Origin: Pseudogymnoascus verrucosus
Lineage: Eukaryota
Assembly (NCBI GenBank): GCA_001662655.1
Contig: KV460209.1
Direction: 5' to 3' (one strand)
Length of the DNA stretch: 64,000 nucleotides
The translations under genes and the position numbers were made by a program. Below, in pieces: positions 1-64,000 of this stretch. Numbering within the stretch: the stretch's first letter is position 1; each line of letters starts with the position of its first letter. The notes under the pieces were generated by a model, which saw nothing but the letters and a program-made list of their open reading frames with translations, was not told the origin of the DNA and ran no database searches.

Positions 1-1520
1 AGCTCGTCCAAATTCCAAGTGGGGATCTCGTTGGGAACGACAATAGACTTCTCTTTGCTATCTTAGCAAATTTCCCAAGCTTCCTACATTCAATGGATCA
101 GGGCGTCATCGACCCCGCTATTGCGGCAAACGCGAGGATTTTAGCAGAGGTGGCGGATTCTCAAGCATGCGGCACGATTTCCGTGGCTCTGGGCAACTTC
201 GCAGCATCTAGGTATCGAACAAGCAAGGATTTCCTGTCTCAGCTTATTGCTGCTCTTCGGGATAATTTCTTCCCGAGGTGGAGCTTCCAGGCGCTTAAGT
301 TTCTGATGGGCTTCTTGACGAATAGCTTGCCTTGGTTCAAGGTTAATACGATGCGCATACTTTGCGTATTTATTCCAGAGATTGATATGCGCCTGCCAGA
401 GATTGCCTCGCATGGTCCAGATATGATATCGCCATTACTGAGACTGCTCCAGACCGAGTTCTGCACACAAGCACTGGAAGTCCTCGATTGCATCATGACA
501 ATGACAGGTACGCCAATGGACGACCACCATCTCCGAATGAGTATGGCCGGCGGAAGATCCTCAAAAGCAATCCGCAAAGAATACGAGCGAACCCAGAGTC
601 TCTTCGGCATCCCCGAAGACTCCGGCTGGTCCATCCCCATGCCGGCCAAGCACGCCGAAACCACGCGCTCCAACGTCCACGCCGCCTTCTACATGTGCCA
701 GAACGCCGAGAGTGCCGACCTCGAAGCCGCACCCAACGCAGACGTGGAATTCCACGTCGATGATTTCCAATACGGCTATTTCCCGCCCCAAGATCGCGCT
801 GATACCATGATGTCCGATGAGGTCCGCACGGATGGCAATATCGGTGACCTTGTCAATAAACTCGATAGTCTGGATGATTTCTTCGAAGATACACTCCAGA
901 GCCCCTCTAGCGACGGCCGTTCCTCGCGCACCGTCACTGAGTTTGGCGGGGAGTTCGAGTCGGGCGCTGAGTTATACGATGAGCAGACCCTGCCGATCCT
1001 AACCCAGTCACTCGGTCGCACATCGAGCACAACATCTTTCCAAAACGGATTCGCGGATATGCGCCCAGGACTAATGAGTCGCCAACCGAGTTTCAACTCC
1101 ATGAACCCCGGCGCATTCAGCAAGCAACCCACCTCCTCAAATCGTCGAAGCATGCACTCCCGCTCTGTGACCTCGCCCTCCGCGCCGTCCTCGCACCAGC
1201 CCGACTTCATGTCCGACGACGAGTACGCGGCTGAAGTGTTCTCGGACGGGGAAGAAGGGCGCGCGACGCCGGGGGAGGGGGGGTTCTTTCTGGAGAATAT
1301 GATTAGACCCCTCGCGCAGCAGACGAGGAGTGGGATGAGGAGGTTGACGGGGGGGAGGACGAGGGAGAGCGAGAGGTTGAGGGAGCAGGTTAGGATGGAG
1401 GCCAGGGGGATAACGGTCCCGAAGAGTCCGATGGTGCCGAAGGTGCCGAGGGAGTATTTGAGTCAGGCGAGGCAGGGGGGCCCGCAGGGGAAGGGGGCGG
1501 GGGGGGTGGAGGAGATTTAG
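1..1520 (+). CDS. TAO3: Cell morphogenesis protein Tao3/Pag1/Mor2 (RAM/MOR scaffold), 3' portion; gene begins before the window
   Basis: Frame is open from position 3 into ORF 93..1520. Segments 'LLRLLQTEFCTQALEVL', 'SLFGIPEDSGWSIPMPA..TRSNVHAAFY' and 'KLDSLDDFF' resemble the fungal Tao3/Pag1 C-terminal domain. Confidence 0.8.
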   Translation, partial: LVQIPSGDLVGNDNRLLFAILANFPSFLHSMDQGVIDPAIAANARILAEVADSQACGTISVALGNFAASRYRTSKDFLSQLIAALRDNFFPRWSFQALKFLMGFLTNSLPWFKVNTMRILCVFIPEIDMRLPEIASHGPDMISPLLRLLQTEFCTQALEVLDCIMTMTGTPMDDHHLRMSMAGGRSSKAIRKEYERTQSLFGIPEDSGWSIPMPAKHAETTRSNVHAAFYMCQNAESADLEAAPNADVEFHVDDFQYGYFPPQDRADTMMSDEVRTDGNIGDLVNKLDSLDDFFEDTLQSPSSDGRSSRTVTEFGGEFESGAELYDEQTLPILTQSLGRTSSTTSFQNGFADMRPGLMSRQPSFNSMNPGAFSKQPTSSNRRSMHSRSVTSPSAPSSHQPDFMSDDEYAAEVFSDGEEGRATPGEGGFFLENMIRPLAQQTRSGMRRLTGGRTRESERLREQVRMEARGITVPKSPMVPKVPREYLSQARQGGPQGKGAGGVEEI

Positions 1521-2048
1521 AGGGGGGTTTAATTCGGGATTTAGGTGATGGGGTGCAATGTTTGGATAGGGATACCATTTTGATATAAGAGTTTTTTTTG
1601 GTGTGGTTTGATGGGTTGGATGGGCGTTTTTGGATGTTTGATGGTCTACGAACCAGTGGGGGATGTTTTGGTTTGAAGATTTATCTGGTAACAATAGATA
1701 TTCTGATATATATACCTGATCATCGTCGTGCTCTCCACTTTCTACTCCATGGTGTGTAATTTCCCTGCTGAGGCAATGCTTGCTTTCCTCCCCTACTGCT
1801 AGCCTCTGCTGTGAATATAATCTCGCCATCGGTGGAGCGCGCGTTATAGGCCATCGGAGCCACAAGGTCAAGCATAAGTAGGCTTTGCAGAAAGCTTCAT
1901 ATGCAGATCATTGATTTCTATCCAGATCACGCTACGATGCATCCTGGTGGCTAGGAGAGAGCTGGAGGGCGCCGGGGTGGGTTCTAGAGGCCATTTGAGG
2001 GAGAATGGAGCATGGGAGCGAGTGAAGAAAAGAAGAACGTGGCTCTGG

Positions 2049-2215
2049 AGAGCGACAGCAGCACCGAGCGACAGCAGCATGGTGACAGGACACCAACACC
2101 GAGCGACAACAGCATATGACAAGATAGCAACAACGAGCGACGACAGCACCAAGTAACAGCAGCAGTGAACGACAGCAGCAGTGAGTGCTAGCAGCATTGG
2201 GTAGCAGTAGCATCG
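2049..2215 (+). repeat. Degenerate minisatellite built on (GAG)CGACA(G/A)CAGCA-like units
   Basis: Repeated gagcgacagcagca / gagcgacaacagca / gagcgacgacagca / aacgacagcagca units in intergenic DNA. Confidence 0.55.
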
Positions 2216-3184
2216 ACGCTATGATACGTAATGAAAAGAATCCTCGTCGACGAGCTTTCCACACACCTGTGCCGGGTATCACGCATCGTTTTATCTTTTC
2301 ACGCTTAGTTTCGATTTCAGCAAGTGTGTTGGTGGTCACTATGAGCAATATCGCAGTACCTCATATAGACTTGAAATCTTATAGAATCAAGGGACAACCC
2401 TGCTGCATTCACTGATAAGTTCTTTTTACCCCGGATTATGTTGCTGTGCCAGGGTCATCCAAGAGTGCTTTAACCACCCCGCTCTGACGGCACGAACGGT
2501 TAAGCAATGATCGTTTTGCTTGGCGGAGTTTATATATCCCCGATATGCAGGCACCTGGCAAGCCCCCAATCACTCGACTGTTCACAGATTGGGAAGGATA
2601 AATGCTCACTGCGCCTCCAGAATGTCAACGTCGGTCAGCAACGGGACAATTCACAGCCATCTTCAATATTTTTAATTATCCATTCACAAGCGAGTCCCTG
2701 CCGAGCCACTCTCTCGTTTTCGTCAATATATATTCATTTGTCCTACGGGTAATGCAGGGTGCCATTCGTGACCCCCGACAGGGCTGAAGATGATGCATCC
2801 TAGATTAAATCGTCTAGACTGGGTGAACATTGGCGAGGCAGCACAAGGGCTAAATACGAGCTGATATCAGGAGCATGCATTCTCATGTAAAGAGTTCATT
2901 TGGGCGGTACACTGCTTGCTGGATGAAGGCTGAGGATCAAGTTAATGTAGGTTCATTTCATATTTAGCCTTCAATATGTGGCCAGGCAGTGAGATGGCCA
3001 CCCCGCATGCCTCTTCGGAGGTATTTCACGGGAGGGAAGGTAATACCGTTTCTTCCAGATTGTTTATCCCCGCTTTCCTTCTTTAAATATGTTGTCTCTC
3101 CCATCTTCGAAGGTCTTTGCCGATCCATTTCTTAAACAGTTACTCACCTGTCTACTATCTGTGTATCATCGTACCAACCGCGAT

Positions 3185-3669
3185 ATGGCCAAGCTCTCTC
3201 TCCTCCTCCTGGCAGCAGGTCTAATCAGGTATATATCTCCCTCCCCCAATCTCTTCCCTTCACCAAACCACCCCACTAACACCCCCCCAGCACCACCCTC
3301 TCCCAATCCCTCCTCACCATCTCCCGCACCGCCATCCTCGACCCCCCCGCAACCTGCACACCCACCCCCACCACCATCCTCCACACCACAACCTACACCC
3401 TCCGCCACGCCACCATCACCAGCACAGTCACCTCTGTCTCCCAAGCCCCCCACAGCTGCTACACCGCCACCGAAGTAGCCAGCAAGGCATTCTGCCCGCT
3501 CTTCAACTCGGCGACATGCGGACCGCACCCGGATTGTATTGTTTTGAAGACGGAGACGGTGCCGTGTAAGGATGCGTGTTGTCAGACGACGCCGACGGTG
3601 ACGGTGGCGAGGTGTCCGACGTGTCAGACGGGGTGTGCGACGGCAGTGGAGACGGTGTCGTGTAAGTAG
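3185..3669 (+). CDS. Small secreted Thr/Cys-rich protein (140 aa, 12 Cys); exons 3185-3228 and 3291-3669
   Basis: ATG 3185 with signal-peptide-like MAKLSLLLLAAGLISTTLS. Intron 3229-3290 (GT..ACTAAC..CAG). Spliced frame is open to TAG at 3667-3669 and ends ...CKDACCQTTPTVTVARCPTCQTGCATAVETVSCK. Confidence 0.8.
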
Positions 3670-4173
3670 GCGGGGAGGAGGGGACGGGGGGGGGTTGCTG
3701 TTACGCTTTCGTAGGGTGCGTGGGCTTGGGATGGGAGGGATGTGGGATGAAGAGGAAGATATGTTTATATTAGGGTCACTGCTTCTGGTTTGTGATTTAT
3801 CTAAGAAAACAAATTACCGAAATTGCCTTTCCTATCGAGCATCATCCCTAGTCTTTCAGGATTTGATGGCGTCCGATATTGGAGTTGTGTGGTTTTATTA
3901 TAAAATTGAATATTAAAATAAAAAACAGATATGACAAATTGATTTGGTTTAAGTATGTGACAGTAATTTATCTAGCGACCAGAACGAGGTTTTAATGATT
4001 ACCTTTCTAAGCAAATGCATTCTATGATATTTAAAAAGAAATGATTGTTCACGATATGACAACGCTATCATGAAAAGCCTCATATTCGAATATTCTCGCT
4101 TATTTAATTAATCATCTCTCTCCCAACCACCAAACCTCCTTCATCTTTGCTGCTAATACCGAAAAATAATTAT

Positions 4174-4190
4174 AAAAAAATTGCAAAAAA
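4174..4190 (-). terminator. Probable Pol III oligo-dT terminator(s) of tRNA-Tyr
   Basis: T6 (4185-4190) and T7 (4174-4180) on the minus strand, about 40 nt downstream of the tRNA 3' end. Confidence 0.55.
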
Positions 4191-4230
4191 GAAGATCCGT
4201 AGACGAGTGTGCTCGTCTGAAGAGTTATAG

Positions 4231-4318
4231 TCCCTTCGCCCGGAATCGAACCGGGGGCCCCCGGATGATTTGCGTTACATTACAGTCCGATGCTCTAATC
4301 CAACTGAGCTACAAAGGG
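4231..4318 (-). tRNA. tRNA-Tyr (anticodon GUA) with 13-nt intron (4267-4279)
   Basis: Minus strand: acceptor stem CCCTTTG/CGAAGGG-A, D-arm TAGCTCAGTTGGATTAGAGC, anticodon arm TCGGA-CT-GTA-A[TGTAACGCAAATC]A-TCCGG, T-loop GGTTCGATTCC. Confidence 0.95.
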
Positions 4319-4704
4319 GAGTTTGTTAGTACTCGGCAGATTATCTAAGCTGATGTACCATCTTCACTTCCATTTTAACCACCACCAAATCTATAAACCA
4401 AACGGAACACGACTATCAAATTTGGCAGGAGCGACTTAGAGGGATTAACATATGCAGGAGTGAAAATGAGTAGGTCGCTCCTCCCCGAATTTTATACTTG
4501 ACAATGCGTACGTCGCTCCTTCCCGAATCCCATACTCGACAATACGTAGGTCGTTCCTTCCCAAATCCAACCCTCGTAGCAAACAGCAGGCGCGATCTTG
4601 CTAGCAACGAACCGCTCCTTCCCAGACATTTGCACCGCAATGCATTAACCGCTTTAAATATCCAACAAAATGACCTCACTACACTATCATACCTCCCTCC
4701 CTCT

Positions 4705-5718
4705 CTACAACTCCCCCCTCCCATCCTCCCCCCCAGCAACCAAATCCAACCACTCCGCCAACCTCACCCCCGCCCTCGCAACCTGCATCTCCACCTTCCC
4801 AATCGCCTGTTCATAATACTCCCCACTCAAATCCTTCCCCTGCAACTCCTCCCACCCCCCCTCCGGCACCACCACTTCACAAACCAGTCTATTACTCTCC
4901 TGCGCCCACCTCATCACCGAGTTCTCCACATCGCCCAGACTGATATCCTCTCTCCACTCATCGACGAGGGAGGAGTACACCCCGCCCTCGATGGAGGAGA
5001 GGAGGGTGCCGGCCCATGAGCGAGCGTGCGTGGGCGTGTACCCGCCGATTAGGTGCTCGGCGAGGGCGGAGTCCCAGACGGAATGCAGGTTGGAGTTGCG
5101 GGCGCCGAAGCGGACTTTTATGCCGTTGCCGCCGCGGAGGAGTCCTTCGGTGTGGAGGGGTTGGTGGATGTCGCCTATGAAGTGGACGACGAACTGGGGG
5201 GTGTTAGGTTGCGCTCGTAGTGCAGGGAAAAGGGGGATAAGGTGGGAGGGAGGGGGGAGGGGGTACCTTTGCGGCTATTGCGCGCTGGTAGGGATTGAGG
5301 TCCGCGTCCATAAGTCGTGATGTCTGGTGGGAGGGTTAGCTACTCAGTCCGTCCAGTGGCGACGGGGGCTACACACATAATTCCCAATCGCCGAAACGAT
5401 ACAAAACTCATCCGCGCAATCCCTCTCTATATCCAACCCACATTTCCACGGCGGACTATCATCCGCATCGATATAATGCAGATGCGCCGAGTACCTCCCA
5501 TCTTTCGTATACCGATACGAATCCGCCCAAGTGGCGATAGAGCCAAGATACCCTGGTGATGAAGGGTTGGATAGGATCTGCTGCATGTATACCGCCGTCC
5601 TAGGAGCGACGAGGTGCTCAGCGAGGTAGGCTACTGTCATGTGACCTAGCGACCCCCATGCGGAGACGGAGGGGAGGATGGGGAGGAGGAGGAGTGGGAG
5701 GGAGAGTGAGGGTTTCAT
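4705..5718 (-). CDS. Secreted S1/P1 family nuclease (~295 aa); exons 5718-5377, 5323-5267, 5193-4705
   Basis: Signal peptide then mature N-terminus WGSLGH. Motifs WADSYR, HYIDA, HFIGDIHQPLH, NLHSVWD and AGVRLAEWL. Two GT-AG introns with CTAAC branch points keep the frame. Confidence 0.93.
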
Positions 5719-6145
5719 TGTTGTAGCAGTGGTGGCGGTTGTTGCGCCGTAAAGGTAAGGGTAGTTTCAAATATATATGCAGAGGTAGATACGGAGGAAG
5801 AAAGATGGGAGATAGATATATTCAACAAAGAGACGTTAAGCGCCACTGGATCTGGTGCCTCGACCTGATGACCCGTTCGCGAGCACGGGAGTCACACACA
5901 GCGGCTGTGCCACGCCGTCGAGCGCCTGTTGTCTCACGGTAGCGTTGGCAGGGTGATGTAACACCTTTCCCTTCCCTAACACTCAGCCGCGTCGACAAGG
6001 CTGAAGTGCATAACAACACCCCTCCATCTTCACCACCACCACCACCCTCCCAATTCAATTCCACAACCTCACGTCTCCAACTACACACAAGGTCCTCCTC
6101 TTGCCACACCCGCCACGACGGGCACTCCAACAAAAAACACACACA

Positions 6146-7204
6146 ATGCCGCCATCCCCGTCTCTCTCCGGGCCTCCACAACCACCACCCTACCCCCTCT
6201 ACAACACAACCTACACCCTCCACCGCCTCTCCCCCCTCTACTCCTTCACCCTCTCCTCTCTCCCCTCCCACACCACAGCCCTCTCCGAGATCCTAACCGG
6301 GTCCACCCTCCGCGGCGTACGAATCGGTCTCGACACCACCGATGTCTCGCTTTCCCGCGCCGGCGCGTTGAGGGGTGTAAGTATGCGGCCACTACGGAAT
6401 CCTGATGGGTGGGCGGCGGTGCATGCTGCTGCTGAGCCGGATGATACTGGTATTGGGGGAGGAGGAGAAGATGGGGAAGTGGGGGAGGGGTGGGGTGTTA
6501 TAATCGAAATCACGTACGAGAAGGCAAATTACACCGCGCTTCTCCTGCGCGATATTCACAACTCCCCCGCCACTACCACCACCACCACGACAGAAAGGGA
6601 AGGGGGGTTTACGCACCTCCCCCTCCTACTAACCCGTCTCCCCCCGCCCCTACGCACGACCCTCCTCGATTTCTTAGCTACACGCTTCGATACACGCGCG
6701 TCGCCGATGCACCTGCCATCCGACTTCCTTCAAAAGGCGTTGGGTGGGTACATTGACGCCCTTGTGGCGGGGGGAGGGGATGTGAGGGGAGGGGTGAGGG
6801 AGGTTGTTATTAGTCTTGCTTTCCCCGCTGGCGGCGCTGGAGATGCTGGTGAAGGTGGTGGGGGGGAGTTGAAGAATATCGATATCACGATCTCGAGGGA
6901 TGATATTGTTAACTTCCTCGAGCGCGGACGGAACACCAGTACCACAACCACAACCAACACCCCCACCCCCCCCACCACCACGGAACACCACCCCTTCTGG
7001 ACAGCCCTGCACACCTACACAACAACACACCTCTCCCTCTCCCTCACCTCCCCCTCCGTTTCAGTCGTCAAAATCGCATGTGGTGCGTTTGTGATTGCTG
7101 CTGAGGGGAGGGTTAAGATATCTGCGCCTTCTGCGAGGGGAGAAAGGGAGGGGGCGGAGGGGGTGGTTGGGGCTTTAATAGCTTCAGCTGCGCGGATGGG
7201 CTGA
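6146..7204 (+). CDS. Kinetochore Sim4-complex subunit Fta1 / CENP-L family protein
   Basis: First ATG at 6146 within ORF 6101..7204. 'YPLYNTTYTLHRLSPLY', 'LPLLLTRLPPPLR..LLDFLATRFD' and 'KIACGAFV..EGRVKI' match fungal CENP-L proteins as I recall them. Confidence 0.75.
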   Translation: MPPSPSLSGPPQPPPYPLYNTTYTLHRLSPLYSFTLSSLPSHTTALSEILTGSTLRGVRIGLDTTDVSLSRAGALRGVSMRPLRNPDGWAAVHAAAEPDDTGIGGGGEDGEVGEGWGVIIEITYEKANYTALLLRDIHNSPATTTTTTTEREGGFTHLPLLLTRLPPPLRTTLLDFLATRFDTRASPMHLPSDFLQKALGGYIDALVAGGGDVRGGVREVVISLAFPAGGAGDAGEGGGGELKNIDITISRDDIVNFLERGRNTSTTTTTNTPTPPTTTEHHPFWTALHTYTTTHLSLSLTSPSVSVVKIACGAFVIAAEGRVKISAPSARGEREGAEGVVGALIASAARMG

Positions 7205-7699
7205 GGAGCGACGAGGGGAGGGAAGGAATTTACAATTACGAGCATGCGATGATGGATATGAGGGAAAGCTCGACAGACACGCAGCAGGGAGGGAGGCGAT
7301 AAAACCGTAGCGGGACGGAGAAGGACACGACCACCAAGCCCTGCCACGCACCGCCACGGCAAAAACCCCCCCCCCCAATTCTGCGCCGTGCGCTCGGGAA
7401 CACAGGGAAGGAAGATCGAGCGAGTACCGCGCCGCTAGTGAGATGAAAAGGCACAATGCATGCTGGGAGTTCAGCTCACCTCCCGCTCGACAATGCTCGT
7501 CCTCGAGACGGCGCTGCGCACCCACCGCACCCACAAGCGCACGCACGCCTCGGCACAGCGCGCGGTGCAGGGAGATGAAGAGCCTCGTTCGTCTCGCTAG
7601 CTGGGATTGGGATGTTAAGGATGGGATATGGGGGGGGGGTCGCGGCGGGGGTGGATACTGACATCGGAATGGTTTGGAAGACGGTGGTTGAGGCGGCAT
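7184..7699 (-). CDS. Possible orphan protein (171 aa, MPPQPPSSKPFRCQY...)
   Basis: Open frame from ATG 7699, with TATATA about 105 nt upstream on the minus strand. No recognisable domain. Overlaps the CENP-L stop region by 21 nt. Confidence 0.25.
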   Translation of the reverse strand: MPPQPPSSKPFRCQYPPPPRPPPHIPSLTSQSQLARRTRLFISLHRALCRGVRALVGAVGAQRRLEDEHCRAGGELNSQHALCLFISLAARYSLDLPSLCSRAHGAELGGGVFAVAVRGRAWWSCPSPSRYGFIASLPAACLSSFPSYPSSHARNCKFLPSPRRSSAHPRS

Positions 7700-8024
7700 T
7701 ATGATGTGGGATGCAAGTGTGTGATAGATGGTAGGTTTACAAAAAAAAAATTGAAGTGCGATTCCATACAAAATAACTATAACTGACTGACTAATATGAA
7801 CCGTATATAAGACGCCTATATGAACAACCATCCCTCCCCTCCCTCTCCCTGTCACACCCTAAACGTATGTATAAATACCCTCCTCTTTTCCTTCCTTTTT
7901 CCCTTTCTCTTATTTTCATCCCTTATCCCTCATTCTCATTTCTCTCATCGCAACTCCCCGCCTCCCTGCTATTACCAATTGTTTGCATGAGAGCGACAAA
8001 GCGACAAGGCCAACCAGGACCTAA

Positions 8025-10266
8025 TTATTTAGAGGTGTTGCTGGGGCCAAAGATACTCTGTACCACCTCACCCCCCCTGTGCGCGAGGATAGACAATAGC
8101 GTATCAGACAACTATCACACATACATGTTAGCCACCATCCATCTCCAAAAAAAAATGTGATGCAAAATACAAAAAGCATAACTTACCCCATGAGTCTTCT
8201 CATTACACCCCTGCAACCAAATCCCCGCTCCCTCCTCCACCGCGCCCTCGGCGTATTGTACTTTATAATCCCGACCCACTGGGAAGACGGCTGGTGCGCG
8301 TGCGACTTCGGCAGACACCTTCACCTCGTCCACCGACGCGGCGTTAGATTCTGGTTCTGGGGTGGTCTCCGTGGTGGTCTCAGCAGTGGTCTCAGTGGCG
8401 ATCTCAGTGGTGGTCGTGCTGGTCGTCTCCGCGACAGGTTCTTCAGCCGGAGCGGTCGTTACTGGGATACCTTCTGTCGCCGGAACTTCCTTTGTAGTCT
8501 CTGCTACAACAGCAGCAGCAGGAAGAGCTTGGGCAGGAGTAGCTACCGCCTCAGGAGTCTCAGTGACGGGAGTCTCGGTGACAGTCTCTGCAGTTACTGC
8601 TTCGGGAACAGCGACTGCCTCCACAGCTGTCTCGGGAACAGGCGCTGCAACAGCAGGAAGCTCTTCAACAGCCTCCTCGACAGCAGCAGGCGCCTCGACA
8701 GCAGCCACCTCTTCAACAACAGCTATCTCTTCAACAGCCTCCGCAACCGGTGCAGCCTCCTCAACAGCAGGCGCCCCAACAGTCTCAGCAACACCCCGCT
8801 CAGCCTCAAGCAACCCCCTCGTCCCATCCAAAATCCTCACATGCGCATCCCTCACATACCCCGTCGCAAACACCACCAGTCCCGCCTCAAGCACTTCCCT
8901 CTCCCCATTCTCCACCCCCGTCCTCGCCACCTCAAGTCTCACACCCTGTCCCTCCTCGCCAGCCAATCTCTGCACCCCCACCACCGTGCGGGAGTTAAGG
9001 ACTCTACACCTCCACTTCTCTTCACATGGTTCATCGACCTCCTGCGCGTATAGTTCCGAGTATATCCGCTCGAGGAGTTCAAGACGGACAACACCGTAGT
9101 TAGTCCCCTTATCCCTCTCCCTCTTCTCCATCCTCTCCTTGGCTGCCATCTCGAAAGTGGGAGTGACGCGGTCGGGGTCGAAGATCTCATTCACAAACGG
9201 ACTATCATCCGATGGTCTGAGGGAGGTGTCCTTCACCAACAGCGTGATCTTTGACTCCGGACAGCGGGTAGAGAGATCGACGTAGATCTCTGCGGCGGAT
9301 TGGCCACCGCCTATTACGACCAGGTGCTGTGGTGCGGGTGGAGAAAGGACGGTGATGGAGAGGTGGGGGATGGAGGTTGCGTATTGTGAGCTGTGGATGA
9401 AGCGCGCATCTGGCCCGGTGATGAAGGGTGCGAAGAGGGTTGGGACGGCTGGGCTTCCACCAGTGGCTACCACGATGTTGCGCGCTGTCGCTGACCCTGG
9501 AGCGCCAGTGGCGGTATCGACCCAGTGGACGTTGAATCTGTCAACCTTGCCGGTTTCCGAGTTGTGCACAGCATCCACCCTCGTAATCTCCGTCCCATAT
9601 CTGACCGCGCGGCTGAAATGACTAGCACACCAACGCATGTAATCCTCATACTCCCTCCTCGCCGGCAAGAAAGTCCCCAGATTAATAAACTTCTGCAACC
9701 TTCCCTTGGTGAACAGGTAATTCAAAAAGCTAAACGGGCTCGTAGGATCGCGGGGCGTAGCGAGGTCTTTGAGGAAGGAAATCTGCATGTGTGTCCCCGC
9801 GAGCTGCATGCCGGAGTGCCAGGCGAACTGGGGTTGCTTTTCGAGGAAGAGGACGGGGGGGGAGGGGGAGGAGGGAGAGGAGGAGAGGTGGTCGGAGAGG
9901 GCGATTGCGATGGCGAGGGAGGCGGGGCCGAAGCCGATTGTGAGGAGGCTGAGGGGGGTGGTGGGGGAGGTGGTGGAGGGGGAGAGGAGGGAGGCGTGGG
10001 TTAGGGAGGTTAGGGGCGTGTTGGGGGGTGTGGTGGAGGGGGTGGTGGTGGCAGTTTGATGAGAGTGAACTGGGGGGAGGTGTTAGTGGGAGTCTTTTTT
10101 AATGAGGGATAGCGGGAGGATAGGGGATTGGGGATGAGGGACAGGGGATTGGAATAGAGGACATACCATCGCTGCTGTTGTCACCGACGGAGCTGGTTGG
10201 TGTGGATTGGCCGGGTGAAAAGAGACTCTCGGTGCTCCGGGACCTGGAGGGAGGGATGTTGGCCAT
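8025..10266 (-). CDS. sidA: L-ornithine N5-monooxygenase (siderophore biosynthesis), ~689 aa; exons 10266-10167, 10069-8187, 8111-8025
   Basis: FAD motif IGFGPASLAIA, FAWHSGMQL..MQISFLKDLAT, HSSQY, NADPH motif VIGGGQSAAE, DDSPFVNEIFDP, ATGY, and C-terminal GCNEKTHG|LSDTLLSILA. Introns GTATGT..CAG and GTAAGT..TAG restore the frame. Confidence 0.95.
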
Positions 10267-10830
10267 GTGTTTTGGTATGGCGCGTTGAGTGGTGGTTCCT
10301 GGGATTTGTTAGTTAGAGTATGCATGCGGGGTGTGGTTTTTCTGATATTGGGTGTGGGAGTGCTGAGAGAGGGGTGAGGGGGAAGGAGTGGAGGGGTGGT
10401 TAAAGGGTAGGTGTGACGGAAGTGTGGATGAGAAATACATGATGCAGGGCGAGAGTGATAGTGAGAGTGAGAGCGCGAGTAAGGGTAAGTGACGGAGAGG
10501 GTGTGAAGCAGCTCGGCGGCAGTGAAGAAGAGGGTGTGTGCAACGCGGCAAGTGAGAAATCAGTGTGATAGGCCTCACATACAAAAGTAAGACTCACCAA
10601 AAAAGCTGGATAGGTAAACCGTCAACCCGGGATTGAGTATAAAAGTATAAGAATACACGAGTCAAGCTGCCGAGAGAATCAACCACGTAAAAGGTTTGAC
10701 GTGACAAGGTCAGGGCGTGAAGGGCGTGTCAGGAGTTTAAATAAATAAATTTCGAATATCGGAATTTCGCTGTGAGGAGTTCCCGAGGGAATGGATGCAG
10801 TAGAAGGGGGAAGGGGGGGGGATAGATAAA

Positions 10831-11600
10831 AGGGAAGAAGATCAGATTAGATGGTGAGAGAAGGAAAGAAAGAGCGGTGCGGATGACTAAGTGGAGGACA
10901 TGGTTAGTATTACCGAGTAGTGGTTAAGGTTAGTTTGGATGGAGAGTAGGGGTATGAGTATGGGTATGGGTAAGGGTATGGATGTATTATAGGATAGTGT
11001 CTGTGGGTTGTGGATTTGATGGGTTGTGGTGGTGGATGAGGATGAATGGGTGGGTGATGGATGGGATGATGAGAAAGAGCTAGAGCTAGAGACAAATGAT
11101 GATGATGCCCGAAGTGGAGCAAACAAGCGCGTATGTGTGTGAAGGGATTTTTCTTTTGGCTTGTGAGAAGAGCGTGGGAGACGGAAGTGGGAGTGGGAGT
11201 GAGAGTGGAAGACAGCGAGACTGGTGAGTGGAAGGAAGAGAGGAAGAAGAGAGGGATGATCACCGGGTTGTGTGTTTGTGTGTGTTAACAAGGTGTAAAA
11301 GTAGCGTAAGAAGTGTAGTAGGATGGTGGTGAGAGTCGTGGGGGTGAATGTAGAGCGAGGGAGGGATGGAGTGAAGACTGACTATAGTAGACTGGAGTTA
11401 TAGTTGGACTAGTAGAGCTATAGTGTAAATAGGGCGTAGAGCGAGAGAGACAAGAGAGTTTGTTAGCTACGACGGTGTGTGTTTGAGCATGTTCGTTTCT
11501 GTTCTGTCGTGGTGGTTCGGCCCCTCATGGCGTCGTCTCATGCCGCGTTCTCGCATCCCAACCCTTCCTTCCCGTCCCATCTAATCTGATCTTCTTCCCT
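10831..11600. repeat. Perfect 24-bp inverted repeat (arms 10831-10854 and 11577-11600)
   Basis: agggaagaagatcagattagatgg is the exact reverse complement of ccatctaatctgatcttcttccct. The spacer is 722 nt. Confidence 0.9.
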
Positions 11601-11798
11601 GTTCTTTCCCTTGTTGTGGAGGGGGGGTGGTGGTGGGTGGAGCAGTGGTGGACTAGGGGAGTGATGAACAGGTAACAGGGAGGAGGGATGGGAGTGGACA
11701 GGGTGGATGGGAGGGAGGAGAGGTGCAGAGTCAAATATGTACATCATCCCCTTGTACATACATGATGTGCTTTTTCCTAAAACATGTATGTAGTAAGA

Positions 11799-11854
11799 TG
11801 TGCAGTTATGTGCAGTTTCGCGTGGGATGTGCAGTTCTGTGCAGCTCTGTGCAG
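11799..11854 (+). repeat. Five TGTGCAG copies
   Basis: Starts at 11799, 11809, 11828, 11838 and 11848. Confidence 0.8.
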
Positions 11855-12837
11855 TAGAAGGTGTAATCGACTCGGGGATGTGAACGGGGAGAGCGACTCT
11901 GTGCATACTGTACCATATGATGTGAACGGGGAGAGAAGCCGGTGGGTAGGTGAGGGTAGGGGGGAAGGAGGGCTTGGGAGGTTGGCGGGCTGGTGGGTGG
12001 TACTCGAGGTGGAAGTAGAGGGGTAGAAGGTGGGGGTAGACGAGAGGAGAGAGAGAGGGGTGTGTGTTCGGAGTAGCAGCGAGGGAGTGGGGAGCGGAGA
12101 GTGGAGAGCGGAGTGGAGGGGGTGGAGCGGAGAGAGAGTGGAGAGTGGAGAGTGGAGAAGTGAGAGGAAGGGGAGTAGTGAGGCGAGAGAGTAGAGTAGA
12201 GTAGGGGTAGGGGCGGGAGTGAGGGAGTATTGCCGTAGTAGTGGTGATGTAGGGCTAGTACTGGCGGCAGAGAGAGAGGCATTTTTAGGAGTGGTGGTTG
12301 TCTGACTTGTCTTGTGTGCCTTGTCGTCTAGTCTAGTATATCATGGTATAGCCACCTGATGATGGATGGCCCATCGACCTGATGAGAGAGCCGAGAAAGG
12401 AGGTAGGGGGGAAGGAGGGTAAGGGTTGAGTTGACGGGTGAGGGTATGATGAGGGAAGGGTAGATGGGTAAGGGTAGTAGACGGGTAAGGGTATGATGAA
12501 GGGTTGAAGGGTCGACGACGGGCGGGTAAGGGCAAGGGTATGTGAGGGAGGGTATGAAGCCAGACAGGCAGACAGACACACAGAATAGTCCGTTGATGGG
12601 TAGGTAGGTGGGTAGACAGTCGATGGGTAAGGGAAGAAGGGACGAAGGGAAGGAAGGGTAAAAGGGTAGAGCGGATCATACCTCACACCACCACATGGCT
12701 TGCACGGTTTGTGTGTGTTCTATGTGTGTTCCTGCTGTGCCACCTTGACTGCAGTATCTATCGCCCATCATCATCGCTCATCCTTATTGCTTCTTCTTCT
12801 GTGTGTTACTGTCTTTCTTCCTGCTGTGTTACTATCC

Positions 12838-12863
12838 TGTCTGTCTGTCTGTCTGTCTGTCTG
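12838..12863 (+). repeat. (TGTC)n microsatellite
   Basis: tgtctgtctgtctgtctgtctgtctg. Confidence 0.8.
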
Positions 12864-13302
12864 TATGTCTGCCTCATGTTGCTGTATGTCTTGATTACAC
12901 GTGGAGTGGGAGTGATTTAATGTCTCACATGCCCTTTCTACCTGCTAACCGCTACTTGCAACCCGGATGTCGTGCGGTAGGAGTGCGGCAGTTGCCATTA
13001 CTCATTCCCATCTGTGTGAGTTGCCCGTGCCGTGACTGTGTGTGTGTGCGTGAGTGTTCGCGCCTTCCCTTCCCACTGCCACTTCCTTCCTCTACCCACC
13101 ACCACATCCTCTCCCACACGCGTCTTTGTCGTCGTCGTCTCTCTCTCCACTCTCCCCTCCGATGCCGCCCGGTCCAATTCCTTGGCTCTTGGCCTTTCAT
13201 TCAAGGTATGGGTAGAGTAGCCGTCCTAGCCCTTACAGCAACCCTTAAACCCTCCTTGTCTCCACTCTCTTAACCCTCTTGTCTCCACTTCCTCTTCGCA
13301 CC

Positions 13303-13441
13303 ATCTGATTAAGTACGGAATTTCAATCTGATTAGGGAGGATACGACTCTACGGCGTCTACTTCCTCCTAATGTACATCTGATTACTCCTTCTTGTGGAG
13401 TAGTTTACATCTGATTACCCTCCTCCCATCCAATCTGATTA
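13303..13441 (+). promoter_or_regulatory. Cluster of five ATCTGATTA motifs (SreA/Sre1-like iron-repression GATA elements)
   Basis: Exact copies at 13303, 13326, 13377, 13409 and 13433. Each is one mismatch from the SreA consensus ATCWGATAA and lies between two siderophore genes. Confidence 0.7.
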
Positions 13442-14071
13442 GAATAAGGCCGTGGACCCTATTATTGTCGGACCCATCATCGTCAATCCACCGTCACCGT
13501 CAATCAATCCACCGCCGTCAATCCATCCACCCACGAATCCATAACCCACCCCGTCCATACTATACAGCACATACACACCCATCCATCTATCCATCCAGTC
13601 CTATACCGCCCTCCCACCCCGTATCCCGGCACAGAAAGTACTTTACTTTACTTCCTTCCGTGATAAAATGAGGTCAGATGGGGTCATATGAGAGCTGATC
13701 GGCCGGATAGATCAGGAAGGAAAGCCGGTCTAGCCTTGGGGGATACATCGGATACATGGGTAGGGTTGACGTTTACTCTATAACTGCTGCACATACACAC
13801 ACATACATACATACATAACACACATAATACACACACACAACCAACCACCTACAATCCACCCACCACCACCACCACCACCACACCAACCACACACCCCCAT
13901 CTTCACAACAACCAACAACCCAAACCCAACCCCTGCCACGATCACACCTCCTTTCCCCCCTCCACCTTCCACACTTCCTCCCCCCTCCACCCCTAAACCA
14001 CTCACGCAACCCTTCCACCCCCCCTCGGTGAAGAATCTTCCCTGTCAAACCCCTTCCCCGTTCCTGGACTA

Positions 14072-14088
14072 ATCTGATGATCTGATAA
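14072..14088 (+). promoter_or_regulatory. Consensus SreA site ATCTGATAA (14080-14088) overlapping ATCTGATGA (14072-14080)
   Basis: Sequence aatctgatgatctgataaga. Confidence 0.7.
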
Positions 14089-15744
14089 GATTTCTTCACC
14101 TTGGCGAAACCCGCTCCCGCCCCACCCCGGTCTCCACTCCCGCCCTTGCTTCCACCTTACTACAGTACACCTGCGTTTTTTCTCGCTTGCACGCGCCTTG
14201 TATGTGTAGTTAGGTCTTGGGATACCCCCCACTCCGCTTCCGTCTCTTTCTCGCCCGCGGTCGCTTTTGAACGACTACTACTACGGAGTGTGCTGGTATG
14301 GTAGAAACTTACTTACCGCCGGACGAGGAGAAGGGAAGTACCGAGGACGGGCGGAATGGGCGTGTGGACTGTGAAGTGTGAAGTGTGAGGTGCCAGGTTT
14401 TTTTTTACCCCTCTACTATCCTTAGCTACCCTTAGCTACCCTCACCCTCACCTTTACTTTACTTTACCCCTCCACAGCTACGTCCACACGACTACCGGCA
14501 CACCTTCCTCTTCAATACGCGGCTGCACCAAAAATGCGCCTAGATGCATACAATTATGCTCTCTTTACTGGGCACACACCCTGCACCTTCCTTGAGCATT
14601 CAATCACATCACACCTTTCATTGCAGTACTGTGCTGCTGCCTTCACAGCCACCTCCATCACAGCCATCACAGCCATCACCACCACCTCAATCATCCACAC
14701 CACCACCCACCACCACCCACCACAACCTCCATCAGCCACCAGCCACTATCCAACTCCCCACCACCATCATCCATCAATCATCTCCCATCACCTTCATTAA
14801 TCACTCTTTACTACTATCACCAACAAACTAACTCAACTCCAACTCCCAGTAAGCCTTGCCACTGCTTGTACTCCTCACTAGTGGGGTGGCTCTTAGTGGG
14901 GTTAAGTTAGCTCCATTACTCCATTAGTGGGAATGCCTCATCATTCATTCACAGCTTCATCCCACTTTCATCCCACCTCTCTCCCATTCATACTCCACTC
15001 CCTCACATCTCCCTCCTCCCCTCCCATCCCATCCCCATCATAGGTTCCCATCCCACCTCCTCCTTCCCCCTTCAGCTTCCATCACACTCCCATCACCGCG
15101 CATCGCATCACTAGCCGCCCATCTTCCTTTTCTTTTTCCCTTGGGGCCCGGGACCTGACCGAACCTTCTCATAGCCTCACAGCATCACCCCACCCTATTA
15201 CACTCCATAACTCCTCCTGCCCATCCCATCCCATCGCATCACATCTCCCGCCTTGCATGTGCCGCCTCCCATCCCACCCACCTATCCCTAACCCACTCCC
15301 CCCCTGCAGAACCCTAATGGAGTCCCAGTCCCCAAGGTGACCGGCGACGAACCGATCGATCACTGATCATCGGTGATGATTCATCCCGGACGACCCTCAA
15401 ACAAACCCTCACCCTCACCCTCACACCCAAACTATCCCTCCCCCATCCACACTCTCTACAGTCAGAAAACAAACAAACCGGTGTTCCACGCGAAGCGCAA
15501 ATAACAGAAAAAAAGCTGTCTCACACACAGCCCACCGCGCCCAGACAAATCTCACTTACAGCCCCCATTACATTGCATCCCCAAACCCCTCCATCCTATC
15601 CATTCATTTTATCACATATTACAAAAACCGCCGATGCATGTTTCTGTCTCACGTTACACCCTTCCCTCTTTGACCTCGCATCAATCCATACCTAACACCC
15701 GCTGCTGAGACACCTAACCGCCACACCCACCAAAAGCCCCAATA

Positions 15745-18700
15745 ATGCCCGCCCTCTCCATCCTCAACCCCGACCCGCCTCTCCTCCCCGGGCCGGGCCT
15801 GCTACACGATCTTGTGAGCTGGGACGACGCTGGTGATGCACCCGCCCTCGACTTCCTCGGTCCCGAAGGGTCGGATGAGCGGTACAGCTACACCTACTCC
15901 GAGCTGCAACGCTGCGTAGCTAGCCTAGCTGCAACACTACATGAGACTCTCAGATCCTCTTCCTCCTCTAGACAACAAGGGGACCCTGACACCGCAGCCA
16001 GCAGACCCCAGCTCATCATCCCCCTGCTAATCCCGCAGTCCCCAGCGCTCTACATCGCGCAGCTAGCCGCGCTGCAGGTCGGCGCGGCGTTCTGCCCGAT
16101 CAATCTCGACGCGCCTAGGGAGCGTATCAAGTTTATTGCTGGGGATGTTAAGGCGGAGGTTATCATATCGACGCGCGATAATGGTGTTGCTGTCACGTGG
16201 GAGGGGGGCCCGATTCCTATTTTGATAGATGAGCATTTCCCAACCCCCCCCGAACTGGTGGACCTTCCCCCTTTTCCGGAGACGACTACGACGGCGTCGT
16301 TGGCGTATGTGATGTACACTTCCGGCTCGACGGGTCTTCCAAAGGGGGTGGGTGTCAGTCATCGTGCGGCGACGCAGTCGTTACTCGCGCATGAGGTTCT
16401 CATACCGACGTTCTCGCGCTTCCTCCAGTTCGCTGCGCCCTCCTTCGACGTCTCGGTGTTTGAGATCTTCTTCCCCCTCTTTAGGAGGGCCACGCTGATA
16501 GCCTGCCATCGCGAGAGGCTCCTGAATGATCTCCCTGGGACTATCAATCTTATGGAAGTCGACGGATGCGAGTTAACTCCCACAGTCGTCGGATCGCTGC
16601 TCCTCCGCCGCTCCAACGTGCCGGGGTTGAAGTTGCTACTGACGATTGGGGAGATGCTTACGAGGCCTGTTGTGGACGAGTTTGGGGAAGCGGAGGGGAG
16701 GGTAGGGATGTTGTATGGCATGTACGGACCCACGGAGGCGGCGATACATTGCACGGCATACACCAACATGGCTGCCGGCTCCAAAGTCGGTAACATAGGA
16801 CGCCCATTCTCAACCGTCTCCTGCTTCATCGCTGCCATCCCCGACCCCGCCGTCCCTTCCAGCGCAGAGACGCTGGATATCCTCCCCCTCGGCGAAGTGG
16901 GCGAGCTGGTGCTGGGAGGAACGCAGTTGGCGGATGGGTATCTGAATCGTGAGAAAGAAAACAAAGCCGCGTTCGTGACTTACAACAACTCCCCCGCCTA
17001 CCGTACCGGCGACAAGGGGAGGATACTAGACGACGGCACGATAGAAGTCATGGGCCGCATCAGCGCTGGCCAAGTCAAATTACGCGGTCAGCGCGTGGAG
17101 CTCGGCGAGATCGAGGAGGTGGTGTATAAACACCCGGGCATCGAACTCGCCTTTGCGAGCGTGCTGGAGGGGATGTTGATCATCTTCGCGCGTGCCGGAA
17201 AGGGGGAAGACGTCGTGGTGGAGGATGTGGTGGAGACCTGCGAGCAATGGCTTCCCCGCTACATGGTCCCCAGCGAAATCGTCATCATGGCAGAATTCCC
17301 CTACCTCCCTTCTGGAAAAATCGACAAGAAGAAGTTGGAAGCTGAGTACCTCCGTACCCGTGCCGACGAAGATGGTGCGGACGAGGGGGGAGTGGTTAGG
17401 GAGACGGAGAAGATTGTGGGGAGGGCGCTGATGACGCTGTTGAAAGTCCGCGTTAACCCCACGAAGCGCCTCGCTACTTATGGTCTCGATTCCCTGACTG
17501 CCATCCGTCTTGCATCGCATCTCCGGAGCGCGAGACTACGGATATCAGCCGTGGAGATCTTGGAGGCGGAGACGGCGAGGGAGATTGCGAGGGTGTGTGA
17601 GGAGCGTCTGAGTCAACCCGATGCCACCTCCCAGGCCCCCGAGGTGTTCGATTTCTCCGTCCTTGAAGGGCCGGTGACAGAGGTGCTGGCGGAGATGGGC
17701 GTGACCGAGGCGTTTGACGAGGTGTTGCCGTGTACGCCGCTGCAGGATGCTATGTTACTCGAGACGGCTGTTGATCCGGTTGCGTATTGTAATTATATTG
17801 AGCTGCGCATCAACGACGTCGACACGCATCGGGTTGCTGATGCGTTGAGGGAGTTGGCGAGGCATAACCCGTTGCTGAGAACGGGGTTCGTGGAGTGTGA
17901 AAGCGAGTGGAGCGCTTTTTCGCAGGTTGTGTGGCCTGCCCTGGCAGCGGATCAGATTGTTATTACTGATGAGTCTGGAGACGAGAGGATGGACGACGAT
18001 AGGGGCGGGTTGGAGATGTTGAGGCCGATACGGATGAGGGTTTGTCCAGTCGAGAGGGGGGTGGTAGTGAGAGCGGATATTCATCATGCGCTTTATGATG
18101 GGTGGAGTTTGGAGTTGGTTATCAGGGATTTGGAGACTATACTGTCTTCCTCCTTACCATCTACCTTCACCTCCGCCTCCTCACCAGACAACAACGACAA
18201 CGACACCAAACCCATCAGCACCATCCTCACACCCCGCCCCCCATTCCGCGCTATCGTCGAACACACACTCCGCCTCGCCACGAGATCAATGGAGAAGGAG
18301 AGGCAGTACTGGAAAGATCACCTCGCGCACTTCTCACCCGGCTCATTGCCGTCTTTTCACTCTAACGTTGGTGTGGCGCGGGGGTTGGATATCGTCGGCC
18401 ATATGACGGCTATTTCCACCTCCGCACTGGAGAAATCCGCTGCCCTTGCGGGAGTTAATAGCCAGGCGATGGCGCAGACTGCATACGCTCTCGTCCTATC
18501 AGCTTACCTCGGATCGAAAGATATATGTTTCGGCTCCGTCTTCTCAGGCCGCTCAGCGGATGTAGAAGGGATCGAAGAGATTGCAGGGCCGTGTATTGCG
18601 ACGTTGCCGGTGAGGATTAATATCGGGAATGGAACTGTGGGGGGTGTTATGGCGGAAATGCAGAGGGTGGGGAGGAGGCATATGGAGAATGAGGGGTTGG

Positions 18701-21700
18701 GGTTGAGAGAGATACAAGGGTTGGTGGAGGCGGAAGGGGGGGTGTTTGATACGTTGGTTATTTGGCAGCAGAGCCTCGCTGATGATTCTGATGACGTGGT
18801 GGTGGGGGGTAAGGGGAAGAGGGTACAGTTGGTAAAAGCGAGGGATTACCTCGAGTTCGCATTAACTCTCGAAATCACCCCTGCCGCTGGGGAGGGGAAG
18901 GTAAGGTTCGATGCTAACTACCAGACTGCGATCTTTGGACGGGAGATGATAGAGGTGTTGTTGAGACAGGTGGAGGGGGTGTTGGGGGCGTTTATGAGGG
19001 ATGGGATGGAGGCGGGTGTTGAGGGAATTTTTGGGGGGGTGGAGGGAGAGGGGGTTATGGCTGTTTTTGAGCGGGGGGTAGGTGGTGAGTTGAGTTTATT
19101 GGCTGCTGCTAATGGTGAAGACGGTGGGGGAGTTACAGCGGTGGGGGGTAAGTCGAAGGTAAGGGGTAATAGGAGGGCGAATGCGATTGCACGACTGGTT
19201 ACCGGAAGAGACGACGTCGAGGTAACCCTCCAGCAATCTATTGGGGGGAAGGTAAGAGGCTACCTCGGACGTGTCGGGCGGGGGATTAAGGTCCTCGTCA
19301 TCGCACCTCAGTTGGAGGATGATGTGGTCCTCCTCCCTCTCGGCGCAGAAGGCGAGCTCTGCATCTCAGGCGCCTCCTTGGGTGAGGGCGATATCGAGAT
19401 TGACGGGACGGAGTGGGTGGATTGTGGTCCTGTGCATGGGATGCTCCTACGCACGGAGGATTTGGTGAGACTCCTTCCTGGTGGTGAAGTTATCTACCGT
19501 GGGAGAAAGGGGGAGGAAGCTTTGGTTAGGGGACAGAGAGTTGATGTGGGGATGGTTGAAGGGGTTGTGCTTTCTCACCCCGCTGTTGGGGGTGGGGAGT
19601 GTACGACGGTGTTGGTGGGGGAGGGGAGGTTGGTGAGTTTCTTTACCCCTGTTGATGCGGATAGTGGGGAGGGGGACTTTAAAATCCTAGATGCCCAGCG
19701 CGACGTGCTGGAAGGGATTTACGCCGATCTAGACGCCGCTGTGCCTTCGTACGCTGTGCCGGTCTCGATTGTACCCGTTTCTTCCCTCCCTGTCACTGTG
19801 GAGGGGGATATTGACACGGAGAAGCTCAAAGCTGCATACGCGACACTCACACCCAACCAGCTGGCGCAATTCGCCAACCCCTCCGCCTCAACAGCGGAAT
19901 ACACATGGACACCTCTTGAATCCATTATCCTCTCTGCCGTGTCTTCAGTGGCTAAATCCCCAGAAGCGGTGATAAAACCGAATACACCATTTGCAGCGCT
20001 GGGGATTGATTCGATAGCTGCGATTGGGCTGGTGAGGGAACTTAAGGAAGTGGGGGTGAAGACGGATGTTGGGGGGGTGTTGAGGTTTGGGACTGTGAGG
20101 AGGTTGGGAGGGTGGGTTGAGGGGGAGAGGGCTAAGGCCGAGGAGGCGAAGGTGATAGAAGATAAAGAACTGGGAGTGGGAGGGCTCCCGACGCCTGAGG
20201 AGATTATCTTCGAGCCGACACTGGTAGATGAGGTTCGCAACGCTGTCGCACGGCGCGGATGGACTGTGGAGAGGGTGTTGCCGTGTACGCCGCTGCAGGA
20301 GGCTATGCTTGCTGCCAGCGAACTGGCTTCTGTCAGCGAACCCTCTACCGCTGAGCACTCGTCAGCTGTCGTTGGTGACCCATCGACTGGCGACAAGGAG
20401 GAGGGGGCGTACGTCAACCGCGTCCTCCTCTCCCTATCTGTCAGCATCGAACAGGTTGAAGAAGCGTGGCGCGAGATGGTGAAGAGACATGAGATTCTAA
20501 GGACTTGTTTTGTGAGGGCTGGACATGCGAGGTATGCGTTTTGTCAGGTTGTCCTTGGAGGGTACGAGCATGAGAGTAGGGTTGTTGAAGTCGCCGACGC
20601 TGCGGGGGTGGAGGGTGTGATGACCCGCGGAGTGAGCTGGCAAGTCGAGGGGAAGGGAGAGGGAGGGGGAGAGGTCAGGCCGCCGTATGAGTTGACGTAT
20701 ACCCGCGTCGCGGGTGGGGACGGCGGGGTGAAGTTGGTCCTAGCGATGCATCATGCGCTTTATGATGGGTTTGCGATGGGTGTTCTTTATGACGAGATGG
20801 AGACGTATTTGAGAGGGGGGGAGTTGAGGGAGGCGGTGGGGTTTGCGCCGTTTCTGAGGTATATGAGTGGTGTTGATGCCGGGAAGGCGGATGGGCACTG
20901 GAAGGGGTTGTTGGGTAATTTCAACCCTGTCGCTTTTACACCACCGTCAGAGGAGGTAGGGGAGAGAGGGGTGAAGACAGAGAGTGTAGAAGAGGTGCAG
21001 AGGCAAAACCACGTCTTGACGATACCGCTATCCATGAGCTTAACGGATATCGAAGAGAGACTAGCCCACAACGACGCATCCCTCCTCTCAGTCTGCCAAA
21101 CAGCCTGGGCCGCCCTCCTCGCCCGCCGCACCTCAAGCACAGATATCTGCCTCGGCAGCGTCGTGAGCGGACGCACCGTCCCTGTTGAAGGCTTGAATCG
21201 ACTCGTCGCGCCTTGTTTTAATACTATCCCCTTTCGGCTCCGGAATCTCCACAGATTAAGCTATTTAGAAGCGTTCCGAGCCTTGCAAGAACAGAATGTC
21301 GAGGCGGTACCGTGGCAGATGACTGGGCTGCGGAGAGTACAAGCCCTCGCTGGGGTGGAGGGGGGTGAGGGGCTGTTTGATACTCTCATCCTCGTCCAGA
21401 CGCCGGAACGGGAGATGGACGACAAGGTGTGGAGGGTGGAGGAGGATAGAGGGGGTATGGACTTTCCGGTTGTGGTGGAGATTGTACCCCGCCCGGGGAA
21501 GGGGAGTGGTGGGGTGTTGGAGGTTACCCTGCATGTACATGACCTCCCACTGGGGAGGGAGGAGGTGAGGGCGGTGTTGGAGAAATTCGATAGGTTTCTG
21601 AGGATTGCGCTGCTGGAGCCGAGGGAGCAAATCGTACCGGGTGGGTTGAAGAGTAAGTGGGCTGCTAAGATGGCGGAGAGACGAGATGCCAGATCCCACC

Positions 21701-24700
21701 GCAGTGATGCCGCCGCTGCTGCTGCTGACGACGAGGCCGTTGGGAAGGAGTGGACGGATCTTGAAGTAGTGGTGAGAAGTGTGATAGCGGCGTTCACGAC
21801 GGTGCCAGAGGGGGAGATTGGGAGGGGGGCGAGCATTTATAGGTTGGGGCTTGATAGTATTAATGCGGTTCAGGTGGCGACGGTATTGAGGGGGAGGGGG
21901 TATAAGGTTGTCGCGGGAGAGGTGTTGATGTATCCCTCTGTTAGGGAGTTGGCGGCGTGGATTGGGGGGAAGAGCGCTTTGTCTGCTGGCGCTGTGACGG
22001 GTGGTGAGGTGGGGGAGGGGGGGGAGTATGATTTCAAATCCTTCGACGAGCGCCACCGAGCTGCTATCATTAAAGAACTTGAGAAGTTCGGGGTGCAGAG
22101 GGAGGTTGAGGGTGTATACCCCTGCACGCCTGTGCAGAACGGGATGTTAGCACAGACGCTGCATAGCTCGGGCGTGGAATATGTTAACTCTTACACCCTC
22201 CAGCTTTCCGCGGATGTCGAGTTAGAGAAGGTCAAGGAGGCGTGGAAGGTGGTGGCGGAGGCTTGTCCGATGCTTAGGGCGGGGTTTGTGGGGACGGATA
22301 AGGGGTTTGCTGTTATTGTTTATGGAGCTTCTGGCACAACAGTTCCTTGGGTCGATGAAACTGGTGGGGAGGGGGGGAATGATAAGGGGATGACGGTGGA
22401 AGAGCTGGCGAGGAGGCCGTGGTGGTTGGAGGTTCTCAGGAGGGAGGGCGGGGAGGTGTGTGTCAAGTTCACGGCGCATCATGCGCTTTATGATGCACAG
22501 TCTCTTCATCAGATTTTTGAGGATGTACAGGCTGTGTATTCTCACGGGTTTACACCAAGCTACCCCTCTTTCCTCCCCCTCCTCGGCGCGATCCTCAACT
22601 CCAACTCCCCCGCCGACGAGGAAAGGCGGAAATCCTTCTGGATCTCGCAGAATCTCGCCGTCCACCGCTTTCCGGACTTGACGCCCCTGAAGGTGGAGAG
22701 TACGCGGAGTGTTGTGAGTAAGACGATATCGCGGATGGGGTTGAAAGAGATTGAGGAGAGGTGTAGGGAGATGGGTGTTAGTGTCCAAGCCGTCGGACAG
22801 GCGGTTTGGGCGAGGCTTTTGGGAGCGTATGTGGGAGAGGGGAGGGTGGCTTTTGGGGTCGTGCTTAGTGGGAGGGGAGTCGCTGGTGGTGATGGGGAGG
22901 GGGGGGAGGTGCCTTTTCCGACTATTGTTACGGTGCCAGTTTGTTATGAAGTGGAGGGGGATGGTGGGAAGGACGGCAATGGGAAACTGTTGGAGAATGT
23001 GATGAAGGGCATTGCGAGGGTGGCGGAGTGGCAGTTCACCCCACTGACGGATGTGCAGAGGTGGACGGGGAATACGGGGGGGTTGTTTGATACGCTTTTT
23101 GCTTATCAGAAATCCTCCAGTGATGTCCAGGAGGGGGCAAAGGTAAGTGGCGAGGGAGATGAGGTGTGGAAAATCGTGGAAGAGGACGCAGAAGCCGATT
23201 TCGCCGTCTCGATTGAGATGTTACCCGAGGGTGGGGAGATGATACTCCAGCTTACGGTTAAGGAGAGCGTGGTGCCGAGGGAACAGGCGGAGTTGATGGT
23301 GAGGCAGTTTGATGCGCTGATGGTGGATTTGTTGAACCCCGGGGCCGATGGGCTTGATGAGAAGATCCTGTCTATCACACCCCCAGAGCACTCGACGCTA
23401 TCGGATTCTGACGAGGGGGATATGCTACTCCATGGTTTCGTGGAGAGGCAGGCTCGCTTGACGCCGAACAAGGTGGCCTTGGAGTTCACCACCAGTCTTG
23501 AGGGTGGAGAGGGCAACACGGCGGCTTGGACGTACGATCAGCTCGATAAGGAGGCTAATCGCATCGCGAACCTCGTGCGGAACCTCGGTGCTGTGCAGGG
23601 GCAGTTAATTGCGATTTGCTTTGACAAGTGCCCCGAGGCGTCGTTTTCCACCGTGGGTGTTATGAAGGCGGGGAGTGCGTATGTAGCGCTTGACCCCGGC
23701 GCACCAGCTGATCGGGTGAAGTTCATTATGCAAGATTCCGGGGCGACGGTGGTGTTGACCGCCGGGAAGCCTGCGGAGAGTTTGAAAGCGACATTTGAGG
23801 GCAGCGAGATCCAGGTTGTTGATCTAGGCACCACGGACCTGCTGGGGGGGTGTAGTACGGAACCCCCGATTCTGGCTCGCCCGATTGATAGCCAGGATTC
23901 GTCGTACTGCCTCTACACGTCCGGCACGACCGGGACGCCGAAGGGGTGCGAACTCACGCATGAAAACGCCGTGCAAGCCATGTACGCGTTCCAGCACCTC
24001 TTCCGCGGCCACTGGACCGAGGAGTCGAAATGGCTCCAGTTCGCGAGTTTCCACTTCGACGTCTCGGTACTTGAGCAATTCTGGAGCTGGAGCGTGGGCA
24101 TCTGTGTCGCGAGTGCGCCGCGGGATTTGATATTCGAGGATATCCCCGGAGCCATCCGCGCCTTGGGAATCACGCATTTAGATTTAACTCCTAGTCTGGC
24201 GAGGTTGCTGCACCCGGATGAGGTACCGAAATTGTGTAAGGGGGTCTTCATCACGGGGGGCGAGCAGTTGAGACAGGATATCCTCGATGTGTGGGGGGAG
24301 AAGGCGTGTATCTATAATGGGTATGGACCGACTGAGGCGACGATAGGGGTTACGATGTACCCTCGCGTGCCGAGGAATGGGAAGCCTGCGAATATCGGAC
24401 CGCAGTTCCTGAATGTCGGGTCTTTCGTCCTGAAACCGGGGACGAGCGAGCCGGTGCTAAGAGGCGCGGTGGGGGAGCTCTGCGTGAGTGGGAAGTTGGT
24501 GGGGAAGGGGTATTTGAACCGTCCTGAGCTTACCGCTGAGCGCTTCCCCTATCTTGAGGCTCTGGGAGAGAGGGTGTACAGAACGGGCGATCTGGTGAGG
24601 ATTTGTCATGATGGGAGTTTCCTCTTCCTCGGCCGGGCGGACGATCAGGTGAAGTTACGCGGGCAGAGGCTGGAGCTGACAGAGATCACGGAGGTGATTA

Positions 24701-27700
24701 AGCGCGGGGTGGAGGGGGTGGGGGAGGTGGTTACGTTGGTGTTGAAGCATAGTGCGCAGCTTAAGGAGCAGCTTGTTGCGTTTTTCGTCCCCGCTGCTTC
24801 TGCTGGGGTTGAGGAGCCGATGGAACTCATTGGAGCGATGCGCGATACTTGCACGAGTCGCTTGCCGGGGTATATGGTTCCTACGCATTTCGTCCCGTTG
24901 GAGGCGCTGCCGCTGTCGCCGAATAATAAGGCGGATGGGAAGGCGTTAGCGAGGTTGTATGATGAGCTTTCTATGGAGGAGTTGCAGCGTCTTGGTGCTG
25001 CGGGACAGGAGGGTAGGCAGTGGAGTGGGGTGGAGAAGGAGGTGCTGGGTGTGCTGGCGGAGTGTATGGGGGTGGAGGTTGGAGAGTTGAAGAGTGGAAC
25101 GAATATCTTTGAGTTGGGCTTTGATTCGATCTCTGTCATTGGCCTTGCGCAGCGCTTGCAGCGCGCTGGATATACGGGGGCGAAGGCGGCGGTTGTGATG
25201 AGGAATTCGGGGGTGGAGGCGCTGGTGGGGGTGTTGGTTGTGGATGGCGCCGGGGAGCAGGGCGCAGGGGGTGGAGAGGTCGTGGCGGCACAGCAGAGGA
25301 TTACGGCGTTTGCGCAGAGGAATTTACTCGGTGCGGCGGAGGAGATGGGTGTTGATCCTGATGAAGTGGAGGGTCTGGCGCCGTGCACTGCGGCGCAGGC
25401 GGGGATGATCTACAGGTTCCTTGATAGTGAGGGGCCGCTGTATTTCATGAGCTTTGCGTTTGAGCTCTGGGAGGGGGTGGATGTGGAGAAGTTGCGCGAG
25501 GCGTGGTGGAGAGTTGTGAGGGGGTTGGAGGTGTTGAGGATGGGGTTTGTGTTTACGCCTGATGGGTGCGCGCAGGTTGTTCTTAAGGAGGGCGAGGTTC
25601 CTTGGGGTGTTGATAGGGGGTTTGTGGGGATGGAGAAGGGAGAGGCGCTGGTGAGGCCGTGGGGGGTTGGGGTGAGTGAGCAGGAGGGGAAGAGGGTGAT
25701 GAAGTTGGAGATCTTTCATGGGCTTTATGATGGGGCTAGTCTCCCGCTTTTGCTGAGGAAGGTGGAGGAGGAGTATAAGGGCGTGGAGGGGATCGATTAC
25801 GGACCTTCTTTCATGAGTTTATTGCCGCATGGACCTCTCGCTGCTGTTGAGGGCGCAGAGGCATTCTGGAAGGGGGCGTTGGAGACGGCGGAGTTTAACC
25901 CGTTGCCGCTTCTTGAGAATGCGCAGGGGGGCGATGTGAGTGTCTCACGCCGCGTGCAAGACCTGGGACACTTGGAGGCGCTGAGGCAGTCGCTCGGTGT
26001 TACGTATCAGGCTATCCTGCAGGCAGCGTGGATCTCAGCGTTCCGTGCTCAATTCCCTGCTTCCGCCGCGCCGTCGTTCGGGAATGTCATTTCCGGGCGC
26101 GCTATCGATTTCAGCGGTGCGGAGAACGTGGTTGGACCACTTCTTAACACCCTCGTCTTCCATGTCGACATCAAGGAGGGGATGACCTGGAAAGAACTCA
26201 TCCAGGCGTGTCACTCCTTCAACGTCGGCGCCATGCTGTTCCAGCACTCGCCATTGAAGGATGTGCAGAGGTGGTGTGGTGAGAGCGGACGGGAGTTGTT
26301 TGACACCCTCTTTGTGTTCCAACGCGAGGAGGAGGGGGGTGAGGAGGGGTTGTGGAGAGAGTTGGAGGGGGAGGCGGTGGCGGATTATCCGATGGCGTTT
26401 GAGGCTACGTTGATGGGTGGGGGGGATGTGAGGATTGCGCTTGTTGGGCAGGGCAAGTATGTCAACGAGGAGGTTGCAGGGGGGCTGTTGGAGAGGGTTG
26501 AGAGTGAGCTTGCTGCTTTGAAGGAGCCGGAGGGGGAGATTCCTGGTGTTGAGGGGTCGGTGAGAGGGGGTCGATTGGTGAAGAGCGGCAACGAAACCCA
26601 GGCGCCGGATACGACATCAGACAAGGACTTTGAGTGGACACCCACGGCGAGTGTGATTCGTGCGCAGATCTCGGAACTTAGTAAGGTCGAGGAGGACAGC
26701 ATCGCGGTGAATACGACGCTCTTCTCGCTGGGGCTGGATAGTATCGATGTCATCAAGCTCGCCTCACGACTTAAGAAGGCTGGCGTCAAGATCTCGGTCA
26801 GTGCGATTGTGAAGAGTCAGACCGTTGCGAAGATGATGGGGAGTATACAGCTCGAGCAGGGGCCGGTGGAGGTGAAGACGAGCATTGATGAACTTGAGCG
26901 CCAGTTGAGCGAGTCGTTGACTAGGGAGGAGGTGGAAGGGGCAACGGCGGTGCTGCCGGCGACGCCGTTGCAGGAGGGGATGGTGGCTGAGATGGTCGCG
27001 TCGGGGTATAGGAAGTACTTCAACCATGAGCTGTATCGCGTTAAGGGGGGTGTCGATATGGATGGGTTGAAAAAGGCATGGGAGATGGTGGTGGCGGAGT
27101 TTGATATCCTGCGCACTTCGTTTGTGGGGGTGGAGGATGTGGAGATTGATGTTGGCTTTGCGCAGGTTGTGCGTCCTGCTTCTGATCGTAGTATCTGGCG
27201 CACCGCTGGGTTCGAGGAGGATGCGGATCTGGGAGTGCGGACGAAACAGCTTATTGAGGAGGCGGTTGAGCGGGCAAAGACGGGAAGTCTGCTGCAGCTC
27301 GTGGATATCACACATGGAGAGGAGAGATACTACCTCCTCTCCATCTCGCACGCGCTGTACGACGGATGGTCTCTCCAGGCCCTCCACGCCAATGTGCAGA
27401 AAGCTTACAACGGGAAAACACTCACCAATCCGAGCGTGCGAATCCCGCTCGAGCAGCTGCTAAATGCGAATGGACCCGAAGCCACGAAATACTGGCGCAC
27501 TGCGCTGAGCGGTCTGCCTAAGTCGGAGTTCCCGCTGCACAACTCGACATCAGAAGGCGTTAACCGGTTTGAATTCGCGTCTTCGATTCCGTTGGATGAT
27601 GTCAATGCCTTCTGCCGGAAGAGCAACATCAGTCTCCAGACGCTGGGACAGACGGCATGGGCTATCCTTCTTGCCAGCTGCCTCAAGCGCCTCGATGTGG

Positions 27701-29940
27701 CCTTTGGAGTCGTACGGTCGTGCAGAGACACCGAGGAGACAAGTGAACTCATGTTCCCGTTGATGAACACTGTCGTTGTCCGCGCGGTCATCCACGGCGA
27801 TTGCAAGGGGATGCTTCAGTATATGCAAGAAAGCAGCAACGCCATGCGCGCTTACCAGCATTTCCCGTTGAGAAAGGCGCAGGCCCTTGCTGGGAGACAG
27901 GGAGGTGCGCTGTTTGATACTCTGTTTATCTATCAAGGTAAAGCGCAGGAGGCTACTGGCGAGGTGCTAGCGGAGGCGGTGGAGAGTCAGGCAGAGGTGG
28001 AGTTTAAGGTCTGTGTGGAGATGGAGGTTGTTGCCGGGGAACTGGTGTGGAGGATTGCGTGTAGGGATGCGGCGAGGACGGAGGGGGAGACGGAAGAGTT
28101 GTTGAGGGATCTTGATGCGCTGATGGGGAGGATCGTGGGGGATGTGGAGGCGGAGGTCATTGTTGCTGCTCAGGGGCAGGTGGCGCTGTGTGGGCTAGAG
28201 CCGTTTGTGGATGAGTCGTCTATGGTGGGGGTGAAAGGTGTTGCGAAGGCGCCGAAGAGTGGAGGGGGTGTGTGGAGTCCGACGGAGCTTGCGATTCGGG
28301 GTGTGTTGTCGCAGGTCTCGAAGACCCCGGAGGGGGAGATTGGGAGGGGGGATAGTATCTTCCATCTTGGGCTTGACTCGATTAGTGCCATCAAGGTGTC
28401 GTCGCTGTTGAGGAGGCGGGATGTCAGGATTACTGTTGGGGAGATTATGAAGAATAGCAGTATTCAGGAGATGGGTGCGTTGTTGGCGGGGAGGGTTGAT
28501 ACCGAGGCCAAGACGCAGACGAAGGATGTTGAGGCTGTTATCACTGCGTCGCTGAAGCATATTGACAAGACGGCGCTGTTGGGGGAAGTTGGGGTTGAAG
28601 AGGGTGATATTGAGGATATCATGCCTGTATCAGCCGGACAACTATACATGCTCGCGCGCTGGGAGCAGACGGGAGGCGCGCAGTTTGAGGCGAACTTCCA
28701 GTATAAACTCGACGGTGCGGTTGATGCAGGGAGGTTGGAGAAGGCATGGGAGGCTCTTATGAAGCGTCATGCGATTCTACGGACTGTGTTTGCTTTCGTG
28801 GAAGATGAGGAAGTGAGGGCTGTCCAGGTTGTTCTGAAGGAAAGGAGCAATCCGGTCAAGTATGCCTCGTCTTCTAAGACGGCAGTATCGCTCTTGGATC
28901 CTGTGTTTCTCGTTGTTGAAGAAGTGGGAGGGGAAAAGACGATCAGTCTCCGCCTCCTTCACGCGCTCTACGATGGCGTAAGTCTTCAGCTGCTCATCCG
29001 CGACCTGGAGACGCTGTACTTGCACCCCGACTCCGCGCTTCCGCCTCCACTAAGCTTCAAGGAGTTCATCGCCCGTGACCTCGACGATGAGTCTCGTAAG
29101 AAGCAGAAGACGTTCTGGGAATCCTATCTCCCGCGCATTGAACTCGCAAGCATGCCAGAGAGCCCAGATCTTACACGCAGGGTGGAGATCTTCAAACCTA
29201 GTGTTCCTATTGGGGATATCACGTCTGCGGCGAGGAAAGCGGGGGTTACTGTCGATGCCTTGCTTTTAGCTGCGTTTTCTAAAGCCTATGAGGTTACGAA
29301 ACAATCTAGTAGCGAAGAGACGGTCATCGGGCTGTATCTTGCCAATCGGTCTGCTACGACTGATTTATCAGAGTTGGTGGCACCGACGCTTAATCTGGTG
29401 CCTTTGCGGATCCAATGTTCGAGCGATGGGCTTGAGGATGTTGCTTCAGGGGTGCAGAGAGACCTCCTGAAGTTGAGCGAGGTGGCGAATGTAGGCGCGA
29501 GTTTGGCGGATGTGTATAGCTGGACGGGAAGGAGTGTGGAGGTGTTTGTTAATGTGCTTAAGACCACCACCCCGTCCTCCTCCGATGACGAGGGTGGGGA
29601 CGAGAAAACAAGCAACCTCTTCGCCGAGAGTCTAAGTGAAGTGGATATGCTCCGACCCAGGGCTGAAGTCATCGACGTCGTCCCTAACACGGCCCTACTC
29701 ACTGCGTTTGAGAAGAGAGAAGAGTTGAGAGGAGCGTATTCGGTGAGTCCTCACTCTTTATATACACCTGTTTCGATGGGAGTGCTAACTAGTTATCAGG
29801 CGTCGGTGGATATTGAGCTTCGTCTTGTGGATGGCGGGAGAGGGATAGATGTTGGGCTTTTTGCGCCGGGGGGGCTGCTTGGGTTGGAAGACGGGGAGAG
29901 GCTTGTTGACGTTTTGGGGGAGGTTTTGAGGGGGTTGTAG
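15745..29940 (+). CDS. NPS2: Ferrichrome-family siderophore NRPS (NPS2/SidC class), A-T-C-dA-T-C-T-C-A-T-C-T-C-T-C; probable intron 29743-29799
   Basis: Two intact A domains (YTSGSTGLPKG and YTSGTTGTPKG, each with YGPTE and YRTGD). Six G[LIF]DS thiolation motifs (~17482, 20002, 21847, 25117, 26731, 28369). Six xH[AG]LYD condensation motifs. Terminal T-C-T-C tail. Adjacent to sidA. Confidence 0.95.
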   Translation: MPALSILNPDPPLLPGPGLLHDLVSWDDAGDAPALDFLGPEGSDERYSYTYSELQRCVASLAATLHETLRSSSSSRQQGDPDTAASRPQLIIPLLIPQSPALYIAQLAALQVGAAFCPINLDAPRERIKFIAGDVKAEVIISTRDNGVAVTWEGGPIPILIDEHFPTPPELVDLPPFPETTTTASLAYVMYTSGSTGLPKGVGVSHRAATQSLLAHEVLIPTFSRFLQFAAPSFDVSVFEIFFPLFRRATLIACHRERLLNDLPGTINLMEVDGCELTPTVVGSLLLRRSNVPGLKLLLTIGEMLTRPVVDEFGEAEGRVGMLYGMYGPTEAAIHCTAYTNMAAGSKVGNIGRPFSTVSCFIAAIPDPAVPSSAETLDILPLGEVGELVLGGTQLADGYLNREKENKAAFVTYNNSPAYRTGDKGRILDDGTIEVMGRISAGQVKLRGQRVELGEIEEVVYKHPGIELAFASVLEGMLIIFARAGKGEDVVVEDVVETCEQWLPRYMVPSEIVIMAEFPYLPSGKIDKKKLEAEYLRTRADEDGADEGGVVRETEKIVGRALMTLLKVRVNPTKRLATYGLDSLTAIRLASHLRSARLRISAVEILEAETAREIARVCEERLSQPDATSQAPEVFDFSVLEGPVTEVLAEMGVTEAFDEVLPCTPLQDAMLLETAVDPVAYCNYIELRINDVDTHRVADALRELARHNPLLRTGFVECESEWSAFSQVVWPALAADQIVITDESGDERMDDDRGGLEMLRPIRMRVCPVERGVVVRADIHHALYDGWSLELVIRDLETILSSSLPSTFTSASSPDNNDNDTKPISTILTPRPPFRAIVEHTLRLATRSMEKERQYWKDHLAHFSPGSLPSFHSNVGVARGLDIVGHMTAISTSALEKSAALAGVNSQAMAQTAYALVLSAYLGSKDICFGSVFSGRSADVEGIEEIAGPCIATLPVRINIGNGTVGGVMAEMQRVGRRHMENEGLGLREIQGLVEAEGGVFDTLVIWQQSLADDSDDVVVGGKGKRVQLVKARDYLEFALTLEITPAAGEGKVRFDANYQTAIFGREMIEVLLRQVEGVLGAFMRDGMEAGVEGIFGGVEGEGVMAVFERGVGGELSLLAAANGEDGGGVTAVGGKSKVRGNRRANAIARLVTGRDDVEVTLQQSIGGKVRGYLGRVGRGIKVLVIAPQLEDDVVLLPLGAEGELCISGASLGEGDIEIDGTEWVDCGPVHGMLLRTEDLVRLLPGGEVIYRGRKGEEALVRGQRVDVGMVEGVVLSHPAVGGGECTTVLVGEGRLVSFFTPVDADSGEGDFKILDAQRDVLEGIYADLDAAVPSYAVPVSIVPVSSLPVTVEGDIDTEKLKAAYATLTPNQLAQFANPSASTAEYTWTPLESIILSAVSSVAKSPEAVIKPNTPFAALGIDSIAAIGLVRELKEVGVKTDVGGVLRFGTVRRLGGWVEGERAKAEEAKVIEDKELGVGGLPTPEEIIFEPTLVDEVRNAVARRGWTVERVLPCTPLQEAMLAASELASVSEPSTAEHSSAVVGDPSTGDKEEGAYVNRVLLSLSVSIEQVEEAWREMVKRHEILRTCFVRAGHARYAFCQVVLGGYEHESRVVEVADAAGVEGVMTRGVSWQVEGKGEGGGEVRPPYELTYTRVAGGDGGVKLVLAMHHALYDGFAMGVLYDEMETYLRGGELREAVGFAPFLRYMSGVDAGKADGHWKGLLGNFNPVAFTPPSEEVGERGVKTESVEEVQRQNHVLTIPLSMSLTDIEERLAHNDASLLSVCQTAWAALLARRTSSTDICLGSVVSGRTVPVEGLNRLVAPCFNTIPFRLRNLHRLSYLEAFRALQEQNVEAVPWQMTGLRRVQALAGVEGGEGLFDTLILVQTPEREMDDKVWRVEEDRGGMDFPVVVEIVPRPGKGSGGVLEVTLHVHDLPLGREEVRAVLEKFDRFLRIALLEPREQIVPGGLKSKWAAKMAERRDARSHRSDAAAAAADDEAVGKEWTDLEVVVRSVIAAFTTVPEGEIGRGASIYRLGLDSINAVQVATVLRGRGYKVVAGEVLMYPSVRELAAWIGGKSALSAGAVTGGEVGEGGEYDFKSFDERHRAAIIKELEKFGVQREVEGVYPCTPVQNGMLAQTLHSSGVEYVNSYTLQLSADVELEKVKEAWKVVAEACPMLRAGFVGTDKGFAVIVYGASGTTVPWVDETGGEGGNDKGMTVEELARRPWWLEVLRREGGEVCVKFTAHHALYDAQSLHQIFEDVQAVYSHGFTPSYPSFLPLLGAILNSNSPADEERRKSFWISQNLAVHRFPDLTPLKVESTRSVVSKTISRMGLKEIEERCREMGVSVQAVGQAVWARLLGAYVGEGRVAFGVVLSGRGVAGGDGEGGEVPFPTIVTVPVCYEVEGDGGKDGNGKLLENVMKGIARVAEWQFTPLTDVQRWTGNTGGLFDTLFAYQKSSSDVQEGAKVSGEGDEVWKIVEEDAEADFAVSIEMLPEGGEMILQLTVKESVVPREQAELMVRQFDALMVDLLNPGADGLDEKILSITPPEHSTLSDSDEGDMLLHGFVERQARLTPNKVALEFTTSLEGGEGNTAAWTYDQLDKEANRIANLVRNLGAVQGQLIAICFDKCPEASFSTVGVMKAGSAYVALDPGAPADRVKFIMQDSGATVVLTAGKPAESLKATFEGSEIQVVDLGTTDLLGGCSTEPPILARPIDSQDSSYCLYTSGTTGTPKGCELTHENAVQAMYAFQHLFRGHWTEESKWLQFASFHFDVSVLEQFWSWSVGICVASAPRDLIFEDIPGAIRALGITHLDLTPSLARLLHPDEVPKLCKGVFITGGEQLRQDILDVWGEKACIYNGYGPTEATIGVTMYPRVPRNGKPANIGPQFLNVGSFVLKPGTSEPVLRGAVGELCVSGKLVGKGYLNRPELTAERFPYLEALGERVYRTGDLVRICHDGSFLFLGRADDQVKLRGQRLELTEITEVIKRGVEGVGEVVTLVLKHSAQLKEQLVAFFVPAASAGVEEPMELIGAMRDTCTSRLPGYMVPTHFVPLEALPLSPNNKADGKALARLYDELSMEELQRLGAAGQEGRQWSGVEKEVLGVLAECMGVEVGELKSGTNIFELGFDSISVIGLAQRLQRAGYTGAKAAVVMRNSGVEALVGVLVVDGAGEQGAGGGEVVAAQQRITAFAQRNLLGAAEEMGVDPDEVEGLAPCTAAQAGMIYRFLDSEGPLYFMSFAFELWEGVDVEKLREAWWRVVRGLEVLRMGFVFTPDGCAQVVLKEGEVPWGVDRGFVGMEKGEALVRPWGVGVSEQEGKRVMKLEIFHGLYDGASLPLLLRKVEEEYKGVEGIDYGPSFMSLLPHGPLAAVEGAEAFWKGALETAEFNPLPLLENAQGGDVSVSRRVQDLGHLEALRQSLGVTYQAILQAAWISAFRAQFPASAAPSFGNVISGRAIDFSGAENVVGPLLNTLVFHVDIKEGMTWKELIQACHSFNVGAMLFQHSPLKDVQRWCGESGRELFDTLFVFQREEEGGEEGLWRELEGEAVADYPMAFEATLMGGGDVRIALVGQGKYVNEEVAGGLLERVESELAALKEPEGEIPGVEGSVRGGRLVKSGNETQAPDTTSDKDFEWTPTASVIRAQISELSKVEEDSIAVNTTLFSLGLDSIDVIKLASRLKKAGVKISVSAIVKSQTVAKMMGSIQLEQGPVEVKTSIDELERQLSESLTREEVEGATAVLPATPLQEGMVAEMVASGYRKYFNHELYRVKGGVDMDGLKKAWEMVVAEFDILRTSFVGVEDVEIDVGFAQVVRPASDRSIWRTAGFEEDADLGVRTKQLIEEAVERAKTGSLLQLVDITHGEERYYLLSISHALYDGWSLQALHANVQKAYNGKTLTNPSVRIPLEQLLNANGPEATKYWRTALSGLPKSEFPLHNSTSEGVNRFEFASSIPLDDVNAFCRKSNISLQTLGQTAWAILLASCLKRLDVAFGVVRSCRDTEETSELMFPLMNTVVVRAVIHGDCKGMLQYMQESSNAMRAYQHFPLRKAQALAGRQGGALFDTLFIYQGKAQEATGEVLAEAVESQAEVEFKVCVEMEVVAGELVWRIACRDAARTEGETEELLRDLDALMGRIVGDVEAEVIVAAQGQVALCGLEPFVDESSMVGVKGVAKAPKSGGGVWSPTELAIRGVLSQVSKTPEGEIGRGDSIFHLGLDSISAIKVSSLLRRRDVRITVGEIMKNSSIQEMGALLAGRVDTEAKTQTKDVEAVITASLKHIDKTALLGEVGVEEGDIEDIMPVSAGQLYMLARWEQTGGAQFEANFQYKLDGAVDAGRLEKAWEALMKRHAILRTVFAFVEDEEVRAVQVVLKERSNPVKYASSSKTAVSLLDPVFLVVEEVGGEKTISLRLLHALYDGVSLQLLIRDLETLYLHPDSALPPPLSFKEFIARDLDDESRKKQKTFWESYLPRIELASMPESPDLTRRVEIFKPSVPIGDITSAARKAGVTVDALLLAAFSKAYEVTKQSSSEETVIGLYLANRSATTDLSELVAPTLNLVPLRIQCSSDGLEDVASGVQRDLLKLSEVANVGASLADVYSWTGRSVEVFVNVLKTTTPSSSDDEGGDEKTSNLFAESLSEVDMLRPRAEVIDVVPNTALLTAFEKREELRGAYSVSPHSLYTPVSMGVLTSYQASVDIELRLVDGGRGIDVGLFAPGGLLGLEDGERLVDVLGEVLRGL

Positions 29941-30691
29941 AGAGGATAGTGAGATGAGGGTCTTGGGGTGTCTGAATGACGGATAGAGAGAGTTGGGGAA
30001 CTCTGGGTTGGAGAGATAACGTCGGCTGGCTGATATGGTTTCTCTTGCCATTTATTGGTTATTTCTTGTTCATTTTTGGGGGAGTTATTAGACTCGCTGT
30101 TTATGCATGGTATTTCTGTACATGAGGGTTGATTTTGGAAACGTTATGTTACATATTTTGGTTTACGGTCTATAGATTAGAATTTCAAGCCTCACTGTTC
30201 ACACATGCCTCAACATTTGCTTAAGTGGAAGAAATCGTTGATGAAGCCTTTTGCTCCCATGTATGTTTATAAATGTGTTCGCTGTACAGTCCTATCTATC
30301 TGTACATATCTAAATTGTATGCAGGTCCTCCCTGGTTTTTACACAACGCCATCCAGACGCCCCTGCATCCTCCTCATCCCTATATACATACAATGATCTT
30401 ACAACACCCCCAATGCAGCGGCCTTCTCCAGCCTTTCTTCCCCTTTCTCCTTCTAAATCGCATGCTACCCCCCAAACGCCGCATGCTTTCAAAATGAACT
30501 TCCCAAAATTAAACGCCCTTTGTGTTTGTTTTCCACACGCAAAAATCCCCCCCTTGAATGAATGAAAATCGCCGAAATTATGATGATAAATAGGTATGTA
30601 TATATACAGAAACGCTCCAAAAGACGGGAGGCAGATCGGAAGAATGTGGTTGCTGAGGTCGATGGTGGTCATGTGAGGTGTGGCGACACAT

Positions 30692-33600
30692 CTATGAGAA
30701 GAAGTACTGACTGTCCTTGAGACGAGTGACATCGAAAGAGCCCTGTGAATAATTAGTAAAAGTAACTTGGACAATCAAGGGTGGGGATGCATACCTTCTC
30801 TGGAACAGTCGGGAACGACACGGGCAGCCAGACCGAAAGCGCGGCGCCCTTGGAACGGACACGCTTCTTCGAGACGCTTCTGGAAAACGCGTCTTGAGAG
30901 CCCTCATCGGCATCATGCTCGACTTCCATCTCTCCCTCACTATCATCCTCTTCCGGCTCCTCATGCTCCTCGTTCTCGTCCGCATCCTCGTCTTCGATCT
31001 CGACAGACTCCGCGCCCGCAGCCTTAGCCTTCTTTTTCGGCTCTGCAGCGCCCTTTTCCCCGAGTCCTACAACGGGTGTGTCGTTGCCACCCTTAATATC
31101 ATTATACGCCTGCAGTTCCTCGAAAATGCTTGCAGGTGTCACCATAGCCTTGCCCTTTGCGACCGTCTCGGGGTTGTCCGATGCAAGCATGCGCGCGCGC
31201 TTTCGCTCTAGCAATGCTTCAACGAGCTGCATGTTCTTTTGTGACTGCTTCTTAGACTTCTTCCCTTGGGGCCCGCGGTAGGGGTTTTCAATGTGGCCAG
31301 CCTTGACATCCGCGCGCCACTGCTGGACGCGACGGAAGAACTCGGAGTCAGACTTGACATGTGCGAGGTAGAGACTGCCCTTGTATCTGGCATCGAACTC
31401 AGCAGCGAGGCGAACAACGACGTTGTCGGAGTGCATCTGAATGAAGGCGTCACGGAGAACGCCGTTCATGGTATCGATGTCGGCTGCATGGGTCCAGAAG
31501 GAGTCGTGGACGGCAGCGAATGAGAGACCAGCTTCGTCGCATTTGAGGGCCGAGAGCATCATGTGTGTGGCGTCGAGAGAGTGCACGAAGTTGGGGGGGA
31601 AGCCTTGAAGTTGCTTTCGCTTGCTGACTGGGTCAGATCGGTGAGGCTCCGAAATGGTAATCTGCTGTAGATTTGTCTGGACCGTTCGTGACTTCGTTGC
31701 GCGGTATGGCTGAACAATGGGCATTCGTAGAGGAGTTGTCCAGATGACACTTGACTTGAACTGCAACTGCTGCTCTGCATCAACCATAGAGGTCTGGTAG
31801 CGGTTCAGTCGGGGCGCCCTTTGATCCAGTGCCTCTTCGTGGAGTTGTTCAAGCTTGTCCAACTGCTCGGCTGTGATAGATGTCGAGATTCGACTGGCAC
31901 ACTCGCCAAGCCAGTATTGAATATCATGTGCGCCTCTAAACATGGTTCCCAGAGCTTCGAAAATCTTCGTGGCAACATATCCAGATAGCAGACTGACATT
32001 GAAAGTGCCTTCGTTGGGAATGTCGGTGTGAGCAGCGACAAGCTGCTTCCTGACCTGGGCCTGGGCTCCAATATAGGTGACACCATAAACATTCGTCATA
32101 ACCGTTTGCTTGACGACTTTGCGCTTGATTTTACCCTCGAGCCAGATGGCGCACTTGTTCCCATTCTTCCTGTCAACAGCCATCTTCTCCTTGACCAATT
32201 CAGCGACAGCGGTATATACATCAGCTGGTCGATCGCCCGGTTCCAAGTTAACTTGTCTTGCGCCCCATTCGTCGCCGCCAAGAGCCGCATAATGCTGGAG
32301 CCCGTTGCAAGTTCCATCTTGATGCACCGGAAGGTGCGACACAAACTTAGTTGGGTCTCCGGAGTCGAGCGCATTTTTAAGCTCGTGGCAAGCAGCGAGG
32401 CATTGCCAAGGGTCCTCCGCCTGTAGCCACCACCTTCTTCCATTGAGCGGGTTCATTGCAGAATCGTAAATATCATCAATGTGATCAACAGTGTACTGTT
32501 CCCGTTCCTTTAAGCTTGCTTTGTCGAACCCATGGACGTTAGCAAGATGGACTCTCAGCCATTTGAGGCCAGCTTCGCCAAGTTCCCGCCCTTTGCCAAA
32601 TTTGAGGAGGCCACGGCAGTGATCAGCTCCCATATGGTTCAAGTATGGAGGTATAGGATACGCCCGTCCACGGAAATCTAGATTGTGAGGGAAGTAGAAC
32701 TTTTCTTCCCGCAGCGACCGCGCAATCTCGAGCTGGAAATTTTGGAAGCATCGGGCAGAATGGAATCCACTTCGTGTGTTCTCTATAGTCTTCAAACTCC
32801 GTATCCATTTGCGCCTTTCCGTTGGGTCTTTGGATGCCGGCGGTTCGGGCGGATACTCCAACTTCGGATCCTCAGCTGGGAAGTTTGCGATGGCTTCTCC
32901 AGTATTCCAAGCCTCCAGCATGGTGTCAAATACAGGTCGGTTGATCACCCAAGAGGTTTTCCCGAGAACATCCAGCCCTTTGAACATCTGCTCCATATCT
33001 CCTCTTCCAATGGCAGCCTCTTGATATTGCCGTTGGTTTTTATCGCCGCCTTTAATTCGCACGGCCTTTGCCGGATGAGAAATGAAGCCACCTTGGTTAA
33101 ACTCTGACCAGGGCACTGGTTCAGCTACCATTGGGAGATGCTTTGCCAGCAGACTGTGAACGGGCTCACGCTTCAGGGACGCTACCAGCGCGCGATTGGC
33201 GAGAATCATTCCAGTCTTTTTGCCGATTTTGTACTGGTGGGTGTGCGAGAAAGCGGGTTGTATTTGCGTTAAGAGCTCCTGAGTCTTCGTATTTTCCATG
33301 GTGACTGGTACCTTTGCAGTGTCGATGAGCGCAGAGAGAAGGTATGATCCGACTTTAGCCTTAATCGTCGCAGACCACTCCGTGTTCCATTGGTCGGAAA
33401 GATCATGCTCGGCCGCAGAATCTCCTCGTACCAACTTTGCCAGTGAATCTGTCAACTGCTGCCGGGTACGCTTGTTTCTTATTACACGGGCTAGGCCCAG
33501 TCCTTTCCCTGCACTGGCAGTCTTATTCAATTGTTGCCATCCTTGTTTGGTAGTGTTCTTGCGAATAGTCTCGGTGATGCTTTCGTCCTCAAGGTTGGCT

Positions 33601-35054
33601 CCAATTGACATAATGACAGCTGCAAGTGGCATTCCTTTATCCGTCCCATGCGAGCTTAGGCATTGCATAGAGGTTAAAATCGTCACTGCTGCCAGCTTAT
33701 CTGTTGGTAGATACCTCAGAAATGGGCCATATATGCAACGTTCGACATCCAACTGCGACTTCTCTTTTTCCGGTGTCGCTTCCGCCTTATCAATATTTTG
33801 AAGTTCTTGGTTGAGGCGTTGTTCTAGGGCTTCCTGCCACTTCCACATTCTTGCGCCTAAAGACTTGGTTTGAAGTGATGTATCAAGTCCCATCTTGGAG
33901 AGTGAGACGCTCTCCTTCCTCCATCTGTCGACAGCAGAAATGATTGAGTCCTCCTCCAATTTCATTTGACGTAGGCGTTGCTCTTCAACACTGAGGACGT
34001 CGGCATTGAACCCTTCAGGCTTCCGAGAAAATAATGACAGGGACTGCTTGAGCGCCTTCAGCCCGAAACCTCTCTGGGGGGCTGCCCGAACGTCCATAAT
34101 AACCTCAGGTGTTGTTTTTGAGGATTGAAGGTCGGCTGCTGCAATATCGTCCTCCAAATTGGCCTCCTCGTCAACAATAGAGTCCAGTTTCGCAAGTATA
34201 TTGTGCTCAGGCGCGATCTGATTGATAATGTCCAAATCTTCGGCGGACATGATATCAACCATGCTTAGAACCTCCAATCCAACATCTCCACGAGCCATAT
34301 CCATGTATCTTTTTACCAATCTATCCTGGCGGGCTCCTCGGGGAGACTGTAGTGATGTCTTAAGCATAATTGCAATTGTCGTAGCTGTAACTTCGATGCC
34401 CTTGCTTCGCACCATAACTTCGAACCATTTATGCATGTCGTGAGCATGTTCAGCGTTGGGTTCCCTGAGAATCCGTTCCAGAGACGCCTTCAGATACTCA
34501 TTGTGGAGTCTTCCAAGCTCCTCCGGGGAAAGCTTCAGGAACGGTACAGATCGTTTTATTATAGCCGCTGCGCGCTCAATCCGCCCCAGCCTCAAACATG
34601 CCTCCAATATCGCAAAAATTTCTCGTTGTTCTCCTGTAACTCCATTTTTCATCCGCATTCGTTCCGCTGGCAGCGCCAGCGTGTTTTCCAGGGAAATCGT
34701 CTTCGTTGGGTCGAAGGGCATAATAGTCGACAGACGAGACTGGTCTTGTGTATGCCCAGGGTATTTCGATGCAACTTGGTTTATACTATCAACGAATGGA
34801 ATCTCATCCGTCAACGGCATATGTGCAGCTGTTGCCAGCGATCGAACCGTGGGACTTGCGCCATCCTTGGAATTCCGCCTCTTCCTCAATGGAATCGTAC
34901 TATCCCCAGGCGCTGTCGTCAAACTTCGGTGGCATGGCTGCCGCAGTCGTGGGTATGTTGGGCACAACCAGGGAAGGTATAGTTGCTCTCGTGCTGCATT
35001 GTATGATCGGATTGTCTGTAATCGAGTATGCCTCTGTGCAGCTCGAGACAACAT
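30692..35054 (-). CDS. RPO41: Mitochondrial DNA-directed RNA polymerase (T3/T7-type); intron 30794-30743
   Basis: Motifs DFRGRAYP, HQDGTCNGLQHYAAL, RKVVKQTVMTNVYGVT, PPNFVHSLDATH and VHDSFWTH. Splicing restores the typical C-terminus SQYFFS. Arg-rich, presequence-like N-terminus. Confidence 0.97.
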
Positions 35055-35441
35055 GGTGATTTACGAACGGAGAGTGGTAGATCCGAGAGACATTAAAGAT
35101 CGAATAAATTAAACAAGAACTAAATAATCGGACATATAACTTGAAAAGAAAGTATGGAAGAATTGAAGGGGTTAAATGGTGTCGCGTGTGTTCGTCAGAA
35201 ATTGTTCCTGGCGGCCAAATAGGGATGGGTACGGAGATGGGCGGCGATTTTCTTTTTTGCCAAGACTTCCACTCAGTCGGAGTCGCGACCTGACTAATGT
35301 ACGGGGTCCAATGCTTGTATAGTACGGAGTGAAGGCGGTGTCCCAATTCAGCCAATCATATCTATGAAGATTCATCCTTTTCTCGATTCCATATACTGTT
35401 GCACTTTATACAACTCCCAATTCCAATATACAACGCTGGCC

Positions 35442-36632
35442 ATGGTTCAAACTGTGAGCAGGGCCATAAGGGCAACGGCATGTAACAACTGTCGGACCTC
35501 GTTATTACGATCTTTCACGTCGATAGCTGGAGTTCAGTGGCACGCGAACACCGCCACTGCAACCCGGTTATGGAGGACGCCAGGCGCAACCCAGACTTCG
35601 ATTCGATATTCCTCCAATACAAGCGGTAGCTCGTCACAATTTGATCATCAAACATTAGGGACGACTGGGGTGTCTTATGCCGCGAATTTGAAACATACCG
35701 AAGCTACAGAAAGCGCTGTGGCCGAAGAGTTGGCCGCAGAGGAGGCAATTGAACAAGAAGCGATTGAAACCAAGGCAACTCCAGAGGAAGAACCAGTACT
35801 CGAAGAAGATACCCAAGCCGAGTCACAGGCATCCTCAACACCATGGTATCTCCAAGTCGACACTCCCACGACCCATATCCCGACCCTATCTGAGCGCCAG
35901 AAAATCCCCGAACTCCCCTCCTCTCCACCCGCAATTTTGCAACCTCTCCTCGAACGCATCTCTGTTGACCTCGGCCTCGATGACCTCTCCCTACTCGATC
36001 TCCGCAAACTCGATCCCCCTCCTGCTCTCGGCGCTAACCTCATCATGGTTATTGGCACCGCCCGCAGCGAGAAGCACCTCCACGTTTCCGCCGACCGCCT
36101 CTGTCGCTGGCTACGCACAGAGTACAAGCTGCGCCCTGATGCAGATGGACTCCTAGGCCGCAACGAGTTGAAGCTGAGGCTAAAGAGGAAGGCGAAGAAG
36201 GCGAAGTTGACAGGCATGCCGCATGAGGACGATGCGGATGATGGTGTTAGGACGGGCTGGGTGTGCGTCAATGTCGGGACTGTGGAGAGTGCAAAGGATG
36301 CGGAGAGTGAGGTGACACAGCCGGATACTGGGTTTGTGGGCTTTGGGCGCCAGACCGATGGGACCAAAATTGTTGTGCAGATGCTCGTTGAGGAGAAGCG
36401 TGCGGAACTCGACCTCGAACGGTTGTGGAGTGGGATTGCTAGGAGACAGACTTCTGGCCTACTTGCGGAAGTAGATGCAGATGGGTTCGTAGACACCTCA
36501 GAAGGATCCGTGGATGAAATCCCGACGCAGGAGTCATCGCCAGTTGTCAAGGTTCACGACGCCTATGCAACCCCCTTTCCAACCACGGCGTCATTTTCGC
36601 CTGTCGCCGTCCAACCCAAAGGCGACAACTAA
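35442..36632 (+). CDS. ATP25: Mitochondrial ATPase synthesis protein Atp25 (RsfS-like domain), 396 aa
   Basis: PWYLQV and [52 protein letters not shown] 35442 is chosen over 35364 because it gives a presequence-like start. Confidence 0.85.
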
Positions 36633-37067
36633 GCTTCGAAGGCTCCGTGGACAGAGTTCCTGTGATCACAAATTGGGTTCACTGCTAGTAGCTTGATATT
36701 GTTACAAGGGAGCTTTGGGGGTTACGGCACAGCTTTAATAGGTGTCACCATGGTGTGTAATGACGTGGCGACCTCGAACGCCTTTTGTATACGATGTAAA
36801 TTATTGTATAATATGTAGCTATATCCAAGTGCTATTGTCATAGCCTTGCCTGTCTTATGAATGAATCCAATTCTACTGAAAAAACCTTATAGTCTGATGT
36901 ATTTTTATTGGGAGATCTAACTCTTAAGGTGATAATTACCCCTTTTTACAACCCAAAACACCTAACCAGTGAACCCAGCCAGATTTCACCCATATCCAAG
37001 CCACAAATCGCCAAAACTCCTGAAACCCACCCTCCAAAGCGCCATTCCGGATGCAACATTTCGTACT

Positions 37068-39278
37068 CTATGCATCTACAAATGCATCATGAACCGCCTC
37101 ACCCTCCTCGGGCGTCAATGCATTCTCAAGTAGTTCGTGCGCTTGCTGAGATGTGTCTTCACCTATTCCGTACTCTAGGACACCGTGCTCACCAGCAGTA
37201 TAATTCAGTCGTGCCAGTGCAATAAGGTACTTTTGACTGCCTCCATGAACCACCGATAGCTTCTGCTGCATGTCGATTTCCGGGTGTCTCTTGAACAGGT
37301 AATAGAGAAGACGGATGGACTTGGTAATGATTTGAGAGAGGGTGACATGGAACGAGGGATATGAGTACAGTGCGTCCATTGAGCCCGACAAAGCTTTGAC
37401 GATGCGACCTATCGCATGGGGGTGAGCTGCGAGCGCGGCAGAACCAATGGTTGAATATGAGAATGAGATGAGTGTCGTTAGAATCTGTGAGCGCAGTTTC
37501 GCCAGCGTCTTTGCGTCGCACTTTGGTTTGCCTTCTGACGCGACAGGGTTGTTTCCAAGGAGATAACCGACGCGGTCGAGAATATACTTCATCTGGTCGG
37601 GCTGCGAGTCAGGTTCAACGGAGATAGGGCCAATCGAGTCTTTTAGCACGCTCATGGCGAGGAGCTGCAGCATCATGTCGAAGTCCTCTACGGGCTGGTG
37701 TTGGCTCAATGTCATGAGGACAAAGTCGAGACGCATCTGACGCCAAAACCGAGTAGTATATTCCTTGTTGCATATACAGCCAAGGGCGGCCAGGTGTATG
37801 GTTACAAGACAGGCGTGTAGGTCAATATCAGCTTCGTATTTGGAGTATGATTCCTGTCTAAAACGGGGAAGAGCAATGAGGACTGCTGTTTCTTGAGCGG
37901 TGGGTAGTAGGGCGTCGAGGATGAACGGAGCAATGGCCACCGTGCGGAGCTCTAGAGCGAAGGAAAGGAGATCGAGAAGGAGAAAGATAGGCTTGTAATA
38001 TTTTTCGGTCAAGCAGCGAGACCACAGAGAAATAATGAGCTCGCAAAGCTCTATGGGAAAGTCCGTACTGGGCGGATTGGTGCTTAAAGTTGGAAGCTTG
38101 CCCAAAATCAATGACGTCAAAGACTCGTCAGGGGCGGACGGAAATGCAAACTTTGTAAGCTCTTCAATGGTCTTCAGATGGTTTCGGTCAATCTTGTGAT
38201 CCAAGACAGTTTTGAGGAAGTCGAGACTATCGTCGGGTTTACCAAGCTTTTCTGAAAGAGCATCGCCGGGTATCAAACTATCAGCCTGCCCGTCCCGGTT
38301 TATAGCTGTCTCTCCTGGCGCAACATCTAGCGGTGGAGCAGGGCTTTCCTGCCCCCTTCTTTTCCTTTTGGCGCCAGGTTTCCTAGGCGAACTCTGATTC
38401 GATTTCCTGTCGTTGAATTTCGAAGGAGATCTTATCTCATCATCATCGAAGCCGTCTCTGAAAGCAGATGTCTTGTCTTTCTTTGGTGTTGTAACTTCTA
38501 TCCCCAGAGTTACTTTCTCCTTCTGTCTTATCAGACTTCGAACCTTTTCTGACTCTTCGAAGAGATCTCTCTTTGCAAATTCTAGTTCGGTGGCTCTGGT
38601 CTTTTCCGCTTCTTTTGCTGCTTCGATGGCCTTTTGGTTCTTGGTTGAGTTTTCGGCGTTTAATTTTCGAAGGGCAGTCAATTCTCGCTCGTGCTCTTTG
38701 ACTTGTCGTTCTTGCTTGCTTCGCACAATACTTATTTCGCCTGTCTTGGCTAGTAGGTCTTGCCTTAGCTGGTCTTTTTCTTGCTCCAACTCTTCAAGTT
38801 TCTTGCGCAGAGTTTCAACGTCCCCATCCACATTCTGGTATGACTGGTTGCTGCGACCATAGTCTGGTTGAGTGCTTTGCCCAGCTGTGACACTTCTAGA
38901 AGTAGGGAGAGGGTTTTTGTAAAGAGGTTTATTTTGAGGCTGTATCTTGCTTCTATCTGAGAGAGGTTGTGCTGTTTCGCTCCTACTGGGCCGTTGTGCT
39001 TGGAACTGGCGAGCTTGTTGAATAGCAACAGACGACTGGAATTGAGTTAACCGGTTCGTCGGATCAACCTGCGCCCCATCAAACACTACGGCATCATCGA
39101 GGTCCTCATCATCGAGGTCGTCCCCATAGTCAGACGACTGGGCCAGCGTCAGAGCCTGGGTGGCTTGATATTGTGTATAGCGGATTGCATTGTTCTCGAT
39201 TTCATCTAACGCGTCCGGTGCTAACCCATCTAGCCCATCATCGGAGAAGAAGTCATCTCCGTCGGCTGAGTCCGCCAT
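37068..39278 (-). CDS. DNA damage checkpoint protein Rad26/ATRIP/Ddc2 (UvsD)-like
   Basis: Acidic N-terminus (DDFFSDDG..LDEIENNAI), coiled coil with KTGEISIVRS, FRDGFDDDE, basic KRKRR, and a helical C-terminal region with VHGGSQKYLIALARL. Confidence 0.75.
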   Translation of the reverse strand: MADSADGDDFFSDDGLDGLAPDALDEIENNAIRYTQYQATQALTLAQSSDYGDDLDDEDLDDAVVFDGAQVDPTNRLTQFQSSVAIQQARQFQAQRPSRSETAQPLSDRSKIQPQNKPLYKNPLPTSRSVTAGQSTQPDYGRSNQSYQNVDGDVETLRKKLEELEQEKDQLRQDLLAKTGEISIVRSKQERQVKEHERELTALRKLNAENSTKNQKAIEAAKEAEKTRATELEFAKRDLFEESEKVRSLIRQKEKVTLGIEVTTPKKDKTSAFRDGFDDDEIRSPSKFNDRKSNQSSPRKPGAKRKRRGQESPAPPLDVAPGETAINRDGQADSLIPGDALSEKLGKPDDSLDFLKTVLDHKIDRNHLKTIEELTKFAFPSAPDESLTSLILGKLPTLSTNPPSTDFPIELCELIISLWSRCLTEKYYKPIFLLLDLLSFALELRTVAIAPFILDALLPTAQETAVLIALPRFRQESYSKYEADIDLHACLVTIHLAALGCICNKEYTTRFWRQMRLDFVLMTLSQHQPVEDFDMMLQLLAMSVLKDSIGPISVEPDSQPDQMKYILDRVGYLLGNNPVASEGKPKCDAKTLAKLRSQILTTLISFSYSTIGSAALAAHPHAIGRIVKALSGSMDALYSYPSFHVTLSQIITKSIRLLYYLFKRHPEIDMQQKLSVVHGGSQKYLIALARLNYTAGEHGVLEYGIGEDTSQQAHELLENALTPEEGEAVHDAFVDA

Positions 39279-39926
39279 GCCATTGAGAAATCATTAGGAG
39301 CACTTGAAGGGAAATTGAGAGTCGCGATTGTTGCTCAAGGCGGGACGTAAATACGTGAATTGTGCCAGATGTCACCGCTTACAGATTCGGATGCCCGACA
39401 GTCCGAGTCTCCACAGTTCAAAAAGCTTGGAACTGGTATACATATGGGCAAATAACAACGAAAGCAATGGTCTAATATAGTAAAAAGGCATTATTTCTAC
39501 TGTTATCAAATATTCCAAATATCTGGATTTATGGTGCTTGCATTTCTAACGATCAAGATATATCCCAAAACAGCCTACACGTGCTAGATTTACCGCCTGT
39601 CTAGATTACGTATGGAGCTTGTGCGGCAAAGCTAAGAAAACTAACTGCGTCAGCGGCCGCCTTACAATTTAACAACCAACGCTACGAAAAGGGCATCGGA
39701 ACAGACGTCAAAGGGGCATCTTCAAGCCACAGTTCAGTTTTCGCCATAACCCCTTGCGATCCACGGCCTTTTATTTCTAGACCAGTAACTTTCAAATCGC
39801 CCCCTTGAAAGTTGACCTCTCCTTGAATTCTTCGATCACCACATTGTTGAACCCTGAATCGCAAAACACGACAACGGATCAAAAGACCCCGAACTCTTGC
39901 GCCGGCACGCGCGGAAATCCTCAAAA

Positions 39927-41441
39927 ATGGGCAAAACGCGCCGTAATGTCAAATTTAACCATAGGAATGGAAGCGCAACGGGACTTGATGGAGGACGGCG
40001 AAGCAGCTTCTCGGACATAAGTGAGGGTTCCTCGGAGCATACACTGGAGCAGAAGACGGGAGCTGGAGGCGATGTTTCCAACGAGGTGAGGCCTTCTACC
40101 ACAGATAAAACTCTCTGTGTGTGCTAATGTATGTGTCTAGCTTCAACAGACGAAGGCGCAAGAGTACGAGAAAAAGAAGCAGACCTTCATTACCAGAACG
40201 ATATGGACGCTTGTCATGGTTGCGTTCTTCTTCTTAGCTTTGGGCATGGGACATCTTTACATCATCGCCATTGTCACAGCAATCCAAATCGTATCATTCA
40301 AGGAGGTTATTGCCATCGCCAATGTGCCCAGTCGGGCGCGGAGGTTACGGTTCACAAAGTCCCTGAATTGGTACTGGTTAGCGACCACGATGTACTTCCT
40401 TTACGGCGAGAGCGTCATATATTATTTCAAGCATATTGTACTGGTGGATAAGGTTCTTCAGCCATTCGCGACTCACCACAGGTTTATCAGCTTTACTCTT
40501 TATGTTATTGGTGAGTAGTTTCCTCATAACCACTGTGATGCTGTGCTGACCGGTTCTCTATAGGATTCGTCTTCTTCGTCGCATCCCTTCAAGCCGGCCA
40601 CTACCGATTCCAGTTCACCCAGTTCGCATGGACACACATGGCACTCTATCTTATCGTTGTCCAGACGCATTTTATTATGAACAACATCTTCGAAGGAATG
40701 GTCTGGTTCTTTTTGCCAGTGTCCCTGGTCATTTGCAACGACATCTTCGCATACCTTTGTGGTATCACTTTCGGACGTACCCAGCTCATTAAGCTGTCCC
40801 CGAAGAAGACAGTGGAGGGATTTGTTGGTGCTTGGGTCCTCACGGTCATCTTCGGTGTCTTCCTCACAAATGTGCTCATGAGATACGACTACTTCATTTG
40901 CCCTGTGAACGACCTTGGGGCAAACATCTGGACTGGACTCCACTGCAAGGTTAACCCAGTATTCTTAACTCAAGAGTACCCGCTGCCAATCTGGTTTCCA
41001 TTTGCTTCATCGGTCCGCATCGCACCCATGCAATTCCACATTCTGGTCTTTGCGACTTTTGCTTCCCTGATTGCGCCGTTTGGTGGCTTCTTCGCATCTG
41101 GGCTGAAGAGGACCTTCAAGATCAAGGACTTCGGAGATTCTATTCCAGGGCACGGTGGTATCACCGACCGTATGGACTGCCAGTTCATTATGGGATTCTT
41201 CGCCTACATGTATTACCACAGCTTCATTGCTCTTAACAACGTCACCTTGGGAGATGTTATTGAGACCGCCATCCAATTGACAGCGGAGGAGCAGATGGAA
41301 CTGGTCAAGGGGATCAGCAAGCATCTTTATAACCAGGGCGTGATTTCTGATACGGTATGTTCGTGCAAATATTTATCCAGGAGTGGGTTGCTAATATATG
41401 ACTAGGTATTGAGCTGCTTCAACGGCGTCACTCGTAGATGA
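39927..41441 (+). CDS. CDS1: Phosphatidate cytidylyltransferase (CDP-DAG synthase); exons 39927-40085, 40141-40510, 40564-41354, 41406-41441
   Basis: Signatures SPKKTVEGFVG and KIKDFGDSIPGHGGITDRMD. Three GT-AG introns keep the frame. Confidence 0.95.
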
Positions 41442-42495
41442 AAGCCCAAACTCACCACTCTTATGACTTACGGCAAAATACACATAGCATCCAAGCTCAT
41501 TGTTTCTTTTTTTTTTCAACAAAATATGTATAATAAAGGAAAGGGCTAATTATGCCGCTATTCATCCCCTTTCAAAACATCGAGGTCTGGGAACTTGGCA
41601 CTTGGCAAGCAGGCTTTCAAAAGGGCGGAATACGACTTCCCAGCGACGAGGAATATTCGAGGGGACGGACATAGGGTGATGGGATATGGGAGAGAGCTGG
41701 CCTAAAGGTTGGGTAATGTCAAATACGCCGAGGGAGGCCAAGATATGTGCGTGGCCGGACTTGGTTCCCCTGCCGTTGAATGGTTTTCAAGGGATGAGCG
41801 GGAGATCTCTGAGCGTGGGGTCTCGTGGTATACTAGTAATACCAAAGCGCAATTGTAAAGATGCCGGCTGTTTGTTACGTGTATTCCCTGTCCCTCGAGC
41901 CTGATGCATGCTTCCAGAACGAAACCAAAGTAGCCCTTTGTCCCAATCGCAGAAACCTGTGTACTTGTTTGTAAATGGACTGGGAGGCAACGCACTGAAA
42001 GATGTATCTATGAAACTGGGATATAAGTGCCATATCTGCAAGTGGGAGAACTAGTTTCGGGTGCTGACGCAGAGCAGACGACAGCAAGAGAGGGGTACAT
42101 GGCATCAGAGACGGAATCTAAAGCGAGTAAGGTGGATAGAAGTGTGGCAAGTGCCCATGAGAGTAAGAATGAACGAGTCAAGGTATCGCTTTTACCATCC
42201 TCTTTTAGATGTCCCATGCGGAAAGACAAGCTCTGAATTGTCTCTTTCCAAATGTCAAAATATTCCTGTGTGATATAATAGAAGAAATATATGCGTCATA
42301 TTCACCACCAGTAACTGGCTCGAAGCTATAAATAACCCCCTTATTTCCAGTCCTTCTATTTCCTGAATCGATCAACACTCTTGCATACTCATCCAGGCAT
42401 GGTTCTGGTGGGCGCCCAAATAAACCCCCTGAATATATCCTCGAATACACCAGGCCATCAAAAAATTAGCTGCCGTTGGACTACCAGATTCAACA

Positions 42496-42553
42496 GTGAC
42501 AGAGGTACTACGGTGGCACAGGTGCTACGGTGACAGAGATACTACGGTGACAG
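42496..42553 (+). repeat. 17-bp tandem repeat, ~3.4 copies
   Basis: gtgacagaggtactacg / gtggcacaggtgctacg / gtgacagagatactacg / gtgacag. Confidence 0.8.
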
Positions 42554-42964
42554 GAACATAATGGCAGCATTAAAGTTGTCTGTTGGTGTCTTGTTCTCGC
42601 TGTCGCCCGCCATTGGGTGTAACAGAGTCGTATTTAAGTAGGTCAGCTACAGCTGACATCTCTAGTAGGTCTCCGCAGATAATTCGCCGAATGACTCTTG
42701 ACGGGATTTCAAAGGGGGCTTATAGGCAGTTGTGCCGTGAGGGGGAAGCCTCGGTTCAATATCCTTGCTTGGGAAACAGGCTGGAGCGCTCCCGTTCGAG
42801 CAGTGCAACTTATTGTGTTTATTTCTAGTACGACTAGAGGTGGTCTTGAAGTGGTAAAACAAAGTAATGGTATTGTTTGCATCGTACATTCCAAAGCTGC
42901 TATGAGTATATAAATATCCCCCCATTCATTTTACATTTTTCATAACCTCAGCATCTAGACCCCT

Positions 42965-44383
42965 TTACTGCTCGTTAACAAACAGACCAGCCATTCCCTG
43001 TCCAGTTCCAATACACATGCTAGTCAACAGAATCTTCTTGTTCTGCCTCCTGCACTCGCTCAGTCCTGTGACAATCTGTCTCGCTCCAGTGCATCCCAGC
43101 GGGTGACCGAGGGCAATAGCACCACCACGGGGGTTCATCTTCTCATGCGGCAGGTTAAGCACCTCCTTGCAGTACTCTGCCATCGACGCGAACGCCTCGT
43201 TGACCTCGATGACATCGATGTCGTCGATGGAAAGCTTGTGCTGCTTCAACAGCTTGGGGATGGCAACAGATGGGCCAATACCCATGATGCGGGGTGCGAG
43301 TCCAGCAACGGTGGCGCCGACGAACTTAGCCACGATGGGCTGGCCGAGCCTGATGGCGGTCGAGCGCTTCATGAGAATGACAGCGGCGGCACCATCAGTC
43401 ACCTGCGAGGAGTTGCCACCAGTCGACTTGTCACCAAACTGGGGGAACGCCGGGCGAATCTTAGACAGAGACTCAAAGGTGGTGCCGTAGCGGATACCCT
43501 CATCCTTTGACACAATGATCTTCTTCTCCTCTCCGGTCTTTGGGTCCTTGATGGTGGTCTCGATAGGGATGATCTCGTCGTCGAACCATCCAGCCTTTTG
43601 TGCCCTCTCGGCACGCTGGTAAGACTCCGCAGCATACCTGTCCTGTCTCTCACGAGTGATGTTGAAGTCCTTGCCGACATTCTCCGAGGTCTGGCCCATG
43701 GGCTGCATGCAGTCGGCGGCGTCCTGCGAGCCGGAGATGATATCAGCGTGGAAGGGCTTCATGGGGCCGTCGGTGACCTCAGACATGGACTCTGCGCCAA
43801 TGGCAACACCGATCTCGATGGAGCCCTCGGCGATGGCATTGGCGATGTCCTGGGTGGCCTTGAGACCGGAGGAGCAGAAGCGATTTAGAGAGTATGCACC
43901 GGAAGTGTTGGGGATTCCGGCAGCGAGGGAAGCAGCACGGACGATATAAGCGGCCTTGCCATTGTTGACCTGGTGGATGTTAGATACAGAGTTTCACATG
44001 AGCCAGCACCGCTGGCTGACGAGCTTTCACAGGCTACAGTTGGGGAAGTGAACGTACGTTTCCGAGGCAGATATCCTCAATCAAGCTTGGGTCGAGTTTG
44101 CTTTGAGCGATAACCTTCTTCAACAGCGAGTACACCAGGAAGTCCAAGTTGGTGTCCTTGAAGCTTCCCTTGCCAGCCTTTCCAAGCGCTGTGCGAGCGG
44201 CGAGTGTGATCACAATATCATCAGCATTCTTAGATGTGCTGTTGTGCAATAATCAGCATCATGCCGTTGTTTCCGGGGAAGGCGGGGAATGTTCAGTAAT
44301 CAAGTTGGGGTTTAAACTTACATCGTAGAGAGGCCAGAGCCTGGGGTGATGTGCTTGAGGATGTTGGTGAGGCGTTCAGTCAT
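42965..44383 (-). CDS. POT1: Peroxisomal 3-ketoacyl-CoA thiolase; exons 44383-44322, 44238-44058, 43969-42965
   Basis: PTS2-like RLTNILKHI, active-site NRFCSSG, NEAFA, GGAIALGHPLGCTG and SMCIGTGQG. Confidence 0.93.
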
Positions 44384-44842
44384 CTTGACGGATAATGATA
44401 ATGCTTTAAAAATTACAGAGACTTTTGTGGTTTAAAGAGGGAATGAAGTTGGGGAATCTGGGGTTGGGGGGGGATTATATTATGTTTTTGGCCGAGCCGC
44501 CTTGGTGTTTTTGACCTCGGCATCTTCTGTGACCGGCCTTTTCCGCCACTAGTCGGCCTAAATTTGGAGAATCAGGCGGATGACGTAAGCATGCCGCGGT
44601 CTCGCCTCCACACTCCTCCGCAATGCGGGGTACACCTTGGAGGATACACCAAATCAATAAATGCTTTGAATTTATTGAATTTAACGCCATTTGTATCTAC
44701 AACTACCTTCTATTCCTCATTTACTTGCCGTTTGTCTAATATAATGGTATCAACGCTATTCAACATGGAGAACATTACTCAAACCCAAAACTAGAATCAA
44801 ACCCCAAACTCAAAACTCCAATCGACCCCACCAGCCAAGCAA

Positions 44843-47591
44843 CTAACCAGAGCCCTCGATTCTCGACTCATGCTCGTCACCCGACGAGGAGCCTTCGACG
44901 GTCTCCGTCAGTCTCAGGGCGTCTCCGACATCATTGACATAGTGAGTTTCACCGCCTATCATCTCGACGATACGACTCCTCACCAGTAATTCCCACACCT
45001 CTCCCTCCGTAGGTCCTCTTGAAAACCACACTCGCACGCCTCGCTGCCTGTAGCCTTCCACTATCTCCACTAGAACCTGTGCTCCACTCCCATCCAAGCC
45101 CGTCACGCCGTGGATGTCGAAGATAATGTTCTTGTTATGGTACTCCTGGCGAACGCGTGGGAGGGCAGGATGTGCAGCTGTAGTCCCATAGAATTCCAGT
45201 CGCCTAAGGCGATTCTTCAAATCGCCAGTATTGGCAAACGTAAGAGGCTCTGGGATCTTTACAATCAGGCACCCTTCGATAAATTCCAAATCATCTGGGT
45301 GGGATTCTGCATTTTCAAAGTGGTTGGTGTGCGGTCGTCTGCCCAGAATCTGAATGCGAGGGCGGGTCGAGTGGCGGATTACGGACAAGAGCGAGAGACC
45401 AACTCCAATTGCAATACCGAAGGTAAGGGAGTAGAAGATTGTCGACAAGAAAATGATGGCCATGAGAGCAAGCTCCGGAAGCGCTCGGATACGCCAGAAG
45501 AATCTTATGTCGCTAGGGGCTTCTTCTATAAGACTCCAGGCGACGACAGTAATCATAGAAGACAAGACCGCTCTCTGCTTTTTGTTAGTACAATACTATT
45601 TTGCATGCTAGAATAATGGTAAGTTCGGGGAGAACTTACAGGTAGATAGTAGAAGTATGGCAAAAGAAACAGAATGCAGATAATAGTGATGAGGCTTAGA
45701 AAGATGCTGCTCATCGGAGTCTTCCCCCCAGTTGACGCATTGACTTTACTTCGCCCGTAGCCTCCAAAGCCTGGCAGGGACATGAAGCAGCCGCTAACCA
45801 GGTTTGCAAATCCCAACGCGATAAGCTCGCGGTTCGCGCTCAATTGGATGCCTTGAATTCCATCGCCTTTCTTACTCTCTCCACCGCCGAGTGCCTTCGC
45901 CGCCACTGTAGATTCAAAGAACCCGAGAAGAGCGATCACAAAGGTCGTCCCAAAAGAATCACGAATGTGTTTCATATTCGAGGTCCGGAAAGGCCAGCGG
46001 AATGGGAAAGAGTTCCCGCCAGCTGCAGACTTAATGTCGCCAAGAACTTTGAGGCCGCGTTGGTCCCAGCCAAATTGATAACAGAGGACGGCAGAGAGAA
46101 CCACGACAAGGAAGCGGTCCGGGATATATGCGACATTAGGGTACCGAGGTTGAAGTCGTCTCTTGATTTCCCTATAATAGTATCAGCAATTGGACGTTTA
46201 CTTGTTAGTACGTCTAAACATACCTGCATATCATGATGATAAGAAAGCTCCCACCCGCAACAGCACATGTTAGCTTATGTGCGTCGTTAAAATGCGAAAA
46301 CAGGAATCCCAGCTTCTCGACACTGCTTCCATGCGTCACTCCAGCTTCCTTCGCAATCCTCCCAAGGCCCATCTCCTCAACCAATTGGTCAATCAAGATA
46401 ATGAAGCCAACTGATGAGATGAAGCCGCGCATGAAAGGGCGACTAAGCACATTCTCCAAAAAGCCCAGTCTAGTCATGCCAGCGATAAAAATTATTGCAC
46501 CAGCCAGACCCGTCACCAAGCCAGCCACCTGCGCCTGCGCCACGCCATCTTCATGCCCGACGTCCGTGGTAGAGCTCACAATGGAGCCAACGAGGAGCGA
46601 ACCAGCGGCCTCGGGCCCTACTACCATTTGCGGGCAGCTGCCGAGGAATGCGTATATCAGAGGGGTGAAGACGAAGGAGTAGAGGCCATTGATCGGGGGC
46701 ACATGGGCCAAGTTAGCGGCTAACGAGAGTGCCATCGGGATGTAAAACGATGCCACAGTGATTGCAGCGATAAGATCTCCGCGCACGTACGCCCACTTAT
46801 ATTGCTGTATCCAAGCAAAAAATGGGACATAATATGTCACGTACCTATGGAGGGTATGTTAGCAAAATCGCCATATAATTACTCGCGACCCTCTACTATG
46901 AAAGTGACCAGGAAGTGAGGGGGAAGACATACATAGTTTTGTTCAGTGTTAACCCATGCTCTTCTGCTAGCCTTGCAGTTGTATTCCTCTTTGCATTATT
47001 CGACGGTGCAATTCCCGCTGCAACACTACGAAAGAAGCCTCTGTCTCTAGCGGAGTCTGTTGTCTCTTGGCTTTTAATGCTTGCTGGTCTGCTTATCATA
47101 TTAGGGCTAAAAGTCCCATGGTCGCAAGGCCCTTCATGTGCCCGTTCTGATGAAATCTCTAGTGGTCTCTGTAGCAATGGTGTGGACTCTCGTGAAACAT
47201 CTCGAGCCAGCTTTGGAGGGCGACCGAGCCAGTTTCTCGGCTCTCTGGAGTGCGACGGGCTAGATTGGCTTTGAACTTCTGGGGAACTGGAGGCGGTATC
47301 TTTGTCTTTTGTCTGCGGGCCGGTCTGTCCAGCGGTAGGGGTGGTGGTACTAGGAGGGGATTGGTCGTTGCTGTTGTTATCGCTGTTGCCGTCAACACCG
47401 CCAATGCCATCGCCCGGCTTACTCACTCCCTGGTCTGGCGACGAAGAGAGCGTATGCGCTTCACGCAGTTGGCTTGGACGCGCTGGCGCATGAAGATTTG
47501 GGGTTTGGGTTCTAATTGAGGGCGAAGGAGACTGATCAGGTCGTGGAGTTGCCGGATCTGGGCTGCTGGGCCCTGGTGGTGTAGGTGCCAT
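44843..47591 (-). CDS. SLC26/SulP sulfate-transporter family protein with C-terminal STAS domain (multi-exon)
   Basis: GDLIAAITVASFYIPMALS, PPINGLYS, SANRELIALG and GGYGRSKVN, plus STAS-like EPLTFAN...IFDIHGVTGLDGSG. ORF pieces are joined by GT-AG introns near 46.9, 46.2 and 45.6 kb. Confidence 0.9.
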
Positions 47592-48238
47592 GTTCGAAGA
47601 GTATTAGCTGAACGACATGTGCTGTGTGACGGTAACGCAGTGATAAGATGCAACAACTCGAGCCATGAAGCAAGTAACGGTAGCTAGCAAAACGCAGATG
47701 TGTGAAGAGAGTTGTAGAATATGTCAGCACGAAATAATATCTCGTAGGTACGTAGCCAGTAGCCAAACGTTAGGACGGATACAAGGCAAGCGGGGTCTAG
47801 GTCACCCCCAAGGTTGGCGCGGTGTTTTATTTGCGGAGCCAAGTCCCTGGATTATGTCATGGCATTGTTTTCACATCCAGCTGCCAACGCTTGGCTCCAT
47901 ACGTGATTCCGATAAATATTTATACAGTAATGCCAACTAGAAAGATCACGATGTTGTGGTCAATACTAGGTCCTCGCATACTTTGGCAGAAAAACAAATT
48001 AAATAAGCCATTTTTAAGTAAGTCTTGGTCGAAATCTAGGGACGTGGCGACTAGTGGCGAATATTCTTTACAACCAAATATAGATACACAATACATATAT
48101 ACATAAATATAGATAATTTTTGATTTTTAGTTTGAACCCCAAAATAAAACAAAAGCTAGTATGCTTGCTGCTGTTCATGCAAACAAAATATGAATGCGCT
48201 ATAACTAAAACCGTCCCATGATATATACACCGCCGGGC

Positions 48239-50794
48239 TTACAACGACAACAAATCCCCATTAGCCCCTTGTCCACTAACAGGCGCATACATCTGTTGCG
48301 GCTGGTTCTGGTTCACCACATAGCCCATATTGTGGGTCCCTTGTGTTGGGCTGCCGCCGAACCCCTCGTCGCCATCATTGACGTTCATAGCAGCCATCTG
48401 GCGGTTCCCAACCCCCGCAAAGAACTCATCTGCGGCACTAACTGCAGCAGCAAGGTTGTTGTTATTCGCGGCATTCCCGTTCATGATATTGCGTACAGCG
48501 GCATCGGCGGGTCGAACCTCCATCCCTAGACTTGAAAGAGTCTTTTGAGAATCCGGTCCGAAGCCGTTTGTGTATCCTGGCAGCGTGTTCTTTTGGAGGG
48601 CTGGGCTTTCTGCCAGGCGACGAGGCCTTGCGGTTCGGAATACCTGCTGAACAGGCTTCAGGTATACTGTAGCTAGTGTGCCTACCACGAGACACATTTC
48701 CTCTAACGTCTGTGGGTCTAGTTTCTCACTTTCGGCCGTGATGGGTGGTTTCTCGCCCATAACAATTTCTTTTGCAGCTGCCATATCCGAGGACAGGAGG
48801 CGCCAGTACATATAACCTCTATCTCTTAGATCTGGGTTATCAGTGTCCTCGGTCGCCCACTTAAGCACCTTCGGCACGAGATCTTGGCCCTTTGTAGGGC
48901 GCTGGATGAACAGCTTCACTGTCGCAGTGAGGAGGGCAAGTTGAACTTCAACTGGCTCGTCCGCGAAGGTGTCTAGGAAGTCTTCCAGAAGAGTATCCGA
49001 ATTTTCGATTCGTGCCGCGTACTGGCCAATAATCCAAATCATAGCAGCCTTTGCTTCGGGCTCGTCCAAAGAGTCCAAGTTCTCGCAGAGTGTGGATATT
49101 ATGGATTCGTATTGATCCGGATATTTACGGAAGATGTTGCGAATGACCACAGTGGCCTCCTGAACGATATATGTGACTTTAGTCGCGACAAGCTCGAGAA
49201 GGGTGTTTATGCATTGCTTTGCGGCGGGTTCGATCTTGATAGCCAATTTTCCGATAGCTCGCACTGATTTCCGTACAAAGTGAACGTCGATCTCAGTCGC
49301 ATATTCTCGAAGTTCCGTCAAAACCTCTCTGATGTTCTTTTCGTTTGCAAGCATGAAGATTAATTCCAATTTCGTAACTTTGACATAGATAGGGTCGTTA
49401 TATTTGCAGAAGAAGACTCGGATGTCATTTCTGAGAACTTCCGGCCGCCGTTGCAAAATAAGGAGTGCATTTCGTAGAGCTAGATATTGGATCTCTGGAC
49501 CCTTGGCCAGAAGAGTCACCAGAGGGGGCGAAAGCTTGCGGCACAGAGCCGTTATTTGTTTGTCGTCCTTAATATAGTTCATAAGGTACAGAATTACCCT
49601 TATGCAAGTGAGCACAACGGCAGAGTTCGAATGCGACAGCCTAGGGGCGATCCTCTCCGCAAGGAGCAAAGCCTCAGAGCTCTCCTGAGGCACATACGAC
49701 ATTAATGCCTCCAGAATATATGTCTGGCCCCATCTGTTGTCATTGTTAGCTTTGTGAGGCGAAAGGGTAGCGGGGTAACATACTCTGAGCAATCCGGGAG
49801 GATTTGGACCATCTTTGATGCATTACCATAGTCTATGGTAAGCTTAATCGCATCACTTCGCTCCCATATGTCCATGAGACTGGCTAACGCACTCGCAACT
49901 ACGGTGGGGTTGTCGTCTCTAAGCATAGAGTTCAGCCTCTCGATGAGATCTGATCTCTCAACCAAGTCTTTGTCATGATCGTATAGCTTAGCCACGCAAA
50001 ACGCAGCTGTCTTTCGCACATATGGGTCCGAGTCTTTCAACAAATGTTTGACGTGCGGAACTGTTCCTTCCACAAACTCCCTGACATGTATATACGACAT
50101 TGTTCGAAGTGCCAGCGCTCTGACTAGAGGGTTCGAATCTTTCATATCCTGTGTCAAGTCAGTAAATCGGGGCGGAATATCTCTCCAAGAATCTAACTTA
50201 CACCCTCGAGCGTCGGAAGGGCCTTGACTGCAGTCTCCGGCTTCATTCTGGCATAGTTGACGAGGAACAAGAAGCACCTATATCTCTGTTAGCATCGTCA
50301 CAACCCTGCGAAGCCCCGGCATGTGTATCTCCCAGTTGCACATACATCTTCTTTATCTCCAAGCTCTGTATATCCATACACGCAACCACATCTGGGAAGA
50401 GGGCCACCATATCATTATTGCTCATCGTCATATTTGCCACGATCTTTTTCAGCGCGATCTTCTTCGCCGAGTGATTCTTGTCCTTCTTTCCCCCAAAGTT
50501 GAGCTCCTGTCGCAGCTCCGCCACCTTGCCCTGTCGAGTTTTGGGTAAGTTATATGTATGCAAGTAAAGCGCAGGGGCAAACATCGCCATGGTTGAGACT
50601 GATCAGAGATTCTCTGGACAGTGTGTGGTTCGTGGCGCATCGTGCGGCGAAGTGTCCCAAGGCATTTGATGACAATATCGAATCCGAGAGCGATGCGCTC
50701 GAGAAATATCAAACGAGGAATGGAATGGAACATGAATGGAATAATAAAGACGTACTCTAGCAAAGAGCTTGGCATCTCCCCCGCCTGAACTCAT
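48239..50794 (-). CDS. APL1: AP-2 adaptor complex beta subunit (multi-exon)
   Basis: N-terminus MSSGGGDAKLFAR|GKVAELRQEL..KKIVANMTMSNNDM is the fungal AP-2 beta type. Adaptin trunk motifs NPLVRALALRT, PYVRKTAA and DNPDLRDRGYMYWRLL. Confidence 0.88.
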
Positions 50795-51205
50795 CTTGCC
50801 TTGGTCTTCTGGTCAGTGACCAAAGTGTGTCTGTTACCCCTCCACAAGCAACCAACGGGGAGCGTTGGCGCGCAACCGGCAACTCGCAGCAAGTCACTCG
50901 CTCGCTCGCCTCGTTAGTACAGGTCGTGAGGCGCAATTATCTAGTCATCGCTCCAATCCGCGCATTCAAAGCCGTGTATCGAAAATAAATATAGAGATCG
51001 TGTTGTAGGAGTGTGGATAGGGGATATTGTCCGTTGTCGTTATGGCCGGTGCTGACTACGTCTAATAATCCAATCCGCAAGCGCGCGACGATACGGCCTG
51101 AGCTCATTCCTACCTTAGCGGGACCTCGACAGGCGCGCGGCCCACCGACGACATACGTACAGTCCAGCCCAGAACACTTCACATTAAGGCCATCAACCAG
51201 CCAAC

Positions 51206-51898
51206 ATGTCTCAACCCATGGCCCCGCCTCCACCTCCCCCGCAATGGGTTATCGACCTCAATAGCCCTCCTATCTCGAAGCCAAAGTCCTCAGCTATCCC
51301 GGATCCACCGGGATTTACAGGGGCTCCTACCAGCGGATCAAAAGTCAGCCTCGTCCACCCCAGAGCTCAATTGCCATTTCAAGAATCAAATCTAATGTGT
51401 ACTAGAAGCAACAACTTGCGGCAGGCAAGAATGCGCGCAAACCACCTACGACAGAAGAAACAGACACGCTTAAGCTGAAGAAGGCATGGGAGGTCGCGTT
51501 GGCACCAGTGAAGCAGATCCCCATGACTGGCTTCATGATGTATATGTCGGGCAATGGGCTTCAAATATTCTCGATTATGATGGTTGTGATGGCATTTAAG
51601 AACCCCTTGATGGGACTACTGGCGACAAATTCGGCGTTCCAACGGTTCGAAAGCGAGGGAACAGCGCAGAAGTTGATGTTGGTGAAGGCGGCATATGTGG
51701 CAATGCAGATAGCATCGTTTGGCTTGGGAATCTGGAAAGTAAACCAGATGGGGTTGTTACCGTACGTATTATGCTCCATGGGGATACGAAGCACTGTGGA
51801 CTACATGAACTGACGTGGCTTATAGGACGACGAGATCAGATTGGCTGGCATGGGAGAGCGCGAGGGAACCATTGGAATACGCCATACCAGCGTTTTAA
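51206..51898 (+). CDS. EMC4: ER membrane protein complex subunit 4; introns ~51344-51405 and ~51763-51825
   Basis: KKAWEVALAPVKQIPMTGFMMYMSGNGLQIFSIMM, and spliced MGLLPTTRSDWLAWE. Confidence 0.9.
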
Positions 51899-52146
51899 TA
51901 GGTGTATTATATTATGTCAAACTTAAATTACCCGTTCGTTCGAAGTGATCCACCGCTATAGTATGGCTCTATCCGTCGAGATAATACACCGAACTCATTC
52001 CGAAGCATCATTTATCTGATGGACCTTCCATGATGAAATGTGTACAACAAACAAACTGGCGCAAGGATTGTAAAACCACAGTGGCCCCATGACTGATCAT
52101 AAATACGTTGATTCATTTCATTTAGTTGGCATAATTACTATTACCT

Positions 52147-53265
52147 TTACAACTTGCTTCCGGTATCCTTCTTAATCCTGATTATCAACTTGCCAAACTG
52201 CTTTCCTTGCTTCATCTCCTGGAACAGCTCTTCCACGCCCTTCAAGTTATCCAACCCATCCACCACCCTCGACACGACAGGCACAATCTTCTTCTCGTTG
52301 ACGAATCTCACCATCTCCCTGAACTCCACTCTTGAACCCATAGTCGATCCCTTGAGGTCGATATTCTTCAACACAGCCGACATGGGGAAATCGATCTTCG
52401 GCCCCAGCGTCATACCATAAGACACAACCACACCCCCCTGCTTCACCAACCTAACACTCCTCTTCATGATATCTCCTCCCGCCCCATCAATAATCGCATC
52501 AATCCACTTCCTCTCCTCCGGCAACATGGCCAATAACTCCTTATCCCACGCCGCGCCCTTATAGCTCACTCCCCCCTTCGCGCCCAACGCCACCGCCTTC
52601 TTAATCTTCCCTTCATCCCCACTCGTAACCCAGACATTACACCCCTTCGCCACAGCAAACTGCAGCGCATTAAGCGCCACACCGCCACCGATGCCAGTAA
52701 CCAGGATATTCCTCCCCTCAATCGCCTCTCCCGACTTCGTCACCAGCGCCCTCCACGCAGTCAACCCAGTGAGCGGCAGTGCCGCAGCCTGCGCATCATT
52801 GAGATGCTCCGGTGCGAGTTCCACCTCTGTCTCGGGTAAAACCACGACCTCCTGCGCTGTGCCAACCTCGTTCAATGTCGTTCCCCCCAGGATCCCAATG
52901 AAAGTCTCCGGGCCGCTGACCTGGGATTCCCAGCCATGGGCGGGAGTGAGAATAACCCGCTTTCCATTGAGTTTGGAGGAGCCGGAGGTGACTACTCCGC
53001 AGCCGTCGGCGAGGAGGGGGGTCGTGAAGGAGATGGCGGGGTAGAGCGATTGGCGGATGAAGAGGTCGCGGTGGTTGAGGGCGGCGGTCAAGATCGATAC
53101 TTGGATTTCTCCCTGTGCTGGAGTGCGCTTCTCTACATTGGCTAATTTAAGTCTGGAGAAGGCGCGTTAGTTGTGGTTGGGGGGGGTTGTGTTGGGTGGT
53201 TCTCACGGGTGGTAGACAACGCCTGGTTTCCCCTCCGCCTTGGTGATGCTGAGTGCGAGAGGCAT
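52147..53265 (-). CDS. Medium-chain dehydrogenase/reductase (NAD(P)H:quinone oxidoreductase-like); intron ~53206-53152
   Basis: AALNHRD, ADGCG, AAALPLTGLTAWRAL, Rossmann motif LVTGIGGGVA, GSTMGS and QFGKLII. Confidence 0.85.
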
Positions 53266-53909
53266 TGTGAGTTACTATATTGTTTCGATATATGTATATT
53301 ATTAGAGCAAAATTATACAATCTGCTGGCTCAATGGGTTACTAGGTCTATTATATTATATTTCGCGGATTAGTGAGCGAGCCCCCGCATTACACTACCGA
53401 GGTCAATGACGGCATTGGGGGGATGGTAGCCGTAAATCACCACAGGGCACAGTATTATACCGGGCCGCGAGTATGGAGTAAAGGAAGGCACCCATTACTG
53501 TACGTATTCTACCGACTTTATACCGAACTCCAACGGAGGTTTATTTTAATTGATATTTGCAATTAATGGATCACATGTGAATATGCCTGGCATACATCTT
53601 CAGGCACGGTGGCATAGAGGATGAAGATTATTAGAAATTAGGTTGGTTGATAAGGCGCATTCACTCATTGCAAATGGTGTGCAGTTCTAACATGATCACC
53701 GGGATGCCATCTGAACGGATATGACAGTAAATCTCAACAGTCGTAGTGTACAATAATTCATTATTACTCATAATACAGATACAGCTACTCTAACAGACGA
53801 AACAACCCGCTCCATCCCTGTGATGACGCTTCTTAACTAGTACTCGATATGCAGTAGGCCATGGTATTGATACATTTGCATCACAGTCAAATAATAACAC
53901 ACAGAACGA

Positions 53910-56900
53910 TCACTTACGACCCTTCTTCTTGTTGGGCACAACCTTGAACCCAGACGCGACTGGTTCCTCCACCTTGGCTGGCCCCTTCTTGGCTACCTCG
54001 CTCCACCCACCGGCAGACGCACTTCCCGACCCTGCGGTAGAGAAGCCCGTCGACCCGGCACCGGCGCTCTCAACAATGCCCTTCTCGGCCTGCTTCTTGC
54101 GGCGGAGGAACTCGTCTGCGAAGCGGCGACCATCCATAAGTTGGGAGTTGGCGTAGACGCTATCAGCGATGACACCTGGCTCGCCTGGGAACTCGCAGAG
54201 CATTTGAACAAAGTTGTCAACTGTGAAGAAGTTAGTATTATATATTGGGAAAAGGATTATGCATTGATCTTACCATTGATATCAGTGTTGAGCCCCTTGG
54301 CAAGCGCCGCATTGGCCCACTTGGTGAACTCCTGTTGGGCAGTGGATACTCCACCTTGGCTTGAAAGCGCTGCGGAGCTAGTGTTGGCTCGGTTCTCAAT
54401 GACAGCTGGTCTAGCCACCTTGGCAAGTGTTGGTCCGGCAGTAGAACTGGCCGGGCGCATCACAGGAGATGGAGCAGCGACGACGGGACCTCCAGGCATC
54501 TTGACTTTTCCACCAGCGCCAACCGTAGACCAAGCAGAGTTCATTGCTGGCTGTCCAGCAGTGGGCTTGCTTGCAAGCTCTGCATAGCGCTTTCCGCCGG
54601 AAGGTAAGGCTGGGGCGGCCGCAACGGCAGCTGCGGCAAGCTTCTGCTTTCTAAGTTCCTCCTCTCTTTGGATATCGGCAAGGGTCTTCTTGCTGGCAGT
54701 GGCTGCAGGCACTGGGTTCTGCACCTTGGTAGTGGTAGCCTTAGACCAAGTGGAAGTGGCAGTAACGGCAGGGCCGACTGGCGAGGCACTGCTGGCCCAG
54801 GTAGAGGTGGTTGGTAGCCCGTGAGCAACGGCGGTTGGCTGAGCACGAAGCTCCTGCTCCAGGAGAGCACGGCGAGCTGCAGCGGCAGATTCCTCTAGCT
54901 TGGCGGCCTTCTTAGCTTCAGCCTCTTGGATTTCCTTCAACGAAGGGCCTTTTGGAGCATCAACTGGCTCCTTAGCCCACGGGGCGATAGATGGCGGAGC
55001 AGCTGAAGTATCAGGTGTCTCAGATCTAGACCTAGTTCCCGCGTGGAGAGTCTCGGGAAGGTTGGATCGGCCGCGCTGAGCAGCGGGGGCAGGGAGAGGA
55101 GTCGTTGACTGCGGTGGTGGCGGGAATGGCATTGGCAGGCCACTGGAAACCTTCGCCCATGGAGACTCTGGCTGAGGAGTCTGCTTTGCTGAAGCAGCCT
55201 TTTGAATCTGCTCAGTAAGCGACAAAACCTCCTCCTGGTCCTTACGCTCTACCAAAACTTCGGTCTCAGTGGTAACGGTTTCCGTGCGGGACTGTTGACG
55301 GTTCTGGGGTGGGCGGATTGGCTCAGTGGTCGCAGGCGCAGGCGCATGCTCGGCCTGCTCCATATCATGTTGGGCTCGGAGCTGCTCAAACTCTTGGAGG
55401 CGTGCCCGGAATCCTTGGGGATCATTTTCGGAATGCGCCTGATGCTGAGATGCGGCCGCCTGTGCTTGAGATTGCTGCGAGAATATAGCAGGCAATTGAG
55501 TGCGGGATGCTTGCGTGGCGCCAGTTGGGGCACCAAAAGTCTGCTGGCGGTCCTGTAGGCTTAGTCTCGCAACCTCATCTTCGCGAAAAAAGTCAGGTGG
55601 TAGGTTTGAACCAGTAGTAGGTGCTGGGCGAGCACTGGCGTCAAAGAAGCTGGAGCCGCTAGTTGGAATCTGCTGCTGTGGCATGATAGGGCCAATCGGA
55701 GAGGTAATGCTGCCAAAGCTGGGCTGGCTCTGCAAGCTATGGGCGCTGGAATGGTGGTGCAGAGCCGATGGGAGGCCTCCTGGCATCTGCATCTGCTTCA
55801 TGTTGACCTGCTGCTGTGCAAGGAACTCCCTTTGGCGCGCCATGAGGTATTGTTCCTCTTGCTTGCGGCGCTCGAGGTTGTTCTGCTGCTCCGCTGTCAA
55901 AGTTGTACCGAAGCTTGGGAAAGCCCCGGCAAACGGAGGCTGGACAGCTCCGGGTTGAGGACCGGGCGCACCAGTCGTAGCAGTGGGCGCAAATGGAGCT
56001 CCAGACTGAGCAGTAACAGGACCGTAAGGGATACCAATCTGGGGTACCAGGAATGGCTCACGAGAGTTCCCAATTCTTCTAATAAGTTGACCAAGAGGTT
56101 CAAACTCAACGTCTTCAAGTTTCTTGACAGACAAATCCGGCGTGAAGAACGATGCTTTGTACCAGTCGTGCATTTCCAATCCAGACCAAGGGCCTTGCGT
56201 CTGTCCTTGAGGGTCAAGATAGACCCAGCGCATGCGATCGGGCATCACCATAGTGCGCTGCTGAGTCTGTGGAAGGTTGCCAGGGGTCGGTGTCTGCTCT
56301 GCCGAGGTCTGACCTTGCTGATAAGCTTGACCTGGAGTCTGCGAAGTTGATGGCGGTTGGGAACCAGAAGCGGTTTGGGGCTGAGCTCCTTCAGTAGGAG
56401 GGTGCTGGCCTTGACGGAAATCAGATGCCTGGAACAGATCATCAAATACTCCTCTTCCGGATCTCAAGGGACTGTCGGTCTCTCTTGGAGGGCCAAATGC
56501 ATTTCTGCCAATGGCCCCGAAGTTGCTCATTTGACGCTGATCCTCCCCTTGGTGATCAGCCTCAGTGGTGTGCATCTGCGCCTGCATCGCCGCCGGGAAA
56601 AGCGACCCAAGCTTGCTACCGCGACCAATCGTGTTTGACCCAGAAAGACCGCCCGATACAGGCCCCAGGTTCCCCAAACCACCCAAGCTGGGAGATTGCA
56701 TGTCGCCCATGGGCCCGAAAATTGAGTTGCCAAACGCGCCTTGGAATGACCGCTCCCGGTCAGGGGTGCCAATAGGATTGGCGCTTGTTGGCCAACCTCC
56801 AAGTCCACCCAAACCACCAGCGCCAAGAGACGGGAATCCCTTGCTGCCTGTGGCGCTGGAAGTCTGGCTGCGGTCACTTCCATCGAAAGGCGCGTTGGGG

Positions 56901-58726
56901 AAGCCTCTAGCAAGCCCCCCAAATGGATTGGAAGCCTGTTCCCCAACCCCACCTAAGCCATGAGGACGAGCTTGGTGCATGGGGTTGCTTCCAATACTGG
57001 CCTCGTCCTCTTCGCGCTGGGCCCGCTCATCCGGTGGGCTGGCGTAAGGGTTGGTTTCCGTCGGGCTTTCCAACCCACGATGCCCTCCAAGGCGTTCATG
57101 GGGAGTGTGGATTCCATGGCCATGCATCCCATCCCGGAACCCTGGGGCATCCGACATCCCAAGGTCGCCTGAAGCCTGGCGACTAGGAGTATCAAGTCCA
57201 GGGGCCCGACGGTTTTGGCTTAACGGAGGGCTGATATCCTGGCCTCCCAGAGCCGCACTTCCCGGTCTGATCGATTCATCATCAAATGGATCGGTATCAG
57301 TACGAGCTCTTGCCCTCCACGACTTAGCGGCATCAGATCGAAGGCTCTCGCCTTTAGACGATAGCTCCTCGGAGCTTTCCTTCGGCATCAGGTGGGCAAG
57401 TCTACTCTCGCCTCTCCCAAACGCCGGGCGCTTCTCGCCAGGAGTCGCTGGAGGGTTCGAACCGGACGGAAGCGCAAAGCTTCCAAAGCTTCCCATAGTA
57501 GACATATTGGCACCGGAAGTTGGAGCTCCCCACGGGGAAGCAGGCCCATTGCCAAGGCCGCTTCCAGCAGTGTTGCTGCGGGACACTCCACCAAACGGAA
57601 GAGACGTCTGGCCGTGCTTCACTCCGTCATCACGATCGTCTGCCTGGAACGAATCTTTATCACCCGCCTTCCGGTTGAAAAATGGCGATGGTTCGTCTCG
57701 GTTAAATCTGCTCATGGTTGCGGGTGACGTGAGCGAGATGTAGCCAACAGATTCGCCGGTCTCCCTACGTCGAGTTCCGGGTCGACCAGGCGTAGGGGGT
57801 GTAACTCCGAAAGGCCCAGCTGCTCCTCCCTGACCGTGAGAGACGGATGTTTTCCGTCCGTTCGTAGCTCCCCCAGGTGTCCCTTGCTCCTTGGTATTCT
57901 GCGAAAGTGGCTTAAGTGGCGAGTTGACGTCGTTGGTGAAAATCTAGAAAATCGTCAGATGGAGGTCTACACACATCCATCGCCGGTACTTACAGATCTT
58001 TCCACGTCCGACATATCTTGAAGGCCAATAGGTTGCACCTCGCCACTTTGATCCCAACAGATTTCGGGTCCGTGATTATGGTCCCTAGTATCGTTCGACT
58101 TCCCCCAACCTCTTGCACCCGAGCTATTCTGCTGTTCGGGATTCCAGTTATTCACAAATAATCTCGCGACGTCGTCGTTAGAACTAACCGAAGACTGGTG
58201 CGCTTTGTAGATATCAAGAATCGCGTCTTTCGAATATCGCGTGTCAACTGGCGCTTCGCTTCCTGGGTTGTTGGTATATTGAGTGAAGAATGAATCCGAC
58301 GCTGATGATGTGGTTGATTGCTCGACTTGCGGCACAGCTTGTCCGGGGACAGCGTTAGGGTTCGTAGAGGATCGACGGAGCGTCAAAGTGCCGTTTGAGG
58401 ATCGAGCTTCCTTCCTGGCCCTAATACAAAAGTCAGTTACACCCTGCAAGGGTCTTCACCAACGCGGCGCATAGATGGGGAGTGTATTAATGAGCAGTGC
58501 CAGTATCGCATGTGATATATAGCCAGTAGAGTAGTGCAATAGTTGCGCTCCAAATGCTAATAACAATCTCCCGCATCCATCGAGATCGCTCGCGTGAGGG
58601 GCAAAGATCGCGTATAACGTACCAGTCGCCGCCTCCTCGCGGTTCGTTTCTGCCACTTGGTCGTGTGTCGCGGGATGATTGACCTGCCGCAGCAGATGCG
58701 AAGCTCGAGGGCAAATGTGAAGGCAT
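53910..58726 (-). CDS. GYF-domain protein (Smy2/Syh1/Mpd2, GIGYF family); exons 58726-58623, 58420-57994, 57943-54274, 54220-53910
   Basis: GYF domain WVYLDPQGQTQGPWSGLEMHDWYKASFF, SLKEIQEAEA, KTLADIQREEE, C-terminal DGRRFADEFLRR and KKKGRK. Three GT-AG introns. Confidence 0.88.
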
Positions 58727-59997
58727 TGCTGGTTGTTTGGGATATGGTACGAGAGCTATTGCTGAAGTACCAAAGGTGGTGACGGTATCGTCTTTAAGAT
58801 GTAAAAGTGTAGGATATGCGCTGTTAAAAACACAAAAACAAGGAGGCCTTTCGTAGTAGGAAGATTGAGATTGGGAGTCTCTGAAGACGGTGGAGAAATT
58901 GTTGTTGGGGATCGATTAAGTTGTTTGATTGTCAATGCTGTGCTGCTGTGCTCCAAGTATATGCTGATGTTCAAAATGAAGGCGAAGAAAGTGTGTATTG
59001 GTGGTAGAAAAGAAGCGCTAAATGGGCTTAGCGCGATCTGGCGCATCCGGAGGTTGGTAGGTTGGTGGTCAGGAACGCGGCGTCGGGAGACGAGTCGACG
59101 CCAATCCGTTTTTGGCGAAATGTCAGATGCATAAAGAGAGGGAGGAGGCGAATAGTTTGTGACTGTTGGTTTCTACCGATTTGTCGATGGATCTGGATCA
59201 ACAAAGTTACATCATACAGTTACAATAACCATATATACGCAATATACATTTTATTTATTCTATATCTACGATATGGATGGTTCCGTTCGTATGGAACGGA
59301 ACGTGTTGATTCACCGACAACAACTGAGTTGGCCACACATGTAGGTCGCCATATACTCCGTCCCATTATGTTCCCTCTCCGCTCGCCTTCTTGCAGGCTG
59401 ATCCCGTCGTCCAATTTAACCCCCAAAAATTGGCCGACTTCTCTTGAAATCTCCGTTTTCTCTGTCGGCACATGCGCTGGATACTATTGTCCTCCATGTT
59501 GCCATTTCTCTGGCAGCAGATTCTTTCATTTCCTCATCACATTGACAGGTGGCGGGACCTTGGCAGCTGCGCCTGGAGTGGTACAGAGAGGCATATTTCA
59601 TTTTCATGTATTTGGTTTGCTCCCTCGGGGATCATGTCGGCTTACTGCCACGATGCCCCATGGACCGAAAGCGCACTATTGTTTGGTTGTGTATATTTGG
59701 TGAGACGGAGCAAAGATCAGCTGCTTGTGATTGCTCCGATACTGTTCGGTTCTATATATTATTTTGATCTCTTTCCCCCAGGCAAACGCTCTTCTTTCTC
59801 TTCCTAAATCCCAAAAGGCGCGAATGCGAGGGAGTCGATTTCGTCGTATCTTTCCTGTTGGCAATATTGAGGCCGTTTAGGATTCGAGATTTACTCCTGA
59901 AGCCCTGAGCTCTTTCTCGAACGCCTCATTTATTGGGCCACACCTGAGTTGCATATGCTGTGCGATCATACTCACTCTGCAGCTGCATATCCGAAAA

Positions 59998-60924
59998 ATG
60001 GTCGACTATAGACGATATTTGGACTGTACGGTATCCCGACCTGAATCAGACTCTACCTACTAATCCAAAATAGACCCTGGTGGTAGAATCGTATACGACA
60101 TGATGGCCAACAGAAGCCCGGGGTGGCGAGATAGACATTTACGTGCAGAGATTCTTCCTCCGGGATGGAAGATGGGAATATCTAGGCTTGGCCGCACCCC
60201 ATTCTACGATCCGCTCATTGTTCAAGAGCCAGTCGAGCGCCTACCCATCCTCCCAAGGCGAACTATTAGCCCACGATACCAAGCTACAGATCCATGTTAC
60301 GATGACCTCGATCAACTGAATCCACGGCTCTATCCAGAGCATGCCGACCTTGTCCAGCGCCAAGGGCCTGGTTCTGCCGGAGGTTACAACGGCCGATTTG
60401 ACGACCGTGTCAGAGATGAGATTTACCTAGATTCAGATGATGACTATCCACCGCCCAGAACTGGCCGGGTACGGAGACCTCTACCTGAGAGGGTGCACGA
60501 AGATATCGTGGCTGGGCCACGATTAACCTCTCACGATTTGGACGTTGTACATCATAATCCCCATCTTCAACATATGCGAGATGAATTGAGGCAACAATCG
60601 CTGAGGCCAATCCTCCATGACCGCCCTCACCACTTTCATGGACACCATCATAGCCACCGTCCGCCCCACCACCACCCCCGCGGTCGTCGACGCGTTCACT
60701 TCGCAGATGACTTGGACGACGACCTTGACTGGAGGAACCCCTTCGAACGACGCAGGATGCCATATCGCTTCATCGAAGAAGAACTGGACTTTCCCTACGA
60801 CGAGATATTTTACTCGGATGATGAGATCGATCTACATCGTAGATACGCTGCCCATGAGAGGCTGCTCATGGCACCGAGGGAGAGAGGGTCAAGGGAGCGC
60901 TGGTGGGAATTAGATGACGATTAG
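59998..60924 (+). CDS. Hypothetical Arg/Asp/His-rich protein (~292 aa); intron 60026-60073
   Basis: ATG 59998 (aaaATGg) spliced via GTACGG..CTAAT..TAG is in frame with ORF 60100..60924. Confidence 0.65.
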
Positions 60925-61786
60925 AGCCCTCATATGTCAGCGAAGGGATGGTTTACTGTTCTGCTACATCTGCATAATGACGAGGGAGAGGAGCGATTGC
61001 TTTCATTGTATCTGAATCGTCTGCATGCCCACTTATGATGTTCTTGGCTAGTTTGTTGCATATATTCTATAGAATGGCATTATGCAAGAGTATCTCGCCA
61101 GTTGTCAGACCACAGACTGATGCATCACATTCACCACCAAAGTAGTCATACAATACCACTTCTCGGCTTTCGAGGCTCCATCTCTCCCGTGTCCATGCCG
61201 GATATCCGTCACAAGCCCACTCTCACGTAGGCCAAGTGGCTGCCAACGCGCCTAATTGCCGTATAGGGCCCAACCAACACGGCGGCAAAAGGGCACTAGA
61301 TATTGGCTTTTAGAATGACGGTCCAGGGCCAGGTGATGCGTGTAATAACAATAGAAACAGCTCAGCCTCTCGGGTCAAGCCGATTCATAGTAGTGGCGTA
61401 GGAGGAGTCGTAGTTCGTATATGGGTGCACACGAAGTGAATGTGTGGCTGAAGACACGCTATTATGAAATTCGAGGCTGTGCAGTCCGAGCTCCCCACCA
61501 CCAACAACAGAATCATTGGGCTGTGGCTCACCCCTGCTCCCCCACGACAATCCTTAACCCCTCCAGGTAGATTCACTCGCGGGGCGGGAGGCCCCTCCAC
61601 ATGAAGCCCTGGTGCGTAAGCAATCTCAGCCCTCTGAGGTAAGTATATCTCTCATCCTTCATCTCCCGTTCACTCACACCTATAAATCATCCTCCTCCCC
61701 ATCCTCATCATCGCCTCCATCAAGCAAACTCCATCCAAACCACAACCTACGTCTCCCTTCCTCAACCTACCGACCTAAGCAACAAA

Positions 61787-62398
61787 ATGTCAAGCAACGA
61801 CTACTACGGAGGCGGCGGCGGCGGCTACAACCAGCAACAGAACTACGGCGCTCCTCCCCAGGGACAAGGCGGCTATCCTCCACAGCAACAACAATACCCT
61901 CCCCAGCAACAAGGAGGCTACCCCCCTCAACACCAAGACCAATACGGCCAACAGCAACAACAAGGCTACAACCAGCACGGCGGCGCACCCCAAGGCTACC
62001 CTCCCCAGGGCCAGTACCCGCCCCAGCACCAAGGCGGCTACGACAACCGCGGCGACCCAAACTCCCAGCAACAACACGGTTACCAGCAACAGGGCGGCTA
62101 CCCGCCTCAGGGACACCAGCAGCAGGGCCAGTACGGCGCTCCTGGTCAAGCCTATCCGGGTGGCGGACAGGAGGGTGACAGAGGTCTGGGAGCTACGCTG
62201 ATCGGCAGTGCCGGAGGTGGATTCTTGGGACACCAGATGGGTGGAGGTATGCTCGGAACGGTTCTCGGTGGAGTTGCGGGAGCAGTTGGAGCGAATGTCC
62301 TGGAGGGCAAGCACAAGAAGAAGAAGAAGGAGAAGAAGGACAAGAAGCACAGGAAGAGGGGTGGGTCGAGCAGCAGCTCCAGCTCGGACTCCGACTAA
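61787..62398 (+). CDS. Q/G/Y/P-rich low-complexity protein with glycine-zipper segment (203 aa)
   Basis: Repeated QQGGYPPQ units, DRGLGATLIGSAGGGFLGHQMGGG..GGVAGAVGA, Lys- and Ser-rich tail. TATAAA at 61681. Confidence 0.8.
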   Translation: MSSNDYYGGGGGGYNQQQNYGAPPQGQGGYPPQQQQYPPQQQGGYPPQHQDQYGQQQQQGYNQHGGAPQGYPPQGQYPPQHQGGYDNRGDPNSQQQHGYQQQGGYPPQGHQQQGQYGAPGQAYPGGGQEGDRGLGATLIGSAGGGFLGHQMGGGMLGTVLGGVAGAVGANVLEGKHKKKKKEKKDKKHRKRGGSSSSSSSDSD

Positions 62399-63186
62399 AT
62401 GTTGGGGGTGTCGCGAGATACTCCCAGGGGATGGGATCGGTTTAGTTAAGGGTATGAGGGGTGGATTTCTGTTGGCGCACTAAGGTGGTTGAGTGCTACG
62501 AACTGTTATGCTTGGCCTATGGCACTTTTGATGTTTTTTATGAATGGGCTTTTTCTAGCTGGCTGTATCTATTCGTTGAGTGCGAGCGGAGATTTCTAAT
62601 GCAGGACAATAGAGATAGCTTAGAGTGAAAGCTACAGCTGCCTCAGCTTTCTTTTGAACAATTGACGAAGAGCGTTTAGGGTTGTCCATAGCTCTATTTA
62701 TTAAATTACCCGCAAGTTCCTGTCAATACATGCGTTTATTCTAAGTGAACCGTCTACCCCGGTGCTAAAAGTCAATAGATCAGCGCCACAAAATTACTAT
62801 CAATGTAGGTGTCCTGCATGCTAAGAAAATGCCAATATTTTATCCTACGGATGACGCACAAAGCCCCTCACAAACACATAGCTCTTGGCGTGGGTTTATC
62901 TTCGCAGAATGAGAGTCCTAACTATTCGCATCCGTACATGCATAGGCTATATAGGGCAGGCGGGGCATGGCTGGCATCCTGGCACCATGATTTGCGGTAA
63001 TTTATTCCTCCGATTTATCATCTTCTTACGGCTTCATATTATACATCCGTTGATCGGCCTGCACGGTAGGGACCTTGTTGTTTATATATATGTGCATCTT
63101 CTCATCTTATTTAATATCTGCAGCATGTTCTTCGATTTTTTTTGTCGCCCTCCCATCGTATCTATCGCCCAAAGGCACTGTTTGCG

Positions 63187-64000
63187 ATGCTCAACCATAT
63201 GTATGAAATCACGAGCGACTTGACGGATAATCGACCCCGCCAAAGACTCAAGGATCCTGATGAGAAACCTAAGTTTGAGAACCTCGGCTCTGTGAACGGC
63301 TCAACCACAGCCCGAGATACCCAAACTGGTTCATGCAAAAGCAGAGGCGCCGTCCTACTCGCTTGGGCGGATATCGAGCCATGGCGACAATACAACCGCT
63401 TTATTATTCGCAGCTACAGGCCCGCAAGCAACTCCTATCTGAAGTCTATTAGCAGTCTTGGGTACATCCATGACCAGACCGTTAACATCTATAGCCATCT
63501 GCTAGGTGCCGTGGGGTTTGTAGCTGCCGGCTGTGTGCTCTATTCTATAATTTCCCCTCGGTATCATTCCGCAACATGGGTGGACGTTGCGGTATTCGGC
63601 GCCTTCGCCATGGGCCTATTCATGTGCCTAACATTATCCGCTGCATTCCACACATTCAATAATCATTCAAGTATCGTGTATGATTACTTCTTCATGCTCG
63701 ACATGCTCGGCATCAGTTTCCTCATAATGGGCTCCTTCTACCCCAGCATCTACTACTCCTTCTACTGCGAGCCAGGACCGAGGTATTTGTATTGGGCCAT
63801 GGTACGCTACGCTCTGCTCTCACAACAGCTCCCCCATAGAAGAAAAAACGCCCTTTTACTCACAGTTTCTGACAGATCACGGTGTTCGGATCGGGGGTTA
63901 TCATTGCTAGTATCACCCCGAAGTTCAGACACAGGTCCTGGCGGCACCTGAGGACTGCTTTGTTCCTGGCAATGGGGCTGACGGGTATTGTGCCTATGAC
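63187..64000 (+). CDS. PAQR/HlyIII (Izh-like) membrane protein, 5' part; intron 63802-63875; start uncertain; runs off the window
   Basis: PWRQYNRFIIRSYRP, TVNIYSHLLG, SAAFHTFNNH, LDMLGIS and SFYC. After splicing, PKFRHRSWRHLRTALFLAMG. Confidence 0.85.

Follow-up and report, generated by a model that had tools for sequence, protein, structure and literature searches.

The systems closest to the locus described herein are the type III synthetase Sib1 of S. pombe and the type IV NPS2 enzymes of filamentous ascomycetes. In the published model of Sib1, the first of two working adenylation (A) domains loads all three Gly residues, and a degenerate A domain is kept (PMC2644324 and PMC10192304; Schwecke 2006 as cited there). 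For the NPS2 lineage, the assignment of Gly to A1, of Ser to A2 and of the third carrier (T3) additionally to A1 rests on modelling and on Sib1, from which the Gly specificity of NPS2 A1 was itself inferred; the same authors hold that the 10-residue code fails for these enzymes (PMC2644324). Use of A1 for T3 by type IV enzymes has also been proposed in PMC10192304, which reports in vitro loading by SidC A3 and SidD A1 of carriers that lie one and two modules further downstream. Jenner et al. tested only SidC. Against this background, we analysed a 64-kb window of Pseudogymnoascus verrucosus DNA (64,000 nt, no N letters) in which a synthetase of this family carries a gutted second A domain.

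The window contains, on the + strand, an open frame of 4740 codons (15718-29940), within which the synthetase, P0001, starts at an ATG at 15745 and runs to 29940 as a protein of 4731 aa. Profiles built in this analysis resolve it into the layout A-T-C-dA-T-C-T-C-A-T-C-T-C-T-C, where dA denotes the degenerate domain. The first module comprises an intact A1 (15799-17358), T1 (17401-17592, YGLDSL) and C1 (17722-18984, HHALYDG), and beyond the dA region lie an intact T2 (19915-20109, LGIDSI, with its Ser codon at 20011-20013) and C2 (20275-21600, HHALYDG). These are followed by T3-C3 (21757-23322), an A-less unit typical of type IV enzymes, an intact A3 (23422-24966) and the terminal series T4-C4-T5-C5-T6-C6 (25033-29577), in which the carrier serines and the His-Asp motifs of the C domains are all kept. 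Across the whole protein six of six carrier serines and six of six C-domain motifs are present. Domain calls with Pfam return two AMP-binding and six PP-binding matches, in line with the two working A domains for six carriers counted in an earlier reading of the DNA made from its letters alone (hereafter, the sequence-only reading). Near the 3′ end, the frame includes a probable 57-nt in-frame intron (29743-29799, +; GTGAGT ... GCTAAC ... CAG), and the homologue consensus lacks the 19 residues encoded there.

P0001 displays the features of the NPS2 lineage, namely a terminal A-T-C followed by T-C-T-C with six C domains in all, and a first A pocket of the module-1 type together with a last A pocket of the N5-acetyl-N5-hydroxyornithine (AHO) type. 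A FastTree tree that also includes an NPS2-type protein of Bipolaris maydis nests it among type IV proteins. It is the ferrichrome-family synthetase of its genome: searches of that genome with A3 and with T5-C5-T6 revealed no second one, the next best matches reaching 34% and 30%, respectively. Of 40 A-domain matches in this genome, 30 were fetched, and the 10 left out had E-values above 1e-5. The same genome also holds a SidD/NPS6-like gene of A-T-C-dA-T-C layout (L031; G000:C10:138000-147000, -), which is likely a fusarinine synthetase.

The region between C1 and T2 spans 310 aa (18985-19914), in comparison to 564-579 aa in the four of four nearest intact relatives tested, and therefore some 255-270 aa are missing. 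Between fixed anchors the distances are 349 versus 609-620. The sequence-only reading had put the C1-T2 gap at about 270 aa; that figure falls slightly short of the actual spacing, and it is the missing part that amounts to 255-270 aa. What is left begins with an eroded N-terminal stub (18985-19200, +) ending in NRRANAIARLV (19168-19200). A candidate 54-nt in-frame intron (19085-19138, +) lies just before the remnant, with a similar Val-Ser ... Ala-Asn pattern in homologues; its splicing would shorten the stub by 18 aa. At the deletion junction (19198-19264, +) the A2 core, with its P-loop, FDxS pocket and YGPxE motif, is gone, and about 21 bridging residues of uncertain homology stand in its place. 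The dA2 remnant proper (19264-19842, +) corresponds to positions 315-502 of a 506-position A-domain profile and includes a small C-terminal subdomain (19519-19842, +) that is conserved and predicted to be folded. Its late motifs are degenerate: LPLGAEGELCISG (19333-19371), LRTEDL (19447-19464), GRKGEEALVRGQRVD (19501-19545) and EGDID (19801-19815). The A1-A10 names given to these motifs are labels that we take to be the standard ones.

A search for P-loop, FDx, YGxxE and GKxD patterns in all six frames of 18961-19920 was empty. In the alignments, from which the state of the catalytic Lys was read, all 14 intact A2 domains retain this residue and none of eight remnants does (Asp in six, Gly in one, Asn in one), with the Asp of P0001 encoded at 19807-19809 (+); within the C-terminal subdomain, ATP- and catalysis-linked residues are lost in eight of eight cases. 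Thus the description of a gutted domain in the sequence-only reading, with its core gone and degenerate motifs at the quoted places (NRRANAIARLV to EGDID), with P-loop, pocket and YGPTE absent and with Asp replacing the Lys, is borne out in each of these respects. With its core deleted and its Lys lost, A2 cannot adenylate; as judged from its residues, the domain is catalytically dead.

In the remaining A domains the pockets read DVFELIMIHK (A1) and DVLDIGGIGK (A3). Neither readout varies among the clade members possessing the domain in question, and both recur in the closest relatives with an intact A2. Table 2 of PMC2644324 lists the former for AMP1 of ChNPS2 and FgNPS2 (Gly, a type that is in print by inference) and the latter for AMP4 of ChNPS2 (AHO), so the manual readouts made previously were right and match published codes. 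The intact A2 pockets of relatives resemble an entry predicted as Ser in the same paper. Two positions of the A2 pocket are occupied by Ala/Val in the nearest intact relatives P0009, P0131 and P0236, instead of the Gly/Ile seen in A2 of most type IV and V enzymes, and on these residues the specificity of A2 may have drifted already before the loss. Downstream of the remnant, T2 and C2 show mean identities within the clade of 79.5 and 79.1%, respectively, with intact motifs.

A collapse of the assembly over the missing A2 core, to which the sequence-only reading was itself alert, or a decaying pseudogene would also give a shortened domain. The region is G-rich and of low complexity, and the comparison rests on short-read contigs, drawn from four of 13 listed runs over 18400-20600. 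One of these (X1) is a possible source of the assembly and is not independent. The junction at 19198-19264 is nevertheless crossed by single contigs in three of three other runs, none with a large insert: X2, from another organism and study (18448-20594, with 41 gap letters), X3, from the study of X1 but another organism (19107-20552), and X7 (18448-19469). Furthermore, the breakpoints are identical in all eight aligned clade sequences, the frame stays open over 4740 codons and A3 is 91.8-93% conserved, all of which makes artefact or decay extremely improbable.

With regard to the distribution of the remnant, the best homologues of P0001 are Pseudogymnoascus proteins (79-84% identity across the full length). 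P0123, P0011 and P0005 carry the same remnant, and the P. australis protein P0008 lacks one more piece, possibly through a gene-model effect. In a survey of 406 fetched proteins, 192 were NPS2-type, the criterion being 50% identity or more between their last A domain and A3. A module-2 remnant occurs in 11 of these 192 (P0001 counted; two are P. destructans models, and two models start inside the remnant), whilst A2 is of full length in 55 type IV models, so the remnant is not shared by all NPS2 orthologues; such sharing is what the earlier reading had named as counting against it. Complete four-A type V proteins make up 104 of the 192, and the survey is skewed towards them, with few Sordariomycetes, since the second homologue search favoured such proteins. 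A representative search added no further carriers of a module-2 remnant, and two metagenome scans yielded no Pseudogymnoascus DNA, one giving no relatives among 267 stretches and the other 78 loci, the best at 46%. Every named Pseudogymnoascus sequence found falls in the remnant clade, and the loss is thus common to the whole Pseudogymnoascus clade sampled, beyond this P. verrucosus strain.

The suggested alignment to NPS2 orthologues and phylogeny have mapped the deletion and, by FastTree analysis, place the loss before the sampled radiation of the genus. In a 38-row tree of C3-A3-T4-C4, ten remnant carriers form one group (SH-like 100) needing a single change, and sit in a clade with seven full-A2 proteins, beside Claussenomyces and helotialean proteins. 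In a second tree, of the C-terminal part of A domains, the remnants sit on a long stem and join the module-2 A domains (SH-like 95); both trees were made with FastTree only and have long outgroup branches. Since the carriers form one clade, the loss of A2 is a single, old event that predates the sampled Pseudogymnoascus radiation, and on the first of these trees it appears independent of Sib1, within the filamentous ascomycetes. The remnant itself, by its placement, descends from a module-2 A domain of predicted Ser specificity. Its derivation from the SidD-like gene of this genome was considered and rejected, as the SidD-like dA groups apart in the A-domain tree.

Shortened A domains were also seen elsewhere in the family. 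P0253 and P0407 (Logan), which lie outside the Pseudogymnoascus clade, have the layout A-T-C-T-C-T-C-A-T-C-T-C-T-C with A2 cleanly absent and a 59-aa linker. They may represent another independent two-A synthetase, or else an artefact of the gene models. Two type V proteins, P0360 of Rhizodiscina lignyota and P0244 of Diplodia seriata, have a shortened third A domain. That of P0360 retains profile positions 322-503, similar to the remnant of P0001, and that of P0244 may be a gene-model error, the other D. seriata model (P0136) being intact. In P0128, P0139, P0230 and P0286 an A-domain C-terminal remnant of 100-120 aa precedes T6 and is a trace of the proposed six-module ancestor.

Whether the remnant of P0001 has a role is a separate matter from its loss of function. 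Among seven clade sequences it is 67.7% identical, whilst the equivalent segments of A1 and A3 reach 88.0 and 91.8%, respectively; C1 stands at 71% and linkers span 51-79%. The remnant is relaxed and by rate alone is indistinguishable from a linker; since it diverges about as fast as linkers do, the loss itself is more certain than any selection for a role as spacer. Of the columns in the C-terminal subdomain, 22 of the 37 that intact A2 conserves have remained invariant, in comparison to 13 of the 66 others (OR 6.0, p 7e-5), whilst the barrel half shows no such pattern (13/34 vs 15/44 columns invariant; OR 1.2, p 0.81). These p values are rough, as the sequences are related, and the same test returned p 0.05 or less for two of four linker controls. 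Modelled with AlphaFold from 16 sequences (mean pLDDT 62), C1-dA-T2 scores 59-86 in the subdomain, a figure that intact homologues among the aligned sequences may have inflated, 79-92 in T2 and 29-47 over the remainder of the remnant; folded from its single sequence, the remnant has a mean pLDDT of 37, which is uninformative. Foldseek with the model retrieves NRPS modules via the C domain (rmsd 14-22 A over the whole module) and nothing specific on the remnant.

We find it somewhat probable that the C-terminal subdomain is kept as a folded spacer. The competing view, that the remnant is neutral debris persisting through frame constraint alone and with no structural role, is a plausible if less probable one: the terminal branches of the remnant (0.18-0.57, where the corresponding part of A1 and A3 has 0.02-0.11), its identity within the linker range, the unpatterned and poorly modelled barrel half, the response of the linker controls and the existence of P0253 without any A2 all agree with it. 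It sits less well with the retention in the subdomain of columns conserved in intact A2 whilst ATP- and catalysis-linked residues have been lost in eight of eight cases, with the folded state modelled for that subdomain, and with the retention of nearly the same segment by two independent dA domains. On the A profile, the retained parts are 315-502 in P0001, 325-491 in the SidD-like dA of the same genome and 322-503 in module 3 of P0360. It is tempting, if doubtful, to go further and read the subdomain as a docking adaptor, kept by selection, through which A1 gains access to T2. The breakpoint at about 315-325, which recurs in three independently dead A domains (Pseudogymnoascus NPS2 A2, SidD/NPS6 A2 and Rhizodiscina NPS2 A3), would then mark a minimal scaffold on which fungal NRPSs generally rely for inter-module loading.

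For the enzyme as a whole, we propose descent from a type IV NPS2 ferricrocin synthetase in which A2 lost its catalytic core a single time, in the common ancestor of the Pseudogymnoascus clade sampled here. A1 would then activate Gly and charge T1, T2 and T3, of which T3 would have to be reached by A1 in the type IV layout already; A3 would charge T4-T6 with N5-acetyl-N5-hydroxyornithine; C1-C5 would join the six residues and the last C domain would cyclise them, giving ferrichrome (Gly3) in place of ferricrocin. The remnant must keep the frame, its C-terminal subdomain probably serving as a folded spacer before T2. We regard this scheme of Gly on T1-T3, AHO on T4-T6 and a ferrichrome product, in which the loading is inferred, as likely. 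The same product would arise if A1 built Gly-Gly-Gly on T1 by amide formation of the SidC A2 kind, with T2 and T3 relaying the chain or bypassed, since one carrier suffices for SidC A2 to make Gly3 in vitro (PMC10192304). That activity, however, belongs to a SidC-lineage pocket of DVQ..H type, whilst A1 here has the pocket of intact type IV enzymes; moreover, P0001 offers one C domain per bond, the case for which PMC10192304 proposes inter-module loading, and the motifs of T2, T3, C1 and C2 are intact, all of which renders assembly on T1 unlikely.

More improbable still is the loading of T2 in trans by another A domain, or of Ser or Ala by a relaxed A1, with ferricrocin or a mixture as the product. 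The genome does hold other A domains (40 matches), and the A1 pocket was at first held to be a Ser candidate in PMC2644324. No stray A2-like core was found at the other fetched loci of this genome, however, the best being 32-34% identical to intact A2 (32% in the comparison bearing on trans loading), and the products reported for two Pseudogymnoascus species include ferrichrome and no ferricrocin (PMC4364562, PMC12305646).

In cultures of P. destructans 20631-21, desferrichrome was matched to a standard and was intracellular by imaging; GMDG_02314 is listed there as the Sid2 homologue, and this cyclic AHO3 hexapeptide is thereby in print for P. destructans, tied to the orthologue by BLAST only (PMC4364562). 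GMDG_02314 is P0005 of our survey and carries the A2 remnant. From broth of P. verrucosus FAE27, ferrichrome and fusarinines are listed and ferricrocin is not, on culture chemistry alone (PMC12305646). The available text of these two papers reports no targeted search for ferricrocin and makes no mention of an A2 domain loss. Detection of ferrichrome is by itself no proof of the mechanism, because intact SidC makes ferrichrome in vitro when Ser is withheld, and only ferricrocin in vivo (PMC10192304). The switch from ferricrocin to ferrichrome suggested by the sequence-only reading nonetheless gains support from the two species reported with ferrichrome, and the Ser-containing ferricrocin that would have spoken against it is not listed in these genus-level reports.

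Divergent from the synthetase gene lies an L-ornithine N5-monooxygenase (sidA-like) gene for precursor supply (8115-10082, -; PF13434, E 1.6e-100). The long intergenic stretch between the two (10083-15744) holds one GATA box, ATCTGATAA (14080-14088, +; two matches in the 64-kb window), which matches what we take to be the consensus of the SreA-type iron repressor. The neighbours at 1-7204 and 30753-63951 (MOR2/PAG1, CENP-L, a phage-type RNA polymerase, Rad26, a thiolase, an adaptin and a GYF protein) look like ordinary housekeeping genes, and the cluster is therefore composed of sidA and the NRPS alone. Synteny of sidA and NRPS is also seen in L036, and for P. destructans the supplement of PMC4364562 lists the pair GMDG_02313/02314.

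Comparison with known synthetases sets P0001 between established types. It shares with Sib1 two working A domains, one degenerate A domain, six T and six C domains, as well as near-identical Gly- and AHO-type pockets, and the product of Sib1 is ferrichrome (PMC2644324). By the description in that paper, however, the A-less T-C of Sib1 follows module 1 directly, and its degenerate A domain, which one of two trees relates to the module-3 A domain, lies ahead of the third carrier; in P0001 the remnant is the module-2 A domain and stands in front of T2, and T3-C3 forms the A-less unit. Hence, whilst the type III count of two complete A domains, one degenerate A domain and six T-C units is found in P0001, the type III order is not, and with its dead domain at module 2 the enzyme is not of type III. 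Its resemblance to the type IV enzymes (F. graminearum NPS2, M. grisea SSM1 and B. bassiana FerS; PMC2644324, PMC8490459) extends to the order of T and C domains, the pockets of A1 and the last A, orthology by tree and an A-less T-C after the second module (T3-C3). It departs from them in that three complete A domains with a Ser-type second are not present, the A2 core being deleted and the Lys lost, and in a predicted product of ferrichrome rather than ferricrocin.

The dA of SidD/NPS6 is similarly truncated at its N-terminal side, by about 290 aa, with the C-terminal part kept (PMC8162485), as P0001 keeps profile positions 315-502 and misses 255-270 aa; loading of the SidD T2 by A1 has been demonstrated (PMC10192304). 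SidD/NPS6 is, unlike P0001, a two-module iterative fusarinine/coprogen enzyme, and the remnant groups with NPS2 A2 (SH-like 95). As the SidD dA does not group with it, the likeness is convergent. In Xanthoria parietina, loss of Ser loading likewise gave a two-A ferrichrome synthetase, XpSidC, clade-wide and with its product identified by heterologous expression (PMC13462969). That enzyme is of the SidC lineage and lost a whole N-terminal module, whereas P0001 belongs to the NPS2 lineage and lost only the A2 core, keeping six carriers. No description of the A2-remnant architecture in Pseudogymnoascus was found in the literature searched, which was mostly open papers, and the supplementary trees of PMC13462969 could include one.

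Pseudogymnoascus thus offers a type IV enzyme in which A2 has been knocked out naturally; the published chemistry fits the prediction, and the case therefore supports the substrate assignments made for NPS2. P0001 would be a clean enzyme for testing the loading of three carriers by one A domain, and the loss of A2 would explain the ferrichrome reported in the bat white-nose fungus. It would represent another independent route from ferricrocin to ferrichrome beside those of Sib1 and XpSidC, and it reveals neither new chemistry nor a new enzyme class. What is new is the position of the dead A domain and its independent, genus-wide loss; the logic is that already known from Sib1, SidD and XpSidC.
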